This document shows positions 1-64,000 of a stretch of DNA of 64,000 bases, in pieces; position 1 is the stretch's first letter; the number at the start of each line of letters is the position of its first letter. A program made the translations under genes and the position numbers. Below the pieces are notes generated by a model. That model made no database searches and had not been told where the DNA came from. It saw only the letters and a list, made by a program, of their open reading frames with translations. Origin of the DNA: an uncultured bacterium (GTDB lineage: Bacteria; Hydrothermota; Tepidihabitantia; Tepidihabitantales; Tepidihabitantaceae); the NCBI GenBank assembly GCA_965370805.1, contig CBDUVZ010000002.1, forward strand, positions 706-64,705. The letters are read 5' to 3'.

Positions 1-1884
1 GGGGACGGAGGGTGTCCTTGTTGGCGTAGTAGTACTGCCGGGACGGGTAGGCGATAGTCAGGGCCGAGTTGAGGATGCCGTAGTCGCTGGCGTAAACGAC
101 GTCCCCGTCCAGTGTGAGCGCATTGGCGGAGAACCCGTTGCCCAGCCGGCGGCAGAAGACCAGCGCGTTCCTGAGCCCGGCCCGCCGGACGTTCTGCACG
201 ACCCGGGTGTCAACCAGACCGTAGGAGCGGAATTCCGCCAGGCGTGGCGGCAGACCGACCGCGAGCATCACCAGCAGCAGGACGACCAGGGTCCGGCCGA
301 CGAAGTGCGATGCCGCCCGGTCCGAGACGTCGAGCCGGCAGTTCCGGTTCAGGAACTCCTTGAGTCGCATTCCGCCGAGCACGGTCAGAATCACGAGGCA
401 CGCCGCGGATTCGTAAAGGAAGCGGGATCCGAAGCTGGCGTCGTGGTACCAATAGAAGAAGTGAACCGCGGTCAGGCTGACGAATCCGAGGAGGAGCAGC
501 CAGTCGCGTTTGTCTTTCGTGCCGGCGCCGAACAGGAGCAGAATCGGCACCAGGGATGGAATCGGCCATTCGTACAGGAACTTGTTCACCAGGGTCAGTC
601 GGTTCCCGGTGTTCACCAAGCCCCGGAAAGGGGTGTGAATCATGCCCCAGCCGCTCTTGCCGAACCCGATTCCGTGTCCGGCGCCCCATTTGACCACGTA
701 CCCGAACAGGAGCGGGTCGCCGTTCGTCAGCCAGTTGTACGCGAATGTCAGGCTCGAGACCGCGGCCAGACCGAGAGCCATCAACCCGAACCGGGGAACC
801 AGTCTCTTCGGATTTTTCACTGCCCGGTACAGACCGTAGGCCGCGAACGGCAGCGCCACCCCGAACGCGGTGTAGGGCCGGACGTTGACCACCAGGCCGA
901 GGAACGCCCCGGCAAACAGGGCCTGGCGCCATCTTCCCTGGCGCAGGACCCGGAAGTAGAAAAGCAGGGACAGGGTCGTGAAGAGCAGCGCGCTCGAATG
1001 GTTCATGAATTCGGCCGACATGTTGAAGATGAACGGCGTGAAGCAGGCAAGGACTCCGGCCAGCCGGCCGGTCCGTTCGTCGTAGACCTCCCGGCCCAGC
1101 AGGTAGATTGCCGGTACGGTCAATGCGCCGAGCAGTGGGTTGATAATCCACGGCATGCCGATGAGGACGCCCGGTGCCAGCAGGAGCGAGTGAAGGAAAG
1201 GATACTGCGAATACCATTGCCCGTGGTTGATGATATGGAACAGGTCAAAGAAGTCGGGGAACCGCGGCGAATCAAGGAACAGCCGGCCGGTGGCGAATAT
1301 CCGCGCCTGGAAGAACTGGGCAATCGAGTCCGGGACCCGGGGCATGTGCCCGAACGAGAAGACCGATATCAGGTTGGCGACGATGAACGCGAAGCCGAAC
1401 AGGAGCAGCAGGTAAGTCCGGCGGTCAAGCCCGATGAGCCACTGGTAGGTGCGCTCCAGCGGCCGGTCGAGGAATCGGAGTTTGTCGTACGCCCCGGCCA
1501 GGAACAGGGCGAGCCCGGTGCCGGCCAGAATGAGATAGAGCACCATCCGGGACCCGGTCTCGGACGGGAAGGTATCCGGGAGTTCCCACGGGAACATGGT
1601 GAAGACGAGAAGCACGAGCACGATTGTCGTCGGCACCGCGAACCTGAGCCGGCGCCAGGGCGCTGCGACGGCCCGGCGGAACAGCGGGAACAGGAGTCCG
1701 AGACCGAAGGCGGCCAGCGGCAACCCGACCACAATCCACCAGATGGGGAAGTAGTAATACTGCCCGGCCGGCATCCCCGGGAATCGGACGAATGCCCTGA
1801 ACCGGGCGGCAAGCAGGTAGGAGTCACCGTAGTTGGAAACAGCGGCCAGTCCGAGCAGGACCAGTCCGACAACGAGCAGCACCA
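1..1884 (-). CDS. ArnT/PMT-like (GT83/GT39-type) integral-membrane glycosyltransferase, 3' end truncated by window start
   Basis: Manual reverse-complement translation gives an uninterrupted frame from ATG at 1884 to the window edge: MVLLVVGLVLLGLAAVSNYGDSYLLAARF ... YYYANKDTLRP. Many predicted TM helices are followed by a soluble C-terminal part. Absent from the ORF track because it is edge-truncated. The listed plus ORF 305-1927 is its antisense shadow. Confidence 0.6.
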
Positions 1885-1970
1885 TCTTGACTGCCGGGCT
1901 GATGCGTGTCCCCGGCTGCGCCGGTAGCTGCCGTCGGTTGCTGCTCTGCTTATCTTCTGACAAATACGCT

Positions 1971-2010
1971 CCTCAGCAGGGCGGTGGCTTTCCGCCGCGC
2001 CCTGCTGAGG
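1971..2010 (-). terminator. Hairpin (13-bp perfect stem CCTCAGCAGGGCG / CGCCCTGCTGAGG) downstream of wzc-like gene
   Basis: Perfect inverted repeat seen directly. On the minus-strand RNA it is followed by a U-containing stretch (AGCGUAUUUGUCAG). Confidence 0.45.
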
Positions 2011-2054
2011 CGATTATAGGCCCGACCGGAATCGGGTCAACTGCGGTCTGACGG

Positions 2055-4241
2055 CTAGCCGGCTTCGTCGGCCCGCTGTTGCTGGAGATTGCCGTAGTTG
2101 TAGGAGCGGTACTTATACCGGTAATACCCGTAACGTCGCGACGTGCTCTGGTCGTTTCCGACGGCTCCGAACACCCGGGCGCCCGCCTGGGCCAGGACCT
2201 GCCTGGTTTCCTTCAGTGCCCTTGAGTCGGTCTTGCCGATCCGGACAATCAGCGCAACACCGTCCGCGAGAGCCGCCACCACGGCCGCATCGGCCGAGAC
2301 GAGCACCGGCGGGGCATCGAGTATCACGCAGTCGTATTCACCGGCCAAGCGGTCCAACATTACGGTGAAGGCGCGGGAATTGAGGAAGTCCACCGGTGAA
2401 GGCGGGGACGTACCTGCCGGGAGAAGACTCAATCCCTCAACCGGGCCCGGGCGGACGGCCGTCTCCAACGGGACACCGAGCATGACGACGTCGGTCAGGC
2501 CCGGTTTCCGGCGACCGCCGAACAGCTTGTGCTGCTTCGGCCGCCTGAGGTCGACGTCGATAATCAGGGTTCGCTTGCCCGACTGGGCGAATGTCAGTGC
2601 GAGATTGGCGGCATTCAGCGTTTTGCCTTCCGAAGCGCCCGGTGAAGTAACGACGATCGTCTTCAACGGCTTGTCGCCTGCGGCAGCGCCCCGGTCGACG
2701 AAGCTGAATTGCAGGTTGGTCCGCAGCACGCGGAACGCCTCGGCCGCCGGTGACTGCGGGTCGTGCAGCACAACCAGGTCCTTGCTGCGACCGGGGGAGG
2801 CTTGTGCGCCGTTCGGCTTCAACCGCGGCACACTGGCGAGGACTCCAAATCCGCTCCGTTCCAGATCTTCGACCCGTCGAACCCGGGTATCGAAGTGCTC
2901 GACCGTGAAGACTGTTCCCAGCGACAGGAACAGACCGAGCAGCAGGGCCATTGTCGCGCCTTTGCGACGGCTCGGCTTCACCTTTCCGCCCGGCTCCGGG
3001 CTGTCGATTACCCGCACCGCCGAAATCCTGCCCGCTTCCTGGATCCGGGTTTCCTCGTAGCGCTGAGCCAGCAGGGCGTACACCTGGCGGTCGACTTCCA
3101 CGTCCCGCGTCATCCGCGCCAGCGCTTGTTCCCGCACGGGCAGACGCTTGAGTTCACGGTCGTACTGCTCAACGACGTTCCCTAGTACCTTTTCCGATGC
3201 ACGCAGTCGAACGAGCTCCGGCCGCAGTTCAACCGTCCGGGCAGCCAGTTCCTCGACGCGGCCGACCCCACTCATTGCCATGTCGGCGCTGATGAACTCC
3301 GCTATCTCCCGGCCCAGTTCTCCCTTGACGGCCGCTATCTTCCGGTCGAGTTCCTGAACCCGCGGACTGGCCTCGGGGAAGCCCTGGACGAAAAGCCCCG
3401 CCCGTTTTTCCTCCAGGCCGTAGAGATTGGCCTGCATCCCGGCAACCAGCGGCGACGAGAAGTCGTCCGGCTCCAGCCCGGCCGCCAGGCCGGCGCTGTC
3501 CAGTTCACCGGAGACGAATGCCAGTTCGCGCTCCTTGCCTTCCCGTTCGGCACGCGTCTCCTCGTACAACGCGAGCACCGCGGACTGCCGCCCGACGAGT
3601 GCCCTTGTCTCCTCGGCGAGATCAGTGACCCGATTGGTCTGCTTGTAGCTGGCGAGCATCTGCTCCGCCGAATCCAGCCTGGCTTCAACCAGTCCCAGTT
3701 GCCCCTTGACGAAATCCTTCACTGCGGCAACGTCGGCCCGGTTCCGCGTCAGGTTGAAGTCACGGTAGGCCTCGACGTACGCATTCGCCAGCGCCTGCGC
3801 CAGCTCCGGGCTCGTCGCCTCGACGCTCAGTTGCAGGATATCGGCATCCCGGATTCCCCGTACGGAAACGCGCCGACGCAGACGGCGCGGGTCGGCGGAC
3901 GAAAACCGCGCCAGTTCCTCCCGGTAATCGTCCGCCAGCATGTCAAGCGCCATCCCTGCCAGCGTGTGGCTCCGGAGAATCTCTATGTGATTCATCAGGT
4001 TCGGGCCGCGGCGCGGCCAGCCCGACCGGGCGGCACTGAACAGATCAACCTGCCCGTACGCCGACCCTTCACTGCTGACTAGCATGGTCGCAGTCGACCG
4101 GTATTCCGGCCGCTGGCAGACCGTGGCAATGTAGGTAAGTGCCGCGACCCCGACGAAAAGTCCAACCGCCAGCCAGAGGCGACGCACCACTACGTCCCAG
4201 TAGTCGCGAAAGGCCTTCGTCTTTGTCTCAACTTCGTTCAA
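2055..4241 (-). CDS. wzc: Polysaccharide co-polymerase / tyrosine autokinase (Wzc/GumC/EpsB BY-kinase family)
   Basis: N-terminal TM plus chain-length-determinant region. C-terminal P-loop ATPase (VVTSPGASEGKT) and Tyr-rich tail RRYGYYRYKYRSYNYGN. TTG start at 4241 preceded by GGAGGT. Confidence 0.85.
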   Translation of the reverse strand: MNEVETKTKAFRDYWDVVVRRLWLAVGLFVGVAALTYIATVCQRPEYRSTATMLVSSEGSAYGQVDLFSAARSGWPRRGPNLMNHIEILRSHTLAGMALDMLADDYREELARFSSADPRRLRRRVSVRGIRDADILQLSVEATSPELAQALANAYVEAYRDFNLTRNRADVAAVKDFVKGQLGLVEARLDSAEQMLASYKQTNRVTDLAEETRALVGRQSAVLALYEETRAEREGKERELAFVSGELDSAGLAAGLEPDDFSSPLVAGMQANLYGLEEKRAGLFVQGFPEASPRVQELDRKIAAVKGELGREIAEFISADMAMSGVGRVEELAARTVELRPELVRLRASEKVLGNVVEQYDRELKRLPVREQALARMTRDVEVDRQVYALLAQRYEETRIQEAGRISAVRVIDSPEPGGKVKPSRRKGATMALLLGLFLSLGTVFTVEHFDTRVRRVEDLERSGFGVLASVPRLKPNGAQASPGRSKDLVVLHDPQSPAAEAFRVLRTNLQFSFVDRGAAAGDKPLKTIVVTSPGASEGKTLNAANLALTFAQSGKRTLIIDVDLRRPKQHKLFGGRRKPGLTDVVMLGVPLETAVRPGPVEGLSLLPAGTSPPSPVDFLNSRAFTVMLDRLAGEYDCVILDAPPVLVSADAAVVAALADGVALIVRIGKTDSRALKETRQVLAQAGARVFGAVGNDQSTSRRYGYYRYKYRSYNYGNLQQQRADEAG

Positions 4242-4293
4242 GATGACCTCCGTTCTGTTCCGGTAAATATCTGCCTGCTATTGGCTAGCGACA

Positions 4294-5412
4294 TCATACT
4301 GCTTCCTTCAGCGCGCCGGCGACCGCTGCGACGTCTTCCCTTGTCATCCTCGTGTGGAAGGGCAGCGCGATAGTCCGGTCCCCAGCCGCTTCGCATATCG
4401 GATAATCTCCTTTTCTGTGCCCGAACTGCCGCCGGTAGAAAGGCTGGAGGTGAATCGGCCGGAAGTAGTCGCTGCACTGGATTCCCCGGCCGCGCAGCAC
4501 AGTCAGTATCCGGTCCCGGTCCTGTCTTCCGCGGCCGTTGCGCAGTCTGACCACGTAGACGAACCAGCTCATCGTCGTCCCGGGTGCAACCCGCGGAGTC
4601 TGCACGAACTTCAGCCTCGCGAGCGATTCGTCGTACCAGGCCGCGACCTGCTTTCTCCGGGCCAGAATCACCTCGACCCGTTTCATCTGGGCCAGTCCCA
4701 GCGCGGCGCTGACTTCACTCAGCCGGTAGTTGAAACCCAACTGGATGTGCTCCAGCCAGGTCCCGTTCCGGATGCGCCTTCCCTGGTTCGCCATGCTACG
4801 GCACGACTCGGCAATCTGTTTCCGGTCGGTGACAATCATCCCGCCCTCGCCGGTAGTAATCTGCTTGTTCGGGTAGAACGCAAAGACCCCGGCTTCACCG
4901 AACGCCCCGCATTTCTTCCCGCCGATTCCGGCCCCGAGCGCTTCGCACGAATCTTCAATCAGCTTCAGGCGGTGGCGCCGGGCAATCCGCTGCAGCGCGG
5001 GCCAGTCCGCCGGATGTCCGAACAGATCGACCGCCAGGATTGCCCTGGTCTTGCGGGTAATCCGTTCCTCGATTCTCTCCGGGTCGATATTCAGCGTCTG
5101 CGGGTCGATATCCACGAACACCGGCTTCACCCGCTCAAACAGGAGGCAATTCGCCGACGCCACGAAGCTGAACGGGGTCGTGATTACCTCATCACCTTCC
5201 TTCAATCCGAGCGCCCGCACCACCAGGTGCAAACCCGACGTGCCGGAGTTCACCGCCACCGCGTAACGGGTCCCGACGTATCGCGCCACCGTCTTCTCGA
5301 ACTGCGTAGTTACAGGACCCAACGCAAGTTGGCGGCCGTGGAGCACTTCAAGCACGGCAAGGCGCTCGGCCCCGGTGATGTCAGGCGAAGACAACGCAAT
5401 TGACATTTCCAT
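4294..5412 (-). CDS. DegT/DnrJ/EryC1/StrS-family PLP-dependent sugar aminotransferase
   Basis: Family-typical sequence (AVNSGTSGLHL..., conserved Lys region). Start placed at internal Met (MEMSIALSS) because GGAGGG lies 6 nt upstream. Confidence 0.85.
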   Translation of the reverse strand: MEMSIALSSPDITGAERLAVLEVLHGRQLALGPVTTQFEKTVARYVGTRYAVAVNSGTSGLHLVVRALGLKEGDEVITTPFSFVASANCLLFERVKPVFVDIDPQTLNIDPERIEERITRKTRAILAVDLFGHPADWPALQRIARRHRLKLIEDSCEALGAGIGGKKCGAFGEAGVFAFYPNKQITTGEGGMIVTDRKQIAESCRSMANQGRRIRNGTWLEHIQLGFNYRLSEVSAALGLAQMKRVEVILARRKQVAAWYDESLARLKFVQTPRVAPGTTMSWFVYVVRLRNGRGRQDRDRILTVLRGRGIQCSDYFRPIHLQPFYRRQFGHRKGDYPICEAAGDRTIALPFHTRMTREDVAAVAGALKEAV

Positions 5413-5414
5413 AA

Positions 5415-6611
5415 TTACCCTCCTACTGTCAGTTTCGAATTCCGAATTCCAATTCCCGAATTCGTGTTTCGGCATTCGGCATTCGGCATTTCCGACCGGT
5501 TTTTCAGCAACTCGAACACGTGCCGTTCATCGCGCACCACCCGGTTCTCGTCAAACAGCTCGACCGCCCGGAGCCGACCTGCCCGGCCCATTCCCCGACC
5601 CAGCGCTTCGTCGGTAACAACCCGGACAATGGCGTCGGCCAGGCCGACCGAGTCCTGGGGCGCCACCAGCAGTCCGGTCACACCGTCGACCACTTCCTCG
5701 CGGCAACCCCGGATGTCGGTTGCCACCACCGGCTTCCCCATCGCCATCGCCTCGATTACGCTCCGCGGCATCCCTTCGCGCCACGACGGCAGGACGAAAA
5801 GCGTAGCCCGGGCCAGCAGGCTTCGGACATCGCGGCGGAAGCCGGGGAAGTCCCACCAAGACCCCACCCCGATTTCCTCCGCCAGTCGCTGAACGTTTCC
5901 GAGGTCCGGTCCGTCGCCGGCAAGCATAAACCGCACGAACGGCACGCGGTCAATCACCCGGCGCGACGCTCGAACCAGTTCGAACACGCCTTTCTCGCGC
6001 ACCACCCGACAGGCACAGAGCACAATCGGCCTGACCGGACCGGCTTCCGGGGGGTGCGGCTTGAATTCCTCCAACTGCACGCCGTTGCCGATGTGAACCG
6101 GGCCCAATCCGGTCCGGTGCGAACGGATGCCGCGCTTCCTTGCCCAGTCATAGTCTTCGTGTGACTGGAGCAGCAACAGGTCGGTCAGGTAGCGACACGC
6201 GAACTCCTCCGCTCCGGCGAACAGCAGCCGCTTCCATCGTCCCATCCGGTCGTGATGGTAGAACCCGTGGGCAGTGTAGACGATATACGGCACCCGGCAG
6301 AGCCGGCCCGCGATGCGACCGACCATCGCCATCACCGGGGTATGAACGTGAAGCACATCCGGCCGGTATCGCTTGAGCAGCGCGATAACACTGAACAGGC
6401 TCTTCACCAGTTCCTTCGGGCCAAGGTTCCGCGTTGTCCGGACCCGGAACATCTCAAACCCGGCATCCTGAACCCGATGTGCTCCTTTTGACCCGGGATC
6501 GAAATCGGCCGCACCCGCGACTTCCCAGCCCGCGTCCCGCAACTCCTCAAGCAGCGCGAACAGCAGGGTTCCAATCGTGCTGTCGAGCGCCGCAAGCTGA
6601 AGGATTCTCAT
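5415..6611 (-). CDS. Glycosyltransferase family 4 (GT-B, group 1)
   Basis: GT4 motifs (EGMPRSVIEAMAMGKPVVATD). ATGA start/stop overlap with the upstream gene. The C-terminal tail reads through a heptamer repeat element. Confidence 0.8.
   Translation of the reverse strand: MRILQLAALDSTIGTLLFALLEELRDAGWEVAGAADFDPGSKGAHRVQDAGFEMFRVRTTRNLGPKELVKSLFSVIALLKRYRPDVLHVHTPVMAMVGRIAGRLCRVPYIVYTAHGFYHHDRMGRWKRLLFAGAEEFACRYLTDLLLLQSHEDYDWARKRGIRSHRTGLGPVHIGNGVQLEEFKPHPPEAGPVRPIVLCACRVVREKGVFELVRASRRVIDRVPFVRFMLAGDGPDLGNVQRLAEEIGVGSWWDFPGFRRDVRSLLARATLFVLPSWREGMPRSVIEAMAMGKPVVATDIRGCREEVVDGVTGLLVAPQDSVGLADAIVRVVTDEALGRGMGRAGRLRAVELFDENRVVRDERHVFELLKNRSEMPNAECRNTNSGIGIRNSKLTVGG
5432..5493. repeat. Heptanucleotide REP-like palindromic element (GAATTCC/CATTCGG units), copy A
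   Basis: Seen directly: gaattccgaattccaattcccgaattcgtgtttcggcattcggcattcggcatt. Confidence 0.7.
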
Positions 6612-7924
6612 CGTTTCATGTTATCCGGGTATAGATGTCTGACCCTTGACACGACCGGCCGGAACTTGCCGTTTGCGCCGCGTGCTATCCGGTTGACCCG
6701 CTCGACCTCAATCGCCACCCCGTGGCCCAGCTTGTCGTGCAGGTTACGGACAAGCCCGGTTTCCGTATCCTGACTGCAGCCCGGCCCGGGTACAATCAGG
6801 ACCCGAATCCGCTTCAGTTCCTCCTGGACAATCTGGCCCTCGACAATGCCCTCAAGGCCCCAGAACACCGGGGCCAGCACGCCGATGTAGCCGCGTCCGG
6901 GCACATAGATAATATCATTGGTGCGCCCCTCGATTCGGTTGATGCGCGGCATATCCCGGCCGCACGCGCACCGCTCCTTCGGACCCGGCACCGCGATGTC
7001 GCCGACCCGATACCGAACCAGGAACATCACCGGGTTGAGAAACGACGTCACGACAACCTCGCCCGGTTCTCCACAGTCTGCGGGCGTTCCATCTTTGCGG
7101 ATGATCTCGCTGATTCCGTACTCGGGATTGACGTGCATCGTACCGTGTTCGCAGTCACACCAGTAACAACTGGGCTCGCTCGACGCGTACTGATTGAAAA
7201 CCCGGCACCCGAACGCCTGCTCCAGTTCCTCCCGGTCTCCCGGCCGCAGGGTTTCGGCGGTCACCATCAGTGCCCTGGGAACCGGCAGCCTGGTCCCGAG
7301 ATTCCGACTCACCCGGGCGATAGCCAGCAGCGCGGACGGATACCCGTCAATCACCTCGGGCCGGAACTCACGCAATGCCTCGGCGTAGAACGGCACGGTT
7401 TCCGGAGAAATGCACATGGCCGAGAACAGCACCGCATTGCCCGGACGGTTTCTGCGCCAGTAGACGTGACTGTGCGAGCCCTGATTTGCCGGAATGATGG
7501 GCCGGCCGGTGAACTGGGCACGCCGGGGATAGAAAGGGTCACTCAGCCCGGCCCAGTGCCGGAGCCTGGCCACGAACGCCCAGCGCCGCGAAAACCCGTC
7601 CCGGGTATCGTAGTGCGTCAGCGCCGCTCCGGTCGTACCGCTGGTGGACGCCTTCCGGCAGTTGCGCAGATCGAATCCCTGGTCCACGAACAAGTGCTCC
7701 TGACCACGCACCTGGGACCTCTCCAGAACCGGCAGGCCACGGATGTCCTCCGGCTCCTTGAAATCCCCGGGAAAGCAGCCGAGTCCCTTCTGCAACTCAC
7801 GGTAATACGGCACACGGGCAAAAGCAACCCGCAGCAACGCCTGCAGCCGGCGAACCTGATACCGGTGATACTCCTCCGCGCTCCACGTCTCCGAACCCAA
7901 CAGGAAATCAAACTCAGCCCGCAT
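6608..7924 (-). CDS. Phenylacetate-CoA ligase family adenylate-forming enzyme (PaaK/CapK/F390-synthetase-like)
   Basis: ASTSGTTG AMP-binding motif. N-terminal SAEEYHRYQVRRLQALL matches PaaK-family N-termini. Start set at ATG 7924 (MRAEFDF). The longer ORF to 8089 translates a repeat element (RHSAFGI), so the start is uncertain. Confidence 0.7.
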   Translation of the reverse strand: MRAEFDFLLGSETWSAEEYHRYQVRRLQALLRVAFARVPYYRELQKGLGCFPGDFKEPEDIRGLPVLERSQVRGQEHLFVDQGFDLRNCRKASTSGTTGAALTHYDTRDGFSRRWAFVARLRHWAGLSDPFYPRRAQFTGRPIIPANQGSHSHVYWRRNRPGNAVLFSAMCISPETVPFYAEALREFRPEVIDGYPSALLAIARVSRNLGTRLPVPRALMVTAETLRPGDREELEQAFGCRVFNQYASSEPSCYWCDCEHGTMHVNPEYGISEIIRKDGTPADCGEPGEVVVTSFLNPVMFLVRYRVGDIAVPGPKERCACGRDMPRINRIEGRTNDIIYVPGRGYIGVLAPVFWGLEGIVEGQIVQEELKRIRVLIVPGPGCSQDTETGLVRNLHDKLGHGVAIEVERVNRIARGANGKFRPVVSRVRHLYPDNMKR

Positions 7925-8023
7925 CCGAGCCTGGTCCGCGCGCCGGTATCGGAAGTCAAACCCCTGGGCCGACACAAACAGGTGCTGCAGCCATACCGGG
8001 GCACGCTGGTAGCAGGCCTCGGC

Positions 8024-8097
8024 AATGCCGAATGCCGAATGCCGAATGCCGGGTTTCAAGTGCCGAATTCGGAAATCGTCATTTGGCATTCGGTATT
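8024..8097. repeat. Heptanucleotide REP-like palindromic element, copy B (both orientations, potential hairpin)
   Basis: atgccgaatgccgaatgccgaatgccgggtttcaagtgccgaattcggaaatcgtcatttggcattcggtat; lies between the CapK-like and CapA-like genes. Confidence 0.7.
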
Positions 8098-9173
8098 TCC
8101 TTTTGTTTCAGCACCGTCGCCGCCGCAATCACATGCTGCCACCTGAATCTGCGGAAAGCCTGCAGCAGACCGCCGGAACGCCCGATGAAGCGCACCGGTG
8201 CGCCCAGCGCCCACTGTCGGACCAGTTCGCGCCGCCAGAGCCGCCGGTAACGGGACTCGGGCCATCCCAACGGCCGGTTCAGCCGTTCCTGCATCCGACG
8301 CCTCCGCCCGGTGTCGTCACGCCTCAAAACATGACCCTCCTGCAGCAGAGGCACCACCGCAACGCGCTCCACGCCCGTTCTGCTCACTTCGCAGATGCCC
8401 ACACCTGTCTGCCGGGAAATACGGGGCCACGGCCGGCTCTCACGACCATTCAGGCCCCCGAACAGGAAATTCCCCAGGCTGTAGAAAATGCAGCCATTCT
8501 CCCAGCGCTCGTACCCCTGCAGGCAGTGCGAATGGTGACCTGCGACCACCCTGGCCCCGGCCTCGACCAGTCGCCTTGCGAGACGCCGCTGTGCCGTGTG
8601 CGGGTATCTGACGAACTCGGTTCCCCAGTGCAGGTTCACCACCACGATATCGACCCGGGCCGCAAGCTCACGCACCTCGGCAACCGCCCGCTCTTCATCA
8701 AGGAAGTTAACATGCACCCCGGCCCGGTCCGGGATACACGGATTGGTCTCCCGGCCGACGTAATTGAGCAGGCCGAAAGTCAGCCCTTGCCGGCTGAGCA
8801 CCAGCGGTCGTTGCGCCGCGGCCGCACTCACCGAGGCCCCGAGGAATCCGAGCCCGTGCTCCTCGAAGAACCGGACTGTATTCCCGAAGCCCTGCTCCAG
8901 GCAATCGTACGCGTGGTTGTTGGCCATGAGCCCGACGTCGAGTCGAAGCGGAAGAATGCAGGTCGCGGCATCGGCAGTAGTGCATACCCGCGGCTGCTTC
9001 AGCACGTTCATTCCGCCGTCGCCCCAGAGCGGCGACTCCCAGTTCCCGACCCGAAGAGCACATTCTCCCAGATGCGAAGCGACTTCGGCCATGTTGCCGG
9101 TCAACGCCGGGTGGTACTGCGGGTCGCAGAAAAGCCCGTTGAGACTGATATCACCCACGAACTGGAGTGTCAC
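8079..9173 (-). CDS. CapA-family protein (PGA-capsule-type metallophosphoesterase-like)
   Basis: CapA-like sequence (FVGDISLNG ... VVNLHWGTEF ... AGHHSHCLQG). Start set at GTG 9173 (VTLQFVGD) with GGAGGG 5 nt upstream. The longer ATG ORF overlaps the upstream gene by 100 nt. Confidence 0.7.
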   Translation of the reverse strand: MTLQFVGDISLNGLFCDPQYHPALTGNMAEVASHLGECALRVGNWESPLWGDGGMNVLKQPRVCTTADAATCILPLRLDVGLMANNHAYDCLEQGFGNTVRFFEEHGLGFLGASVSAAAAQRPLVLSRQGLTFGLLNYVGRETNPCIPDRAGVHVNFLDEERAVAEVRELAARVDIVVVNLHWGTEFVRYPHTAQRRLARRLVEAGARVVAGHHSHCLQGYERWENGCIFYSLGNFLFGGLNGRESRPWPRISRQTGVGICEVSRTGVERVAVVPLLQEGHVLRRDDTGRRRRMQERLNRPLGWPESRYRRLWRRELVRQWALGAPVRFIGRSGGLLQAFRRFRWQHVIAAATVLKQKEIPNAK

Positions 9174-10512
9174 TGTTCCCTCCGCGTTCTGCACTCTGCA
9201 ATCTGCCTTCTGACTTCTCCTCGTGTTCGGGCTTCCTGACCAGCACGGAAGCAATACCGGTTGCCAGTCCCAGGAAAAGCAGGAATCCCCGGTCTCGGAA
9301 GAGCGTGCCGTGACACATCTTGACCACGCTGGCGAGTATGAACGCCAGCACCAGCGATTGAACCAGTCCGGCGCTTCCGCCCGCGCGAGTCAACCTGGCT
9401 GCAGGCAATCGCTTCAACTGGCCGGACGCCGCCCGTGCCAGCAGCCAGCAGAAACCCAGCAGGCCGAGCACCCCGGTTTCCACCAGCAATGCCAGCAGTC
9501 CGTTGTGGATTTCGTACGTCCCGGTGTAGTCAAGCATGTATCCGAGTCCGGGGCCGAGGCCGAGCGGGAACCATTCGGCAATTCGCTCCATCACCGACTG
9601 GAACTGTAGGTGGGTGAACGACCCCCCGCTGCCGACCAGTGCCATGCCGTCAGCAAGCCGGCGGCCGAACACCGATTCGACCAACTGCTCCCCGAAGGCC
9701 CCGATGAGCCCGACCGCGGTCAGACTTAGAACCAGCAGAACCGCATACCCGCGACCGCGACCGCGCAGGAACCCGATGAGCAGTGACGCCAGGACCCAGC
9801 AGCCAATGGCGATTGTCCCGCCCCGCTTGCCCGCGGCAACAACGAAGAACATGCCCGCCATCCCGGCCAGTATGATAAACAGCCGGGACCAGCGGCCCCG
9901 GAAAACGACCCATCCCAGCGCCAGCAGCAGCCCGACTGTGGAGAAACCGTAACTCGCAAGCTGGCCGGTAGCGCGGAACGTACCCCGCACCAGCCATCCT
10001 GCCTGGGCCGCAAACCAGTGCGTACCGGAGAAGAAATCGTGGGCGACAATCACCAGTTGCCAGCACACCCCGACCGCAATCCCTGCCACGAGCATTCTGG
10101 TCAGGGCCGGTGACCGGCTGACATTGTACCCGAACACGAAATAGAGGAACGCCACAATCATCGCCGAAGATGCCGTGACTACCGACATGCCGCCGCCGCT
10201 CACAACCACGCCGACTGCGGCCGAGAACAGAATGGCGAACAGGTAGACAAATCCGGACAAATGGAGCCTGAACTTGGATGAAACCGCCAGACCGACGATA
10301 CCCATCACTACTATCACGTCAACCGGTGCGATACGCTGCAACAGAGAAACGGTCTCCTCCGCGCCGGTGAATGTCCGGCTCAGACTGATAAGTGGCAGCG
10401 CCGCACCGACCAGAAGCATCAGACCCCGCTGCCACTTCGCCGGCGTGTGTTCCGTGTGAACCCGCGGCACGGCAGTATTGCCGGGAAGAAGGACACCAGT
10501 GTCTGCCATCAT
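9151..10512 (-). CDS. O-antigen ligase / polymerase-like membrane protein (Wzy_C/WaaL family)
   Basis: Polytopic membrane protein with the Wzy_C-type loop YEIHNGLLALLVETGVLGLLGF. Confidence 0.7.
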   Translation of the reverse strand: MMADTGVLLPGNTAVPRVHTEHTPAKWQRGLMLLVGAALPLISLSRTFTGAEETVSLLQRIAPVDVIVVMGIVGLAVSSKFRLHLSGFVYLFAILFSAAVGVVVSGGGMSVVTASSAMIVAFLYFVFGYNVSRSPALTRMLVAGIAVGVCWQLVIVAHDFFSGTHWFAAQAGWLVRGTFRATGQLASYGFSTVGLLLALGWVVFRGRWSRLFIILAGMAGMFFVVAAGKRGGTIAIGCWVLASLLIGFLRGRGRGYAVLLVLSLTAVGLIGAFGEQLVESVFGRRLADGMALVGSGGSFTHLQFQSVMERIAEWFPLGLGPGLGYMLDYTGTYEIHNGLLALLVETGVLGLLGFCWLLARAASGQLKRLPAARLTRAGGSAGLVQSLVLAFILASVVKMCHGTLFRDRGFLLFLGLATGIASVLVRKPEHEEKSEGRLQSAERGGNSDTPVRG

Positions 10513-11861
10513 CCGGACAACCCCTGGTTCAGGGCTTCGGGACTCCGGCCCCCGCTCACTTCAGCCGCCCGGCATCGCAGTCTCCTCATCGCGTGGGCGA
10601 CAATGCCCAGGCTGCAGAAAGCGGTCAGGCAATTCGCAATAGCCACCGCCCCGACCGCACCCGCCAGCCCGTGGCCCGGAACAAACAGCAGGCACCCGAC
10701 TGCCGTGCTGCCCAGGGCCAGCGCCACCAGCGGCAACTGGATCCGAATGTAGCGGACCGCGGTTATCACATCAGCCATCAGCGTACTGACATAGAAGAAC
10801 AGCGCCGCTACCATGGCGAACACGAAAACGCCGGTATACGCGGCGTACTCGGCCCGGTACAGGATAGTCAGCATCTGCCGGCCGCCGACCCAGGCCAGGA
10901 CAATGGCAACCACTCCCAGCAGCACGCCGACGCCCACCAGGCGCAGCACCAGCCGGCGGAACCCGCGGGCATTGCCGCTCCAGTAGTACCGGGCGATTCG
11001 CGGTATGGCCGACTGGCCCACAGCCCGCATCACCGTCGACCCGGCTACCTGAAGGTAGGTTATCGCTGCGAAGATACCCAGCGCCCCTTCACCCAGGTGC
11101 CGCTCGACGAAGTACCTCGGGGTGTTGACGGTCAGTGATATCAGCGTCATCACGAACCCGAGCGGCAGCGCCAGCCAGGCCAGACTCCTCAGCTTCTGCC
11201 AGCGCCAGGCAGGCTTGATTGCGGACAGCAGGCTTCTGCCTTCCGACCTGAGCACCACGGCGGTACGGGGAATGTCGAAACAGACCAGTATCAGGGCCCA
11301 GACCGCTGCCAGCCCGATTACGCCCCACAGGAGGCTGCCGGTCAGGTAGAAACAGACCGCGAGCAGCAGGAGTGAAAGCGGCCCCTTGACCATCATCGAT
11401 ACGGCGATGCGGTCCATCCGTTCCCGCTGCTGCAGAAGCCCGTAGAACACGTCGCTGACCGACTCGAACACCTTGGCGAATCCCACAATCAGAATCACCA
11501 GCATCGCCTCGCCCCGATACCCGGATACCAGCACGACACCGACCACTGCCAGCAGGGACAGCGCCGCGGTTATCAGCCGCAGACCGAGGTAGTCGCTGAA
11601 AGCGTATTCCCGCCTGGCGTCGGTTGCCTGGACAACCCGAAGTTGGAGATTGGCGAACATTATTACCGGTGCGGTAACGGCCAGCCCGAGTGCAAATCGG
11701 CCCACCGTTTCGGACGAACCCAGCTTGGCCAGCACCACCAGCATGCCCCACTGGGATGCGGCGTAAATCACGTTCCCGACCAGTGTCCAGGCGAAATTGT
11801 GCCTGAGGCTCAACGGCCCGCCGCGTCCGGACGGCAGATTCTGCATCCCCCGGTTACTCAT
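10509..11861 (-). CDS. wzx: Polysaccharide flippase (Wzx, MOP superfamily)
   Basis: About 12 predicted TM segments with typical Wzx architecture. 4-nt overlap with the downstream gene. Confidence 0.8.
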   Translation of the reverse strand: MSNRGMQNLPSGRGGPLSLRHNFAWTLVGNVIYAASQWGMLVVLAKLGSSETVGRFALGLAVTAPVIMFANLQLRVVQATDARREYAFSDYLGLRLITAALSLLAVVGVVLVSGYRGEAMLVILIVGFAKVFESVSDVFYGLLQQRERMDRIAVSMMVKGPLSLLLLAVCFYLTGSLLWGVIGLAAVWALILVCFDIPRTAVVLRSEGRSLLSAIKPAWRWQKLRSLAWLALPLGFVMTLISLTVNTPRYFVERHLGEGALGIFAAITYLQVAGSTVMRAVGQSAIPRIARYYWSGNARGFRRLVLRLVGVGVLLGVVAIVLAWVGGRQMLTILYRAEYAAYTGVFVFAMVAALFFYVSTLMADVITAVRYIRIQLPLVALALGSTAVGCLLFVPGHGLAGAVGAVAIANCLTAFCSLGIVAHAMRRLRCRAAEVSGGRSPEALNQGLSG

Positions 11862-11906
11862 CGACTACGGACCGACCCTTGAAACGGCTTTTGTTATCAT
11901 TCCCGT

Positions 11907-12848
11907 TTATGCTCCTCGCTCAACCAGCAGGCTCAGGCCTTCGGGAAACGAAAGCAACTGCTTGAGCCCGACCTTGCCGGTCAACACCTTGATGCTTGCC
12001 AGTGAGTGCTTTACGTCTCCCGGCCTCGGCGGGTCGAAGATTGGCTCGATGCTCCGGTCCAGCAGCCGGCACAACTCGCTGACCAGGAACTTCAGGGTGT
12101 AGCGCTTGCCCACACCCACGTTGCTCACCAGGAACCCATCAATCTGTGCAGTGCATGCCGCCAGGTTGGCGGCCACCACGTTCGCGACCGGCGTGAAATC
12201 CCGCGACTGTTCGCCGTCACCGTATACTACCGGCTGCCGCCGGTCCCGGATTGCGGTCAGGAACTTCGGAATGACCGCCGCGTACTGGCTCGCCGGGTTC
12301 TGCCGCGGGCCGAACACGTTGAAGTACCGCAGGGCGACCGCTTCCAAGCCATACACCTGGCTGAACACCCGCGCGTAATGCTCACAGGTCAACTTGGACA
12401 CCGCATATGGTGATTTCGGGTTCGGAGTCATCTCCTCGTGTTTGGGCAGGGTCTCCGAGTCACCGTAGATCGAAGAAGAGGAAGCCAGCACCACCCGCCG
12501 AGCCCCGCACTCAATCGCGGCCTTGAGCACATTCAGGGTCCCGGTGATGTTCGCTTCATGGGTAGCGAACGGATCGGCAATCGAGCGCGGCACCGACGGC
12601 AACGCCGCTTGGTGAAGCACGTAATCCACGTCCCGGCACGCGGACATGACCGTAAACGGGTTCCGGATGTCTCCTTCAATCAGGTCGATGTCTTTGAGAA
12701 ACGGCTCGACATTGGACCGTCGGCCGGTAGAGAAGTTATCCAGAACCCGGATGTCCTGCTTCCTGCCGACCAGTTCCTCAACGATGTTCGAGCCGATGAA
12801 TCCGGCTCCCCCGGTAACCAGGTATCGCACGATGCTTCCTCCTCCCAC
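11907..12848 (-). CDS. NAD-dependent nucleotide-sugar epimerase/dehydratase (SDR, UDP-sugar 4-epimerase-like)
   Basis: VTGGAGFIGS Rossmann motif and YAVSK catalytic motif. Confidence 0.85.
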   Translation of the reverse strand: MGGGSIVRYLVTGGAGFIGSNIVEELVGRKQDIRVLDNFSTGRRSNVEPFLKDIDLIEGDIRNPFTVMSACRDVDYVLHQAALPSVPRSIADPFATHEANITGTLNVLKAAIECGARRVVLASSSSIYGDSETLPKHEEMTPNPKSPYAVSKLTCEHYARVFSQVYGLEAVALRYFNVFGPRQNPASQYAAVIPKFLTAIRDRRQPVVYGDGEQSRDFTPVANVVAANLAACTAQIDGFLVSNVGVGKRYTLKFLVSELCRLLDRSIEPIFDPPRPGDVKHSLASIKVLTGKVGLKQLLSFPEGLSLLVERGA

Positions 12849-13046
12849 TGCTCCGCGAGTCGTCCCTTAGGCCGACTCAGTTATCGGTCTGCTGAGGCAT
12901 AGTCCTCAGTTTTCCATCTCACTTGTCGCATCGCAGATACTGACCGAACGGACCCTCTTGCCGCAAGACTGACGCACTGGATTATATCGACAACGCCCGC
13001 CAATGTCAAACAGTTATGGAGGAAATCCGCCTCCGGGGGTGCGACA

Positions 13047-13080
13047 GCGGAAATGCCGAAGTGCGGATTCGGAAATCGAC
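13047..13080. repeat. Heptanucleotide REP-like element, copy C
   Basis: gcggaaatgccgaagtgcggattcggaaatcgac, in the divergent intergenic region. Confidence 0.55.
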
Positions 13081-13105
13081 CTCGCGGGGAAACACAAATA
13101 CGCAA

Positions 13106-13134
13106 TTGACAGTGCACGCTGAATTGTGTAATAT
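13106..13134 (+). promoter_or_regulatory. Sigma70-type promoter TTGACA-17-TAATAT with extended -10 (TGTG) for the giant T9SS gene
   Basis: Consensus hexamers and spacing read directly. TSS predicted ~13141, giving a ~120-nt leader before AAGGAGG-ATG at 13262. Confidence 0.55.
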
Positions 13135-13261
13135 CCTCTAGCTTGGGCTCTTGGGTTCGGTCCCAGCATCATATCGTTACATCTGTCGAGAAGCGATGGT
13201 ACCCGGCTTCCGGGTTCAAGCTTCTGGGGCGCAGGATGACACTGAAAAGAAGGAGGTCTGC

Positions 13262-16200
13262 ATGTTCATACGAACGCTGCTCACCGGCTGCCTGGTCATT
13301 ACGTTGGCTGGGGCCGTTTCCGTCGAGGCGCCATTCGTCGAAGTCCCTGGTCGTATTATGCCCGATGGCGGCGGTGGGCCGGATGCGTGGGGCTACACCT
13401 GGCTGGACAGCGACACAAGTTGTCCGGGCGCACCGGTCTACAACTGGATCGATATCACCCGGTTGCCGGGAGTCATCCACTGCTCCACACTGGTGGATGA
13501 CAATGTTGCCGGTCCGCTCTCGATGGGGATTGAGTTTCCTCTCTACTGGCATACCTACTCCAATTTCTACCTCGGTTCAAACGGCTACATCTCATTTGAC
13601 GACGACTACAACGCATCGCATCCTTTTCGAGATATCCCCAATGTACTGCACCCCAACAATGTAATCGCCCCGCTGCTGTCCGACCTCAATCCTGGGAATC
13701 TGCCGGCGCGCAAGGGTTACTTCTACTGGCACAACGACACCCGGGATACGTTCATCATCCAGTGCGAAAGCGTTCCGTTCTGGGGCGTGCCTACGAGCAA
13801 CAACACATTTCAGATTATCCTGTCCCAGTCCGACAGCACTATCACCTACCAGTACAAAGAGCAGACCGGGGCGCCTTACCTCGGTTGGACTCCGGGGAAC
13901 GCCACCGTCGGGATTGAGAATATCGTCGGGCTGGTCGGGCTCCGTTACCTCTACGGCAACACGCCGTCACAGAATGACATCCATCCCGGGCTGGCGATTC
14001 GGTTCACGCCGCCGGCCACGACGAGTCACCGATTCCACGACATGATGGTCAAATGGGCGATGAACTCGAAATCCGGGGGGATGTTCCTCCATGACGCCCC
14101 GATTCAGCCGGCCAGTATCAGGGCCTGCTTCCTGAATGCCGGCAACCAGATTGCCTACGACGATTCGATGTTCGCCGAGATCCGGGACCTGGGGGGCACT
14201 CTGGTGTTCGCGGAGTCGGCCTGGACCGAGGAAATGCGGGTCGGCGAGCAAGTCATCCATACCTTCGGTGACTGGACGCCGCCGGACACCGGGTTCTACA
14301 TCCTGAAGGTCAAGTCGCGAATGGTAGGAGACGAATGGGCCGGGGACGACTCCGTGCTCGTCGAGATCCACGTTGTCAACTACACCTTCCCGACCACACT
14401 CTACTACGATGCGGACCGCACCGGTTCGGTCAGCCTGTCCGGGCCTCACGGGTTCGGGACCAAGTTCATTCCGCCCCGCTTCCCGGTCCGTATCGACGAG
14501 CTCTACTACTACTTCACGAGTGCCGGAGCCCAGTGCACTGTCTACGTCTATGACGACGACGGGCCCAACGGCGCGCCCGGGACCGTACTCCTCGACTCGG
14601 TCATTACCACGGTCGCCGGTTGGAACTCAGTCGACATCCAGGCCTGCAGCGTCAACGTCCAGTCCGGCGGCTTCTACGTCTGCTACATGACAAACACCGC
14701 CGGCAACCCCCGCATCGGACTCGACAACACGCTCCCGCACGCCCGGCGCAGTCTCGAGTTCACCGGCCGCTGGGCGGAATTCCGGTGGAATGAAACCCAG
14801 GACTTCCTGATTCGAGCCAAAGTAGGCCAGGGTACGCCCACCCATGATATCGCGGTCACCGAGATGCTCCAGCCCTCCGGCAACCACGACTCCGGCGACG
14901 TTGTCATACCTATCGCCCGCATTCAGAACAACGGCATGTTCCACGAAAACGGGTTCAACGTCACCTTCACGATAACCGGCTCAGGCTACCAGCAGACACG
15001 CACCTGCTCCCTCAACCGCGGCACCTCGGACACCGTCGCCTTCCCCCCCTGGACCGCGATGCCCGGGTACGGCTACGTCCCCCGATGCTCCATCCACCTC
15101 GCCGCCGACGTCAACCCCGTCAACGACACCATCAGCGGCGCACCCTTTGACGTCTACGGCCGCGACGTCGGTACGGCCGCTATCCTCGCGCCCCGCGACA
15201 CTACCAACTACGGGGACGTTATCACCCCAGAGGCAGAAATACTCAACTACGGCAACAGCGCCGAAGACTTCCTCGTCCGCTTCAAGATACCCGGCGCAGG
15301 CTATCAAGACTCGGCCAACGTCCACCTCGGAGTCGGCGAAAGTGACACGGTTACCTTCGACACCTGGCTCGCGGACACGGTCGGAAATCCCCCCGCCATG
15401 ACCTGCTCCACCGAACTCGGCACCGACATGAACCCCGACAACGACCGTGCCACCGCCCCCCTCTTCATCCGCTACGCTGATGTCGGGGCCATCCAAATCC
15501 TCCAGCCCGTCGGCAGCTACGACACCCTCACCACAATCATCCCCTCCGCCCGGGTCACCAACGTCGGCAACGCGCCCGAGACCTTCAAGGCATTCCTCAC
15601 GGTCAACGACCCCACAGTCGATGCCCCTGTCTACTCCGAATCGCTCAATGTCCTACTCCACCCCGACGTCGATTCGACGGTGATCTTCCCGCCCACACGC
15701 TTCCACGTCATCGGCACCCATACGGCCAAATGCTCGGTCCATGTGGGATGGGAACAAGACTGGACCAACAACGTCATCGACAACGACTTCCAGATCATCC
15801 CCACCATCCCGCACAACGTCACCGCCCAACGCATCCTCGCCCCGACCGGGACGATCGACAGCGGCGCAGTAGTAACGCCAAGCGTTATCGTCCGCAACAC
15901 AGGACTCAGCACCGAAACCTTCGACGTCCACTTCACCATCGACCCCGGATACCACGACTCGGCAACCGTCTCCGCCCTCCCCCCCGCCACATCGGACACG
16001 GTAGAATTCGCGGACTGGACCGCCCAACCCCGCGACAGCACAACCGCCACCGCCTGGACCCTACTCATCGGCGACGAAATGCCGGAAGACGATACGACCA
16101 GCCTCCGGCTCCTCGTCCAGGTCCGCGACGTCGGGGTTGAGCAGGTCATCTCACCGGTGGGTACGCTGCCGGTGGATACCATCGTCTATCCCGAGTGCCG

Positions 16201-18058
16201 AGTCCGCAACTACGGCAACACGACCGAGACCTTCGACGTCGAATTCCGCATCGGCCACTACCTCGGCACGGCCACCGCGACCGCACTCGCACCCGGCAAC
16301 ACCCAAGACCTCGTGATGAGCCAGCCCTACACCACCCAAGTCGGCGTATGGCTCGACCGCGCCCGCACCACCCTCACCGGTGACATCAACCCCGCCAACG
16401 ACCTCGCACTCGACACCCTCTGGGTCCCCGGCCCCGTCACCCACGACGTCGGCGTCGACGAAATACTCGCCCCAGTCGGCACCGTCAACCCCGGCCAGAC
16501 CATCACCCCCAGCGCCCGCGTCGCCAACTACGGCGACCAGACCGAGACCTTCCGGGCTTACTTCGCAATCTACGACACGACCACCGACGCCCAAGTCTAC
16601 GACGAATCGCTCCACGTCACCCTCGCCCCAGTCACGGACACAACCCTCCCCTACCCCGACGTCAGCTTCACACTCCAAGGCCCCTACACCACCCACTGCT
16701 CCACCTACCTCCCCACCGACCAGAACCAACTCAACAACGTCAAAACCGGCCAATTCCACGTCAAACTCCAACTCCCCTGGGACCCCGGCTGGCACGAAGT
16801 CCAACCCATACCACTCCAGCCCAGCGGCAAACCAGTCAAACGCGGCGCTTGGGCCACCCACAACCACGGCGACGACCTCATCTACACCGCCAAAGGCTAC
16901 AAAACCACCGACTACTACTCCTACAACCCCCTCGCCAACACCTGGAATACCCTCACCGGCATGCCCTACCAACGCCACACCAACCCCAAATGGGCCAGAA
17001 AAGTCCCCCGCAAAGGCTCCAAAGGCGCAGCCGACGGCGACAACTACATCTACGTCACCCAAGGCAACAACACCCTCGGATTCTGGCGCTACGACATCGA
17101 CCTCGACTCCTGGACAACACTCCACGACATCCCCGCCGGACCCAACAACAAGAAAGTCAAAGGCGGCACCGACCTCGCCTACCTAGTCCGCGACGACGGC
17201 CAAGCCTACATCTACCTCCTCAAAGGCTACCGCACCGAATTCTACCGCTACCACATCACAGCCAACACCTGGCAAACCCTCGCCCCCGCCCCCACCGGCA
17301 AACGCGCCAAATGGGGCAGAGGCTCCTGGCTCATCGCCCAAAACCAAACCGCCACCACCCTCTACGCCCACAAAGCCAAATACAACGAACTCTGGTCCTA
17401 CGACGTCCCCGCCGACTCCTGGGACCAACAACTCACCGGCATGCCCTACGTCGGAATGCAAGGCCGCAAAAAGAAATCCAAAGACGGCGGCTCCGCCGAC
17501 TGGTACGACAGCGAAATCTACGCCCTCAAAGGCGGCAACACCAACGAATTCTGGAAGTACACCCCAACCACCGACACCTGGACCGAGCTCGATTCGATGC
17601 CGACGATGGGCTCCACCGGCAGGAAGAAACGAGTCAAGTACGGCGCTGACCTCGTCAACTACGCCGGCTACCCCGCGTTCTTCTCGCTCAAAGGCAACAA
17701 GACGCGCGAAATGTGGCGCTACTACTTCGGCTCGGCGGTGCTGGCTGTTCAGCCTCGCCCCGGTCGCGGCGGCGTCCTGGCCGAACCGTCATCGGGCATT
17801 CGGCAATCGTCATTCGACATTACCCCCAACCCGCTTGCGGGTGGATTCGCCACGCTGCGCTACAGCCTGCCCAGGGTCGGACACGCAACGGCGAGCATCT
17901 ACGACGCTACGGGTCGTGCCGTCACACAACAGACGGTACTTGCCGGTCGTACCGGGGCTGTCAATCTCGATCTGCGTTCGCTCAGCGCGGGAGTGTACCT
18001 GGTGCGGTTCGAAGCCGGCGGCTTCAGCACCACGAGAAAGCTTGTACTGCAGCGTTAG
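13262..18058 (+). CDS. Giant secreted T9SS cargo protein (~1598 aa): signal peptide, N-terminal choice-of-anchor/MAM-like domain, ~9 CARDB-like Ig repeats, 4 Lys-rich repeats, T9SS C-terminal sorting domain
   Basis: Start at ATG 13262 (MFIRTLLTGCLVITLAGA signal peptide) after AAGGAGG. Repeats of N[YH]G...ETF...F.I..GY.DSA.V.L..G.SDTV.F..W are CARDB-like. C-terminus ...GVYLVRFEAGGFSTTRKLVLQR is T9SS-CTD-like. Confidence 0.8.
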   Translation: MFIRTLLTGCLVITLAGAVSVEAPFVEVPGRIMPDGGGGPDAWGYTWLDSDTSCPGAPVYNWIDITRLPGVIHCSTLVDDNVAGPLSMGIEFPLYWHTYSNFYLGSNGYISFDDDYNASHPFRDIPNVLHPNNVIAPLLSDLNPGNLPARKGYFYWHNDTRDTFIIQCESVPFWGVPTSNNTFQIILSQSDSTITYQYKEQTGAPYLGWTPGNATVGIENIVGLVGLRYLYGNTPSQNDIHPGLAIRFTPPATTSHRFHDMMVKWAMNSKSGGMFLHDAPIQPASIRACFLNAGNQIAYDDSMFAEIRDLGGTLVFAESAWTEEMRVGEQVIHTFGDWTPPDTGFYILKVKSRMVGDEWAGDDSVLVEIHVVNYTFPTTLYYDADRTGSVSLSGPHGFGTKFIPPRFPVRIDELYYYFTSAGAQCTVYVYDDDGPNGAPGTVLLDSVITTVAGWNSVDIQACSVNVQSGGFYVCYMTNTAGNPRIGLDNTLPHARRSLEFTGRWAEFRWNETQDFLIRAKVGQGTPTHDIAVTEMLQPSGNHDSGDVVIPIARIQNNGMFHENGFNVTFTITGSGYQQTRTCSLNRGTSDTVAFPPWTAMPGYGYVPRCSIHLAADVNPVNDTISGAPFDVYGRDVGTAAILAPRDTTNYGDVITPEAEILNYGNSAEDFLVRFKIPGAGYQDSANVHLGVGESDTVTFDTWLADTVGNPPAMTCSTELGTDMNPDNDRATAPLFIRYADVGAIQILQPVGSYDTLTTIIPSARVTNVGNAPETFKAFLTVNDPTVDAPVYSESLNVLLHPDVDSTVIFPPTRFHVIGTHTAKCSVHVGWEQDWTNNVIDNDFQIIPTIPHNVTAQRILAPTGTIDSGAVVTPSVIVRNTGLSTETFDVHFTIDPGYHDSATVSALPPATSDTVEFADWTAQPRDSTTATAWTLLIGDEMPEDDTTSLRLLVQVRDVGVEQVISPVGTLPVDTIVYPECRVRNYGNTTETFDVEFRIGHYLGTATATALAPGNTQDLVMSQPYTTQVGVWLDRARTTLTGDINPANDLALDTLWVPGPVTHDVGVDEILAPVGTVNPGQTITPSARVANYGDQTETFRAYFAIYDTTTDAQVYDESLHVTLAPVTDTTLPYPDVSFTLQGPYTTHCSTYLPTDQNQLNNVKTGQFHVKLQLPWDPGWHEVQPIPLQPSGKPVKRGAWATHNHGDDLIYTAKGYKTTDYYSYNPLANTWNTLTGMPYQRHTNPKWARKVPRKGSKGAADGDNYIYVTQGNNTLGFWRYDIDLDSWTTLHDIPAGPNNKKVKGGTDLAYLVRDDGQAYIYLLKGYRTEFYRYHITANTWQTLAPAPTGKRAKWGRGSWLIAQNQTATTLYAHKAKYNELWSYDVPADSWDQQLTGMPYVGMQGRKKKSKDGGSADWYDSEIYALKGGNTNEFWKYTPTTDTWTELDSMPTMGSTGRKKRVKYGADLVNYAGYPAFFSLKGNKTREMWRYYFGSAVLAVQPRPGRGGVLAEPSSGIRQSSFDITPNPLAGGFATLRYSLPRVGHATASIYDATGRAVTQQTVLAGRTGAVNLDLRSLSAGVYLVRFEAGGFSTTRKLVLQR
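17788..17820. repeat. Heptanucleotide REP-like element, copy D, in frame inside the CDS at the CTD junction
   Basis: catcgggcattcggcaatcgtcattcgacatt encodes SSGIRQSSFDI immediately before the CTD start (TPNPLAGGF). Confidence 0.6.
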
Positions 18059-18073
18059 TCGCTGAGAACACTT

Positions 18074-18105
18074 GAGAAGGGACGGCAGTGATGCCGTCCC
18101 TTCTC
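18074..18105. terminator. Bidirectional hairpin terminator (14-bp perfect stem) between convergent genes
   Basis: gagaagggacggca-gtga-tgccgtcccttctc. No obvious U-tract, which is common in GC-rich genomes. Confidence 0.55.
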
Positions 18106-18121
18106 AGGAATGTGGCCGGAA

Positions 18122-19096
18122 CTACTCGTCGCGCTGGTTTCTCTTCTTGTCGAACAGGTCAAGGAAGCGGTCTTCGTAGAGTTCAAACAGGCCCCAGCGG
18201 TCAAGCTGTTGTTTGAGCAGCCCGGCTTTCGAGCGGTCGTGCTGGACAAGTTCAAAAAGGCTCTCGATCCGGTCCATCGCTTCGTGGGGCTCCACTTCGT
18301 GGGGCCCGGGCTGTTCTCCGTCTTCGGCGGCTCCTTCCCCGGCCCGGATGTCCTGTTGGGAACCCTGTCTCATAGCCTGGAGCGCGGCGTTGACCCTTGA
18401 TTCGAACTCACCCAGCAGCTTATCGACTTCGGCTATCGAGCGGTCGATTCCGGTCATGTCAACGGCCGTATTGAGGATCCGCTCGAATACACGCACAATG
18501 GCCTTCGAGGACTTGGGGTTCGGGGTGTGAACCGCATACTGCGGCATGGTAGCCAGGAAGCAGGCGGCAGAAAGGTTCCTTGACCCTGCCAGCCCGAGCA
18601 GGAGACCGTTCAGGCCGGAGATGCGGCCCTGAGCCAGGGGTTTGACACCGTAGCTGGCGAAACTTCCTTTCAACCGGTCGCCGGTAGCCACGCCGAATAC
18701 TTCGACCGAGTCGCGGAAACTCATGGGCACCGCGAAGGCGGCCCCGGTGTAGACGGTCCTGACTCCGTGCCGCTGGGCGAAATCCAGCAGCTCATCGGCA
18801 ATGGCCATTCCCGCCTCGCCTCCGGCCTGGCTCTCACCTTCGAAGATCAGAACCGGCGGGTCCTCAATGAGATAGATGTTATGGTCCGGCGGCGACGGTA
18901 TCCGGCCGATGCCGTTTTCGACATCGACCGCCTCGGGAAAGAAGTACCGGGTCACGTCGATCCGGGCGCATAACGATCCCTTGAGTTTCTTCCGCAGGTA
19001 GGCGGCTGCCCCGAAGCCGACGTTACCCATGCCGGGCCAACCGGCAATCAGCACCGGGATGTCGGACCTGATTTCCTTCTCTGTTCTTATCGGCAT
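18122..19096 (-). CDS. PAC2-family protein (proteasome-assembly-chaperone-like)
   Basis: N-terminal IPVLIAGWPGMGNVGFGAAAYL matches the PAC2-family signature. Confidence 0.55.
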   Translation of the reverse strand: MPIRTEKEIRSDIPVLIAGWPGMGNVGFGAAAYLRKKLKGSLCARIDVTRYFFPEAVDVENGIGRIPSPPDHNIYLIEDPPVLIFEGESQAGGEAGMAIADELLDFAQRHGVRTVYTGAAFAVPMSFRDSVEVFGVATGDRLKGSFASYGVKPLAQGRISGLNGLLLGLAGSRNLSAACFLATMPQYAVHTPNPKSSKAIVRVFERILNTAVDMTGIDRSIAEVDKLLGEFESRVNAALQAMRQGSQQDIRAGEGAAEDGEQPGPHEVEPHEAMDRIESLFELVQHDRSKAGLLKQQLDRWGLFELYEDRFLDLFDKKRNQRDE

Positions 19097-19148
19097 AGTC
19101 GCATCTCCTTAGACGCATCCCGTGGGTTTTCGATTGTGGATTTCCGCA

Positions 19149-20770
19149 TCATCTCTCCCGGTGGCGCTGCCGGTGCAGCAACTGGGCGAAGGCGTTCTTG
19201 ACTTCGGTGATACGCAGCACCCGGGACAGGAAGTAGTAGCCGCCGACCCCGAGCACGCCGGCGAGCAGGACCTGACCGGCCTGGGTCCAGATTTGGTCCG
19301 AACCGACGCAGGTTTCCTTACCGACGCAGGTTTCGTAGATACGGGATGTTACGTATGCCAGGATGCCCGCACCCAGCGACGCAGCCAGGACGCGCAGGGT
19401 CACGGAAGCAAGTTGTCTTCCGTGCAGGCCGCCGGTCCTCCGGCGCAGCAGGACGAAGAGAACGGTAAGGTTGAGGACCCCGGTGAATGCCGCGGCGAGC
19501 GGAAAAGACCGGAATCCGATGAAGCGCATCAGCGCCAGGTTGATCACGATATTGACCGCCACCACTCCGACTGCCACCAGGGCCGGGGTTTTCGTGTCGC
19601 CGAGCGAATAGAACCCGGCCGCGCAGTTGCGGGTGGCGGCCGCGGCCCAGATGCCCAAACAGTAGAGCATCAAAGCCTGGGCGGTCAGGGTCGTATCCGC
19701 GGCGGTAAACCGGCCGTGCTGGTAGATGAGGCGGACAACCGGATGCGCCAGGACCAGGAGCAGAATCGCGGCCGGAATGGTCAGCGCGGCGACCAGTCCC
19801 ATTGCATGGCGAAACCGGTCCCGGATGGCCGCGGCCGACTGGCCTGCGGCCTGGTGTGAGTATTCGGCAAGCGCAACCGACCCGATAGCGGCCCCGAACA
19901 AACCCGCTGGCAGGTGCTGAATCCGGTACGCGTAGCTCACCCAGGTGACCGAGCCCTGGGCGAGAAACGTCAGCAGGAAGGTGTTGATGAGGAAGTTCAC
20001 CTGCCAGGTGGCATAGCCGAAGACCATTGGAATCCACCGGGTGAAGACCCGGCGCAGTTCGGGATTCCTGAAATCAAGCACGGGCCGATAGCGGAATCCG
20101 TGCCGGTACAACCGGGGAACCTGGACCAGGAACTGGGCGACTGACCCGAGCGTTACACCGCACGCCATACCGAGAATCGGGTTGAGCCCGCGCGCCCGGA
20201 ACCAACCGTAAGCCAGGAGCGGCACGAGAATAGAGACGACATTGAACGCAGCCGGAGCCACCGCGGGAGTGAAGAACGTCCCGCAGGCGTTCAGGATTCC
20301 CATCGCCCAGGCCGCAAACACAACGAACAGCAGGAATGGGAACATGACCCGGGTGAGGAGTACGGTGAGTTGGAGCTTGTCCGGCTGGTCTGCGAACCCC
20401 ATCGCTACGAGCCGGACGACCTGGGGTGTGAAAACAATGCCGACAAGAACGACGACTCCAAGAACCAGGGCCAGGGCATTGAGCATACTGGCGGCGAACA
20501 GCCAGGTTTTCTCGCGGTCTTCCTCTTTCAGGCTCCGGACCAAAGCCGGGACGAACGCGGCGGAAAGCGCGCTCTCGGCAAACAGGTCGCGGAAGAAATT
20601 AGGGATGCGGAACGCGACATTGAAAGCATCGGTGGCGAACCCGACACCGAACAGACCGGCGAACACCGATTCCCGGACCAGGCCGAGGACGCGGGAAGCC
20701 AGGGTGCCGATTGAGAACAGTCCGACCCGACGGGTGAATCGAGCTTCGGTCGAGTCGGCTTCAGGGACCA
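19149..20770 (-). CDS. murJ: Lipid II flippase MurJ (MviN)
   Basis: MurJ-family sequence (FGVGFATDAFNVAFRIPNFFRDLF...). Start set at the internal Met (MVPEADSTEARF). The upstream 143 codons of the listed ORF are low-complexity and overlap the divergent gene. Confidence 0.85.
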
Positions 20771-20841
20771 TCGGTCGAGTATAGACAGTTGCCGTTTGCG
20801 GACAAGCATTGATTTCCGGGCCGTGGATGGTAGATTGAAGC

Positions 20842-21546
20842 ATGAGCCACAAGCCCGAGGTCGTCAGAGTGAAGGAATGCGGAATCCGGCGCATCATGGT
20901 GAAAACCGGACTCCTGACCGAGAACGATAACCTGGTTGAGGCAGTACGTCGATTCGCCCGGCCGGTGCTGAAGCCCGGCGACATCGTAACGATTGCGGAG
21001 AGTCCGGTGGCCGTGATGCAGGGCCGGGCGATTCCGATTGACCGGATTCGGCCCGGCTTCTGGGCGAGTGTGCTCTGGCGCTTCGTGCGCAAAGTGCCGT
21101 ACGGGATCGGGCTGCGGAGTCCGTGGTCGATGCAGTGCGCGATTGACGAGGTCGGCGTGCCGCGAATCCTCAAAGCGTCGCTTGCCGGGGCCTGGGGCAA
21201 ACTGCGCGGCCGGCGCGGCGATTTCTACCGGGTGGCGGGCAAGCAGGCGGCGATGATCGACGCAGCTCACACATCGGGCGTGAAGGAGTTCTACGAGTGC
21301 GTCATCAAAGGTCCGGCGGACCCGGACGGCGTTGCCCGGGCAATGAAGGAAGCGACCGGATGCGAGTCCGCGGTCGTTGATGTGAATGATATCTTCGGAT
21401 GCGCGGTGGTCGGCGCATCGGACGGCCTGGACGTCGAGCTGGTGAAACAGGCGCTGGCCGACAACCCCACGGGCCAGGGCGATGCGATGACGCCGCTGGT
21501 CATCCTCCGGCCTGAAGGACCATTGACCGGAATAACCCGACAGTAA
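20842..21546 (+). CDS. CofE-like (F420-0:gamma-glutamyl ligase family) protein
   Basis: KPGDIVTIAESPVAVMQGRAI and VVDVNDIFG resemble CofE-family motifs. No other F420 genes in the window. Confidence 0.5.
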   Translation: MSHKPEVVRVKECGIRRIMVKTGLLTENDNLVEAVRRFARPVLKPGDIVTIAESPVAVMQGRAIPIDRIRPGFWASVLWRFVRKVPYGIGLRSPWSMQCAIDEVGVPRILKASLAGAWGKLRGRRGDFYRVAGKQAAMIDAAHTSGVKEFYECVIKGPADPDGVARAMKEATGCESAVVDVNDIFGCAVVGASDGLDVELVKQALADNPTGQGDAMTPLVILRPEGPLTGITRQ

Positions 21547-21555
21547 CCAGCTTCC

Positions 21556-21583
21556 TTGACAGCCTGCCCGGTCTGTCTAGAAT
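21556..21583 (+). promoter_or_regulatory. Sigma70-type promoter TTGACA-16-TAGAAT upstream of deoC
   Basis: Read directly from sequence. Confidence 0.5.
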
Positions 21584-21616
21584 GGGACGCTCCAGCAAAC
21601 CCATGAGGATATCGTA

Positions 21617-22276
21617 TTGAACGGCATCGCTGAGATTATTGACCATACCCTGCTGAAGCCGGACGTCACGCCGGCGGCGATTGAACGGTTGTGTGCCGAG
21701 GCGAAGGAGTACGGTTTCTGCACCGTTTGCATCAACCCGTGTCATGTACCGCATGCGGTCCGGCTGCTGAAGGGCTCCGATGTCGGGGTATGCACGGTTA
21801 TCGGGTTCCCGCTCGGGGCGACACTGACCAGGACCAAGGCACTTGCCACCGGGACTGCGGTCCGGGCCGGGGCCGATGAGCTGGATATGGTGCTGAACCT
21901 GGGTTGGCTCAAGAGCGGTGAGAACCAGGCAGTACTGGAGGATATTGAAGCGGTGGTTGAGGCAGCCCAGGGCAAACCGGTGAAGGTGATTATTGAAACC
22001 TGCCTGCTCACCGCGGAGGAAAAGGAGAGGGCAACACGGCTGGTCTGTGACGCCGGGGCTGCATTCGTGAAGACATCCACCGGTTTCTCGTGCGGCGGGG
22101 CAACCGTTGATGACGTGAAGCTTCTCACGAAGGTCGCGAACGGTGCAATCGGTGTGAAGGCCGCGGGCGGAATCAGGGACCTGGCGACCGCCCGGACAAT
22201 GGTCAAGGCGGGCGCGACCCGACTCGGCACGAGTTCAGGCGTGAAGATAGTGGAAGAAGAGAAACACAAGCAATAA
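21617..22276 (+). CDS. deoC: Deoxyribose-phosphate aldolase
   Basis: DeoC hallmarks: [37 protein letters not shown] start. Confidence 0.85.
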
Positions 22277-22279
22277 TGG

Positions 22280-22370
22280 ATTGCGAATGGCGTTCAGCGA
22301 TGCAGGAGCAGATGCCATTGGATGGCTCCGTGACGAACTCGGCGTTCGCAACTCGCAATTCGACATTCCC
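22280..22370. repeat. Heptanucleotide REP-like element, copy E (both orientations)
   Basis: gcgaatggcg ... cgttcgcaactcgcaattcgacattccc, between deoC and kbl. Confidence 0.55.
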
Positions 22371-22384
22371 ATAAGGAGGACTGA

Positions 22385-23635
22385 ATGGCATTCGGCAAAA
22401 TGAAGGGGTTCCTTCAGGAAGAACTGAAATCGGTCAGGGAGGCCGGGCTCTTCAAGGAGGAACGGTATATCCTCGGCGAGCAGGCCGCGGACATCAGGGT
22501 TGAGTACCCGGAGGGCGCCAAGCCCGAGGACGTGTTGAACTTCTGCGCCAATAACTACCTCGGGCTGTCGAGTCACCCGGAGGTGATGAAAGCATCCAAG
22601 GAAGGTCTGGACAAGTGGGGGTTCGGGATGTCCTCGGTACGCTTCATCTGCGGCACCCAGGGCCTGCACCGGACCCTGGAGCAGAAGATAGCCGAGTTCC
22701 TCGGTATGGACGATGCAATTCTGTATTCGTCCTGCTTTGACGCGAACGGCGGCCTGTTTGAGGCGCTGCTCACCAAGGAAGACTGCATTGTCACGGACAA
22801 GCTCAACCACGCATCGGTGATTGACGGAATCCGGCTCTGCAAGGCCCAGCGCAAGATAGTCAACCATGCGGACATGGCCGACCTTGAGGCGAAGCTGAAG
22901 GAAGCCCGCGCCGACGGCGTGCGCTTCATCGTCATCGCGACCGACGGCGTGTTCTCAATGGACGGCGACATCGCCCGGCTGAACGAAATTTGCCCGCTGG
23001 CCGAGAAGTACGACGCGCTGGTGATGGTCGACGACTCCCATTCGACCGGCTTCATGGGCAAGACCGGCCGCGGGACGCACGAGTACCGCGACGTGATGGG
23101 CAAGGTGGACATCATCACAACCACGTTCGGCAAGGCGCTCGGCGGGGCGTCCGGCGGGTGCACTGCGGCGCGACAGGAAATCGTCGATATGCTGCGGCAG
23201 CGTTCCCGGCCGTACTTGTTCTCAAACAGCCTCGCGCCGGTGGTCGCCGCGGCGACGGTCAAGGTAATCGAGCTGTTGTCGGCGACGACCGAGCGGCGTG
23301 ACAAGCTCGAAGCGAACACGAAGCATTTCCGCAAGGCGATGACCGATGCCGACTTCGATATCGTGCCGGGCGACCATCCAATCGTGCCGATAATGCTCTA
23401 CAACGCCAAGCTGGCCCAGGACATGGCGAAGGACCTGTACTTCGAGGGCATCTACGTCACCGGGTTCTTCTACCCGGTGGTGCCCAAAGGCCAGGCCCGG
23501 ATTCGGGTCCAGCTTTCCGCAGGCCACGAGAAAGAGCACTTGGATAAAGCGATTGCCGCGTTCACCAAGATCGGCAAGAAGTACGAAATCCTCGGCAAGA
23601 CCAAGGACGAAATCATCGAGAAATACGGGCTGTAG
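22385..23635 (+). CDS. kbl: Glycine C-acetyltransferase (2-amino-3-ketobutyrate CoA ligase)
   Basis: Class II aminotransferase / Kbl family with the PLP-Lys region [22 protein letters not shown]. Confidence 0.85.
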
Positions 23636-23659
23636 CCCGGGATTCTCGACCAGAGCGTC

Positions 23660-23685
23660 GGGGCGCAGGCATCCGCCTGCGCCCC
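23660..23685. terminator. Hairpin terminator (11-bp stem ggggcgcaggc/gcctgcgcccc) between convergent kbl and LVIVD gene
   Basis: Perfect inverted repeat followed by gcagtctttcc. Confidence 0.55.
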
Positions 23686-23698
23686 GCAGTCTTTCCGG

Positions 23699-26600
23699 CT
23701 ACCGGTCGAGCAGCAGCACTTTGTGGGTTGAGGTCCGGTCCTCAGACCTGACCAGCAGGAAGTGGACGCCGGATGCCAAACCTCTGACCGGAAGATTCAG
23801 ATTATGCTTCCCCGGGCCAAGCTGAGTCTTCGGGAAGGCTGTAACCTTCCGGCCAGCCGTGTTGTAGAGGCTGAAGGTAACGTCGCTGACGCTGGGGATT
23901 TCGACGGAGAGCCTGATGCGTCCACTCGTCACCGGGTTCTCCAGCAACCTGACTTTGTAGGCGTACAGTTCCTCGGTCGATGATTCCGCGATGCCGATAG
24001 GAAGAAGCTCGTATATCTGGAACCCGGCATAGTAGTCGGCTACGTAGATGTACGGGCTCACCGCAGCCACTCCGCGGGTTGAGCCTGGGGTGTTGTAGTA
24101 GCCGACTCCGTGCGGATTGACCGGGTCAGACACATCAATTACCCACAGTCCACCGGTTCTGCAGGCGACATGGGCGTACTGGCTATCGACTGCTACATCT
24201 ACGGTGTAGCTCGAACCAGACCAGTGGCCGACGTCACAGGGATTTGTCGGGTCAGACACATCGATCATGTGCAGGCCGCCTCGATAGCTTGCGACATAGG
24301 CGTACCGGCCGCGAACCGCGACGCCTCTGGTGTCGGAAATCTGACAGTAACCAACCTCATGTGGATTTGCCGGGTCCGACACGTCGATTACCCGCAAACC
24401 AGCGTCGTCAGCAGCCACATAGGCGTAGTCGCCTTGCACTGCGACGCCTTCGGCATTGTCCGGGGTCTGACAAGACCCAACTTCCTGTGGATTCCGAGGA
24501 TTGGATATGTCAATCACCCGCAAACCGGCGTCGTCAGCAGCCACATAGGCATGTTGGTTCTGGACCGCGACACTGTTGGCGTCATCCGGTGTAGTGCAGT
24601 AGCCCAAGGCTTGAGGATTTGCCGGGTCGGACACATCGACAATACCCAGCCCGGCATCGTCAGCCGCCAGATAGGCGAGCTGACCTATGACCGTCAGGCC
24701 GAACACTCTGTCCGGCGTGGAACAGTGTCCGACCTCTCGTGGTTTGGTGGAGTCGGCAAGATCAAGGATACGCAGGCCGTCATGGTAGTTGGCCAGGTAG
24801 GCGTAGTGACCTGCCACCGCGACATCCCTGGTTCTATCAGGAACGTCGAACTGCCCGACGAGATGGGGGCCACGTGGGTCCGGTACGCTGACTACCCACA
24901 GGCCGCCGTCTTCGTCGGCAACGTACGCATGCGAGTCGAAAGCCGCCACGGCGCAGGCTGAGCCATCAAGCTGGCAATAGCCGACTTCACTCGGGCTTGC
25001 CGGGTCGGACACATCCACCAACCACAAGCCGGCCTCGTAGTCTGCTACATAGGCGAACATGCCTCTGATTGCCACACCGAGGGCTCTGTCCGGTACCGGG
25101 CAACAGCCTGTCTCCCGAGGGTTTGCCGGGTCGGAGACATCTATCACCCGCAGTCCGTTCTCCCAGCTAGGAACATAAGCGAAGTCGCCCTCCACCCAGA
25201 CGTCAGCGGCGTGGCTTGCAGTGGTGCACTGGCCGACTCTGTGCGGGTCTGTCGGGTCGGAGACATCAATCACCCGCAGGCCGTTCAAGTAGTCGGCAAC
25301 GTAGGCGTACTGTCCTTCGACCGCAACACCACAGGGGTCGTCAAAGGCATCACAGCGTCCGACCCCGGTCGGGTTTGCCGGGTCGGATACATCCACTACC
25401 CACAATCCGTCGGAGCAGTCAGTCACGTAGGCATATTGACCCTTGATCGCCACACTGGTGGCTTCCTCCGGGTCACGGCACCAACCGACCTCAAACGGCC
25501 CGGTTGGGTCAGTGATATCGATAACGCATAGTCCTTCCTCCTCGGCCGCCAGATAGGCATATCCGTTTTCCACGGCCACGCCCTGGACGAAACCCGGGAT
25601 GTGGCAGGAACCGACTTCATGTGGGTCGGTTGGGTCGGAGATATCGATCACCCGCAACCCCCAGTCCTCGTCGACGACGTAGGCGTACTGGCCCTGGAAT
25701 GCGACATCAACGGCCATGCCCGGAATCAAACAGTAGCCTACTTCCTGGGGGCCGGTCGGGCAGGACACATCGATTACTTGCAGGCCGTTCTGGTAGTCGG
25801 CGACATAGGCGTGCTGACCTGTAATCGCGACGCTCTGCGCGTCAACGATGTCCTCAAAGCAGCCGATCTCCACCGGTTCTCCCGGGTTCGACGCGTCGAT
25901 GATTCGGAGGCCCTCGTCGCTGGCCGCTACGTAAATGTGCCAGCCAACGGCCTCGACGCCAATAGCGTCGCTTGGTGTTTCACAATGGCCGATTTCCCGT
26001 GGATTGGAGGGATCGGCGATGCTGATGACCCGCAGACCTTCAGCCAAGTCAGCTACGTACGCAAACCAGGCTGCGACCGTGACGTCACAGGCACAATCCT
26101 GTGTCTCGCAGACACCCACTTCGTACGGGTTTGACGGGTCCGATACGTCGACTACCTGCAGGCCTTCATTCCCACCGGCCACATAAGCATACTGGCCGCG
26201 AACCGCTACTCCGTAGGCGTAATCTGGAGCAACGGCGGAGCCGACCTCGTGGGGGTGCACCGGATCAGACACATCGACCACGCAGAGGCCGGAGTTGCCG
26301 TTGGCCAGGTAGGCAAGGTTCCCCACAACCACGACTTCCTCGGTGTAGCTGCTCGTGCCGTGCCCACCGAGCCTCGTCGGTTCCGACGCTGATGAAACAT
26401 CCCAGATATCGAGCCCTGCGGATTTCGCCGCCACGTACAGCCTCTGTGTTGAGCTTTCGTAGAAGAGGCCCTTGACCACACCACGGGTACGGATCGGCTC
26501 ACCGGTCTCTCGGGGTTGGTTGAGATTGGAAACGTCGAGGATATACACCGCGCCGCCGGACCCGCAGAACGCGAGTTGTCGGACGGTATCGACGGCGACC

Positions 26601-26719
26601 GCATAGCACGGCCCGAACGGCCAGTTGCCGATGAATCTGACATTCAGGGAATCGCTGCCAACAGCCGTTCCACAGACCACCAGAATCAGGCCGAAAACCG
26701 CCAAGACTTTCTTCTTCAT
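23699..26719 (-). CDS. LVIVD-repeat beta-propeller protein with T9SS C-terminal sorting domain
   Basis: About 20 repeats of AY.VAV.G.YAYVAD...GL.VIDVSDP..P.EVG. Start at MKKKVLAVFGLILVV signal peptide. C-terminus is T9SS-CTD-like. Confidence 0.8.
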   Translation of the reverse strand: MKKKVLAVFGLILVVCGTAVGSDSLNVRFIGNWPFGPCYAVAVDTVRQLAFCGSGGAVYILDVSNLNQPRETGEPIRTRGVVKGLFYESSTQRLYVAAKSAGLDIWDVSSASEPTRLGGHGTSSYTEEVVVVGNLAYLANGNSGLCVVDVSDPVHPHEVGSAVAPDYAYGVAVRGQYAYVAGGNEGLQVVDVSDPSNPYEVGVCETQDCACDVTVAAWFAYVADLAEGLRVISIADPSNPREIGHCETPSDAIGVEAVGWHIYVAASDEGLRIIDASNPGEPVEIGCFEDIVDAQSVAITGQHAYVADYQNGLQVIDVSCPTGPQEVGYCLIPGMAVDVAFQGQYAYVVDEDWGLRVIDISDPTDPHEVGSCHIPGFVQGVAVENGYAYLAAEEEGLCVIDITDPTGPFEVGWCRDPEEATSVAIKGQYAYVTDCSDGLWVVDVSDPANPTGVGRCDAFDDPCGVAVEGQYAYVADYLNGLRVIDVSDPTDPHRVGQCTTASHAADVWVEGDFAYVPSWENGLRVIDVSDPANPRETGCCPVPDRALGVAIRGMFAYVADYEAGLWLVDVSDPASPSEVGYCQLDGSACAVAAFDSHAYVADEDGGLWVVSVPDPRGPHLVGQFDVPDRTRDVAVAGHYAYLANYHDGLRILDLADSTKPREVGHCSTPDRVFGLTVIGQLAYLAADDAGLGIVDVSDPANPQALGYCTTPDDANSVAVQNQHAYVAADDAGLRVIDISNPRNPQEVGSCQTPDNAEGVAVQGDYAYVAADDAGLRVIDVSDPANPHEVGYCQISDTRGVAVRGRYAYVASYRGGLHMIDVSDPTNPCDVGHWSGSSYTVDVAVDSQYAHVACRTGGLWVIDVSDPVNPHGVGYYNTPGSTRGVAAVSPYIYVADYYAGFQIYELLPIGIAESSTEELYAYKVRLLENPVTSGRIRLSVEIPSVSDVTFSLYNTAGRKVTAFPKTQLGPGKHNLNLPVRGLASGVHFLLVRSEDRTSTHKVLLLDR

Positions 26720-27312
26720 CGTAACCTCCCTAATCATGGGGTCGGCGGGAATCCCGAGACAGTTGTCTCTGCTGTGGCACCCGAAGTAGTGCGCCGCAGA
26801 AGCCTCGGGGTTCCTATCCCTACCCTCAATCAGGATATGGGAGCAGCAACTGATGTCAAGGCATCGCCGCCCACCGCCAGCAGACTGGGTTTCAGTTCCC
26901 GGCGCGGGCCGATGCGGGCCTCCTGCTTCCGTTTCTGCCCCGGAACCTGACCGGCATACTTACAAACCACCTGGAATCGTGACTGACAGCGGTTCTGGCC
27001 GTAATCCTGGCATGGCTTCTGGATGTCAGGCTGCATAAGTATCTGAAAAGGCTGCTGGATACGACCTTGTCTGTATGGCTGGGGTACGTCCTCGTTGGGA
27101 TTCTGTAACCGATGCTGGCGGTTCATCTGGTTCGGCATCTGACCAGGGGGGTGACTTCCCTGGTGATTTAGATTGCGGCTCTGCAATTTCCGACCTGGCA
27201 ACCGTTAGTTTCCGGGTCCTTTCCGGCTCTATCTATGTAACGACACAGAAAGAAAGGTCGGGCCGGAGGAAACAAGCTGACAGATGGCTATGAAGAAAGG
27301 AGCTGATGACTC

Positions 27313-27681
27313 ATGGCAGTTGATGCAGAGAAGAGAATCCGACATTGGGACCAGAAGTTCAAGACCGACCGGGTCAAGGCGTCGCTGGACGCGCTGCGGC
27401 CCGGGATGCTTGAGCATGTCAAGCAGGCGTTTGCCGCGCTTGTCGAGATGGAGACCCAGGTGAAGCAGGTGCTGGACGGGGCCGGCGTTCAGACCATTCT
27501 GTACGTCGCTTACCTGAACTTCGGCCGGCAACTGCACAAGTTGTCGCGGCAGAAGAACGTCTCGGGTCCGTCGTTTGCGCTGGCGGCCCAGGTGCTGCTG
27601 GATAAATGGGCAAGTCGCAGCCTGGACCCGGATGTGCTCGCCACAATCAGGAACGAAGTCTTCAATATCGGCCCGCCGTAA
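27313..27681 (+). CDS. Hypothetical protein (122 aa)
   Basis: Genome-typical GC3 codon usage and an AAGGAG RBS. No recognisable motif. Confidence 0.4.
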   Translation: MAVDAEKRIRHWDQKFKTDRVKASLDALRPGMLEHVKQAFAALVEMETQVKQVLDGAGVQTILYVAYLNFGRQLHKLSRQKNVSGPSFALAAQVLLDKWASRSLDPDVLATIRNEVFNIGPP

Positions 27682-27739
27682 AAGAAAGAGAGGAGCCGGC
27701 AACCCATGCTGCCGGCTCCTGAAGGTCAGGCGGAACGAG

Positions 27740-30520
27740 CTACTCGACGATCAGCTTCCCGGTGCCGGACCATGTCCCCTGCTCGGCACGAACGAAGTAG
27801 ATCCCGGGCGACATGCCCTGCAGGTTCAGAGTGTATCCCGCGAAGCTGGGGATGGCCGTCTGTGTTCGCAGCAGCTTGCCGTCGGCATCGAAGACTTGCA
27901 CTATTGCGGCATCGGTTCCGGACAGGGCAATGCTCGCCTGGGTACGGGCCGGATTGGGCTGGATCACGAGTCGGGAACCGAACGGTATAGGTTGAAGCAG
28001 CGCCGGTTCGCGTTCGGTGCGGATGCCAGGACCGGTGCTGTAGTTGTAGCGCCAGAACTCCATGGTCTTGTTGCCCTTGAGAGCGAAAAAGAGGCCGTTG
28101 CCCAGGCTGACGAGGTCCGCGCCGTATTTCACGCGCTTTTTCCTGCCGGTGGAGCCGAACGACGGCATGGTGTCGAGTTCGTACCACGAGTCGGCCCAGG
28201 GCGAGTACTGCCAGAATTCCTGCGTGTTGCCACCCTTCAGGCAGAACATCTGGTTGATGAGCCAGGCGCCTGAGCCACCGTCCTTGAGTTTCTTGCGCCG
28301 GCCCGCCCTCCCGACGAACGGCATGTCGGCGAGTTGCTCAAGCCAGCTGCCATTCGCGACGTCGTAGGCAAAGGTCTCATTGTACTTGGACTTGCAGCAG
28401 TAGATGGTGCCGGCGCCATCATGGACAATGAAAGAGCCGTACTTGTACTTGTTCTTGCCCGAGTTGCCCAGTGGAGCCGAAGTCAGAGTACTGTCCCACA
28501 CGCCGGTGACGGTATTGTAGCGGTAGAACTCGTTCTTGTAGCCCTTCAGCAGATAGACCCAGCCGGTGTCGCCTAGGACAAGGTACTGCATCTTGGTACC
28601 GCCCTTGATTTTCTTCCCGGTTGCGCCGAGCGGGATGTTAGCCATTTGTGTCCACGCAGTGTCGGTCGTGCCGTAACGCCAGAACTCGACCGTGTTGTTG
28701 CCCTTGACTGCGTAAATGTGGTGGCCGCCGTCATTGCACAAGGCCCCGCCTTTGTAGACCTGCTTGTCGCTTGGACCGTCCGGAACGGATTTCATCTGCT
28801 CCCAGGCGTCAACTGCCACGTTGTACCGGTAGAAATCCCCGGTCTTATTGCCCTTGAGTGCGTAGATGAACCAACCATCAGACTGACTTGTGAGGGTAAG
28901 CGCTCCGCCCCGTTTGACTTCCTTGTTGCTGGGCGGCTTGGGCATGGGTGCCATTTCGGTCCAGCCGGGCGGTATCGGCGGGGCATCAACAGTGAAAAGA
29001 GCCTGGGAGGCATCGTTGGATGGAACCGCATCGCCGGCCAGCTCGGTAGAGCAGGAAGCCACGTAGCTGCCGAGCGTTGCGTTCCAGTTCAGAAAGGTGA
29101 CGTCCTGGGATGCTCTGGGCTGGAGGCCGTTGATGTAGATCGAGTCGATGTAGACAACAGAACCTCCTCGGCGTATCCGGAACTTGACGCCGAAGCTTTC
29201 GGTGAACCCGCCGTAGTTGCGGATACGGGCGCTCGGCAGGACTGGGCCGGGATAGATACTTCCGGTGGGTACCAGGATAGCTTCCACACCGACATTGTGG
29301 TGCGGGGGACCAACTACAAAGGAAGATCGGAGGATATCGTTCCGGGTATCCATGTCGTCGCTGTACCCGGTGCTGCAGGCCATGGCAATCGTGCCCAGCG
29401 TCTCGGCCTGCCATTCACGGAATGTCACGTCGCGAGTCACCCTGGGTACCAGGTTCTCGACGAGTACGCTGTCCAGCCAGGCCTGTATCCGGAAGTAGCA
29501 GTAGAACGCGGAAATAGTCTCGGTGCCGAAGTTCTTCACTCGTGCCTGAGGCGTAACGACCATGCCCGAGTCGACGGTGTCGGGTGGTAAAGTGATCCGG
29601 AAGACTCCGGCGTCCCGCACGACCACAGTGACGGCTGTATCAGCCCGGTCATTGGCCGGATTGATGTCGCCGGTGAGCATGGTTCTGCATAAAACATGGT
29701 TGACTCCACGCTCGGTGGCTGTCCAGTCACGAAAAGCGATACGACGGGTGCTGCCAGGACCCAGGTCGTCGACCAGAGTGGTGTCGGTGTATCCAGAGCC
29801 AATTGTCATTCTCGTCCAGAACGTCTCGGCACTGGCACCGTAGTTCTTGACCGTCGCCTCGGGTCTTACTACGTGATTCGAGTCAACCGCACCGATGGGC
29901 GTCTCGACTGTCAGGACCCCCACGTCAGACGAGGAGTTCATGCCGGTGACGCTGACGTCGTCTATTGCCCAGAAGGTGATGTGTTCGGTGATGCCGTCGA
30001 ACGCCCAGGCCAGGCGGACGTTCGATCTGTTCGCGGCCCAGGGAAGCGCAAGAACCTGCAGCTCCGGCCCGATGATACGCTGGTAGTAATCAAAGACCAC
30101 GTGTTCGAAGGGACCGCCATCCACCGAGCCGACGAGTGCGATCCGGTAGGGTTGGTCTTCCCCGCCGCCGTAGTACGTGGAGCACCGCAGGACGACGAGG
30201 TTGAAATCAGAGCAGTTAATAGACGGACTGATGAGGCTGTCAACGTTCTGTATTTCAGGCGGCTGTGAGTGCAACAGCGCGTACGGTGTCGCGTTGTCCG
30301 TCCACGGGTCCAGCTCGAGGTCAGGAGCCCGGTGCCAGTCATTGCTGCTGGTATCAGCAGGGCCGAATACGATTCGCCAGCCCGCGGGTGGTTGGACGGT
30401 CGACCAGGAACCGTTGAAGTTCTCGGAAAGCAGAATATCCTGGGCCGGGGCTGCTGCGGGAACGAACAATGCCGCCAGCAGTAACGCCGCCAGGGTCCTT
30501 AGAGTAATGAAGGATTGCAT
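27740..30520 (-). CDS. Giant secreted T9SS cargo protein paralog (~926 aa): signal peptide, choice-of-anchor-J/MAM-like N-domain, CARDB-like repeats, 4 Lys-rich repeats, T9SS CTD
   Basis: Start set at MQSFITLRTLAALLLAALFVPAAAPAQ (ATG 30520, AGGAAAT RBS). The longer listed ORF adds 123 low-complexity codons. The C-terminal half is collinear with the C-terminal half of 13262-18058. Confidence 0.8.
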   Translation of the reverse strand: MQSFITLRTLAALLLAALFVPAAAPAQDILLSENFNGSWSTVQPPAGWRIVFGPADTSSNDWHRAPDLELDPWTDNATPYALLHSQPPEIQNVDSLISPSINCSDFNLVVLRCSTYYGGGEDQPYRIALVGSVDGGPFEHVVFDYYQRIIGPELQVLALPWAANRSNVRLAWAFDGITEHITFWAIDDVSVTGMNSSSDVGVLTVETPIGAVDSNHVVRPEATVKNYGASAETFWTRMTIGSGYTDTTLVDDLGPGSTRRIAFRDWTATERGVNHVLCRTMLTGDINPANDRADTAVTVVVRDAGVFRITLPPDTVDSGMVVTPQARVKNFGTETISAFYCYFRIQAWLDSVLVENLVPRVTRDVTFREWQAETLGTIAMACSTGYSDDMDTRNDILRSSFVVGPPHHNVGVEAILVPTGSIYPGPVLPSARIRNYGGFTESFGVKFRIRRGGSVVYIDSIYINGLQPRASQDVTFLNWNATLGSYVASCSTELAGDAVPSNDASQALFTVDAPPIPPGWTEMAPMPKPPSNKEVKRGGALTLTSQSDGWFIYALKGNKTGDFYRYNVAVDAWEQMKSVPDGPSDKQVYKGGALCNDGGHHIYAVKGNNTVEFWRYGTTDTAWTQMANIPLGATGKKIKGGTKMQYLVLGDTGWVYLLKGYKNEFYRYNTVTGVWDSTLTSAPLGNSGKNKYKYGSFIVHDGAGTIYCCKSKYNETFAYDVANGSWLEQLADMPFVGRAGRRKKLKDGGSGAWLINQMFCLKGGNTQEFWQYSPWADSWYELDTMPSFGSTGRKKRVKYGADLVSLGNGLFFALKGNKTMEFWRYNYSTGPGIRTEREPALLQPIPFGSRLVIQPNPARTQASIALSGTDAAIVQVFDADGKLLRTQTAIPSFAGYTLNLQGMSPGIYFVRAEQGTWSGTGKLIVE

Positions 30521-30558
30521 GGCTATTTCCTGTACTTGGTCAGTATGCCTTTCATGAA

Positions 30559-30586
30559 ACATAGCCGATAGATGCCGGTCGTCAAT
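30559..30586 (-). promoter_or_regulatory. Sigma70-type promoter TTGACG-16-TATGTT (minus strand) for the giant paralog
   Basis: Read from the reverse complement. The -35 overlaps the stop of the dipeptidase gene. Confidence 0.4.
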
Positions 30587-31628
30587 CGGAAAGCCGAATC
30601 GGGTCTGCGGCCCGCGCAGCCGTGCTCCAGATCCGCAGGAAGTTCTCGCCGAGGATTCTCCTGACGTCGGGCTCTGAGAAACCCCGGCGCAGAAGCCCCG
30701 CGGTGACTGCCGGCATCCGGGTGACGTCCTCAAGACCTTTGGGCGGCGGGTCACTGAACCCGTCGAAATCAGAACCGAGAGCAACCGCGTCGACGCCGGC
30801 AACGGAAGCTGCATGCTCGATATGATCGAGCACGTCTTCGAGGGAGACCTTGCGGTAATCCTTGCGGAGGAAGTACGGCAGAAAGACAACTCCGATAACT
30901 CCGTCTGCTTCGCCCAGGACCCGGAGTTGTCGGTCGGTCAGGTTGCGGGGAAACCGGCGCAGGGCGCGACACGCGGAATGGGAACAGATGACCGGCGCGG
31001 AACTCGCAGCCAGCACGTCGCTGAAAGTCATGTCCGACGCGTGGGACAGGTCGATGAGCATCCCGAGCCGATTCATACGTTTCACCGCTTCGCGGCCGAG
31101 CCTCGTCAACCCCCGGCGGTGTCCGTCCCGGCTCATGCAGGAACGGGCGAACGGGTTGGAGTTGTTCCAGGTCAGGGTGAGGATCCGGACCCCGCGGCGA
31201 AAGAACCGGTCCAGGTTGCCGATGTCACCTTCCAGGGCGTGGCCGCCTTCGACTCCGAGGATCCCCGCAATCCGGCCCGAGGCTCTGATTGTCCGGACGT
31301 CACCCGGGCTGAGCGCCAGGGCAATCTCTTTCGGATAGCGACGGCAGATGCGTTTGAACTCGTCGATTGCCTTGAGGACAAAGGTGGCCCGTTTGCCCGG
31401 CCTGAACAGATCGGGGTTGGTCCAGATTGCGAACACCTGGGCATTGACTCCGCCTTCGCGCAGGCGGGGAATATCAATATGAAATGCGTCGGACCGCTGG
31501 GTGATATCCTTTCGGCCCCGGACGTGCTCGTACAAAGCATCGGTGTGCAGGTCGATGACAAGCGAGCGGTGGTGCAGGTCCAAGGTTGGTCTGATACCGG
31601 ATGCTACCGGTTCAGCCCGGGCGGTCAA
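30582..31628 (-). CDS. Membrane dipeptidase (peptidase family M19, renal-dipeptidase-like)
   Basis: M19 motifs: LVIDLHTD, ILGVEGGHAL, LTWNNSN, IDLSHAS, ICSHSACRAL, GSDFDG. Confidence 0.85.
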   Translation of the reverse strand: MTARAEPVASGIRPTLDLHHRSLVIDLHTDALYEHVRGRKDITQRSDAFHIDIPRLREGGVNAQVFAIWTNPDLFRPGKRATFVLKAIDEFKRICRRYPKEIALALSPGDVRTIRASGRIAGILGVEGGHALEGDIGNLDRFFRRGVRILTLTWNNSNPFARSCMSRDGHRRGLTRLGREAVKRMNRLGMLIDLSHASDMTFSDVLAASSAPVICSHSACRALRRFPRNLTDRQLRVLGEADGVIGVVFLPYFLRKDYRKVSLEDVLDHIEHAASVAGVDAVALGSDFDGFSDPPPKGLEDVTRMPAVTAGLLRRGFSEPDVRRILGENFLRIWSTAARAADPIRLSD

Positions 31629-31698
31629 GCAGAAGAAGCTGTCCGGGTTTCTTGACGGGCTTTCGTTCCGGAGCTACCATTTTGCGTAAGGAGGTACT

Positions 31699-33093
31699 AT
31701 GGTTGTGCTTCGAGCTACGGTCGTTCTCTTGCTGGCCGCTGAAGCAGCCGGCGGCCAGATGTTCTTCGGTTGCATCTGCTCAACCGATGTCCCTTTCGCC
31801 ACCGGTCCCAACAACGGCCACAAACTGGCCTTTCAGAGTGAGCTTATCGGGATGCCGGACGATACCGTAACCCTGGTCTTTCAGTCGAGCCAGAGCATCC
31901 ACAGTTGCATCGGCGTATTCGGACCCGGCGGCATCGATTGGACCCGACCGGTGTTGATGTATCCGGGACAGAATCCGGCAATCAACTTCGGCGCAGACGG
32001 TGACCGGCACCTGGTATGGCAGTTCCCGGATACTTCAGTCGGGTGGGAGGTGTACTACCGGAATTTCGAGTACCGGATGATGCCGGTGAACGTAAGCCGG
32101 ACCATGGGGAACTCAATGCACCCCGACGTCTGGGCCGACCATCTCGGGCTGGCCCATGTGGTCTGGGAAGACCATTCGCACGACAAGCCGAGAATCTATT
32201 ACCGCACCTGCAATGTCAGCGGCACGGTTGGTGATACTTTCCTGGTTTCAGTCGACACCGTCGGGTGCTGCTTCCTGCCTTCGATAGAGATGTTCCCAGC
32301 AGACAGCGCACTGGTCGTCTTGTGGCAACAGGTCGATTCGGGCAGCTACACTCCATATTCAATCAGGCGGCGGTGCTGCTGGCACGGGGTGTGGCAGGCC
32401 GAGGAGACTCTGGCCCAGCACCACTTCCCTCTGCGGCATCCGTCCCTTGATTGCGGCTCACCATGGGAGGGATTCTCCGGTGCCTGGGAGGACAGTTCAA
32501 GCGGAAACATGGAAGTCCATTTCGAAGGCGGGAACCCGGGCGGTGGCTATCCGACTTTCGGACGCTCGACCGCGCCGGTGCTGGCTACCCTGGGTGATGT
32601 CTGGTCCTATCTCTTCTGGCAGGAAGACTCGGGCGGAACCCGCGACATCCTACACCACTTTAACTACAGGTCCGGCTGGTATGCCCAGGGATCGCTGAGA
32701 CAGGCACTCCAGATTGAGGAGAGCGTTCGCTGGCCTGCGAATCTCGGAGCCCTGCTTGTCTGGACTCAAGGCGACGCCGAACCGTACAAGGTGATGTGCG
32801 CGTACTTCGACTATCCGATACCGGTTGCCGAGGAACGAGCGGTGCCGGTTTCAGACCGACCTGTATCAGTCCAGCCCAACCCGATGCACGACCGGACCGT
32901 AATCCGGCTCGCGGAAGGATTCTGCGGGAACGCGAATGTCGAAGTGACCGATGTCACCGGCAGGAAGATATGGTCCTGGACAGGGACGGACGCACAGGTC
33001 GTCTGGGATGGAAAGGGATTGCCTTCCGGCGTTTACTTCGTCCGGGCGCGTGCCGGAGGAAAGGAGGCGGTAGCCGAGGTTGTGAAGTTCTAG
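31699..33093 (+). CDS. Secreted hypothetical protein with T9SS C-terminal sorting domain
   Basis: N-terminal hydrophobic signal. C-terminus VSVQPNPMHDRTVIRL ... GVYFVRARAGGKEAVAEVVKF is CTD-like. Confidence 0.7.
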   Translation: MVVLRATVVLLLAAEAAGGQMFFGCICSTDVPFATGPNNGHKLAFQSELIGMPDDTVTLVFQSSQSIHSCIGVFGPGGIDWTRPVLMYPGQNPAINFGADGDRHLVWQFPDTSVGWEVYYRNFEYRMMPVNVSRTMGNSMHPDVWADHLGLAHVVWEDHSHDKPRIYYRTCNVSGTVGDTFLVSVDTVGCCFLPSIEMFPADSALVVLWQQVDSGSYTPYSIRRRCCWHGVWQAEETLAQHHFPLRHPSLDCGSPWEGFSGAWEDSSSGNMEVHFEGGNPGGGYPTFGRSTAPVLATLGDVWSYLFWQEDSGGTRDILHHFNYRSGWYAQGSLRQALQIEESVRWPANLGALLVWTQGDAEPYKVMCAYFDYPIPVAEERAVPVSDRPVSVQPNPMHDRTVIRLAEGFCGNANVEVTDVTGRKIWSWTGTDAQVVWDGKGLPSGVYFVRARAGGKEAVAEVVKF

Positions 33094-33419
33094 CCGGGTT
33101 CCGGGTTGACCGGGAACCAGTGGACTTCGGTGTACATATTGGACAGGTGAGAGCAGGACCGTTCGAGCAACTCCATCAGGTGTTCAACTGAGCCGGCTTC
33201 CGGATAGAGACGTTTGACCTTGGCCGCGAGGTCGGCGGTGATTGCGGCGCGGACTTCGTCCGCCTGCTGGTCGTCCTGCAGCAGGAATTCGAGCGCCAGG
33301 CCGGACCCGGTCCTGTTCCACCCGACCCGGGCCGCGTTTTGCTTGTACAGAGAGTGAATGACCTCGAAATAGGGGCGGTTGACATCGACCGGCTGCAAAG
33401 TCCACAGTTCGTCAGTCAC
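33090..33419 (-). CDS. Hypothetical protein (109 aa)
   Basis: Genome-typical codon usage. No motif recognised. Convergent 4-nt overlap with the preceding gene. Confidence 0.4.
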   Translation of the reverse strand: MTDELWTLQPVDVNRPYFEVIHSLYKQNAARVGWNRTGSGLALEFLLQDDQQADEVRAAITADLAAKVKRLYPEAGSVEHLMELLERSCSHLSNMYTEVHWFPVNPEPG

Positions 33420-33591
33420 GCTGCAAGGATACAGCGTTGACGTTCGTAGCGCAACCGGGGCCTGGGGATACGATCCGGGATCCGGAGGACCGGATGCCGG
33501 TCATGTCCCCGTCCGCGGTATCGAAGGGCTGGCCTGCGGAACGGCGGTTGCCGCCCCGCAGGCCGTAGCGGATACGTCGAAGGAGGTCTTG

Positions 33592-35247
33592 TTATCCGCC
33601 GAGAATCGCCTTCAGGTCCTCGTCAGCCGTGGTCGTCGGCATGATGCTGAACTTGTCGACCAGCACCTTGAGCACGTTCGGGGTGATGAACGCGGGCAGG
33701 GTCGGGCCAAGCCGGATGTTCTTGATGTCGAGGTAGAGCAGGGTAAGGAGGATGGCGACCGCTTTCTGTTCGTACCAGGAGATGATCATCGACAGCGGGA
33801 GTTCGTTGACCCCGACGTTGAACGCCTTGGCGAGCGCCAGCGCAATCTGGATCGCCGAGTAGGCGTCGTTGCACTGGCCGATGTCGAGCAGGCGCGGGAT
33901 GCCGTCGATGTCGCCGAAGTCGAGCTTGTTGAACCGGTACTTGCCGCAGGCCAGGGTCAGGATGATGCAGTCCTTTGGCACTTTCTGCGCGAACTCGGTG
34001 AAGTAGTTGCGGCCGGACTTGGCGCCGTCGCACCCGCCGACCAGGAAGAAGTGCTTGATTTTCCCGGCCTTTACCGCTGCGATGACTTTGTCGGCCACAC
34101 CGAGCACGGCGTTGCGGCCGAACCCAACGGTGATGGTTTTCTCCGGTGCATCCTCCGTGAACCCGGGCGCGGCGAGCGCGGCTTCGATTACGGGCGTGAA
34201 GTCCTTGCTCGCACCGATATGGGTGACACCGGGCCAGGCGACGAGACCGGTCGTGAAGATCCGTTCCTTGTAGTTGTCGCGCGGTTTCTGGATGCAGTTG
34301 GTCGTCATCAGAATCGCCCCCGGGAACTCGGCGAATTCCTTCTGCTGGTCCTGCCAGGCCCCGCCGTAGTTGCCGACCAGGTGCTTGTACGCCTTGAGCT
34401 TCGGGTATCCGTGGCAGGGCAGCATCTCACCGTGGGTGTAAACGTTGATGCCCTTGCCTTCGGTCTGCTTGAGCAGTTCTTCGAGATCCTTGAGGTCGTG
34501 ACCGGACACGACAATCGCCTTGCCCTTGATCGGGGTGACCCGTACTGCTGTCGGCTCAGGATGACCGTAGGTCGTGGTGTTGGCCGCGTCGAGGAGTTCC
34601 ATCGCCTTGAAGTTGATCTCGCCGACCTTGAGGCAGGCGCCGAGCAGTTCGTCCACGGTCAGGTCCTCCCGGGTCAGGAGGTTGAGCGCGGCGTGCATCA
34701 TGGCGTAGAGCTCTTCGGATTCCCGGCCCAGGATGTGGGCGTGGTCCGCGTACGCGGCTAAGCCTTTGAGCCCGATTATTGCCAGTTCGATCAGGTCGGC
34801 GACATCGTTGCCGAACCGCTCGCGGCGTCCGGTGATTGCGACATCCCGACCTTGGGCCACGAGTCCGTCGATGTCCGGAGCCGGGGTCCAAGCCGCGGGT
34901 CCGGACAGGACTTCGGGTGCTTTTCCTGCTTTCTCACACGCCTCTTCATACAGGCTTGTTGCTCTGTCACGAACCTGGGCCGCCTTCCGGAGTAAACCCT
35001 GCAGCCGTTCGGGGTCGAAGTCGACGTTGGTGATTGTGGTGAACAGCGCTTCGGCAGTGAAGGTGTTCACTTCATCATCAGTCGCGCCCAGTTCGTGGGC
35101 CCGGTGGGCGTACATCGCGATGCCTTTGGTCGCGTGAATCAGCAGGTCCTGAAGGATTGCGGTCGTTTCGTCCTTGCCGCAGACACCCTTGACCGTGCAG
35201 CCGGTGCCTTTCGCGGTCTGTTCGCACTGGTAGCAGAACATGCTCAT
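33592..35247 (-). CDS. hcp: Hydroxylamine reductase / hybrid-cluster protein
   Basis: N-terminal MFCYQCEQT...[10 protein letters not shown] Cys motif and full-length Hcp-family similarity. Confidence 0.9.
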
Positions 35248-35313
35248 TGGTTCTTCTCCTTTGATTGAGCTATTGCTGGATTTGTCCTTTCTGCGTCGAT
35301 GCGGATGATTCTC

Positions 35314-35745
35314 CTACTTGCGGGCATATCTGCCTCCGAGTTCAAGAGTAAAATCAGACAGCTTCGTGTTCCTCAGCTTGTCGGCAACCTGTCGGTTGAT
35401 CGATTCGAGGAAACCGCCGAGCGCGCACCGGCGACGTCCACAGACCGGCTTGCGGAACATGCACTTCGCAACTTTGAGCGGACCCTCGACCGCCTCGTAG
35501 ATCTGCTTCAGAGTTATCTTCTCAGCCGGACGCGCCAGCTTCGAGCCGCCGGCCGGCCCGCGTACGGAGCGGACAATCCCGGCTCGCTGGAGTACAAGCA
35601 ACACTTTCGCAAGATGCGCTTCCGACGCCTCCAGTCTCTCCGCGATGTTCCGCGTCCGCAGCAACCGGTCAGGCGTACCTGCCATCAGCGCGGCAGCGTG
35701 AAGGGCGAGGGCGGCGGCCTCGGATATCTTGAACAGGCTGGCCAT
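35314..35745 (-). CDS. Rrf2-family transcriptional regulator (NsrR/IscR-like), upstream of hcp
   Basis: Rrf2 wHTH N-terminus (EAAALALHAAALMAG ... IAERL). Cys cluster CMFRKPVCGRRRC. Confidence 0.85.
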   Translation of the reverse strand: MASLFKISEAAALALHAAALMAGTPDRLLRTRNIAERLEASEAHLAKVLLVLQRAGIVRSVRGPAGGSKLARPAEKITLKQIYEAVEGPLKVAKCMFRKPVCGRRRCALGGFLESINRQVADKLRNTKLSDFTLELGGRYARK

Positions 35746-35760
35746 TGAATCTCCTGATAT

Positions 35761-35782
35761 TACCTATTTAGGTATCACAATA
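35761..35782. promoter_or_regulatory. Candidate Rrf2 operator: perfect palindrome TACCTATTTAGGTA overlapping a second inverted repeat GTATcacaATAC
   Basis: Palindromes read directly. They sit between the -10-like TAATAT and the AGGAG RBS of the Rrf2 gene on the minus strand. Confidence 0.4.
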
Positions 35783-35832
35783 CATAAATTGGACTCCCGG
35801 TCAAGGGAATCGATTCCGGGGAACCGTCGCGT

Positions 35833-36972
35833 TCAGGCGGTTGCCGCGAGCAAAGCACGGGCGGCCGCTTCCGCGCCGTCGGTCGGGTGTCTGCCGAAGC
35901 CACTTTCAGCCATCTGCCTCAGTCGTCCGGCCCGGCGCAGCCCGGATACAGTCAGACCGAGTCGTTCCGCGTCCGGGACGGCTGTAACCGGGAGGCAGAC
36001 GCCTTGCTCCTCTGCGAACCGGCAGTTCAGCGGCGCGAACGGGCCGATGTGCGGCAGCAAGACAAACATCGGCAGGCCCAGACCGACCGCCCAGATAGTA
36101 CGTTCGTGCGCGGCCGCGACCATGACGTCGAGCTGCGGGAACGTCTCCGCGGTGACGGTGGTTTCCTGTCGGCGGCTGTCGAAGACGATGACCTGCAGGG
36201 ACCGGGCCGATGCCGGCAGCCGGCGGTGCAGCCGTCCGGATTCCTTCGGGTCGGTGCCGGCGAAGACGATCACCCGGTGACCGACGTCGAGGCAGGACCT
36301 GACGCCGTCGACGATGAGCCGGACGTGCGGCCTCGGATATGCGCCCGAAGTGAAGAAGCCGATAGCCAGCGGTGTATCCGAGTTCAGCCTGCGAAGTCTT
36401 GCTTTAAACGCCGATTCGGCCAGCCGGACGAGTTCGGGTTCGATGACCAGACCGGTGACGGATAGCGCTGACCGCTTGACGCCCAACGCCTGAAGCCCGG
36501 AAGCGGTTGATTCGAGCGGCGCAAAGGTGCGCCAGGCATCAGGAACCGCGGCAACAGGCGGGGCCGCGATTTCCGCATGAAGGTATGCAACCCGGCAGAC
36601 CGGGGCGAGGATATGAGCTACAAGCGGATGCTCGACCAGGCAGATGCCGGTGAATCCGGCCAGGCGTTTCCTGAGTGACGAACCGAGAACGGCAAGCTGC
36701 AATGGTGACGGCTTCCCGCTTTTGCGCAGCCGGTTGTAGATGCCGGTCCGGATACCACCCTGCGCCCCGGCGTGATAGAGTGAGCGGGCCAGGTTCCAGG
36801 CGTACTTCGACGTACCCGAGCATACCTGGTCAAGGGTGACCTGCGACAGTATCTCCTGTCCGGACTCCGGCAGACGGGAAAAAGCAAGCAGGACCGAGTC
36901 AAGGTAGGAAGGGTGACCTCGCCCGATTTCACTGGAGATGGCAATGAGGCGCAGTCCGGCTGAATCGGTCAT
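35833..36972 (-). CDS. Hypothetical protein, possible GT-B fold (MurG/GT28-like) glycosyltransferase
   Basis: N-terminal IAISSEIGRGHPSY resembles the GGxGGH-type motif of MurG-like enzymes. Weak assignment. Confidence 0.4.
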   Translation of the reverse strand: MTDSAGLRLIAISSEIGRGHPSYLDSVLLAFSRLPESGQEILSQVTLDQVCSGTSKYAWNLARSLYHAGAQGGIRTGIYNRLRKSGKPSPLQLAVLGSSLRKRLAGFTGICLVEHPLVAHILAPVCRVAYLHAEIAAPPVAAVPDAWRTFAPLESTASGLQALGVKRSALSVTGLVIEPELVRLAESAFKARLRRLNSDTPLAIGFFTSGAYPRPHVRLIVDGVRSCLDVGHRVIVFAGTDPKESGRLHRRLPASARSLQVIVFDSRRQETTVTAETFPQLDVMVAAAHERTIWAVGLGLPMFVLLPHIGPFAPLNCRFAEEQGVCLPVTAVPDAERLGLTVSGLRRAGRLRQMAESGFGRHPTDGAEAAARALLAATA

Positions 36973-37823
36973 TTGTATTCAGCCAGGACGGTGATGTCGG
37001 AGCGCACTGCCGCACCTAGAAGCCAGGGGCGATTTCGGTCGTCTCCTTCGAGGTAGTAGCGCAGGAAGGCGGTCAGGTATGTCCGTACCGCCCGGAGTTG
37101 GGACTGACGGTTGAACGGCTCGAACCGGTCCTCGATGGCATTGGTGTGGTCGAGGTAGCCGTTGTGGCCGGCGTTGCGGATGCACAAGTAGAAGCAGGGG
37201 GCGGAGCAGGGGTCGTAGAACTGATTCCGCACATTCTCCGCTCGTGCGGTGCGGTCATTCTCTCCGGCCAGAACCAGCACTGGGATGTCCAAGCTCTCCA
37301 CATGGGTCGCCCGCGAAACCAGGTAGGGTGACAGACCGGCAACCGCTCTCACGTGCCGGCCGCAGTCGCGACGGGCGGCCAGAAAAGCGGCGCCACCGCC
37401 CATCGAATGACCAACCAGCGCAGCATTGCGTGGATTCAGTCCGACCCCGGGAAGCTCATTGAGGCTGTCGAGGAATACGAGCGCGGCCAGCATGTCGTTG
37501 GCGAGGCGCGCTGGCGGACGGAACAGTCCGGGGTCCGGATATCCGGGTACGAGGACGTAGAACCCGTGGGAAGACAGGTGGCGGCAGATGCTGTCGTAGC
37601 GGTCGATGCCGGCAAGGAAGCCGTGGCCGAACACGACCGCGGGTCGGTCACCGGGAATCGTGTCGTCGCGAACAGGCTTGTAGAGAATGCTTCTGAATCG
37701 GCGTGCGCCGGATGGGACTTCGATATGAGTGGTATCGACCTGCCACAGCCCCGGCCTATCCGGCGGAGCGAAACTCACCGCGGTGGAAACTGCCAGGAGC
37801 AGGGTGAGAAACAGGTCCCTCAC
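36969..37823 (-). CDS. Alpha/beta-hydrolase (dienelactone-hydrolase/PAF-acetylhydrolase-like), probably secreted
   Basis: GHSMGG nucleophile elbow. Start set at GTG 37823 overlapping the fpg stop (GTGA) with signal-like VRDLFLTLLLAVSTAVSF. An alternative ATG lies at 37867. Confidence 0.65.
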   Translation of the reverse strand: MRDLFLTLLLAVSTAVSFAPPDRPGLWQVDTTHIEVPSGARRFRSILYKPVRDDTIPGDRPAVVFGHGFLAGIDRYDSICRHLSSHGFYVLVPGYPDPGLFRPPARLANDMLAALVFLDSLNELPGVGLNPRNAALVGHSMGGGAAFLAARRDCGRHVRAVAGLSPYLVSRATHVESLDIPVLVLAGENDRTARAENVRNQFYDPCSAPCFYLCIRNAGHNGYLDHTNAIEDRFEPFNRQSQLRAVRTYLTAFLRYYLEGDDRNRPWLLGAAVRSDITVLAEYK

Positions 37824-38665
37824 TTCAGGAGCCGGGATAGACGCCGGTCGGCCAGAATCCTGCCGCCGGTCTGGCATCCCGGGCAGTAGTAGGTAGTTGA
37901 TTCCTTGTAGCTGACGCGGCGGACCCGATCTCCGCACTTCGGGCAGGGCTGGTCGAGCCGGTTGTGGACCCGCAGGAACGTCCGGTCGCGGCGGTCGGGG
38001 AGATGGTCGAGCGTCTTGAGATGCAGGATTGCGTCGAGCAGGACCTTCTTTACGCCCATGTAGAGCCGGATGGACTCCTCGGGCTTGAGTGCCCCGGTCT
38101 GCTGGAACGGAGAAAGCCGGGCTTCGAACAGGATTTCGTCCGAGTAGCAATTGCCAATACCACCGACTGCCCGCTGGTCGGTCAGGAACCTCTTCACGGT
38201 CCGGTTGCGGCGCTTGAGCGCGGAACGGAGCCGGCTCAGGGTGAACTGCGGACCGAGCGGGTCCAGGCCGAGTTGGGCAATCCATTCCACGTTCTGCACA
38301 TCGGTGACGAGGTGGACCGCGACCCGGCGCTTGGAACCGGACTCGGCAACACGCAGGTCGGTCTTGTTGTCCAGATGCAGGGCGAGGAGATGGTGACGGG
38401 TCATCGGCTGGTTTGACGGGATGGTGATAAGACGGCCATTGAGCATCAAGTGGACGCAGAGATGGAGTTTGCTGTCGGTATTCAGGCTGAGGAACTTGCC
38501 CAGTCGCGAGATACTGCGGATATGGCCTTCCTTGAGTGCTTCGAGCGACGGGTCAACGGTCTTGAGCGTGGCGGGATGGCGCAATGTCGCGCCCAGGATG
38601 CGGCGCCCAGCCAGGGTCAGTCGCAGCCGGTCCTTGACGATTTCCAGTTCGGGCAGTTCAGGCAC
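37820..38665 (-). CDS. mutM: Formamidopyrimidine-DNA glycosylase (Fpg/MutM/Nei family)
   Basis: GTG start gives (M)PELPELEIV with the catalytic Pro2. C-terminal zinc finger CPKCG...YYCPGCQ. The longer listed ORF adds 65 non-homologous codons. Confidence 0.85.
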   Translation of the reverse strand: MPELPELEIVKDRLRLTLAGRRILGATLRHPATLKTVDPSLEALKEGHIRSISRLGKFLSLNTDSKLHLCVHLMLNGRLITIPSNQPMTRHHLLALHLDNKTDLRVAESGSKRRVAVHLVTDVQNVEWIAQLGLDPLGPQFTLSRLRSALKRRNRTVKRFLTDQRAVGGIGNCYSDEILFEARLSPFQQTGALKPEESIRLYMGVKKVLLDAILHLKTLDHLPDRRDRTFLRVHNRLDQPCPKCGDRVRRVSYKESTTYYCPGCQTGGRILADRRLSRLLK

Positions 38666-38716
38666 GCATAAGACTAGGAAAGGATGACGCTGCGTCAACC
38701 CGGTGTATTTCGCGAC

Positions 38717-38744
38717 TTGACAGCTCCCGGGAACCGGGTATGAT
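38717..38744 (+). promoter_or_regulatory. Sigma70-type promoter TTGACA-16-TATGAT upstream of the ABC exporter pair
   Basis: Read directly. Leader ~160 nt. Confidence 0.5.
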
Positions 38745-38909
38745 GGTGACTTCAAGCTGTGAGTTGTATGATGATCAGGAACTGAAATACCAACACCGGC
38801 GTTGAGCCTGTCGGGCAGTCCCGAGGCTTGCGCGGATGCACACAATCGGGTAAAGTCCAAACTGAAGACAAATCAGTATGTGTTTGAGATGAACTGGAGA
38901 GCGTAGACC

Positions 38910-40694
38910 TTGTTTTACCACGGAGCAGGCCTGAGCGACGAAGAGACCAAGCCAACCGGTAAGGCTTCGGTCTACATCAGACGGCTGTGGCCGTTTTTCC
39001 GGACCTATCTGGGCCGGGTCATTGCGGCCGGGGGCCTGGTCCTGGTGTCGACCGGGCTGGGTCTGCTCGGGCCGCTGCTCCTGAAGCGGGCGATTGACGT
39101 CAATATCGGGGGCGGAGACCTGGGCGGTCTGGCGGTCACTTCGCTTGTCTACCTCGGGCTGCAGGGCGGGGTTTTCTTTGCCACCTTTTTCCAGATGGTG
39201 TGGCTGTTCCAGGTGGGTGAATCCGGAGCCGCGGACCTGAAGCAGGCCGTGTTCCGCCACCTGCTCGACGTACCGGTCTCCTTCTTCGACAAGCATCCGG
39301 TCGGCAAGCTGATTTCCCGGGTCGAGAGCGACACCGAAGCGCTGAAGATGCTCTTCACCCGCACTTCGGTGATGCTCCTGCAGAGCGCCCTGATGCTGGT
39401 CGGGATGAGCCTGATCATGGCTCTGACCAGTTGGCGTTTGTACCTTCTTGTGCTGGCCCTGATGCCGCCTTTTATTATCGCGTTCTGGGTGTTCCAGCGC
39501 AAGGTAAGACCGGTTTACATCGGGGTCCGGCGTTCGGTCGCGGAGATCAACAGCCTGGTCAGCGAAGCGCTCAAAGGCCTGCCGGTTGTCCAGGTGTTCT
39601 GCCGGCAGCAGTGGTTCGCGGACCGGATGAACAACCTGAACCGGCAGAAGTATCGGGGCGAGATGAAAGCGATGACGCTCTGGTACACGGTCTGGTTCCT
39701 GGTTGATTTCGGCGAAGTGCTGGGGCTCGGGCTGGTCCTTGGTTTCGGCGGGATGATGGCGCTGCGCGGTGACTTGACTATCGGCACCCTGTTCATGTTT
39801 GTGGCATACATCACCCGGCTTTTCTGGCCGCTCCGGATGATCTCCGACCAGATAAACGTGATGCAGCGGGCTTTTGCATCCGCGGAGCGGGTGTTCGGGA
39901 TGCTTGACCAGAAACCGGAGCCGGAAGGCGAACAGATTGACGGACAGTTGAGCCTCAGGGAAGGAATTGTGTTCGAGAAAGTCGGGTTTGCGTACGACGG
40001 TGAGAAGTTCGTGCTGAACGACATCGACCTGGTGGTGCGCAAGGGTGAGAAAGTGGCCCTGGTGGGCGAGACCGGCGGGGGCAAGAGTTCGATCGTGAAC
40101 CTGGTCCTCAAGTTCTACACTGCGCAGCAGGGCCGGATTCTGTTCGACGGGCGGAACCTGGCGGACATGGACCGGCACCAGTTGCGCGGAACGGTCGGGT
40201 TCGTACCCCAGGAAGTCATCATGTTCCCGGGCACAGTGCTCGACAACCTGCGAATGATGGACTCGACCGTGCCGCGCGAAACGGTAATCGAAGCGGCGAA
40301 GCGGGCGAGGATTCATGAAGCGGTGCTCAAGTTCCCGAACGGATACGACACCAACCTGATTGAGCGCGGGGTGAATTTCTCGCTCGGCGAGCGGCAATTG
40401 CTGGCATTCGCCCGGGCCCTGGTGTTCGACCCGCAGATACTGATTCTGGACGAAGCCACTTCCTCGGTTGACCCGCACACCGAGCAACTGATTCAGGAAG
40501 GCCTGGCTGAACTGCTTGTTGGCAGGACCGCGATTATTGTGGCCCACCGGCTGGCCACAATCCAGATGGTTGACCGGATCATCGTGGTGCACAAGGGTCG
40601 GATTGCCGAGCAGGGAAGCCATGAAGAATTGCTGGCTCAGGACGGGCTGTACGCCCGATTCTACAAGCTGCAATACGTTGGCGGGCAAGCATGA
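38910..40694 (+). CDS. ABC exporter, fused permease-ATPase (MsbA/heterodimeric type I exporter subunit)
   Basis: Six-TM domain plus Walker A GETGGGKSS, signature LSLGERQ and Walker B ILILDEAT. TTG start. Confidence 0.85.
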   Translation: MFYHGAGLSDEETKPTGKASVYIRRLWPFFRTYLGRVIAAGGLVLVSTGLGLLGPLLLKRAIDVNIGGGDLGGLAVTSLVYLGLQGGVFFATFFQMVWLFQVGESGAADLKQAVFRHLLDVPVSFFDKHPVGKLISRVESDTEALKMLFTRTSVMLLQSALMLVGMSLIMALTSWRLYLLVLALMPPFIIAFWVFQRKVRPVYIGVRRSVAEINSLVSEALKGLPVVQVFCRQQWFADRMNNLNRQKYRGEMKAMTLWYTVWFLVDFGEVLGLGLVLGFGGMMALRGDLTIGTLFMFVAYITRLFWPLRMISDQINVMQRAFASAERVFGMLDQKPEPEGEQIDGQLSLREGIVFEKVGFAYDGEKFVLNDIDLVVRKGEKVALVGETGGGKSSIVNLVLKFYTAQQGRILFDGRNLADMDRHQLRGTVGFVPQEVIMFPGTVLDNLRMMDSTVPRETVIEAAKRARIHEAVLKFPNGYDTNLIERGVNFSLGERQLLAFARALVFDPQILILDEATSSVDPHTEQLIQEGLAELLVGRTAIIVAHRLATIQMVDRIIVVHKGRIAEQGSHEELLAQDGLYARFYKLQYVGGQA

Positions 40695-42421
40695 GCAAGC
40701 TGGCGCTGGTCTGGAATTTCTGGAAGCGGCACAGGACCTGGACAACGGTGCTGGTCCTGAGCACGCTGGCTATGACCGTGTTGTCCCTGGCATTCCCATA
40801 TGTGCTGCGATTCATCATCGACGGCATCAAGCAGGACATTGACCAATCCCGGCTCATTCGCTACGTGCTGCTGCTCGCCGGGCTCGGGTTCCTGCGAGCC
40901 TTGAGCGAAGCAATTCTGCCTTGGCACCGGGGCCGGACCAACGAGCGGTTCCAGTGGACGGTGCGCAACCGCGTCTTCCGGAAGATGATGGACATGGGAC
41001 ATTCGTTCACCAACAAGTTCCCGACCGGTGATGCGATGGAGCGGCTTGACCACGATTTGGAAGAGTTGTCCTGGTTCGCCTGTTCCGGCCTGTTCCGGAC
41101 TGTCAGCGCGGTGTTCACGGTTCTGTTCGCTCTCGGGGTGATGATCAGCATGAACTCGCTCCTGACCCTTATCACCGTGCTGCCGATGGGTATCGGAGTC
41201 ATCGTCTGGATGAAGCTCGGACCGCTGGTCTATGCGCGCTACAAGAGATGGCGCAAGAAGATCTCCGAGATAAACAACCGGATTGAATCGTCGTTCACCG
41301 GTATCAGGCTGGTCAAAGGCTACAACATGGAAGACCGGGTCGGGGCCCGGTTCAGGCAGACGCTCGACGAGCGGGTCCGGGATGCGGTTATCACTACCAG
41401 GACCGAGATGAGGATTCACGTCTTCTACCAGGCGATTTCCGAAATCGGAATCCTGCTGGTGCTCTGGGCCGGCGGATTCCTGGTCATCGGGGGCCGGCTC
41501 ACCCTGGGTGAGTTCGTTGCGTTCAACGCCTATATCCTGATGCTGGTCGGGCCGATGTTCGACATCGGCAACCTGTTCGTCTCCGGGCGCAGGGCTCAGG
41601 CCGGGGCGGAACGGGTCTCCGCGCTCGAGCAGCACTCGACCGAAGTGAGCCCGCCGGACAAACCCGGGCAGGTAGACCCCGGGACCCTGACGCTTGAAAA
41701 CGTTGATTTCGCCTATGATAAAGAGCAGGTGCTGAAGAACGTGAGCATGATTTTTCCGGCCGGTTCCCGAATCGGAATTGCGGGTACGGTCGGCTCGGGC
41801 AAGAGCACGATATTCCGGCTGCTGTTCCGGCTGGCCGACCCGCAGAAAGGCAGGGTCCGGCTTGACGGTCATGACGTGCGTCTGCTTGACCTGGATAGAT
41901 ACCGGCAGTTGTTCGGGTATGCACCGCAGGAAGCGACGCTGTTCTCGGACACGCTCAAGAACAACATCGCATTCGGGCGCGAGGAAGACGGTGACTCCGA
42001 ACTCGACCAGATGGTCTCATTTGCCCAACTCTCTTCAGACGTGGCCGACATGTCCAAAGGATTTGAGGAGAAACTGGGCGAGCGGGGAACCAGGCTTTCG
42101 GGCGGTCAGAAGGAGCGGGTCGCGATTGCCCGGGCCCTGGTCGGCAAGCCCCGGATACTCGTGTTCGATGACGCCACTTCGGCCCTGGACGCCGAAACCG
42201 AGAAAGAGCTGATTCGCCGGTTGAGTGAAGAACTAGGCGACGCGACGGTCATCATCGTTTCCCACCGGCTCTCGATCCTGTCCGAGTGCGACCGGATTTA
42301 CGTCCTCGACCGGGGCGAAGTCAAAGAAGAAGGAACCCACCAGGAACTGCTCGGGCGTCGCGGTCTGTACTGGGACCTGTACGAACGCCAACTCATCAAG
42401 GAAGAATTGGAACGGCTGTAG
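40691..42421 (+). CDS. ABC exporter, fused permease-ATPase (second subunit)
   Basis: Walker A GTVGSGKST, signature LSGGQKERVAIARAL and Walker B VFDDATSALD. ATGA overlap with the first subunit. Confidence 0.85.
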   Translation: MSKLALVWNFWKRHRTWTTVLVLSTLAMTVLSLAFPYVLRFIIDGIKQDIDQSRLIRYVLLLAGLGFLRALSEAILPWHRGRTNERFQWTVRNRVFRKMMDMGHSFTNKFPTGDAMERLDHDLEELSWFACSGLFRTVSAVFTVLFALGVMISMNSLLTLITVLPMGIGVIVWMKLGPLVYARYKRWRKKISEINNRIESSFTGIRLVKGYNMEDRVGARFRQTLDERVRDAVITTRTEMRIHVFYQAISEIGILLVLWAGGFLVIGGRLTLGEFVAFNAYILMLVGPMFDIGNLFVSGRRAQAGAERVSALEQHSTEVSPPDKPGQVDPGTLTLENVDFAYDKEQVLKNVSMIFPAGSRIGIAGTVGSGKSTIFRLLFRLADPQKGRVRLDGHDVRLLDLDRYRQLFGYAPQEATLFSDTLKNNIAFGREEDGDSELDQMVSFAQLSSDVADMSKGFEEKLGERGTRLSGGQKERVAIARALVGKPRILVFDDATSALDAETEKELIRRLSEELGDATVIIVSHRLSILSECDRIYVLDRGEVKEEGTHQELLGRRGLYWDLYERQLIKEELERL

Positions 42422-42441
42422 CAGGCTTTCGGTCCCGGTCC

Positions 42442-43818
42442 TCAGCGCTGGATGACGACCTTGTGGACCGCTAACCGCTCACCGCTATCCGCTTCCCGCC
42501 GCAAGAAATACACGCCCGGGGAGAGATGCCGGATGTCGTTCTCGCCCGGCGCGAGTTCCGCGACCTTCCGGCCGGAGATGTCGAGGAGGACGCACGACGC
42601 ACCACGCTTGACGCCGGATGCTTCAGGCAGGAACAGTACGTCGCGTACAATTGCGGCCGGAAGCTGTCTGCCATTCGTCATTCGCAATTCGGCATTCGGC
42701 ATGTCCTGGATTCCCGGCGGCACGCTGTCGCGGATGACCGAGATGCTGGAACTCTCATAGTTGCCCACGTACGTCCGGTTCTGCATCGGGTTCCAGGTCA
42801 TAGCGTACGGGTACTCCCCGACCCCAATCGTCTTGACCACGACATTGCTCGCACCGTCAATCACAGTCACGTCGTCGCTTTCCAGATTGGCGCAGTACAC
42901 CTTGTTGTTCGTCTTGTTGAACACCAGTGCAGAAGGTTCAGAGCCGGCCGCAACCGTCGCAATAACCGTATTCAGAGCGCCGTCAATCACGGTCACACTC
43001 CCGCTGCCCGAGTTTGCGCAATAGACCCTGTTCTCGGTCCGGTTGTAGCACAACGCCTTGGGCTGGATTCCCACGCTGACCGTCGCAATCACGCTGTCGG
43101 ATGCACCGTCGATAACTGTTACGGTCGAATCGAGATTGGTGGTGGTTCCGCTGTTGGCGCAGTACATCCTGTTGTCCTGCGAGTTGTAGCAGAAAGCACA
43201 GGCATGAAACCCCGCGGGCACGGCCACTATGACGCTGTCAGCCGCGCCGTCAATCACTGAGACGGTCCGGGAGTACGGATTCGCGCAATAGACCTTGTTG
43301 TCGGCCGGGTTGTAAGCCAGGGCAAAGGGATAGGCTCCGACGTCCACAGTTGCAATCACGCCGCTCGTGGCACCGTCTATCACTGAAACGGTGTTGTCCA
43401 GCGCGTTCGCGCAGTAGACTTTGTTGTCGGCGGGATTCCAACACAAGGCCCGGGGCTGGCGCCCGACTGCCACGGTCGCAATCACGGCATTGGTCTCACC
43501 GTCAATGACAACAACTGTATCAATGTCACTGTCAACATCGTGGGTGCAATACACCCGATTGTCGGTTGAGTTGTGGCACAGCACATAAGGGTAGCGCATC
43601 GTCGGGATGGTTGCGATTATGCTGTTTGACGCGCCGTCGATGACGGCAATGTTGTCGCGCAGGTTGTTCGAGCAGTAAACCCTGTTACCGGTTGGATTGT
43701 AGCACAGCCCCACCGGAAAGGAATTGGACTGCAACTGTATCGTCGTCTCCAGCCACTGGCCGGACGCGACCGACGAAGTCAGAATGCAGAGCGCAGAAAC
43801 CAAAACACAGGATTTCAT
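42442..43818 (-). CDS. YVTN-family beta-propeller repeat protein with T9SS C-terminal sorting domain
   Basis: Eight repeats of ...N.VYCAN...VSVIDGA...VIATV.VG..P.AL. Signal peptide. CTD ...GVYFLRREADSGERLAVHKVVIQR. Confidence 0.8.
   Translation of the reverse strand: MKSCVLVSALCILTSSVASGQWLETTIQLQSNSFPVGLCYNPTGNRVYCSNNLRDNIAVIDGASNSIIATIPTMRYPYVLCHNSTDNRVYCTHDVDSDIDTVVVIDGETNAVIATVAVGRQPRALCWNPADNKVYCANALDNTVSVIDGATSGVIATVDVGAYPFALAYNPADNKVYCANPYSRTVSVIDGAADSVIVAVPAGFHACAFCYNSQDNRMYCANSGTTTNLDSTVTVIDGASDSVIATVSVGIQPKALCYNRTENRVYCANSGSGSVTVIDGALNTVIATVAAGSEPSALVFNKTNNKVYCANLESDDVTVIDGASNVVVKTIGVGEYPYAMTWNPMQNRTYVGNYESSSISVIRDSVPPGIQDMPNAELRMTNGRQLPAAIVRDVLFLPEASGVKRGASCVLLDISGRKVAELAPGENDIRHLSPGVYFLRREADSGERLAVHKVVIQR
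42670..42702. repeat. Heptanucleotide REP-like element, copy F, in frame just upstream of the CTD
   Basis: Reverse complement of gccattcgtcattcgcaattcggcattcggcatg encodes MPNAELRMTNG. Confidence 0.6.
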
Positions 43819-43827
43819 GATAGCTCG

Positions 43828-46494
43828 TTAGCGTTGAATGACTATCCTGGCGGACTTGGCGGTTGATTCGTTTCGGATGAAGTAGACGCCGGATCTGAGA
43901 TGCCGGATGTCATTCGGGCCCGGCAGAAGGTCCATTACCTTCCGGCCGGAGATGTCGAGCAAAGACAATGCCGAATGCCGAGTGTCGAATGACGAATGCG
44001 GAAGAAGAAGTACGTGGCGCACGATGGTTGCGGTCAAGGGTCGGCGGATTGTAGCCACCGGCTTGTCTTCGGTTCCGACGTAGTATTCCACCCGGTACAC
44101 CGGGTAGACCGCGAGGTTGCCGGCAAACGGGGTGCCGAGCCCGAGGTTGTTGCTGGTCGCGGCCTGGGTTTCGAGCGGGACCGCGCAGAGGAAGTTCTCG
44201 CCCATCCAGAGCGTGTCCGTGCCGAAGGACCAGTCCCACTGCCACTGGATCGAGTCCGTGCCCTGGCCGGATGTCACCTGGGTCCATTCCCAGGCCTGGT
44301 GCGCGGTCTGGACCTGGACTATAGCGCCGAGCATCCGGGTCGAGTTCGGGGTCCAGCGGTTCACCGCTTTGCCGGTAATGACCGGGTCGCGCATCTGGGT
44401 CGTGTCGCCGGGCAGATGGTCGAACTCGGCTTTGACCCCGGTGTTCCACACCCGCACCGGGTTGATTACCGTTACACTGCTGTCGTTGGAGTTCGCGCAG
44501 TAAATCCTGTTGGTCACCGGGTTCACCGCAATCGCGTACGGCGCATTTCCTGCCGGCACGAGAACCGTGCTGTTCGTGGCTCCGTCGATCACCATTACGC
44601 TGTCGCTGCCGTAGTTCGCCACGTACACTTTGTTGGTTATCGGGTTCACCGCAATCGCGTACGGTGCGTCTCCTGCCAGCACGAAGGTGGTGCTGTTCGT
44701 TGCCCCGTCAATCACGGTCAGATCGTCGCTGCCGCCGTTCGCCACGTACACTTTGTTGGTGACCGGGTTCACCGCCACGGCCCGTGGTGCGTCCCCGACC
44801 GGCACGAGCGTGGTGTCGTTGGTAGTTCCGTCAATCACGGTCACGTTATCGCTCTGGAAGTTCGCGCAGTAGATCCTGTTGGTCACCGGGTTCACCGCAA
44901 TCGCGTACGGTTCCGTCCCGGCTGGCACGAGCAAGGTGTCGTTCGTGACACCATCGATGACCGTTACGTTATCACTCCAACTGTTCGCTACGTACACCTT
45001 GTTGGTCGCCGGGTTCACCGCCACCGCACGGGGCATGGTTCCGGTTGGAACCAGAGTCGTATCGAGGGTCGCTCCGTCAATCACGGTCACATTGCCGCTG
45101 CTGCCGTTCGCTACGTACACCTTGTTCGTTGCCGGGTTCACCGCAACGGCCCATGGCCCGTCCCCGGCCGGCACGAGCGTGGTGTCCATCGTGACACCAT
45201 CGATTACTGTCACGTTGTCACTCAGGGAATTCGGCACGTACGCCCGGTTCGTCACCGGGTTCACCGCAATCGCGCGCGGGTTGTTTCCGGCCGGCACGAG
45301 CGTGGTGTCGCCGGTGGCGCAGTCGATTACGGTTACGTTGTTGCTCGTCACGTTCACCACGTAGGTCTCGTTTGTCACCGGGTTCACCGCCAGTGCCCGT
45401 GGCCGGGCCAGCGTACGTACTCTCGTGGTGCTGTACGTGATACCGTCGATCACGGTCACGTTGTCGCTGCCGCTGTTTACCACGTACACTTTGTTGGTCA
45501 CCGGGTTCACCGCAACCGCGCACGGTTCGGTTCCAACCGGCAGAAGCGTGGTGTCGTTTGTCGCTCCGTCGATCACCGTCACATTGTCGCCGTGCCAGTT
45601 CGTCAGGTACACTTTGATGGTCACCGGGATCACCGCAACCGCGCAGGGCTGGTTTGCCGTCGGGACGAGCGCAGTGTCGTTCGTGGCCCCGTCAATCACC
45701 GTCACATTGCTGCTGTAAAAGTTCGCGCAGTAAATCCGGTTCGTTACCGGGTTCACCGCAATCGCATACGGTCCATTTTTTGCCCGCACGGTTGTTGTGT
45801 TGTTGGTGATTCCGTCAATCACCGTCACGTTGTGGTCGTTGAGATTCGCCACGTAAATCCTGTTGGTCACCGGGTTCACCGCCACGGCCCAGGGTTTGTC
45901 GCCGACCGGCACGAACGTGGTGTCGTTGGTTGCCCCGTCAATCACGGTTACGTTGTCGCTGCCGCTGTTTACCACGTACACTTTGTCGGTCACCGGGTTC
46001 ACCGCAATCGCGCGCGGCTCTGTTCCGACCGGCACGAGCGTGGTGTCGTTCGTGGCCCCGTCGATTACCGTTACATTGTTGCTGCTGTCATTCGCCACGT
46101 ACACCTTGTTGGTCACCGGGTTCACCGCCACGGCGTGCGGCGCGTCTCCGGCCGGCACGAGCGTAGTGTCGTTCGTCGCTCCGTCAATCACCGTTACGTT
46201 GTCGCTGCCGCGGTTCGCCACGTACACCTTGTTGGTCACCGGGTTCACCGCAACCGCATACGGCTCTAATCCTGCCCGCACGCGGATGGTGCTGTTCGTA
46301 GCCCCGTCAATCACCGTTACGTCGTTGCTGCCCGCGTTCACCACGTACACCTTGTTGGTCACCGGGTTCACCGCAACCGCCTGCGGGTTTTCTCTGACAT
46401 TGACGGTCGCCGTAACCCAGTCCGCCGTTGCCGGCGCTGCCGTGATTGCCAGCAGCACCAGGGCTGCGGTCAGGGCATGTCTTACGTTCTGCAT
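43828..46494 (-). CDS. Large YVTN-family beta-propeller repeat protein (~17 repeats) with T9SS C-terminal sorting domain
   Basis: Signal peptide MQNVRHALTAALVLLAITAAPATA. 41-aa repeats VNPVTNKVYVAN..SDNVTVIDGATNDTTLVPAG..P.AVA. CTD ...GVYFIRNESTAKSARIVIQR. Confidence 0.8.
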   Translation of the reverse strand: MQNVRHALTAALVLLAITAAPATADWVTATVNVRENPQAVAVNPVTNKVYVVNAGSNDVTVIDGATNSTIRVRAGLEPYAVAVNPVTNKVYVANRGSDNVTVIDGATNDTTLVPAGDAPHAVAVNPVTNKVYVANDSSNNVTVIDGATNDTTLVPVGTEPRAIAVNPVTDKVYVVNSGSDNVTVIDGATNDTTFVPVGDKPWAVAVNPVTNRIYVANLNDHNVTVIDGITNNTTTVRAKNGPYAIAVNPVTNRIYCANFYSSNVTVIDGATNDTALVPTANQPCAVAVIPVTIKVYLTNWHGDNVTVIDGATNDTTLLPVGTEPCAVAVNPVTNKVYVVNSGSDNVTVIDGITYSTTRVRTLARPRALAVNPVTNETYVVNVTSNNVTVIDCATGDTTLVPAGNNPRAIAVNPVTNRAYVPNSLSDNVTVIDGVTMDTTLVPAGDGPWAVAVNPATNKVYVANGSSGNVTVIDGATLDTTLVPTGTMPRAVAVNPATNKVYVANSWSDNVTVIDGVTNDTLLVPAGTEPYAIAVNPVTNRIYCANFQSDNVTVIDGTTNDTTLVPVGDAPRAVAVNPVTNKVYVANGGSDDLTVIDGATNSTTFVLAGDAPYAIAVNPITNKVYVANYGSDSVMVIDGATNSTVLVPAGNAPYAIAVNPVTNRIYCANSNDSSVTVINPVRVWNTGVKAEFDHLPGDTTQMRDPVITGKAVNRWTPNSTRMLGAIVQVQTAHQAWEWTQVTSGQGTDSIQWQWDWSFGTDTLWMGENFLCAVPLETQAATSNNLGLGTPFAGNLAVYPVYRVEYYVGTEDKPVATIRRPLTATIVRHVLLLPHSSFDTRHSALSLLDISGRKVMDLLPGPNDIRHLRSGVYFIRNESTAKSARIVIQR
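43966..44001. repeat. Heptanucleotide REP-like element, copy G, in frame inside the CTD
   Basis: caatgccgaatgccgagtgtcgaatgacgaatgcgg encodes HSSFDTRHSAL, replacing the EASGVKRGASCV segment of the paralog 42442-43818. Confidence 0.6.
44450..46400. repeat. Intragenic tandem array of ~16 near-identical ~123-bp units encoding the YVTN repeats
   Basis: Recurring strings such as gggttcaccgcaatcgcgtacgg and ccgtcaatcacggtcac at ~123-nt spacing, seen directly. Confidence 0.7.
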
Positions 46495-47553
46495 CTGCGC
46501 CTCCTTCGGTGAATCCGGAACAAGCCCGGATTACTCTTCATATTCCTGCATATTCGATTTCGTCCAAGCGGCTTTCTTGTCAATCTTCATAGTGGGGTGG
46601 GGATAGGCACCGGAGAACCGTTGCCGGTCCCTGTCCGCTTCTGGTGGTTCTTCTCCACAGGCCTAACTTCTATCGGAATCGGGCGGGATGTCAAGCGCAG
46701 TACTCGCGGGCCGGGCGTGGGCTTCCGGTAGAACTACCAAGCATCTGAGGAAAGGAGAGCCGCAGAGAATGTACCGTTTCGTTTGTATCGACGACAATCG
46801 TGAGTTGGCCGCGCATCTGACGTGCCTTGGGTTTGGGCAGGTGTCCGGGTGGGTGTCCCGGTGCGTCATGGTCGGTGTTGCGCCGACCGTTGTCTTGCCC
46901 GGTGTGGGCGGCGCGATCCGTGCCCTGGAGCTGACAGTTGAGCGTGCCGCTGCCCGAGTCGCTGTCCTTGCCGTGATTCTTGCCGCAGGTCGGGTCCCAT
47001 CCGTTGCCGGAGCCGTTGGCTTGAGCCGGTATGTTGCCGGTGATGCGTTGGTTACCGTGGCTCGGGTCGGGGCATCGGCGGCCAGGTGGGTCGTCAGGGT
47101 CATGGCTACGGTGGGGGTAACCGGGTAGGTGATAAGGTAAGACACCGGCAGAAGTTAGGCGGAATCGCGTTTCCGGACTGGAGGGCGGGTCCGAGAGACA
47201 CATCAGCAGGTATGATAACTCTCTGAAGTGTAAGTGGTAAGTGGTTCGGACGCGGCGATTGATGGTCCGTCGGTATCGTGAGCGGCCACTGGTGCCGGCA
47301 CGGCGGTGACCGTGAAAACGCCCGGGATTCGATGGGTGGACCGGGTGCCGTTAGTCGGCTTGGCCCAGGCCTTGCGCCGGATCTTCCGGCAGAGTCCGGA
47401 GCCGGAGCGGATGCGGAGCATGGCCGAGGCCGTAGTTGACATCCGGGCAGATTCGGGTAGAAACTATGGTGAGGAATCAAGGAGAACAACCGTGTTGTCG
47501 ACGCGCGGGCGGACGGGAAGCTCTCACGGCAATCCGCAACCAGAGGAGGCGAG

Positions 47554-48423
47554 ATGAAACGTAGCATCGTAGTTCTGTTCCTGCTGGTCCTGGCGACCGG
47601 TCCGGTCCTGGCCGATACCACCTACGTGGAGATCGGCAGTCCCTACATCAAGAACGCAATTCCGTTCTGGGGCGACGTACACGACGCGTGCCGGCTGCAA
47701 CTGCTTTATCTCCAGAGCGAGATAGACCAGGCCGGGACGATTGTCGCTTTCGGTCTGTGCTGCACCGAAGACGCGCCGAGCTGGTTCCGCAAAGTCAGGG
47801 TCAAGCTCTGTCACACTCCGGCGTCGTCCCTGGTTTCCACCTTCCAGGCCAACTACGGCGGCAATACGCCCCAGACCATCCTCAGTGCCGATTCCCTGCT
47901 CGTTGGCACCGGCCAGAACCTGACCTGGTACTATTTCCCTTCGGACTTCGTGTACAACAACACCGACAATCTGCTCCTGGAGATTACCTGGCGCGGCGAC
48001 GAAGGTCGTCGGGTAAGAGTCTGGCGCAATCCCAACGGCGCCGACCGCCGTTGCCATGCGATGAACGATACCGCGGTCAGCGGCACGGTCGATGACGTCG
48101 AGGCATACTACGCCCGGATCGGGTTCACCCCCACCGGCGCGACCGAACCCCGGGAGATCGGACTCATGCCGCTGAGCTTCAACGTAACCCCGACGCACGG
48201 GCGCGCGCCATTCCGGATATCCGGCTCAACCTTGCTCGCGGGCAAGCCGGAACTGACCATCTGGGACCCGACCGGCCGGCTGGTCGAACGGCTGAACCCG
48301 GTTCTGAACCAGGGCCGGCTCGAAGCGCGCTGGAACGCAACCGGTATTCCGGCCGGGGTGTACCTCTGCCGGCTGCAGTCCGGCGCGAGCTGCGCGACCC
48401 GCGTCCTGACCCTGATGCGCTAG
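47554..48423 (+). CDS. Secreted hypothetical protein with T9SS C-terminal sorting domain
   Basis: Signal peptide MKRSIVVLFLLVLATGPVLA. AGAGGAGG RBS. CTD ...GVYLCRLQSGASCATRVLTLMR. Confidence 0.7.
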   Translation: MKRSIVVLFLLVLATGPVLADTTYVEIGSPYIKNAIPFWGDVHDACRLQLLYLQSEIDQAGTIVAFGLCCTEDAPSWFRKVRVKLCHTPASSLVSTFQANYGGNTPQTILSADSLLVGTGQNLTWYYFPSDFVYNNTDNLLLEITWRGDEGRRVRVWRNPNGADRRCHAMNDTAVSGTVDDVEAYYARIGFTPTGATEPREIGLMPLSFNVTPTHGRAPFRISGSTLLAGKPELTIWDPTGRLVERLNPVLNQGRLEARWNATGIPAGVYLCRLQSGASCATRVLTLMR

Positions 48424-48478
48424 CCGGGACAAGAACTCGTAGCTCCAGCGGCGCTGCCGCAGCCCGGGCAGGCAGGTA

Positions 48479-48506
48479 TTGACGGGTTCCGTTTTTCGAC
48501 TAGACT
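48479..48506 (+). promoter_or_regulatory. Sigma70-type promoter TTGACG-16-TAGACT followed by a ~270-nt leader upstream of the ABC importer operon
   Basis: Hexamers read directly. Structured GC-rich leader 48513-48781. Confidence 0.35.
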
Positions 48507-48781
48507 CGGCACAGTGCTGAGAATTCAGTTGCAGTTGCTGACCGGGAGGCGTCGGACGTGAGCCGGTACCTTCCGGGCAGTTTGCCCGTAGTCAGACCCG
48601 ATTTACCACAAAGACACCAAGACACTAGAGGAGTAGATCTCTCCGGACAGACTCTCCCTTTGTGCACTTCGTGCCTTTGTGTTTCGTTTTCTACCCCGGC
48701 GAGGTGCGTGACATGAGCGCCCTATGCCGGGGCGGTCGCCCCTGTTCGATAACCAGCAGCAGACAATCCAAAGGAGACAGT

Positions 48782-49906
48782 ATGAAAAGGGCGGTTCTGG
48801 CCGCGTTGCTCGCGGTCGTACTCGTTTCAGTCGGGCTTGCCCAGCCGGCCAAGGTGCCGGTGCTCAAAGTGGGCCATGTGGGTCATGACCATCAGTGCGC
48901 ACCCTATGTGGCCGCGCTGGCCGGTGAGGATTTCAAGGAGCTGTATGGTATCTGGTTCAAGGAGGTCCGTTACAAAGACCTGTACGAGCTGTACGACGGC
49001 GATGAGTTGATTGCCGAGATTGAGTTCTACAAGGCCGGCGGGGGATCGAAGATGCCGACGATGATGAGCCAGGGCGCGTTTGACGTCGGGCTCGGCGGTG
49101 TGGCCGCGGTGTCGTTCTTCGTGGACAAGGGCGCGCCGATGAGAATGATTGCGCCGCTCCATTCCAAAGGCGACATGCTGGTGGTGAAGCCGGACCTGGA
49201 TCTGGACTCGTGGGAGGAATTCGTCGAGTGGATCAAGTTCCAGGGCTGGACGGTTCCAATCGGGTACAAGAACCCGGTCGCGGTAGCCAAGCTGGTGTTC
49301 CAGCGGGCACTGGACGAGGCAGGCATTACCCATACCGGTGACAAGGCGAATACCGACGCCCAGGTTCTGCTGGTGAATATGAAGGGCGAGAAGAACCTGA
49401 TTCCGGGCTTGATGTCAGGACAGATCCAGGCGTACGTCTCCAACAACCCGTGGTGCGCGCTGGCCGAAGCCAAAGGCGTTGGCCATTGCGTGTGCGAACT
49501 GCACGACCTGCCGCCCGGGGTTTTCCGTAACCATCCGTGTTGCTGTGTCGCGGCAAATACCTCGGCGATGGAGGCGCATCCGGAGGAGATCGGCAAGTTC
49601 CTGGAGTTGATGATTGTCTCGACCCATTTCGTCAATACCGAGCGGGAGAAGGCAATCGAGTACGTGGCCCGGTGGATCGGGACAACGCCCGAGGTCGAGG
49701 CGATTTCGATGGCCACATCCGGGTACTCACTCGAGCCGGACGACGCTTTCTACAACGGCATGTGGGTGTGGTACGAGGAGATGGTCGGGATGGAGAAGAT
49801 TACCGACCAGTTGAAGGACAAGACCCGCGCGGAGTTCGAGAAGATGGTGTACGACTTCTCGCTGCTCGAAACCGCGCTCGAAGCCGCAGCCGAGAGAATC
49901 AAGTAG
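48782..49906 (+). CDS. ABC transporter periplasmic substrate-binding protein (NitT/TauT, NMT1/SsuA-like)
   Basis: Start at MKRAVLAALLAVVLVSVGLA after AAAGGAGA. SsuA/NMT1-like fold sequence. Unusual Cys cluster HCVCELHD...HPCCCVAAN. Confidence 0.8.
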   Translation: MKRAVLAALLAVVLVSVGLAQPAKVPVLKVGHVGHDHQCAPYVAALAGEDFKELYGIWFKEVRYKDLYELYDGDELIAEIEFYKAGGGSKMPTMMSQGAFDVGLGGVAAVSFFVDKGAPMRMIAPLHSKGDMLVVKPDLDLDSWEEFVEWIKFQGWTVPIGYKNPVAVAKLVFQRALDEAGITHTGDKANTDAQVLLVNMKGEKNLIPGLMSGQIQAYVSNNPWCALAEAKGVGHCVCELHDLPPGVFRNHPCCCVAANTSAMEAHPEEIGKFLELMIVSTHFVNTEREKAIEYVARWIGTTPEVEAISMATSGYSLEPDDAFYNGMWVWYEEMVGMEKITDQLKDKTRAEFEKMVYDFSLLETALEAAAERIK

Positions 49907-49909
49907 CTC

Positions 49910-50770
49910 GTGCCTCCGAATCCCGGTCCCAGGCAGGAGTTCGGCAGGAAGCTGGGCCGGATCGGCCTGGCTGTAGTCCTGCCGATTCTCCTGCTTGCGG
50001 TCTGGGAGTTCCTGGCAATCCGGCTTCACAACCCGTGGCTCCTGCCCCGCGTCGGCGCGGTGTTCGACCGGCTGATTCACCCGCTCGACAATGTGCTTGA
50101 AACCGGGTCCCTGTTGTACAACATCGCGGTTTCCGGGGTGCGGGTATTGATGGGTTTCACGCTTGCGACAATCGTCGCGGTGCCGCTCGGGTTGCTGATG
50201 GGCCGCATCAGGGTTGTGCGCCGGGTGGTCGGGCCGTTCGTCGAGATGTTCAGGCCTTTGTGCCCGATAGCGTGGCTGCCGTTCACGATGGCGGTGTTCA
50301 AGACCTACACAGTGGTGAACCTGTTCGGGGTGCGGTATTCGGATACCATCTTCGACACAATCCAGGTCGGGATGCTGTTCATCCTGTTCTACGGCGCGTT
50401 CTTCCCGATACTGCTGAACACTGTGGACGGTGTGCTCGGGGTCAGGGATGCGTACGTCGAGTCGGCGTTGACGCTCGGGGCAAAGCCGGGCCAGGTGTTC
50501 CGCAAGGTGGTGCTGCCCGCGGCCCTGCCTTCGATATTCACCGGCCTGAAAGTCGGGCTGGGCGTGGCGTGGATGGTGATTGTCGCGGCCGAGATGCTGC
50601 CGGGTTCGGATTCGGGTATCGGGTATCTGATCATCTACGCGTACGAACTGGCCGAGATGGACGTGCTGATTACCGGGATGATTCTCATCGGCCTGGTCGG
50701 GGCCCTGCTGTCCTGGGGCATCGGGTTGCTCGGGCGACCTTTCACCGGCTGGCAGGCCCTGGAGCGGTGA
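49910..50770 (+). CDS. ABC transporter permease (NitT/TauT family, BPD inner-membrane component)
   Basis: Six TM segments with an EAA-like loop region. GTG start 4 nt after the SBP stop. Confidence 0.85.
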   Translation: MPPNPGPRQEFGRKLGRIGLAVVLPILLLAVWEFLAIRLHNPWLLPRVGAVFDRLIHPLDNVLETGSLLYNIAVSGVRVLMGFTLATIVAVPLGLLMGRIRVVRRVVGPFVEMFRPLCPIAWLPFTMAVFKTYTVVNLFGVRYSDTIFDTIQVGMLFILFYGAFFPILLNTVDGVLGVRDAYVESALTLGAKPGQVFRKVVLPAALPSIFTGLKVGLGVAWMVIVAAEMLPGSDSGIGYLIIYAYELAEMDVLITGMILIGLVGALLSWGIGLLGRPFTGWQALER

Positions 50771-50784
50771 TAGACGAGGTGCGA

Positions 50785-51696
50785 ATGTCGACTGACAAGA
50801 GGAAAGGGTCCAAGGGTCCAAGGGTTCCAGGGTTCCAGGGTGAGTTGCGAGTGCCGAATGCGGGAATCAGGATTGAGAACCTCGGCAAGGTGTTCCAGGG
50901 CCGGGATGGCGGAAGTGTCGCCGCACTCGACGGCATCGACCTGGCAATCGAGCCGGGGAGCTTCACGTGTCTTGTCGGGCCGACCGGGTGCGGCAAGACT
51001 ACGCTGTTGCGGATTGTAGCCGGGCTGCTCATGCCGAGTTCCGGGATGGTAACGGTCGGCGAAAAGCCGGTGACCGGGCCGCGACAGAATACCGGGATGG
51101 TGTTCCAGCATTACTCGCTCTTCCCCTGGCGGAGCGTGCTCGACAACGTCGCGTTCGGACTGGAGATGCGCGGGACCGGGAAGCGCGAGCGGCATGCCCG
51201 GGCAAAGGAACTGCTGGATACGGTCGGGCTTGCGCGGTTTGCCCGGAGCCGGCCGTACGAGCTTTCGGGCGGGATGCAGCAGCGGGTGGCAATCGCGCGG
51301 TCCCTGGCGACCGACCCGGACCTGCTGTTGATGGACGAGCCGTTCGGGGCCCTGGACGAGCGCACGAGGCACCGGTTGCAGGACGAACTGCTGTCGGTCT
51401 GGGAGCGCACCGGCAAGACGGTCCTGTTCGTTACCCACAACATCGACGAAGCGGTCTACCTCGGGCAGCGGGTGGTAGTGATGGCGGACCGGCCCTCGCG
51501 GATTGCCGACGATTTTCCGGTTGGTATCGCGCGGCCGCGCGACCGGGTCGCACCGGAATTCGTCGAAGCGCTCTTACGGGTCCGGACTGTGCTGGAAGAA
51601 GTAATGAAAGAAAGCAGCAGGCAGACAGAGAAAACCAAAGGAGGAGAAGATGAAGAAAGGCCTGATACTGATGGCCATTCTTGCTGTGGCCGTTAG
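50785..51696 (+). CDS. ABC transporter ATP-binding protein (NitT/TauT family)
   Basis: Walker A GPTGCGKTT, signature LSGGMQQRVAIARSL and Walker B LLLMDEPFGALD. The N-terminal 22 codons translate a repeat element, so the true start may be GTG/TTG near 50845-50851. Confidence 0.85.
   Translation: MSTDKRKGSKGPRVPGFQGELRVPNAGIRIENLGKVFQGRDGGSVAALDGIDLAIEPGSFTCLVGPTGCGKTTLLRIVAGLLMPSSGMVTVGEKPVTGPRQNTGMVFQHYSLFPWRSVLDNVAFGLEMRGTGKRERHARAKELLDTVGLARFARSRPYELSGGMQQRVAIARSLATDPDLLLMDEPFGALDERTRHRLQDELLSVWERTGKTVLFVTHNIDEAVYLGQRVVVMADRPSRIADDFPVGIARPRDRVAPEFVEALLRVRTVLEEVMKESSRQTEKTKGGEDEERPDTDGHSCCGR
50806..50866. repeat. Short tandem repeats (GGGTCCAAG x2, GGGTTCCAG x2) fused to a heptamer REP-like unit, copy H
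   Basis: gggtccaagggtccaagggttccagggttccagggtgagttgcgagtgccgaatgcggg, seen directly. Confidence 0.6.
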
Positions 51697-52480
51697 CAGC
51701 GTATCCGCTTCGCCGCTGATCTGGCGCGGGGCATCCGTACTCAAGCCGATGCAGTTGATGGTCCTGGTGCCGAACGGGTACATGCAGACCGCGAAAGGGT
51801 ACGACTGGGACAACAGCGAGTGGGTGGAGCTCAACGACGCCGCGAAGACCACGAGCATCAAGTCGGTGCCCATGGTTGGACTTGGCTTGTTCAATGGCCT
51901 GGAACTCGGAGTCGTGGCCCCGCTGTACTCGAAGACCCAGGGCGACAACAGTTCGCTCGGCCTGGGCGATGCATTGCTCAAGGCGCGGTACGGGTTGCTG
52001 AAAGGCGAGTTGCTGCCCGTGAAGTTGACCCTGTCCGCAGCCGCGGTACTGCCGACCGCGCCCGAAGATGCCAATCCGGCGCTCGGCGACCGGACTCTGG
52101 ATTTCGGCCTCGGCGCCATTGCCCAGACCCAGAAGCTGGCCGGGTTCATCGGCCACCTGCGGCTCGGATACTGGCTGAACGGCAAGACTCCGGGTGAAGA
52201 AGGACAGAAACTGGGCAACATGTTCGAGTACGTGGCCAAGGTGGACTACAAATTCAACAAGAAGACCGGCGTGTTCCTCTCAATGGGCGGCATTATGCAG
52301 GCGGAAGGCGATGCCAACAAGGAGAAGGCTCGGCATGAGGCATGGGTCGGCGTGGTGTGGAAACCGATTCCGAAGCTGGCTGTCCGGCCCAAAGTCGGCG
52401 TGCCGCTTGAGTTTGCGTGCAAGGGCGGCTCGCTTCAGCCGTTCGATATCGGGCTCGATTTCTGGGTGACGCTGCCCTAG
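51650..52480 (+). CDS. Outer-membrane beta-barrel protein (MetA-pathway/transporter-like OMP family), signal peptide
   Basis: Signal peptide MKKGLILMAILAVAVSSVSA. Alternating amphipathic strands. C-terminal ...DFWVTLP. Confidence 0.55.
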   Translation: MKKGLILMAILAVAVSSVSASPLIWRGASVLKPMQLMVLVPNGYMQTAKGYDWDNSEWVELNDAAKTTSIKSVPMVGLGLFNGLELGVVAPLYSKTQGDNSSLGLGDALLKARYGLLKGELLPVKLTLSAAAVLPTAPEDANPALGDRTLDFGLGAIAQTQKLAGFIGHLRLGYWLNGKTPGEEGQKLGNMFEYVAKVDYKFNKKTGVFLSMGGIMQAEGDANKEKARHEAWVGVVWKPIPKLAVRPKVGVPLEFACKGGSLQPFDIGLDFWVTLP

Positions 52481-52497
52481 GAAAACGAGGTAGTCAT

Positions 52498-52770
52498 ATG
52501 GCTGATGCGTTTCAGGAGAACCTCGACCGGGTCAAGGCGGTTGCTGAGGACCACGGACATATTCTGAATCCGAATGAGATGCATCTGAATAAGATGCTCG
52601 AACGGATGGTCAAGAACTTCGAGCAGTTCGGGAAGTATTACTGCCCGTGCAAGCAGCATCATCCCTTAGACCCGGAACAGGATCCGTTTTGTCCGTGCCC
52701 GGAGATGGACGAAGAAGTGGTCGAAGACGGGCACTGCGAATGCTGGGTGTTTTTCAGAAAGGAGAAATAG
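52498..52770 (+). CDS. Ferredoxin:thioredoxin-reductase catalytic-subunit-like protein (FtrB-like, CPC...CPC...CHC)
   Basis: YYCPCKQHH...FCPCPE...GHCECWVF matches the FTR catalytic-chain Cys motif. Confidence 0.65.
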   Translation: MADAFQENLDRVKAVAEDHGHILNPNEMHLNKMLERMVKNFEQFGKYYCPCKQHHPLDPEQDPFCPCPEMDEEVVEDGHCECWVFFRKEK

Positions 52771-53174
52771 TGCAGATTCCGGAACAGGTGAAAGAGATGT
52801 TCGGCAATGGTCTCATGGTCTACCTTGCCACAGTTGATGAGAAATGCACGCCCAATGTTGTGCCGATGCTGCAGTACTGGTGGCTCAACGAAGACACCAT
52901 GGTGATCGGCGACCTGTTCATGAAGGCGACCAAGGCCAACATCAAGATCAACGGCAAGGCCTGTATCTCCGGCTGTGGGAAAGGCGGTGAAGCATACAAA
53001 CTGAAAGGGACCGCGACTTATGAGACCTCGGGGCCGGCTTACGACCTGGCCAACGGCAACCTGCACAAGAAGAAGCCGGACAAGAACTTCAAGGGCGCGG
53101 TTGTCATTAGATTCACCGAAGTCTATGATGCCTCGCGGGGACCCGAAGCCGGGGAACTGATAGCGAAGGCCTGA
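52770..53174 (+). CDS. Pyridoxamine-5'-phosphate-oxidase-like FMN-binding split-barrel protein
   Basis: GTG start overlapping the FtrB-like stop (TAGTG) after AAAGGAGA. VYLATVDEKCTPNVVPM... is PNPOx-like. Confidence 0.6.
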   Translation: MQIPEQVKEMFGNGLMVYLATVDEKCTPNVVPMLQYWWLNEDTMVIGDLFMKATKANIKINGKACISGCGKGGEAYKLKGTATYETSGPAYDLANGNLHKKKPDKNFKGAVVIRFTEVYDASRGPEAGELIAKA

Positions 53175-53223
53175 TTCTCCCTGAGGAATCGGCACCCGGG
53201 TTCGATTTCTTCCAGACCGCAGG

Positions 53224-53252
53224 TTGACAGGCCATGGTCTGCTTCGTATGCT
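53224..53252 (+). promoter_or_regulatory. Sigma70-type promoter TTGACA-17-TATGCT upstream of the FG-GAP gene
   Basis: Read directly. Confidence 0.45.
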
Positions 53253-53386
53253 GGCTGGCGGCTCAGGAGGTGCGACCGCTGAAGTAACGGTCGTTCCGAC
53301 TAGGCGTGCGTCCCGTATTCAACAGGATAGCGGTTGGAGCTGCGAGTAGAATCGGCAGAATAGCGTCAGCATAACGAGGAGACAGG

Positions 53387-55078
53387 ATGTTCAAGACCAT
53401 GATTGCGATTCTGGGTGTGGTGCTGGTTGGCACGCTCACTCAACCGGCCAGGGCGAGTGATATCGAGCCGGGCGCTGCGACCGATTCGGCCCCGCCGTAT
53501 CAGCAGGGGTTCCCGGTGTACACCGGCGGCAATTGCAGTGAGACATCGGCCCAGGTTGCCGACATCGACGGTGACGGTGATATGGAAGTGCTGATCGGCG
53601 GCGGGCAAAGCCTGAGGGTGTTTCACCATGATGGCACAGTGGTAGCCGGATTCCCGGTTTCGGTCGGCGGGCACGCCACCCAGACCGCGGCGATTGCCGA
53701 CATTGACGAGGATGACGAGGTGGAAATCGTCATCGCCGGTCAGCGTTCCCAGTTGTACGTATACAAAGGCGATGGCACGCTCAAGTCTGGCTGGCCCCAG
53801 TCCTTGGGCGACGACGACGGTGCCGCCTGTTCGCCGGCCCTGGCTGACTTGGACGGTGACGGTGACCTCGAAATCGCTATTGGTACGTTCCGGGACCTGA
53901 ACGGCAACAACGGGTACATCCCGGCCCGGTTCTACGTTTTCCATCACGACGGAACTATCTACGAAGGCTGGCCGGTTGATTCGGTCGACCATTTCTCCGT
54001 ATCTTCGACCCCCGCGATTGGAGACCTAGACGGTGACGGGGACCTGGAAATCGTTGTCGGGGGCAGGGATTCTCACAACTTGTGGGCGTTCAACGCGGAC
54101 GCGACGATTGTACCGGGCTGGCCGGTGCATGTGTCCGGGCTGGTGGAATCATCGCCGACCCTGGCTGACATTGACGGGGACGACGACCTGGAGGTATTCC
54201 TCGCCACGGCGGCGGAGCGAGTGTACGCATTCCATCATGACGGCACGCCGGTTGAAGGCTGGCCCCAGTCGATGGGGTACGGGAATCAGCGTTCGTCGCC
54301 GGCCCTGGGTGACATCGACGGGGACGGTGACATCGAGATAGTATGCGGGTCTGCGGGACGCAAGATGCACGCCTGGCATCATGACGGCACGCAGGTTGAG
54401 GGCTGGCCCCAGGAAACCGGGTCGTTCACGCAGGGCACGCCGGCGCTTGGGGACGTTGACGGTGACGGGGACATTGAGATTGTCGGGGGTGCGTATTCCG
54501 GGGTCTACGTCTGGCACCACACCGGCGCGCTGTTTCCCGGATACCCGCTCCCCACCGGTTGGTCAAGGTCCTCGCCGTGCCTGGCCGACCTGGACCTGGA
54601 CGGGGACGTGGAAATACTCATTGGTTCTTTGGATGATTCGCTCTTTGTCTGGGACCTGCCCGGAGCCTATGATACAAGCAACGTCGAATGGGGCGCGTTC
54701 CGGCATAACCTGTGGAACACGGGGTTCAACAGTCGGACCTACGTTGGGGTCGCGGAGGAGAGGGTTCCAGAGTTCGAGGGGTCCAGGGGTCCAGGAGGCG
54801 GAGCGGGACTGGTGCAGAACCACCCCAATCCTTTCGCCCGGTCGACCGAAGTCAGCTATCAGTTGAAGGTCAGGTCGAACGTGAGCCTGAAGGTGTATGA
54901 TGTCGGCGGGAACCTGGTCAGAACCCTGGTGGATAGGATGCAGGAACCCGGTCAGCATAGCGTTATCTGGGATGGCAGGAGTTCGTCAGGCGCAGATATG
55001 GGGGCCGGCACGTACTTCTGCCGGCTGGCAGCCAATGGCCGTGCCGATACCGGCATCCCGCACTTGGTGAAGCGATAG
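53387..55078 (+). CDS. FG-GAP/VCBS (integrin-alpha-like) repeat beta-propeller protein with T9SS C-terminal sorting domain
   Basis: Signal peptide. Eight repeats of ADIDGDGD.EIV..G....V.HHDGT...GWP. CTD LVQNHPNPF...GTYFCRL... Confidence 0.8.
   Translation: MFKTMIAILGVVLVGTLTQPARASDIEPGAATDSAPPYQQGFPVYTGGNCSETSAQVADIDGDGDMEVLIGGGQSLRVFHHDGTVVAGFPVSVGGHATQTAAIADIDEDDEVEIVIAGQRSQLYVYKGDGTLKSGWPQSLGDDDGAACSPALADLDGDGDLEIAIGTFRDLNGNNGYIPARFYVFHHDGTIYEGWPVDSVDHFSVSSTPAIGDLDGDGDLEIVVGGRDSHNLWAFNADATIVPGWPVHVSGLVESSPTLADIDGDDDLEVFLATAAERVYAFHHDGTPVEGWPQSMGYGNQRSSPALGDIDGDGDIEIVCGSAGRKMHAWHHDGTQVEGWPQETGSFTQGTPALGDVDGDGDIEIVGGAYSGVYVWHHTGALFPGYPLPTGWSRSSPCLADLDLDGDVEILIGSLDDSLFVWDLPGAYDTSNVEWGAFRHNLWNTGFNSRTYVGVAEERVPEFEGSRGPGGGAGLVQNHPNPFARSTEVSYQLKVRSNVSLKVYDVGGNLVRTLVDRMQEPGQHSVIWDGRSSSGADMGAGTYFCRLAANGRADTGIPHLVKR
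54762..54800. repeat. GGGTCCAGG/GGGTTCCAG plus heptamer repeat element, copy I, in frame immediately upstream of the CTD
   Basis: gagggttccagagttcgaggggtccaggggtccaggaggcgg encodes RVPEFEGSRGPGG before LVQNHPNPF. Confidence 0.55.
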
Positions 55079-55123
55079 CCCGGCGGCTTGACTTGGCGGC
55101 CGGTCAGGTCTAAGCTAGGCACA

Positions 55124-55543
55124 GTGACCTCAGGGACCGGCCGGATTATTGACGTCAACCTGAACCGGTTGACCGAAGGCCTGAGGGTTGTCGAAGACGT
55201 TGTCCGGCTCGGACTTGAGCGCAAAGGGCTGTTGCGCAGCATCCGGGCGCTACGGACCCGGGTCGGGAAAGAAACCCGGGCATTACGCAAGCGGGTTGTA
55301 CTGAGCCGGGACAGCGAGACCGACCCCGGCCGGGGCGACCGGTTCGACCGCACCGGACGCAAGAGCCTTGACGATGTGCTGCTGGCCAACTTCAAACGGG
55401 CCCAAGAAGCGGCGCGGGTACTGGAGGAAGTGTTGAAGATTGAGGAGCCGCGTCTGAGCGTGAAGTTCAAGGCGGTTCGGTTCCGGCTTTATGATCTGGA
55501 GAAACAGGCGGTAGAGGCATCGAATCGAAGGGAGCAATCGTGA
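55124..55543 (+). CDS. Hypothetical conserved protein (~140 aa), translationally coupled to the downstream T9SS gene
   Basis: Genome-typical codon usage. RIIDVNLNRLTEGLRVVEDVVRL motif of unknown family. Stop overlaps the next start (GTGA). Start uncertain: the ORF track begins at TTG 55088. Confidence 0.4.
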   Translation: MTSGTGRIIDVNLNRLTEGLRVVEDVVRLGLERKGLLRSIRALRTRVGKETRALRKRVVLSRDSETDPGRGDRFDRTGRKSLDDVLLANFKRAQEAARVLEEVLKIEEPRLSVKFKAVRFRLYDLEKQAVEASNRREQS

Positions 55544-56919
55544 AGAAAGCAATCCTGGTCTGTCTGACGATTCTTGTGGCTGTGGCGAGCGCCCAGAGTT
55601 TCTGGACCGATCGCAAGCTCGTCACTACCCGTCCCAATTGGGACTACTGGTGGCTGAATGTTCGGATTGGTGTGGATCAGTTCGACACGGTGTACTGCGC
55701 GGTCTCCCGGTACAACTACTCGCAGGATGACCCGAAGCATGACCTGTACGTGCTGAACAGCGACGGTGACACGATGCGGTCAATGACATCATGGCCGGGC
55801 TACTTCAACCAGCCGATTATCAAGGATGCCGACAGCAACAACATCTATGTGGGCCAGCCGCTGATGGGTCAGGGTCCGAACAGCAGCCCGCACATGGATG
55901 CGGGTGTGACGGATGATTCCAACTGCGTCAGCACCACCAATGCCCATGGCAGCAGCATCAAGTTCACCCGGCTCGGACCGAACGGTGACAGTGTTATCTG
56001 GCTTCAGACCATCCATACCGGAAACCCGTGGACCGGCCGCTCAAGCCTTGCTATCGACCCGCGCGGCTGGCTGCACTGCGCTTACGCGGACAGCATGCAA
56101 TATCTCGAGTACGGATTCTCCACCGACAGAGGAGCCACCTGGACCTGGGACAGACTTGATAACATCAGGGTAATGTCTCATGCCCGGGTGGTGGCTACCC
56201 CGGACACCTGCGTTCACTTCGTCTACCGGACCTGGACTTCCGGCGACCAGTTGCGCTATCTCAAACTCAAGTCGGACGGTTCGGTAGCGGTAGGCGGGTC
56301 GATATTCAGCCAGGGCGGGACGAGATGGTGCCCGAACGTAGCGGTGGATACGTCCGGGAACCTACGGGTTGTGTTCGGCGACGGTTCCACCAGTGGCCAC
56401 AACGTCTACTACACCGTGCTACGCGGGGACCTGGACAACGGCGGAGACCCGGTGCCGGATTCGATTCTGACCCTGGTTCCCGACACGATAATCCAGTACG
56501 ATGCGGTAAGGGTTGCCGGTCCGAAGATCTGCGTTGATTCCCGGGACCGGGCCCACGTGATGTTCGAGCAGGGGACCTACGGACGCCACCAAACCAAGAA
56601 CGTATACCACATCCGGGAAGGTCTGCCGGGTGCGGTAGCCGAGCGCCCGGTGCTCAAGCCGAAGTCGATGCTGACGGTCTCCCCGAACCCGGTGTGCAAC
56701 CGAACCACGGTTCGGTTCAGCCTGAGCAAATCCGGGCCGGTGCGGCTTTCACTGTATGACGTCTCGGGTCGCAGAGCCATGGGAATCGCGGCCCGCGTTT
56801 TCGCTGCCGGCTCTCATTCGGTTTCAATGCAACGGGAAGAATTGCAGACCGGTGCCTATTTCCTGGTGCTCGAAACCGGAACCGAACGGCAGCAGACCAA
56901 GCTGGTGGTAACGGACTAG
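55540..56919 (+). CDS. Secreted hypothetical protein (beta-propeller/BNR-like) with T9SS C-terminal sorting domain
   Basis: Signal peptide MKKAILVCLTILVAVASA. CTD VSPNPVCNRTTVRF...GAYFLVLETGTERQQTKLVVTD. Confidence 0.75.
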   Translation: MKKAILVCLTILVAVASAQSFWTDRKLVTTRPNWDYWWLNVRIGVDQFDTVYCAVSRYNYSQDDPKHDLYVLNSDGDTMRSMTSWPGYFNQPIIKDADSNNIYVGQPLMGQGPNSSPHMDAGVTDDSNCVSTTNAHGSSIKFTRLGPNGDSVIWLQTIHTGNPWTGRSSLAIDPRGWLHCAYADSMQYLEYGFSTDRGATWTWDRLDNIRVMSHARVVATPDTCVHFVYRTWTSGDQLRYLKLKSDGSVAVGGSIFSQGGTRWCPNVAVDTSGNLRVVFGDGSTSGHNVYYTVLRGDLDNGGDPVPDSILTLVPDTIIQYDAVRVAGPKICVDSRDRAHVMFEQGTYGRHQTKNVYHIREGLPGAVAERPVLKPKSMLTVSPNPVCNRTTVRFSLSKSGPVRLSLYDVSGRRAMGIAARVFAAGSHSVSMQREELQTGAYFLVLETGTERQQTKLVVTD

Positions 56920-56973
56920 GTTGATCTCCGGGTTGCGGCGAGGACCGTTCAGCATTACCGGAAAGGACGGACC

Positions 56974-58377
56974 ATGAGGGTCGCGCTGGTCAAGCCGCCG
57001 GCGACCTACGCGGACTGGTACCACCGGCCGGTTCTGGGTCTATCTTACATCGCGGCGTGCATCGAAGCCAAGGGAATCGAGTGCCGGATTTTCGACGCCT
57101 ATTTCCGTTCTTGGTCCGAACCGGAACTCGTCAGCCGCGTGGTTGACTACCAACCTCACCTGGTTGGTCTGACTGCGATGACTCACGAGGTGAATGCCGC
57201 GGCGCGTATCGCGGGCCTGGTCAAGACGCAACTTGGCATCAGGACCGTTATCGGCGGGTGTCATGTCACCGCATTGCCAAGGCGGACTCTGGCCGAGTTC
57301 GATGCGTTCGACTTCGGGGTGTACGGCGAAGGAGAAAGGACGTTTCTTGAGTTGCTGCGGGTTCTGGATGCGGACGGCACCAAGGACCTCGAACGAATCA
57401 GAGGACTGGTATTCCGGGAGAGAGAGAACATCCGGGTCAATCCGGCTCGGGAATTCCTTAGTTCCGAGGAACTGGATGCCCTCCCCTGGCCCGCATTCCA
57501 CCAGTACTACGGCGACGATACCCGGGTGCTGGTCGGCAGGGACGACGAGTACGTAATGATGTCGGGCCGGGGATGCCCGTTCAATTGCGCCTTCTGCATG
57601 CGGGTGCTGGGCGGCAGGATGCGGCGCCGGTCGGCGGAAAGCATCTGCCGGGAGATGGAGTACGCCATCGAGCGGTACGGTGTGCATACCTTCGATTTCG
57701 AAGACGACACCATGTTGATTGACAACCAACCGACCCGGGAAATCCTGCAGTCAATGATCGACACCGGGCTTGCCGAACGGGTAAGATGGAGCGGAATGAT
57801 TCATGCCAGTTCGGCCCGGCCGGAACTGGTGGGATTAGCCCGACGGGCGGGATGTTTCCGGATGGCGATGGGGGTTGAGTCAGGTGACGACCGGATACTC
57901 AAGGCGATTCACAAGAACATCACTGTCGAAGAAGTGAAAGAAGCGGTTCGGGTCGTGAAGCGGGCCGGGATCCGGCTGATGGCTTTCTACATCCTCGGGC
58001 ATCCGGGCGAAACCCGAGAAACGGCAGAGCGAACGGTGAACCTGATGGCAGAGTTGAATGCCGATACGTCTGCAATCGGGTTGATGGTGCCGTATCCGGG
58101 CACGGAGATTCATTCGCTGGCTACGCGCGGTGAAGCCGGGTATCGACTGCTGACCGAGGATTGGGCCGAGTACGACAAGTACGGGGGCAGGGTTCTCGAG
58201 ATTGAGGGATTGCCCTGGGAGGAACTGGCAAAGATACAACGCCGGGCGCTGCTGCGTTTCTTTCTCAGAAACCTGAGGTTGCTGGACCTGCTGCGCTACC
58301 TGTGGAAGCGGAGGGCTGCCCTGAAATTCCTGGTCGGGAAGATGTTCACCCGGGCCAGGAGCAAGCCGGATGCTTGA
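56974..58377 (+). CDS. B12-binding domain-containing radical SAM protein
   Basis: N-terminal B12-binding region, then the CxxxCxxC radical-SAM motif GCPFNCAFC. Confidence 0.85.
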   Translation: MRVALVKPPATYADWYHRPVLGLSYIAACIEAKGIECRIFDAYFRSWSEPELVSRVVDYQPHLVGLTAMTHEVNAAARIAGLVKTQLGIRTVIGGCHVTALPRRTLAEFDAFDFGVYGEGERTFLELLRVLDADGTKDLERIRGLVFRERENIRVNPAREFLSSEELDALPWPAFHQYYGDDTRVLVGRDDEYVMMSGRGCPFNCAFCMRVLGGRMRRRSAESICREMEYAIERYGVHTFDFEDDTMLIDNQPTREILQSMIDTGLAERVRWSGMIHASSARPELVGLARRAGCFRMAMGVESGDDRILKAIHKNITVEEVKEAVRVVKRAGIRLMAFYILGHPGETRETAERTVNLMAELNADTSAIGLMVPYPGTEIHSLATRGEAGYRLLTEDWAEYDKYGGRVLEIEGLPWEELAKIQRRALLRFFLRNLRLLDLLRYLWKRRAALKFLVGKMFTRARSKPDA

Positions 58378-58401
58378 CTTTCGGTAGCCCGGTTCTATAC
58401 T
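58374..58401 (+). promoter_or_regulatory. Sigma70-type promoter TTGACT-16-TATACT for recA
   Basis: Read directly. Followed by a small hairpin ggcagg-caa-cctgcc and GGAGGAAAAG-ATG. Confidence 0.5.
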
Positions 58402-58441
58402 GCCGCAGGCAGGCAACCTGCCCGTAACACTGGAGGAAAAG

Positions 58442-59491
58442 ATGGCCAGAGAGGATAGAACCAAAGCCTTGGATACCGCACTCGGACAGATTGAAAAGCA
58501 GTTCGGCAAAGGCTCGGTCATGCGGCTCGGCGACGCGAGCGCGGCGGTCAAGCTTGATGCGATTCCGACCGGTTCGATCGGGCTGGACGCGGCACTCGGC
58601 GTCGGCGGAGTTGCGCGCGGCCGGTTCGTGGAGGTGTTCGGACCCGAGGCTTCGGGCAAAACGACCATCGGCCTCGAAATAATCGCCCAGTGCCAGAAGC
58701 TGGGCGGCAAGTGTGCGTTCATCGACGCAGAGAATGCGCTCGACCCGAAGTACACCGCGGCGCTCGGCGTGAGCCTGGACGAACTGCTTGTGTCCCAGCC
58801 GGATTCGGGCGAACAGGCACTGGAGATTACCGAGATTCTGACTCGCTCGGGCGGGATTGACCTGCTGGTCATCGATTCGGTCGCGGCCCTGGTGCCGAGG
58901 GCCGAAATCGAAGGTGAGATGGGCGACGCCATGGTTGGGGTCCAGGCCCGACTGATGTCCCAGGCCCTGCGCAAGCTGTCCAGTGTCGTGAGTCGCTCAA
59001 AAGTCTGCTGTCTTTTCACCAACCAGATCCGCCACAAGATCGGGGTGATGTTCGGCAGCCCGGAGACGACACCGGGCGGTCTGGCCCTGAAGTTCTACGC
59101 GACGATGCGACTCGACATCCGCCGGATTGCAGCCATCAAGAAGGGCGACAAAGTCGTGGGCAACCGGACCCGCGTGCGGGTGGTCAAGAACAAAGTTGCT
59201 CCGCCTTTCCGTCAGGCCGAGTTCGATATCATCTACGGCGAGGGCATTTCCCGTCTGGGCGAACTGGTCGACTACGGGGTTGAACACGAAGTGTTCTCCC
59301 GGTCCGGTTCCTGGTACGCGTACGGGGACAAGCGTATCGGCCAGGGCCGGGATGCGGCGATTGAGTTCCTGAAGGAGAATCCGGACGAGGCGGCGAAGGC
59401 CGAGGCGGTCCTGTACGAGAAGATGAAAATCCCGAGGTTCTTGCCGGTTGTGAATGAGAATAACCCGGCTCAAACCGCAAAGAAGAGATAG
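58442..59491 (+). CDS. recA: Recombinase A
   Basis: Walker [10 protein letters not shown] and full-length RecA similarity. Confidence 0.95.
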
Positions 59492-60074
59492 CCGCCGGGT
59501 TTCCGTTTTCCTCGACGGGGCCTACTCCTTCTCACTGGACAACAAGACGGCCACCAGGCTGGGGTTGCGCGTCGGTATGGACGTCAAGCCGCAGGACCTG
59601 GACCGGATACTGTACGAGGGTGAACTGCAGCGGGCGAAGGACTACGCTCTGCTGCTCCTGTCCTACCGGGCACGGACCGTCCACGAACTCCAGTCCCGGC
59701 TCCTGAGGAGGAAATTCCGGCCGGAGGTTGCCACAGCGGCGGTAGGCCGGCTGGTGGAACTGAAGCTGGTGGACGATGCTCAGTTCGCGCGCGACTTCGT
59801 CCGGGACCGGATAGCGCTGGGCCGGCGCGGCAAACGCCTGGTGCACCTGGAACTGATTAGGTTCGGAGTGTCGGAAGAGGATATCGCCCGGGCCATGGAG
59901 CAAGCGCCGGACGAGTGCGAGTCGGCCCGGGAACTGGTGAAGAAGTACCGCACCAGGTATGCGAAGCTGGAGCCGCGGACGCGCAAGCAAAGGCTCTATG
60001 CCTTGCTCGCCCGGCGGGGCTTCTCCCCCGACACTATCAGCGAAGCGCTGGAGCTGAGCGAGTCCGAAGCCTGA
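59454..60074 (+). CDS. recX: RecA regulator RecX
   Basis: Immediately downstream of recA and overlapping it. Three-helical-repeat RecX-like sequence. Confidence 0.8.
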
Positions 60075-60117
60075 GCCCGGCGTTAGAACTCACCGAACCG
60101 AAACCGCGCAGGCAGAC

Positions 60118-61149
60118 CTAGAACAGGGCCGGAATGACCTGGAAGTCGACGGTTGTGAGAAACTTCCAGCTTTCCCCACCGTGGTCCTTGAACATCCCGA
60201 CTTGGTACTTGCCGATGTGGAGCATTGCGCCGCAGGATAACTCCCCGAAGCTGAACTTGTACAGTTGGTCGCTCGCCAGGTCCGCAGCGGCAAAGGCGAC
60301 GCCGACATGATTCAGCCACTTCAGCAATCCGGGACTGCCGGACAGGAAATAGTAGTTCGCTCCCACCTGGTACGTCTTGGCGAATCTGTTGTCCGAGATG
60401 TCGTAGCAGACCGGCGTGAACCGCAGTATCGGCTCCCAGGCCGAAGGGCCGTTGATATTCCCCTTGAAAGGCGGGGCCAAGTTGATGAGCACCATCTCCA
60501 GCAGGTTGATACGGTCACTCCTGGGTCCGTAGCGGATATCGAAGTCGGCGAGAGCCTGGTCGACCCTGACGTCCTCAAGTTCGAGCCGCACGTCGTACCA
60601 GCCGTCCCATGACCGCACCTCGGCAGGGAAGCTCGATACCGAGCCAGATGTGACGTCGCCGTCCCTGATCGTCACAGCGATTGCGAGCAGTACGTTGTAC
60701 AGATCCTCGTAGTCGCTCACCAGGATGTCGAACCCGGATGAACGGAAGAAAGCACCCGACTTGAAGACAGGGTTGATGTGCGGCACGACAAGGCCGATAG
60801 CGTGGCCGAGTTCGAGTTCCGCCTGACGGAAACGGTTGTAGTCGAACGCTTGGACTACGGTGGTGCTGTCGTACCCGCTACCGGTGACCCAGTGGTGGAC
60901 GCCGCCGATTGTCGTATCTCTCACCTGCCCGGGAAACAGCACGGCGGCGACCGGCTCGTATGGGTCGCGGGCGTCGTCCACATAGTATGTCGGCGATGAG
61001 TAGCGTCCCCGGACCGAATCGGCGATGACCCGTGCCTCGGCTGCGACCGCATCGAAGCTGCACGCCCAGCGGTCGAGCAGTTCGGCAAGCGGTTCGCCGA
61101 ACGCCGGGATAAGTGACAGCACCAGTAGCAGTGTGAGGCGTTTCATCAC
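60118..61149 (-). CDS. Secreted/outer-membrane hypothetical protein (signal peptide, C-terminal Phe)
   Basis: Signal peptide MMKRLTLLLVLSLIPAFG. Ends ...FQVIPALF. ATGA overlap with the upstream lipase-like gene. Confidence 0.55.
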   Translation of the reverse strand: MMKRLTLLLVLSLIPAFGEPLAELLDRWACSFDAVAAEARVIADSVRGRYSSPTYYVDDARDPYEPVAAVLFPGQVRDTTIGGVHHWVTGSGYDSTTVVQAFDYNRFRQAELELGHAIGLVVPHINPVFKSGAFFRSSGFDILVSDYEDLYNVLLAIAVTIRDGDVTSGSVSSFPAEVRSWDGWYDVRLELEDVRVDQALADFDIRYGPRSDRINLLEMVLINLAPPFKGNINGPSAWEPILRFTPVCYDISDNRFAKTYQVGANYYFLSGSPGLLKWLNHVGVAFAAADLASDQLYKFSFGELSCGAMLHIGKYQVGMFKDHGGESWKFLTTVDFQVIPALF

Positions 61150-61973
61150 AGGTCCCCAATCAGGTCGCCAATCTCTTTTCGCGACTGGATGATGTAGTTG
61201 GAGAATGCGTGAGTGCTCTTGACGTGGACTTGGTTGAACAGGTAAGGCGGTTCGTCGCGGTGCTTCAGGAACGTACCGCTGAGCGGGACGAGGCTTGCCA
61301 CCGGGTCTCGTTCGTGGCGATACGAATACCAGGAACCGATGTTCGTTCTGTTGCCCCGGGTCGGCTTGCGGATTCCGGTAGACAGGTACCGGATGCTGAG
61401 TCCGACCCGGGATGCGACCTCGTGAATCAGGGCGAGCGGTGAGGCCAGGGTGAATAGGTTCTTGGCCCGGATACCGGCGGACAAACCAAGTGCCTGGTTG
61501 ACGAGGATGTTGTGCATCCCGAGATAGGCGACAGCAGTACCGAGGCTGTGAGATACAATGGTGAGCTTGACATCCCGGGGGCGGATGCCGGCCGCCTTCG
61601 CGTCCCCGTAGATGCCGAGCAATTGCTTCCGGAACCGGTTGACGATGGCGTTGCGGGCATCGACGTGCAGGGCGAAGAATAGAACATGGGATACGGTGTC
61701 GCGGAGCGTGGTGGTCAGCGTATCACTCACCTTCCCGGCTAGTGCGCTGCTGCCTACTAGGTTGGCGAGCATGCCCGTCAGGCCGTACTTGCGCACGAAC
61801 TTGTCCGCCTCGACCTTGGCGTTCATCTGCTTGAAAATGTCATAGTAGAACAACTCGTAGCGGTGTGCGCCGTCCGGGCCCCGGTTTTCCCAGAGCCGCT
61901 GCCAGAGGGGTATAGAATACCCAACATCCTGCGGACCTATTCCGTGCACGAACAGCGCGCATTTTCGTGGCAT
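61146..61973 (-). CDS. Alpha/beta-hydrolase, lipase/esterase-like
   Basis: GXSXG-type VSHSLG nucleophile motif. Confidence 0.6.
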   Translation of the reverse strand: MPRKCALFVHGIGPQDVGYSIPLWQRLWENRGPDGAHRYELFYYDIFKQMNAKVEADKFVRKYGLTGMLANLVGSSALAGKVSDTLTTTLRDTVSHVLFFALHVDARNAIVNRFRKQLLGIYGDAKAAGIRPRDVKLTIVSHSLGTAVAYLGMHNILVNQALGLSAGIRAKNLFTLASPLALIHEVASRVGLSIRYLSTGIRKPTRGNRTNIGSWYSYRHERDPVASLVPLSGTFLKHRDEPPYLFNQVHVKSTHAFSNYIIQSRKEIGDLIGDL

Positions 61974-62077
61974 TCTGTCCTCCCTTCTTGTCTGACCTGC
62001 GGGTCAGCATTCCTGCAGCCCTTCACTATCGAGCGTAGCCCCGTGTATCCTCCTGTCAAGTCCGGTGGCGCAGATGG

Positions 62078-62105
62078 TTGCACTCCCGGTGATTCCGGCT
62101 ACAAT
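62078..62105 (+). promoter_or_regulatory. Sigma70-type promoter TTGCAC-16-TACAAT for alaS, implying a very short (~7 nt) leader
   Basis: Read directly. ATG at 62119 has no SD. Confidence 0.4.
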
Positions 62106-62118
62106 CCCGTTGTCATGA

Positions 62119-64000
62119 ACCATCGTGAACTGCGCCGGACGTTTCTTGAGTTCTACACCACGCGCGGGCACAAGATCGTGCCCAGCTCGTCGTTGATTCC
62201 CAAGGACGACCCGAGCCTGTTGTTCACCGGCGCGGGAATGGTGCAGTTCAAGCCGTACTTCGCCGGCACGGTCGAGTTGCCGTATCCACGGGCGTGCTCA
62301 ATCCAGAAATGCCTGCGAGCGTCGGACCTGGACCAGGTGGGTAAGACCCCGCGGCACAATACATTCTTCGAGATGCTGGGTAATTTCTCGTTCGGAGATT
62401 ACTTCAAAGCCGAGGCGATACCCTGGGCTTGGGAGTATCTCGTTGACGTGGTCAAGCTGGACAAGGACCGGCTCTGCGTGACCGTCCTCGAAGAAGACGA
62501 TGAGGCATACGACGTCTGGCAGAAGAAAGTCGGCCTGCCCGCGAGCCGGATATTCAGGCTGGGGGCCGAGCATAACTTCTGGGGTCCGGTCGGCGGCAGC
62601 GGAGCGTGCGGGCCGTGTTCCGAGATATTCGCCGACATGGGGCCGGAGGTCGGGTGCGGCAAGGAGAACTGCGGGCCGGGCTGCGATTGCGACCGGTTCA
62701 GCGAAGTCTACAACATCGTATTCCCTCAGTTCAACCAGTTGCCGGACGGCACCCGCGAGCCGCTGAAAAACCGGGGAATCGACACCGGAATGGGAATGGA
62801 ACGGCTGGCGATGACTTCGCAGGGAAAGACAACCATCTTCGACACCGACCTGTTCGCTCCGCTGGTCAGCGAAACGAGCCGGATACTCGGCGTCGAGGTC
62901 ACGAATGACAACCGGCAGATGTTCCGGGTCGCGGCCGACCACGCCCGGGCCCTGACGTTCGCCATTACCGACGGCGCGATTCCGTCCAACGAGGCCCGCG
63001 GTTACGTGCTGCGCGGTATCCTGCGCCGGGTGCTTCTGTTCGCCCATCGCCAGGGCGTACGCGAGCCGTTTCTGTACCGGGTTTCCGGCGCAGTGGTCGA
63101 GCACATGCGGCAGTGGTATCCGGAACTGGCCGACAAACGCGAGCAGGCCGGGCTCATCATCAAGTCCGAAGAGGAACGTTTCCTTCGCACTATCGAAGCC
63201 GGACTCGAACGGTGGGAAGACGTGCTCAGGAAGCACCGCTCCGAGGGCGCAATTCCGGGCGAAGACCTGTTCAAGCTGCACGACACATTCGGGTTCCATA
63301 TCGAGATGGTCAAGGAACTGGCCGAGGCTGAGGGTGTGAAGCTGGACACCGAAGGGTTTGAGCAGGCGATGGCGGAGCAGCGGCAGCGGAGCAGGAAGGC
63401 AATTTCAGGCACCCTTAGTTTCGGCACGAAGACATCCGGATTCGCTAAACCAACTCCGTTCGACCAAGTCCCGGTGGAATCCAAGTTCGTCGGACACAGG
63501 GAACTCGAAGTCGAGACCGAGATCGCGCAGTTCATCAAGGCCGAAGATGGCCTCTGGGAAATCATGCTCAAGCGCACTCCCTTCTATGCGGAGGCCGGAG
63601 GCCAAGTTGGCGATACCGGCAAAATAGTCGGTGCGGGATTCGAGTATGCTGTTACGGGCTGCTACTACAGGTCGGACGTGCCGGTATGTCAGGCGAAACT
63701 GAAGTCGGATAAGGCTGGAGGAGGTGAGGTTACCGCCATTGTGGACATCGGACGCCGCCGCGAGATTGAGCGGGCTCACACCGCGACTCACCTGTTGCAC
63801 GCTGCGCTACGCGAGGTGGTAGGCGACTACGTAAAGCAGGAAGGGTCTTTGGTCGAACCAGGACGACTCCGGTTTGACTTCGCGGCGTTCGAGCCGCTTA
63901 TGCCCGAGCAGTTGCGCAAGGTCGAAGAGATGGTTTTTGAGCAGATTGTCGCCGACAGGAAGCTGGACCGCAAACCCGACGTCCCGTTCGAGGAAGCGAA
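62119..64000 (+). CDS. alaS: Alanine--tRNA ligase, 3' end truncated by window end
   Basis: Manual translation MNHRELRRTFLEFYTTRGHKIVPSSSLIPKDDPSLLFTGAGMVQFKPYF is the canonical AlaS N-terminus. Absent from the ORF track because it is edge-truncated. Confidence 0.9.

Follow-up and report, generated by a model that had tools for sequence, protein, structure and literature searches.

What occupies a divergent intergenic gap of 1,059 nt (positions 46495-47553 in the ORF list), flanked on both sides by genes for secreted proteins, is the question that this locus raises. By a rough gene map, no other gene-free gap is as long in the window, that is, in the entire 64-kb stretch of DNA that was analyzed. 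The preliminary description reported a strong strand skew across this region and no convincing coding frame within it, and proposed a structured non-coding RNA (ncRNA) or long 5' leader, a decayed gene, or a small atypical or foreign gene. The reading that we prefer, tentatively and with a probability of roughly 45%, is that the gap is the shared control region of the two divergent genes, with their promoters parted by a lineage-specific insert of coding origin. As for the insert itself, we think a gene relic or doubtful orphan ORF most probable, rather than an RNA gene.

The protein encoded to the left of the gap (888 aa) contains YNCE, lactonase and NHL repeats (Pfam), and its gene includes tandem units of ~123 nt, that is, internal DNA repeats. 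The 289-aa protein on the right matches, apart from itself, 28 homologs with identities of 33-66%, and the three homologs that carry an organism label all belong to candidate division WOR-3. As for the earlier designation of both flanks as T9SS genes, the 289-aa protein matches T9SS sorting-domain models below the cut-off (E = 0.13 for Pfam and 0.016 for TIGR04183) and two of its homologs contain PF18962, but no Por_Secre_tail match was found in the 888-aa protein. By eye, the C-terminus of the latter resembles Por_Secre_tail.

Both genes are preceded by promoters that are sigma-70-type by consensus and fire outward, and between promoter and gene there is, on either side, a 5' UTR with a strong Shine-Dalgarno site (Table 1). 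For the 888-aa gene, this site is AGGAGG at 46500-46505, 5 nt from the ATG; for the 289-aa gene, it is GAGGAGG at 47543-47549, within a 5' UTR of ~84 nt, and the start codon is located 118 nt from the -35 box. The two promoters are, at the same time, the arms of a 27-nt inverted repeat, which are 741 nt apart, match at 22 of the 27 positions and yield a score of 29, compared to 15.4 +/- 2.2 in 300 shuffles. The limits of this repeat fall precisely on the -35 and -10 elements, and the likeness extends through 11 of the 16 spacer positions, more than promoter function alone requires. The same promoter form recurs elsewhere: TTGACA-N14-18-TAGAA is present three times in the window, against 0.06 expected, with the third copy upstream of gene 21617, and similar TTGAC-N16/17-TAnnnT sites precede other genes of the window, including the back-to-back pair 13009/13106. 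In its general layout, in which either of two outward -35/-10 pairs leads into a 5' UTR, then a Shine-Dalgarno site and a gene, the gap resembles an ordinary back-to-back divergent sigma-70 promoter region. It differs from such regions in the mutual likeness of the promoters through the spacer and in their separation, given that, in the other back-to-back pairs (13009/13106 and those of relatives), the -35 boxes are 28-97 nt apart, compared to 742 nt here. Two further candidates were discarded. An apparent third copy of promoter plus leader at 46721-46771 is non-significant by unbiased local alignment (18 versus 16.7 +/- 2.1). The motif TTCCGGTAGA, with 15 occurrences in the window (2.8 expected), four of them in the region, was dropped because GGTAGAA is mostly antisense to genes (TTCTACC, maybe Phe-Tyr codons) and is not enriched in intergenic DNA.

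The insert comes into view through comparison with eight loci (L001-L008) from four relative lineages, which encode 287-290-aa homologs at 48-66% identity. The intergenic region upstream of these homologs spans 245-280 nt in total, and where the neighboring gene is divergent (L002, L003 and L006, from related WOR-3 genomes), the -35 TTGAC boxes are separated by 28-55 nt. The distance from the -35 box to the start codon is 46-50 nt for the homologs of the 289-aa gene, as opposed to the 118 nt observed here, and 147 and 205 nt for the equivalent of the 888-aa gene in relatives. No close relative of the genome was found in the collections searched, the best match being at 66% amino-acid identity for the 289-aa gene, and it is on such distant comparisons that the 741-nt insert appears to be lineage-specific.

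The longer leader of the 289-aa gene has room for a possible upstream ORF of 21 codons, with AGGAG (47480-47484) 7 nt before its GTG and a stop codon that overlaps the 289-aa start (ATGA); judging from this arrangement, it may be translated. It is the sole part of the 83-aa ORF 47306-47557 that is located downstream of the right promoter, which sits inside that longer ORF. The preliminary description ascribed to the 83-aa ORF an ATGA overlap, which is indeed present, and genome-like codon usage, which is not (synonymous score 0.07, log-odds -0.11 to -0.20). With its own Shine-Dalgarno site and the ATGA overlap, the 21-codon ORF is akin to coupled upstream ORFs and leader peptides. It differs from these in that it is not conserved, because the 46-50 nt available in relatives leave no room for it, in that an attenuator-like structure is absent (the fold z-score of this 5' UTR is +0.46), and in that the 289-aa gene has a strong Shine-Dalgarno site of its own. 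The 5' UTR of the 888-aa gene has a fold z-score of -0.24.

Table 1. Features of the divergent gap and its surroundings (positions are those of the window)
Feature	Coordinates	Strand	Basis
Left flanking gene, 888-aa secreted beta-propeller protein	43828..46494	-	ORF list, Pfam
Inferred 5' UTR of the 888-aa gene, ~166 nt	46495..46660	-	length inferred from promoter position
Left promoter: -35 TTGACA (46694-46689), 16-nt spacer, -10 TAGAAG (46672-46667)	46667..46694	-	consensus match
Minus ORF, 170 aa, Gly/Pro/Asp/Ser/His-rich, predicted disordered	46691..47203	-	frame translation
Segment between the two -35 boxes, 741 nt	46695..47435		composition, relatives' loci, DNA and protein searches
Plus ORF, 119 aa, Val/Ala/Gly-rich	46769..47128	+	ORF list
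Periodic core, codon-like	46820..47180		periodicity scan, phase table
Weak promoter-like site, TTACCA-N17-TATCAT	47212..47240	-	consensus scan: 1 found vs 0.3 expected
Two long imperfect hairpins, either strand	47294-47359, 47362-47431		folding; directly 5' of the right promoter
Right promoter: -35 TTGACA (47436-47441), 16-nt spacer, -10 TAGAAA (47458-47463)	47436..47463	+	consensus match
Possible upstream ORF, 21 codons, GTG start	47492..47557	+	sequence, frame translation
Right flanking gene, 289-aa secreted protein, signal peptide	47554..48423	+	ORF list

The strand skew that drew attention to this region is real and strong. The G+T fraction is 0.578 across the entire 46495-47553 gap and 0.635 in 46750-47130, and the value of 0.638 for 46798-47197 is the highest among the 400-nt windows of the 64 kb (mean 0.499, sd 0.052). 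The skew is limited to the 741 nt between the promoters, where the plus strand consists of 0.39 G, 0.21 T, 0.25 C and 0.15 A, and GC skew in the gap peaks at +0.30. Because real genes hold larger skews of the opposite sign (for example, G+T of 0.26 at 16.6 kb), the G+T value is extreme only in sign and among non-annotated DNA. Neutral replication skew was rejected as the source of the G+T excess, because 4-fold sites in this replication arm show a GC skew of no more than +0.07 to +0.09. The skew is seated in the periodic core, where G reaches 0.55 at one codon phase and T is in excess at the remaining two phases; being phase-specific, it is, therefore, the composition of a codon-like sequence.

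The periodicity of this core, which had been overlooked in the preliminary description, is as strong as that of genes. For 46769-47128, the 3-base periodicity amounts to a chi2 of 33 (p = 9e-6), and in 180-nt windows, 46880-47119 reaches 29.5 (p = 5e-5), compared to a median of 22.5 for real genes. The codons themselves, however, are not those of the genome. The best frame in the gap scores -0.22 bits per codon relative to a local-composition null, whereas real genes score +0.27 +/- 0.12; the synonymous-codon scores of the gap ORFs are 0.03-0.05 (0.04 for the plus ORF), compared to 0.31 +/- 0.09, with a minimum of 0.11, for real genes, and are equal to those of antisense shadows (0.04 +/- 0.13). 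Under a 3-periodic Markov model, the difference between the coding model and the non-coding null is -1 and -6 bits, versus +30 +/- 14.5 for real genes. The strand of coding was assessed by GC content by phase, synonymous score and the Markov model, which prefers plus over minus by 5-9 bits, compared to 42 +/- 17 in real genes, and two gene callers picked opposite strands. Hence the original impression that no frame is convincingly coding is borne out, in the sense that native codon usage is absent in every frame and the Markov model does no better than the null. Also essentially right was the explanation that the frames stay open because stop codons are rare in GC-rich sequence, which makes the ORFs long: the stop-free runs exceed those in dinucleotide shuffles slightly (P = 0.09 for the 219-codon run, P = 0.02 for the third-longest), so that run lengths are near the shuffle expectation. 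The 170-aa minus ORF and the 119-aa plus ORF are most likely not normal functional native genes.

Searches for homologs of these ORFs yielded next to nothing. The plus ORF matched only itself, as P0031, a 100% identical gene call from this organism as assembled in Logan. For the minus ORF, the sole match among 5.8 billion proteins was the identical P0001, present in the NCBI and ENA collections, and phmmer against 1.84 billion representatives recovered the ORF itself along with two spurious matches, P0032 and P0033, in which fish GTPase repeats align to low-complexity Gly/Ser/Asn stretches and which are not homologs; these two resemble GIMAP/AIG1-type proteins. Pfam, NCBIfam, PHROGs and PDB contained nothing for the gap ORFs, and these four collections were also the scope of the search for the Thr/Pro-rich third frame. 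At the DNA level, 46695-47435 had no match in the phage and plasmid collections, viral scans for the segment were empty, and the window contains no second copy of it, only the 888-aa tandem units at the left edge of the query. A metagenome scan with the 219-codon minus frame was empty, and one with the alignment of the 289-aa gene, confined to two N-terminal patterns, gave no confirmed match. Blastx against the window proteins, tblastx against the window and L001-L008, and tblastn with the ORFs of these loci gave compositional matches of at most 36 bits, and the pseudogene of a known family that blastx might have revealed did not emerge above this noise. In the lack of homologs, atypical codons, low-confidence folds and disagreement between gene callers on the strand, the gap ORFs are like the hypothetical ORFan ORFs and relics of GC-rich genomes. 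They differ from random ORFan ORFs in that the 3-base periodicity equals that of real genes; this goes beyond what a purely random ORF would display and, therefore, points to coding ancestry or to a live gene of atypical composition. Accordingly, of the earlier proposals, a decayed gene and a small atypical or foreign gene are each compatible with the data, which combine gene-strength periodicity, non-native codons, absent homologs and split gene calls.

The possibility that weighs most heavily against a relic is that a functional orphan protein gene lies between the promoters, either the 119-aa plus ORF starting at ATG 46769, whose product would be hydrophobic, or the 170-aa minus ORF, transcribed as a leaderless mRNA from the promoter-like site at 47240-47212. 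The skew would then represent amino-acid and codon composition, and the atypical codons, a recent foreign or de novo origin; we regard this as possible but doubtful. Several observations count against the relic view: the gene-like periodicity could equally mean that a live gene has an unusual composition, a Shine-Dalgarno-like site precedes the plus ORF, and the promoter-like site of the minus ORF is placed exactly for a leaderless start. Indeed, the plus and minus ORFs are codon-aligned and both are in register with the periodicity, the extent of the periodic core is roughly that of the plus ORF, a gene finder picked each of the two ORFs, and the minus frame runs for 219 codons without a stop (47350-46694), the stop codon of the minus ORF falling within the -35 box of the leftward promoter. 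The TATCAT -10 box of the promoter-like site ends 8 nt before ATG 47203, so that this site would, from sequence, give a leaderless or near-leaderless mRNA. The ATG 46769 had been credited with an excellent Shine-Dalgarno site; an AGGAG does exist (46753-46757), but its spacing is 11 nt, compared to 4-5 nt in neighboring genes. The unusual T-ending codons of this ORF are confirmed (25% versus 14%). AlphaFold2 (AF2) without an alignment gave the plus ORF a best model with two helices at a pLDDT of 63.7, the other four models being at 34-42, and the minus ORF a pLDDT of 39.8. Against a functional gene on either strand stand the latter value, synonymous scores that are those of antisense shadows and below the real-gene minimum, the failure of both strands to beat the non-coding null along with the feeble strand preference, the absence of homologs in both protein collections, and ORF lengths near chance. 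That 46695-47435 is a novel ncRNA or a piece of a long structured leader appears quite unlikely, even if the gap is long for a compact genome and devoid of native coding signal. Such an RNA would be G+U-rich if transcribed off the plus strand and C+A-rich off the minus strand. The weak minus promoter at 47240-47212 could drive a long transcript into the 888-aa gene, the plus-strand window 47000-47200 folds with z = -2 to -2.5, and the hairpin pair 47294-47431 is stable (MFE -77.6 kcal/mol, z = -2.99, 0/200 shuffles on the plus strand; z = -2.44 on the minus strand), although its z-score is marginal once the ~40 tested windows are allowed for. Across 46655-47475 (821 nt), however, the MFE z-scores against dinucleotide shuffles are only -1.36 (plus) and -1.21 (minus), and 47290-47435 is the sole stretch with z = -3. 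Rfam gave no matches at the gathering score in the entire 64-kb window, whether to tmRNA, RNase P, SRP or 6S RNA, to riboswitches, to large ncRNAs such as OLE, GOLLD, HEARO and ROOL, or to group II intron domains, and with permissive filters (E <= 10), 46300-47750 yielded three chance-level matches (17-19 bits, E = 1.2-5) to two eukaryotic miRNA precursor families and a mammalian pRNA family; ARAGORN found no tRNA or tmRNA. The failure of the preliminary description to recognize tmRNA, RNase P RNA, SRP RNA or tRNA by eye is thus matched by Rfam and ARAGORN, and its suggestion of a structured ncRNA or long 5' leader finds no support. Furthermore, an RNA gene would not be expected to show 3-base periodicity, nothing similar exists in the short equivalent regions of relatives, and, because the predicted promoters fire outward, the skewed core is upstream of both flanking transcripts.

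The inverted repeat invites a different view, in which its 27-nt arms are recombination sites or terminal repeats and the 741-795-nt unit is an inverton or a non-autonomous transposable element. The repeat is statistically real, the segment is inverton-sized, and the internal promoter-like site could switch targets upon inversion. The position between two divergent secreted-protein genes would fit as well, since this is where invertible promoters typically sit (PMC11892184). As in the invertons that PhaseFinder or DeepInverton detects, the segment is shorter than a kilobase, is bounded by inverted repeats and adjoins genes for secreted or surface proteins. Here, however, the repeats are imperfect, with five mismatches in the arms, and are themselves complete outward promoters, so that inversion would change little. 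They span exactly the -35 to -10 hexamers, the normal promoter form of this genome; relatives have the same back-to-back promoters without the insert; and ordinary promoters with inverted repeats on either side are recognized as a class of false positives in inverton detection (PMC11602134). A scan of 39 proteins encoded from 11.9 to 63.3 kb detected no recombinase or transposase domain, target-site duplication is absent (GCCTAAC versus ACTATGG flanks), and no second copy was found in the window or in the plasmid, phage, viral and metagenome collections. On balance, recombination at these repeats is very improbable. A replication origin can hardly be entertained at all and was rejected. The gap is long and non-coding, GC skew rises across it, every gene from 33.6 to 46.5 kb is encoded on the minus strand and every gene from 47.5 to 60 kb on the plus strand, and one 8/9 match to a DnaA box is located at 46651. 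Nevertheless, cumulative GC skew reaches its minimum at 19.2 kb and rises steadily from 19 to 64 kb, the 4-fold-site skew does not change sign across the gap, DnaA-box matches occur at chance level (seven in the window versus 5.9 expected) and are unclustered, and an AT-rich unwinding element, dnaA and dnaN are all absent. The region appears to be neither an RNA gene nor a riboswitch-type leader, and neither a replication origin nor a recognizable mobile element. It seems rather unlikely, too, that the segment is active, through a very young protein or RNA that arose de novo or was captured recently and is made from its own weak promoter, or through an inversion at the promoter-like repeats that swaps which of the two cargo genes receives extra upstream transcription.

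If the gap is indeed a control region parted by an insert of coding origin, the insert could be what is left of a gene that was rearranged or acquired, or else an ORF that never gained native codon usage. Its effect would likely be passive, in spacing the two promoters apart, and it would be accompanied by longer 5' UTRs, one of which may hold the upstream ORF of 21 codons, coupled to the 289-aa gene.

Outside this genome, the locus matters little. For annotation, the 170-aa hypothetical protein listed for this MAG in NCBI and ENA and the 119-aa call on the opposite strand are to be flagged as doubtful. A long "empty" gap with a conspicuous strand skew can contain codon-like sequence rather than an RNA gene, and where an inverted repeat encloses it, its arms can be nothing more than a pair of divergent promoters. 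Perhaps useful as by-products are the promoter form of this phylum and the family of 287-290-aa genes that is conservedly paired with large T9SS cargo genes. Should a live orphan gene prove to lie between the promoters, it would be a modest case, from an uncultured lineage of WOR-3, of a gene being born or captured.

The interval between the two diverging genes is, on a rough gene map, the longest gene-free stretch of the window; its ends are ordinary control regions, and its middle is lineage-specific DNA that combines a coding-type periodic composition with the lack of both native codon usage and relatives. The gene on the left encodes YNCE/lactonase/NHL beta-propeller repeats (Pfam), in tandem units of about 123 nt with 74-90% DNA identity between units, that is, a blade array that has been recently expanded or homogenised. 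The preliminary description took both neighbors for T9SS genes; for the right one, this holds only as a match to the T9SS sorting domain below the cut-off, although the domain is present in two of its homologs.

Features of the interval and related features of the window
Feature	Coordinates	Strand	Details
Gap	46495-47553		1,059 nt, between two diverging genes
Left flanking gene	43828-46494	minus	888-aa beta-propeller (ORF list, Pfam)
Right flanking gene	47554-48423	plus	289 aa (ORF list)
Insert	46695-47435		741 nt
Plus ORF	46769-47128	plus	119 aa; 21% Val, 18% Ala, 12% Gly
Minus ORF	46691-47203	minus	170 aa; Gly/Pro/Asp/Ser/His-rich; frame open 219 codons
Inverted-repeat left arm	46668-46694	read on minus	TTGACATCCCGCCCGATTCCGATAGAA
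Inverted-repeat right arm	47436-47462	plus	TTGACATCCGGGCAGATTCGGGTAGAA
Shine-Dalgarno site, left gene	46500-46505		AGGAGG, 4-5 nt before start
Shine-Dalgarno site, right gene	47543-47549		GAGGAGG, 4-5 nt before start
Promoter-like TTGAC(A)-N16/17-TAnnnT sites	2040, 13009/13106, 21556, 31628, 31652, 48479, 58374		also the two sites of the gap
Large secreted T9SS sorting-domain genes	13151-18058, 27740-30889, 31699-33093, 55540-56919, also 53387-55078

The boundaries of the middle part are marked by a 27-nt inverted repeat (22/27 positions matching; score 29 vs 15.4 +/- 2.2 in 300 shuffles), the limits of which are exactly a -35 box, TTGACA, and, after 16 nt, a -10 box, TAGAA(G/A). By its match to the consensus, the repeat is a predicted divergent promoter pair, with each promoter pointing outward to its flanking gene. 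The window has three copies of the motif TTGACA-N14-18-TAGAA against 0.06 expected, the third one upstream of gene 21617, and TTGAC-N16/17-TAnnnT sites precede further genes too, including the back-to-back pair 13009/13106. Judging from the promoter positions, transcription of the left gene would start near 46660, with a 5' UTR of about 166 nt, and that of the right gene near 47470, with a 5' UTR of about 84 nt; the latter holds a possible 21-codon upstream ORF from GTG 47492, with AGGAG 7 nt upstream and a stop that overlaps the start of the 289-aa gene as ATGA. A second inverted repeat (46661-46676 / 47145-47160; GCCTAACTTCTATCGG / CCGGCAGAAGTTAGGC; 14/16 matches), whose left arm runs into the left promoter at its -10 end, is by itself estimated to be near chance.

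Comparison with relatives delimits the extra DNA. Apart from itself, 28 homologs of the 289-aa protein were found, the nearest with 66%, 61%, and 55% identity, and no genome closer than 66% in this gene was found among the collections searched; the three organism-labelled homologs all come from candidate division WOR-3 MAGs, and the others are metagenome or Logan sequences. In three of the sampled lineages (loci L002, L003/L005, and L006/L007), too, a large T9SS cargo gene diverges from the homolog, but the genes are separated by only 245-280 nt and their back-to-back TTGAC boxes by 28-55 nt. Between the -35 box and the start codon there are 46-50 nt in each of the four lineages compared (L001, L002, L003, and L006), as against 118 nt in the window. 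Given that the -35 boxes are close in the relatives and 742 nt apart here, the 741 nt between them appear as extra, lineage-specific DNA.

It is in this insert that the skew lies. The strong G+T skew noted from the sequence is borne out: G+T is 0.578 across the gap and 0.635 in 46750-47130, and 46798-47197, at 0.638, is the maximum among the 400-nt windows of the 64 kb (mean 0.499, sd 0.052), with a GC skew of up to +0.30 within the gap. Skews of the opposite sign and larger size are found within real genes of the window; the coding strand of a 1,635-aa gene is extremely C+A-rich (G+T 0.26 at 16.6 kb). The skew is phase-specific, with G at 0.55 at one phase and a T excess at the remaining two, and thus reflects the composition of codon-like sequence. 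Neutral replication bias was rejected as its source because plus-strand GC skew at 4-fold sites right of 19 kb is just +0.07 to +0.09 on either gene strand; the gap was likewise rejected as a replication origin. Elsewhere, strand composition flips abruptly at 18000-19200 (cumulative GC-skew minimum at 19159), on both gene strands: at 4-fold sites, all genes left of 18.1 kb have a plus-strand GC skew between -0.12 and -0.50, whereas those to the right average +0.07 (minus-strand genes) and +0.09 (plus-strand genes), though a few of them are individually negative. The genes at this switch are PAC2, MurJ, and DeoC, and dnaA/dnaN are absent; possible explanations are an origin or terminus of replication, or a junction between differently skewed pieces of the MAG contig.

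The 3-base periodicity of the insert, a feature absent from the preliminary description, is significant (46769-47128, chi2 33, p = 9e-6); it is centered on 46820-47180, where 180-nt windows reach chi2 29.5 vs a real-gene median of 22.5, and both the plus ORF and the minus ORF are exactly codon-aligned with it. The earlier verdict that there is no convincing coding frame nevertheless stands, in the sense that no frame is native-like. Codon log-odds against a local-composition null give -0.22 bits per codon for the best frame vs +0.27 +/- 0.12 (minimum -0.04) for real genes; the synonymous-codon score of both main ORFs is 0.03-0.05, compared to 0.31 +/- 0.09 for real genes and 0.04 +/- 0.13 for antisense shadows; and a 3-periodic second-order Markov model yields, relative to a non-coding null, -1 bit (plus) and -6 bits (minus) vs +30 +/- 14.5 for real genes, with a strand preference of 5-9 bits vs 42 +/- 17. 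The codon tests also contradict the genome-like usage ascribed to an 83-aa ORF at 47306-47557. Against dinucleotide shuffles, the stop-free runs of 219, 163, and 153 codons are longer by only a marginal amount (P = 0.09, 0.08, and 0.02).

Searches of the insert returned next to nothing but itself. Among 5.8 billion proteins, the sole match of the minus ORF is its own entry (P0001, in the NCBI and ENA collections), and among 1.84 billion representatives, itself and two spurious fish GTPase repeat proteins; the sole match of the plus ORF is P0031, an identical 119-aa call in a Logan assembly, so that two gene callers picked opposite strands. There was no match in Pfam, NCBIfam, PHROGs, or PDB, in blastn against plasmids and phages, or in metagenome and viral scans, and comparisons at the translated level, both against the window and against the loci of the relatives, yielded no more than noise. 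AlphaFold without alignment produced, for the plus ORF, a best model of two helices at pLDDT 63.7 (the other four, 34-42) and, for the minus ORF, pLDDT 39.8.

Our preferred interpretation, with a probability of roughly 0.45, is that the insert is either what remains of a gene that was rearranged or acquired, or an ORF whose function is doubtful. The main rival, a live orphan gene, seems rather unlikely to us. It draws on the strong periodicity and on a Shine-Dalgarno-like site before ATG 46769, which had been called excellent and does exist, although its spacing is 11 nt vs 4-5 nt in the neighbors; a weak promoter-like TTACCA-N17-TATCAT (47240-47212) also ends 8 nt before ATG 47203, a placement from which the mRNA of the minus ORF would be leaderless.

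Two further readings find little support. A novel RNA is improbable: the region, for which a structured ncRNA had been suggested earlier, corresponds to no known Rfam RNA and is not obviously structured. No Rfam family reached the gathering score in the whole window, matches at E <= 10 were by chance only (two eukaryotic miRNA precursor families and a mammalian pRNA family), and ARAGORN found nothing. Folding of 821 nt gave z = -1.4 (plus) and -1.2 (minus), and the one notable element in a sliding scan, paired long imperfect hairpins at 47294-47431, has z = -3.0 (plus) and -2.4 (minus), which is marginal given about 40 windows tested. Still less probable is an element, invertible or mobile, of which the inverted repeat forms the ends, because the repeat coincides with promoter hexamers, there is no recombinase or transposase in 11.9-63 kb of the window, and neither a target-site duplication nor a second copy was found; moreover, regular promoters with flanking inverted repeats are known to mimic invertons (PMC11602134).

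A second gap of about 1 kb, 26738-27739, holds a plausible 122-aa gene (27313-27681, plus strand) of ordinary globular-looking composition with no Pfam match, likely a real small gene; 26738-27312 (about 575 nt) is a further long non-coding stretch and harbors the cumulative G+T skew minimum, at 26971. A good promoter match, TTGACAGCTCCCGGGAACCGGGTATGAT, lies at 38717 (plus) inside a 489-nt gap (38286-38774) between two minus-strand genes, with no plus-strand gene assigned in the rough map. Proteins with T9SS C-terminal sorting domains, large and secreted, are dense in the window (Por_Secre_tail, CARDB, Kelch, FG-GAP). The 289-aa protein belongs to a signal-peptide family of 267-290 aa (L002-L008 and the window), with labelled members from WOR-3 MAGs and no Pfam domain except the weak sorting tail.

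Taken as a whole, the region is a real compositional anomaly for which the most likely explanation is ordinary, namely, a divergent promoter region that has been expanded and contains a gene relic or an orphan ORF. The promoter-like sites, found upstream of many genes and mostly 45-68 nt ahead of the start codon, have G+C-rich spacers; they suggest that this WOR-3 lineage uses promoters of the classical sigma-70 type and short leaders. In three of the four relative lineages, the gene of the 267-290-aa family stands head-to-head, across 245-280 nt, with a large T9SS cargo gene for either an M1 peptidase or a beta-propeller protein; this pairing may be functional.

Follow-up and report, generated by a model that had tools for sequence, protein, structure and literature searches.

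Among the importers SsuABC, TauABC and NrtABC-CmpABC, the substrate-binding protein (SBP) CmpA is a precedent for metal-assisted anion binding. In ferredoxin:thioredoxin reductase (FTR), the CxC motifs coordinate a [4Fe-4S] cluster that adjoins a redox disulfide. YedE and YedF are candidate selenium trafficking genes that were found by synteny, as were the genes described here; YedE belongs to a different membrane-protein family. The SAO locus is a nine-gene locus of anaerobes that encodes the NitT/TauT-type importer SaoX/SaoB-SaoP-SaoA together with MerB-like SaoL, SaoE, SaoC, SaoT and SaoD, and the gating position of its permease is occupied by selenocysteine (Sec) or cysteine (Haft and Gwadz, bioRxiv 10.1101/2022.07.06.499078). 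Its SBP carries a CC motif with further cysteines converging on the cleft, and the locus is linked to selenium biology and adjoins double-cubane proteins of the HGD-D family; genomes without SelD hardly ever encode double-cubane proteins (bioRxiv 10.1101/2022.07.06.499078). In Methanococcus, SdmABC, composed of a corrinoid protein and URO-D-like methyltransferases, mobilises dimethylselenide (PMC11097638). The selenophosphate synthetase SelD is known to be fused to NifS-like and NADH-dehydrogenase-like domains, i.e., to redox or selenium-delivery modules N-terminal to SelD (PMC4561486). [quoted passage not shown]

The locus analysed here lies in a stretch of 64,000 nucleotides (the window) from an uncultured bacterium, which is probably a diderm anaerobe of the candidate division WOR-3. 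Positions 48782-53174 encode six co-directional genes on the plus strand in the order SBP, permease, ATPase, outer-membrane barrel (OMP), FtrB-like protein and PNPOx-fold protein, and successive genes overlap or are at most 17 nt apart. Gaps of 3, 14 and 17 nt separate SBP from permease, permease from ATPase and OMP from the FtrB-like gene, while ATPase and OMP overlap by 47 nt and the FtrB-like and PNPOx-fold genes by 1 nt (TAGTG). Shine-Dalgarno-like sequences precede the starts that were inspected, namely those of the ATPase, OMP, FtrB-like and PNPOx-fold genes. The gene order, tight packing and single operon given in the preliminary description are thereby confirmed, and its three downstream genes proved to be linked to the transporter: OMP, FtrB-like and PNPOx-fold genes are each syntenic with it in WOR-3, Stahlbacteria, Calditrichota, Planctomycetota and others, and this cross-phylum synteny is kept through several different gene orders.

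The SBP (48782-49906, plus strand; 374 aa with signal peptide; Pfam NMT1_2, 76 bits) is a periplasmic protein of the NMT1_2 or NitT/TauT class with the pocket signature HDH...H...D...HPCC. An unusual cysteine cluster had been described for it, and the strings HCVCELHD and HPCCCVAAN are indeed present; among 78 homologues, however, only H251-P-C253-C254 is invariant within this cluster, and most of the quoted cysteines are not features of the family, as C255 is found in 59 and C225 in 44 of the 78, the two HCVC cysteines in approximately 32, and C39 is not conserved. The residues H35-D36-H37, H127, D131 and H251-P-C253-C254 are kept in 73-78 of the 78 homologues. That this is no textbook sulfonate or nitrate transporter is borne out by the model scores: the SBP reaches 47.6 bits against the NCBIfam family SsuA_fam (TIGR01728; cut-off 163.5), stays far below the NrtA cut-off and does not group firmly with SsuA/TauA, and its best NCBIfam match is SaoX (NF040735) with 48 bits at a cut-off of 300. 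Although SBP fold and permease family are shared with SsuABC, TauABC and NrtABC-CmpABC, every curated cut-off is failed, the pocket is of a His/Cys type and genes for sulfonate or nitrate utilisation are absent; ssuD/ssuE and tauD were not found in the window, and the neighbour clusters that recur in 80 related loci include neither these nor cys genes. The AF2 model (pLDDT 90.8) is closest in structure to the CmpBCD regulatory domain (9UAI), Zn-bound 3UN6, SsuA, CmpA and NrtA, all with at most 16% identity. 3UN6 ranks second in Foldseek, and its TM-score of 0.85 (normalised to the target) is the highest of the top matches; in the alignment, its His residues and the CC motif of its second hinge strand have counterparts in the SBP. 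3UN6-like SBPs are encoded beside clade B CODHs (PMC6344411, PMC13592312); in contrast to 3UN6, to which it is 14% identical, the SBP described here is about 70 residues longer, no CODH is nearby and the partner genes differ. SBPs with the same Cys-Cys/His site are encoded next to clade B CODHs as well as in the SAO locus, and the substrates proposed for these are other ones (PMC13592312; Haft and Gwadz, bioRxiv 10.1101/2022.07.06.499078).

The permease (49910-50770, plus strand; NitT/TauT type, BPD_transp_1) stays under the cut-offs of the NCBIfam models for SaoP, NtrB and TauC, with 140 bits against SaoP (NF040733; cut-off 295), and the ABC ATPase (50785-51696, plus strand, with ATG at 50785 as best start; ABC_tran, 118 bits) reaches 238 bits against SaoA (NF040729; cut-off 360). 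Of 70 permease sequences, 67 keep C118, which lies in an RPxCPIAWxP motif, and 64 keep M229; the AAEM motif places Met at the gating position, not Sec or Cys.

The OMP (51650-52480, plus strand) is a predicted barrel channel similar to Phenol_MetA_deg/COG4313 that exceeds the PF13557 gathering score (25.9 vs. 22 bits), and an N-terminal signal sequence is visible in its translation. It is syntenic with the transporter in 58/80 related loci, either 3′ of the ATPase or 5′ of the SBP, and in locus L081 an Alginate_exp barrel stands in for it. Work on Pput2725 reportedly suggested a hydrophobic solute for a COG4313-type barrel, which would fit methylated selenides and not selenite.

The last gene (52770-53174, plus strand; 134 aa, GTG start; PNPOx_N, 33.8 bits) encodes a minimal split barrel of the type of HupZ and the Desulfovibrio vulgaris FMN-binding protein, which are its best matches in sequence and, with the AF2 model (pLDDT 93), in structure, with 20-24% identity; FMN or haem is the candidate cofactor, and from the fold, flavin binding may be expected. 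The label PNPOx-like holds for the fold domain and not for the enzyme: an assignment as PdxH was rejected, as PNPOx_N was the only support and the nearest structures are those named above. NCBIfam gives a single match, with a weak score, to an F420-class family. All 75 homologues retrieved are at least 51% identical, and the four whose context was examined all adjoin the same transporter.

The FtrB-like protein (52498-52770, plus strand; 90 aa) exceeds the cut-off of FeThRed_B (PF02943; 42.2 vs. 22 bits). Its motifs follow the pattern CPC-x15-CPC-x12-C-E-C with a His just before the third motif, which had been given as CHC and actually reads H-C-E-C; across the family it takes the form C-x-C, where x is F, Y, E, H or R. 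The canonical signature CPC-x16-CPC-x8-CHC with the catalytic His is consequently not present, while all six cysteines are invariant in 13 aligned homologues. The likeness to ferredoxin:disulfide reductases is supported by its best solved relatives, the archaeal FDR (4TPU) and 7PWE, whereas plant and cyanobacterial FTRc chains are matched with E ~0.5 only. On sequence grounds, it is a putative protein of the FTR catalytic-subunit fold with a [4Fe-4S] cluster and a redox disulfide. FeThRed_B fold and three CxC motifs are common to FTRc, FDR and the FtrB family double-selenoprotein; of the last, the model (NF041072) is matched with 31.6 bits at a cut-off of 160 and the gene lacks an in-frame TGA. 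Different from FTRc and FDR are the stand-alone length, the CEC motif, the spacing, the setting in a transporter operon and the SelD-fused paralogues; neither a partner gene for a variable subunit in the operon nor a rubredoxin domain is recognisable. The FtrB-like gene is syntenic with the transporter in 20 related loci, and a close paralogue is fused in frame to SelD in about 15 loci (L040, L044 and 13 further metagenome loci), a partner not among the SelD fusions listed in PMC4561486. The joint contains one TGA (UGA) at the selenocysteine site of SelD in a canonical G-U/C-x-K loop (ILETITCPG*ASKLS), with a conserved hairpin 18 nt 3′ of it. The fused paralogues are ~45-50% identical to the copy in the window, which is the orthologue of the transporter-embedded copies. 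Among 79 metagenome loci found with an FtrB profile, 34 encode SelD-like, SelA or SelB proteins and 21 the transporter.

The link to selenium was assessed in 80 loci related to the operon. Within 9 kb, selD, selA, selB or yedF is present in 34/80 loci, and in 24 of the 44 loci with at least 12 kb of sequence; about half of these long loci have no sel gene in that span, and the chance expectation is 2-3% per random locus, roughly estimated from four genes, an 18-kb span and a genome of ~3 Mb. In Planctomycetota the operon reads OMP-SBP-permease-ATPase-PNPOx-SelD with selA-selB divergent, in WOR-3 selD lies directly 5′ of the SBP (L006, L009) or yedF and selD lie downstream (L002, L007, L010), and in Stahlbacteria-like loci the OMP is followed by selA-selB. 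The neighbouring yedF (TIGR03527, 205 bits, cut-off 110) and selD (TIGR00476, 353 bits, cut-off 125) are well above their thresholds. The family is therefore part of selD/selA/selB/yedF-linked neighbourhoods in unrelated lineages, while the window itself contains none of these genes and no tRNA-Sec within its 64 kb. Independent starting points, the FtrB profile and the homologues of the PNPOx-fold protein, converge on the transporter, and the FtrB profile also on sel genes. In-frame TGA codons were looked for and not found in five genes (SBP, permease, OMP, FtrB-like and PNPOx-fold), so that the linkage is not explained by selenoproteins among these five, and no selenoprotein besides SelD was detected in the related loci. 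The uptake of a redox-active or sulfur-containing substrate, as in the preliminary description, was too vague, since synteny and FtrB-SelD fusions point to selenium. In related genomes the transporter adjoins double-cubane-like reductases and a corrinoid demethylation module similar to Sdm, which could process organoselenium compounds. The module has the corrinoid protein and URO-D-like methyltransferases in common with SdmABC, but RACo, a class I methyltransferase and HGD-D/BcrAD proteins are additional in the bacterial loci, and the module is absent from the window. Methyltransferase, corrinoid and HGD-D genes are carried by many related loci, which could also indicate a catabolic substrate and counts against selenium. 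So do the lack of sel genes in the window and in about half of the long loci, the fact that the SelD-fused FtrB-like copy is a paralogue and not the orthologue of the copy in the window, the other substrates proposed for SBPs with a Cys-Cys/His site, and, as far as selenite is concerned, the hydrophobic solute suggested for a COG4313-type barrel.

The recurrence of the six-gene set across phyla, beside or fused to selenium-activating enzymes, makes it a good candidate for a selenium-uptake route, and we favour, with moderate confidence and by guilt by association, that the operon serves to acquire selenium and to reduce it for use by SelD. A small selenium compound (as candidates, selenite, selenide or polyselenide, or a methylated selenide, e.g., dimethyl diselenide) would cross the outer membrane through the dedicated barrel and be captured in the periplasm by the SBP, whose cleft presents an invariant His/Asp/Cys-Cys constellation that may resemble the Zn(Cys2His1-2) site of 3UN6; binding would probably be metal-assisted or thiol-mediated. 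The invariant HPCC and four His residues of the SBP and the near-invariant permease Cys suggest a thiophilic design, which we count for selenium; precedents are the known SelD fusions, SdmABC and the near-restriction of double-cubane proteins to genomes with SelD. Permease and ATPase, assigned by fold and family, would pump the compound inward, and the cytoplasmic FtrB-like [4Fe-4S]/disulfide protein may reduce Se-S or Se-Se bonds, e.g., of a selenotrisulfide, a diselenide or a selenenylsulfide of a carrier or SelD, yielding selenide or selenol for SelD, with ferredoxin or the neighbouring small flavoprotein as a possible electron donor. The gene set is a concrete, testable candidate for the missing prokaryotic selenium transporter and offers a candidate function for three uncharacterised families, i.e., the HDH/HPCC SBPs, the stand-alone FTR-like protein and the narrow family of split-barrel flavoproteins. 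Two related puzzles may be touched by it as well, namely which substrates are bound by the Cys-Cys/His SBPs of clade B CODH and SAO loci, and why double-cubane proteins are tied to SelD.

The operon might instead be a SAO-like system, importing an organometal(loid) or a methylated chalcogen or metalloid compound for corrinoid methyltransferases and ATP-dependent double-cubane-type reductases, with FtrB-like protein and flavoprotein as redox helpers and sel genes nearby only through selenium-dependent metabolism. SaoX, SaoP and SaoA are the best NCBIfam matches, genes for Methyltransf_11, B12-binding, URO-D-like, RACo, HGD-D and BcrAD proteins flank the transporter in many loci and lie directly 5′ of it in L002, the closest long relative, and organometallic substrates were proposed for Cys/Sec-lined SBPs (Haft and Gwadz, bioRxiv 10.1101/2022.07.06.499078). 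We regard this as unlikely, because every Sao score is far under its equivalog cut-off, families similar to SaoL, SaoE, SaoC, SaoT and SaoD did not appear among those recurrent neighbour clusters that were annotated, the catabolic genes are absent from the window and selenoproteins other than SelD from the related loci. The transporter proteins also lack the Sec of SAO, and OM barrel, FtrB-like protein, small flavoprotein and selD synteny set the operon apart. Moreover, selD inside the transporter operon and the FtrB-SelD fusion tie the accessory genes to selenium activation and not to catabolism.

A reduced sulfur compound (sulfide or polysulfide, thiosulfate, a sulfonate or a thiol) might be imported instead, and the FtrB-like protein would then reduce a disulfide or persulfide once the compound is inside. 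This would suit the NitT/TauT family context, the weak SsuA_fam and TauC matches, the Cys-rich pocket and the chemical likeness of sulfur and selenium, and an archaeal SelD-like family is linked to sulfur metabolism (PMC4210487). It is quite unlikely, as SsuA, TauA and TauC models are missed by far, sulfonate and cys genes do not recur as neighbours, and the SelD nearby scores above the equivalog cut-off of selD, carries Sec/Cys at the canonical site and occurs with selA, selB and yedF. An importer of Zn, Ni or Co whose site binds the transported ion itself, an idea that goes back to the 3UN6-like SBPs beside clade B CODHs, would suit the crystallisation of 3UN6 with Zn and its alignment with the CC and His residues; Ni import was proposed for homologous transporters (PMC6344411) and was argued against for the 3UN6-like class (PMC13592312). 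Such a role appears improbable in that metalloenzyme maturation genes are not syntenic, a tetrahedral Cys2His site would suit a structural or co-ligand metal better than releasable cargo, and SelD/SelA/SelB/YedF synteny and FtrB-SelD fusions are left unexplained. That three unrelated passengers follow a generic transporter is very improbable, being at odds with overlapping or translationally coupled genes and with the cross-phylum synteny.

A conserved leader of 56 nt, a candidate cis-regulator (48691-48746, plus strand), is located 36-91 nt 5′ of the SBP start and has no match in Rfam. It is also present 5′ of the SBP in L001, L002, L009 and L087 and is weakly matched in L011, and in L002 it additionally precedes the methyltransferase/corrinoid operon. 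As something somewhat less secure than the general function, we tentatively propose that this is the first pathway dedicated to importing and reducing selenium in prokaryotes, in which an OM channel and an ABC importer, whose SBP would capture a selenium species at a metal/Cys-Cys site, would act with an FTR-like [4Fe-4S] reductase of selenenylsulfides or diselenides that had not been recognised before. This reductase, by itself or as a fusion with Sec-SelD, would hand selenide to SelD, and in one WOR-3 subclade the pathway would be co-regulated with an organoselenium-processing operon via the shared structured leader. The 3′ hairpin of the leader contains one compensatory pair.

The six genes between 48782 and 53174 (+) are tightly packed, as the preliminary description had proposed for a single operon, and encode a substrate-binding protein (SBP, 48782-49906; Pfam NMT1_2, 76 bits), a permease (49910-50770; BPD_transp_1), an ATPase (50785-51696; ABC_tran), an outer-membrane barrel (OMP, 51650-52480), an FtrB-like protein (52498-52770; FeThRed_B, 42 bits) and a PNPOx-fold protein (52770-53174). 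Direct reading of the sequence gave gaps of 3, 14 and 17 nt at the SBP/permease, permease/ATPase and OMP/FtrB-like junctions and overlaps of 47 nt between ATPase and OMP and of 1 nt between the FtrB-like and PNPOx-fold genes (TAGTG, with AAGGAG ahead). The ATPase ATG at 50785 is preceded by GACGAGG and the OMP ATG at 51650 by GGAGGAG. As the next gene downstream lies 212 nt from the PNPOx-fold gene and the flanking genes are unrelated, encoding proteins with beta-propeller or FG-GAP repeats (a T9SS sorting tail is present in at least one), a B12-binding radical SAM protein and ABC exporters, the six genes form a self-contained operon. Its nearest relatives are found in MAGs of candidate division WOR-3, and a simple promoter and terminator scan gave nothing decisive. 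The ATPase frame extends 47 nt inside the OMP gene (51650-51696); since L002, a close relative, has its ATPase stop 1 nt ahead of the OMP start, the ATPase of the window has a C-terminal extension (…GGEDEERPDTDGHSCCGR), apparently through loss of the ancestral stop. The radical SAM gene (56974-58377, +), 3.8 kb 3' of the operon, has no conserved counterpart there in related loci. At 43828-46494 (-) an 888-aa protein is encoded with about 20 tandem YVTN/NHL-like beta-propeller repeats of about 40 residues (NPVTNKVYVAN..SDNVTVIDGATNDTT), which give rise to long spurious antisense ORFs and to a strong AT skew.

The barrel assignment of the OMP was borne out by its Pfam match to Phenol_MetA_deg (25.9 bits, cut-off 22), while two other assignments of the preliminary description held in part. 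The FtrB-like protein, described as CPC-CPC-CHC, has both CPC motifs, but its pattern is CPC-x15-CPC-x12-CEC, and in homologues the middle position of the third motif, C-x-C, varies, CHC being typical of true FTR. The "PNPOx-like" protein matches PNPOx_N (33.8 bits), but it is a minimal split barrel (AF2 pLDDT 93) whose best structural matches are not PdxH but HupZ and the Desulfovibrio vulgaris FMN-binding protein.

To follow the operon in related genomes, all ORFs were clustered in 80 genome loci with SBP homologues from WOR-3, Stahlbacteria, LCP-89, Calditrichota, Fibrobacterota-like lineages, Planctomycetota, Lentisphaerota and Elusimicrobiota. The three genes added to the transporter are conserved with it: 58 of the 80 loci have a member of the OMP family, encoded 3' of the ATPase in WOR-3-like loci and 5' of the SBP in those of Planctomycetota; 20 have the FtrB-like gene, after the OMP, between ATPase and OMP or directly before the SBP; and 13 have the PNPOx-fold gene, at 45-83% identity (about 53-63% in Planctomycetota and Calditrichota). 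The PNPOx-fold subfamily is narrow, as a word-index search returned 75 homologues, all with at least 51% identity, and the four contexts examined all contain the same transporter. In locus L081 an Alginate_exp barrel (11211-12566) stands 3' of the ATPase in place of the Phenol_MetA_deg barrel, which argues for a functional requirement for an outer-membrane channel. Large AhpC-TSA/thioredoxin-like surface proteins are encoded upstream in L081 and Omp28-like lipoproteins with the thioredoxin motif WCGYC (cluster C37) in other loci, which hints at an extracytoplasmic redox step. The Planctomycetota loci L046-L080 encode one to three tandem copies of a secreted or membrane-anchored protein of about 174 aa (cluster C20, e.g., L050 6546-7070; no match in Pfam) ahead of the OMP, and Stahlbacteria-like loci a different small lipoprotein (C39) ahead of the FtrB-like gene.

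Genes of selenium utilization (SelA, SelB, SelD and YedF) recur among the neighbors, together with HGD-D family proteins (nearest NCBIfam family: double-cubane reductases), a BcrAD-type activase, a class I methyltransferase, a corrinoid protein, MtaA/CmuA-type URO-D methyltransferases and RACo. Of the long relatives L002 is the closest, with 81% SBP identity, and its operon is followed by genes for YedF (205 bits against a cut-off of 110) and SelD (353 bits against 125). At least one of selD, selA, selB and yedF lies within 9 kb in 34 of the 80 loci and in 24 of the 44 loci of at least 12 kb, against a roughly estimated 2-3% for random loci. At least six arrangements occur, including selD or an FtrB-SelD fusion 5' of the SBP (selD directly), yedF-selD downstream of the operon, selA-selB after the OMP, selA-selB-ftrB upstream and, in Planctomycetota, OMP-SBP-permease-ATPase-PNPOx-SelD with divergent selA-selB. 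The 64-kb window contains neither sel genes nor tRNA, nor any of the HGD-D, BcrAD, methyltransferase, corrinoid, URO-D or RACo genes. The synteny is not due to local selenoproteins, since in TGA-read-through translations of all loci U appeared only at gene ends of the SBP, permease, OMP, FtrB-like and PNPOx-fold proteins.

The link between the FtrB-like family and SelD extends to gene fusion. In L040 (2470-3852) and L044 (7528-8835) the FtrB-like and selD ORFs share one frame with a single TGA between them, and gene callers split the fusion into two ORFs. The junction '...ILETITCPG*ASKLS...' corresponds to SelD's Gly-rich Sec/Cys-x-x-Lys loop, so that the UGA occupies the Sec position (TCPG-U-ASK, a CxxU arrangement), and 18 nt 3' of the UGA comes a conserved 7-bp SECIS-like hairpin whose loop contains GU. 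As a word-index search with the 90-aa FtrB-like protein gave only six matches, metagenome contigs were scanned with a profile of FtrB-like sequences, which yielded 79 loci. Among these, SelD-like, SelA or SelB genes are present in 34, the transporter in 21 and neither sel genes nor transporter in 18, mostly short contigs; selD follows the FtrB-like gene within 400 nt in 19, and 14 have the single-TGA in-frame junction (L085 and L040 being apparently one contig). The distinct fusion loci thus number about 15, several of them near-identical, and include L040, L044 and, with the single-UGA junction, L089, L099, L107, L108, L124, L127, L137, L147-L150, L152 and L161. The FtrB-like protein of the window is an orthologue of the transporter-embedded copy, and the SelD-fused copy is a paralogue (about 45-50% identity). 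The SelD fusions on record have NADH-dehydrogenase-like and NifS-like partners, which have been read as modules for the delivery or reduction of selenium (PMC4561486); FtrB-like proteins are absent from that list and did not turn up in the literature searches either. Planctomycetota SelD, encoded directly after the transporter and PNPOx-fold genes (L046 12265-13875, L050 12295-13884, L083 8511-10079 and others), is extended at its N terminus by about 45 Cys-rich residues (RRKRV..LGHCxCD..PCPC..CxCAGE) and ends in a CMD/AhpD-like domain with CxxC. Homology of this extension to FtrB was rejected (hhalign probability 7%, GHCxC alone in common).

From these gene associations, the operon somewhat probably encodes a selenium-uptake system; we go no further because the window and about half of the long loci have no sel gene within reach and similar SBPs occur elsewhere, namely in clade B CODH operons and the SAO (SaoX/SaoP/SaoA) transporter locus. 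In such a system, cleavage of Se-S or Se-Se bonds would fall to the FtrB-like protein, through a [4Fe-4S] cluster and a disulfide and with electrons from the adjacent flavoprotein or from ferredoxin, and the protein would pass selenide on to SelD. The dedicated barrel and the Sdm-like corrinoid module of related loci fit methylated selenides; selenite or selenide are possible substrates. Methanococcus mobilizes dimethylselenide through SdmABC and, compared with selenite, makes use of DMDSe at lower concentrations (PMC11097638). Double-cubane proteins are nearly confined to SelD-positive genomes and were suggested to process selenium compounds (Haft & Gwadz, bioRxiv 10.1101/2022.07.06.499078), with which the neighborhoods of the related loci agree. 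A generic transporter with fortuitous neighbors, the three downstream genes being unrelated passengers, is highly improbable.

Other cargoes were weighed against the SBP, which has the NrtA/CmpA/SsuA fold (AF2 pLDDT 90.8). H35-D36-H37, H127 (73/78), D131, N221 and H251-P252-C253-C254 are conserved among 78 homologues; C255 is kept in 59 and C225 in 44. Of the unusual Cys cluster noted before, the HPCC core therefore stands, but both HCVC cysteines occur in only about 32 homologues and C39 is not conserved. The cleft signature and a near-invariant Cys (67/70) in the permease motif RPxCPIAWxP would suit a thiophilic cargo. A reduced-sulfur substrate is unlikely; the SBP does not cluster with SsuA/TauA, as anticipated, scoring 47.6 bits against the SsuA_fam cut-off of 163.5 and sharing at most 16% identity with any solved structure. 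Its best Foldseek matches are the CmpBCD regulatory domain (9UAI) and the Zn-bound S. aureus 3UN6 (TM-score normalized to target 0.85), with which it has a CC motif in common. A Zn(Cys2His1-2) site has been described in 3UN6-like SBPs (PMC13592312), and the cleft signature may resemble it; metal-ion cargo is nevertheless quite improbable. An SAO-like organometal(loid) substrate is the least unlikely of these: SaoX is the top NCBIfam match (48 bits against 300), but no cut-off for SAO membership was reached, and the annotated recurrent neighbors did not include the defining accessory genes. Thiamine-precursor (ThiY/THI5-like) uptake came into question through the NMT1 fold and the CCCFC motif of THI5. 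It was rejected because Rfam gave no riboswitch, for TPP or otherwise, the structures of THI5 and ThiY match only distantly and no thiamine genes lie near the operon.

No model of NCBIfam release 20 claims the operon proteins, and no specific prokaryotic selenium transporter is known in the literature up to mid-2026 (PMC9312934, PMC13188914, PMC11097638). SBP-dependent ABC importers are a known kind of system; what appears to be new is the specificity, together with the FTR-like partner and the fusion of FtrB and SelD in a selenoprotein.

A 56-nt element (CCCCGGCGAGGTGCGTGACATGAGCGCCCTATGCCGGGGCGGTCGCCCC) lies 5' of the SBP gene at 48691-48746 (+) and likewise in the related loci L001 (8910-8965), L002 (72-127 and 8901-8956), L009 (6803-6858) and L087 (283-338), where one of the two L002 copies lies upstream of the methyltransferase/corrinoid operon. 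The core GAGGTG.GT.AC.TGA is invariant. The element has two partly overlapping helices, the 3' hairpin overlapping the preceding helix and showing one compensatory pair (GGGGCG/CGCCCC to GGGACG/CGTCCC). No Rfam family matched, and a widespread RNA family was rejected as covariance model matches were confined to one WOR-3 subclade. As a candidate cis-regulator, whether riboswitch-like or bound by a protein, it could be shared by both operons and co-regulate them. The whole leader of about 250 nt (48530-48790, +) shares conserved blocks with L001 and L002, and in this thin comparison of three close sequences a long hairpin is predicted (ACCACAAAGACAC...GTGCCTTTGTG), whose 3' pairing would cover the Shine-Dalgarno sequence.
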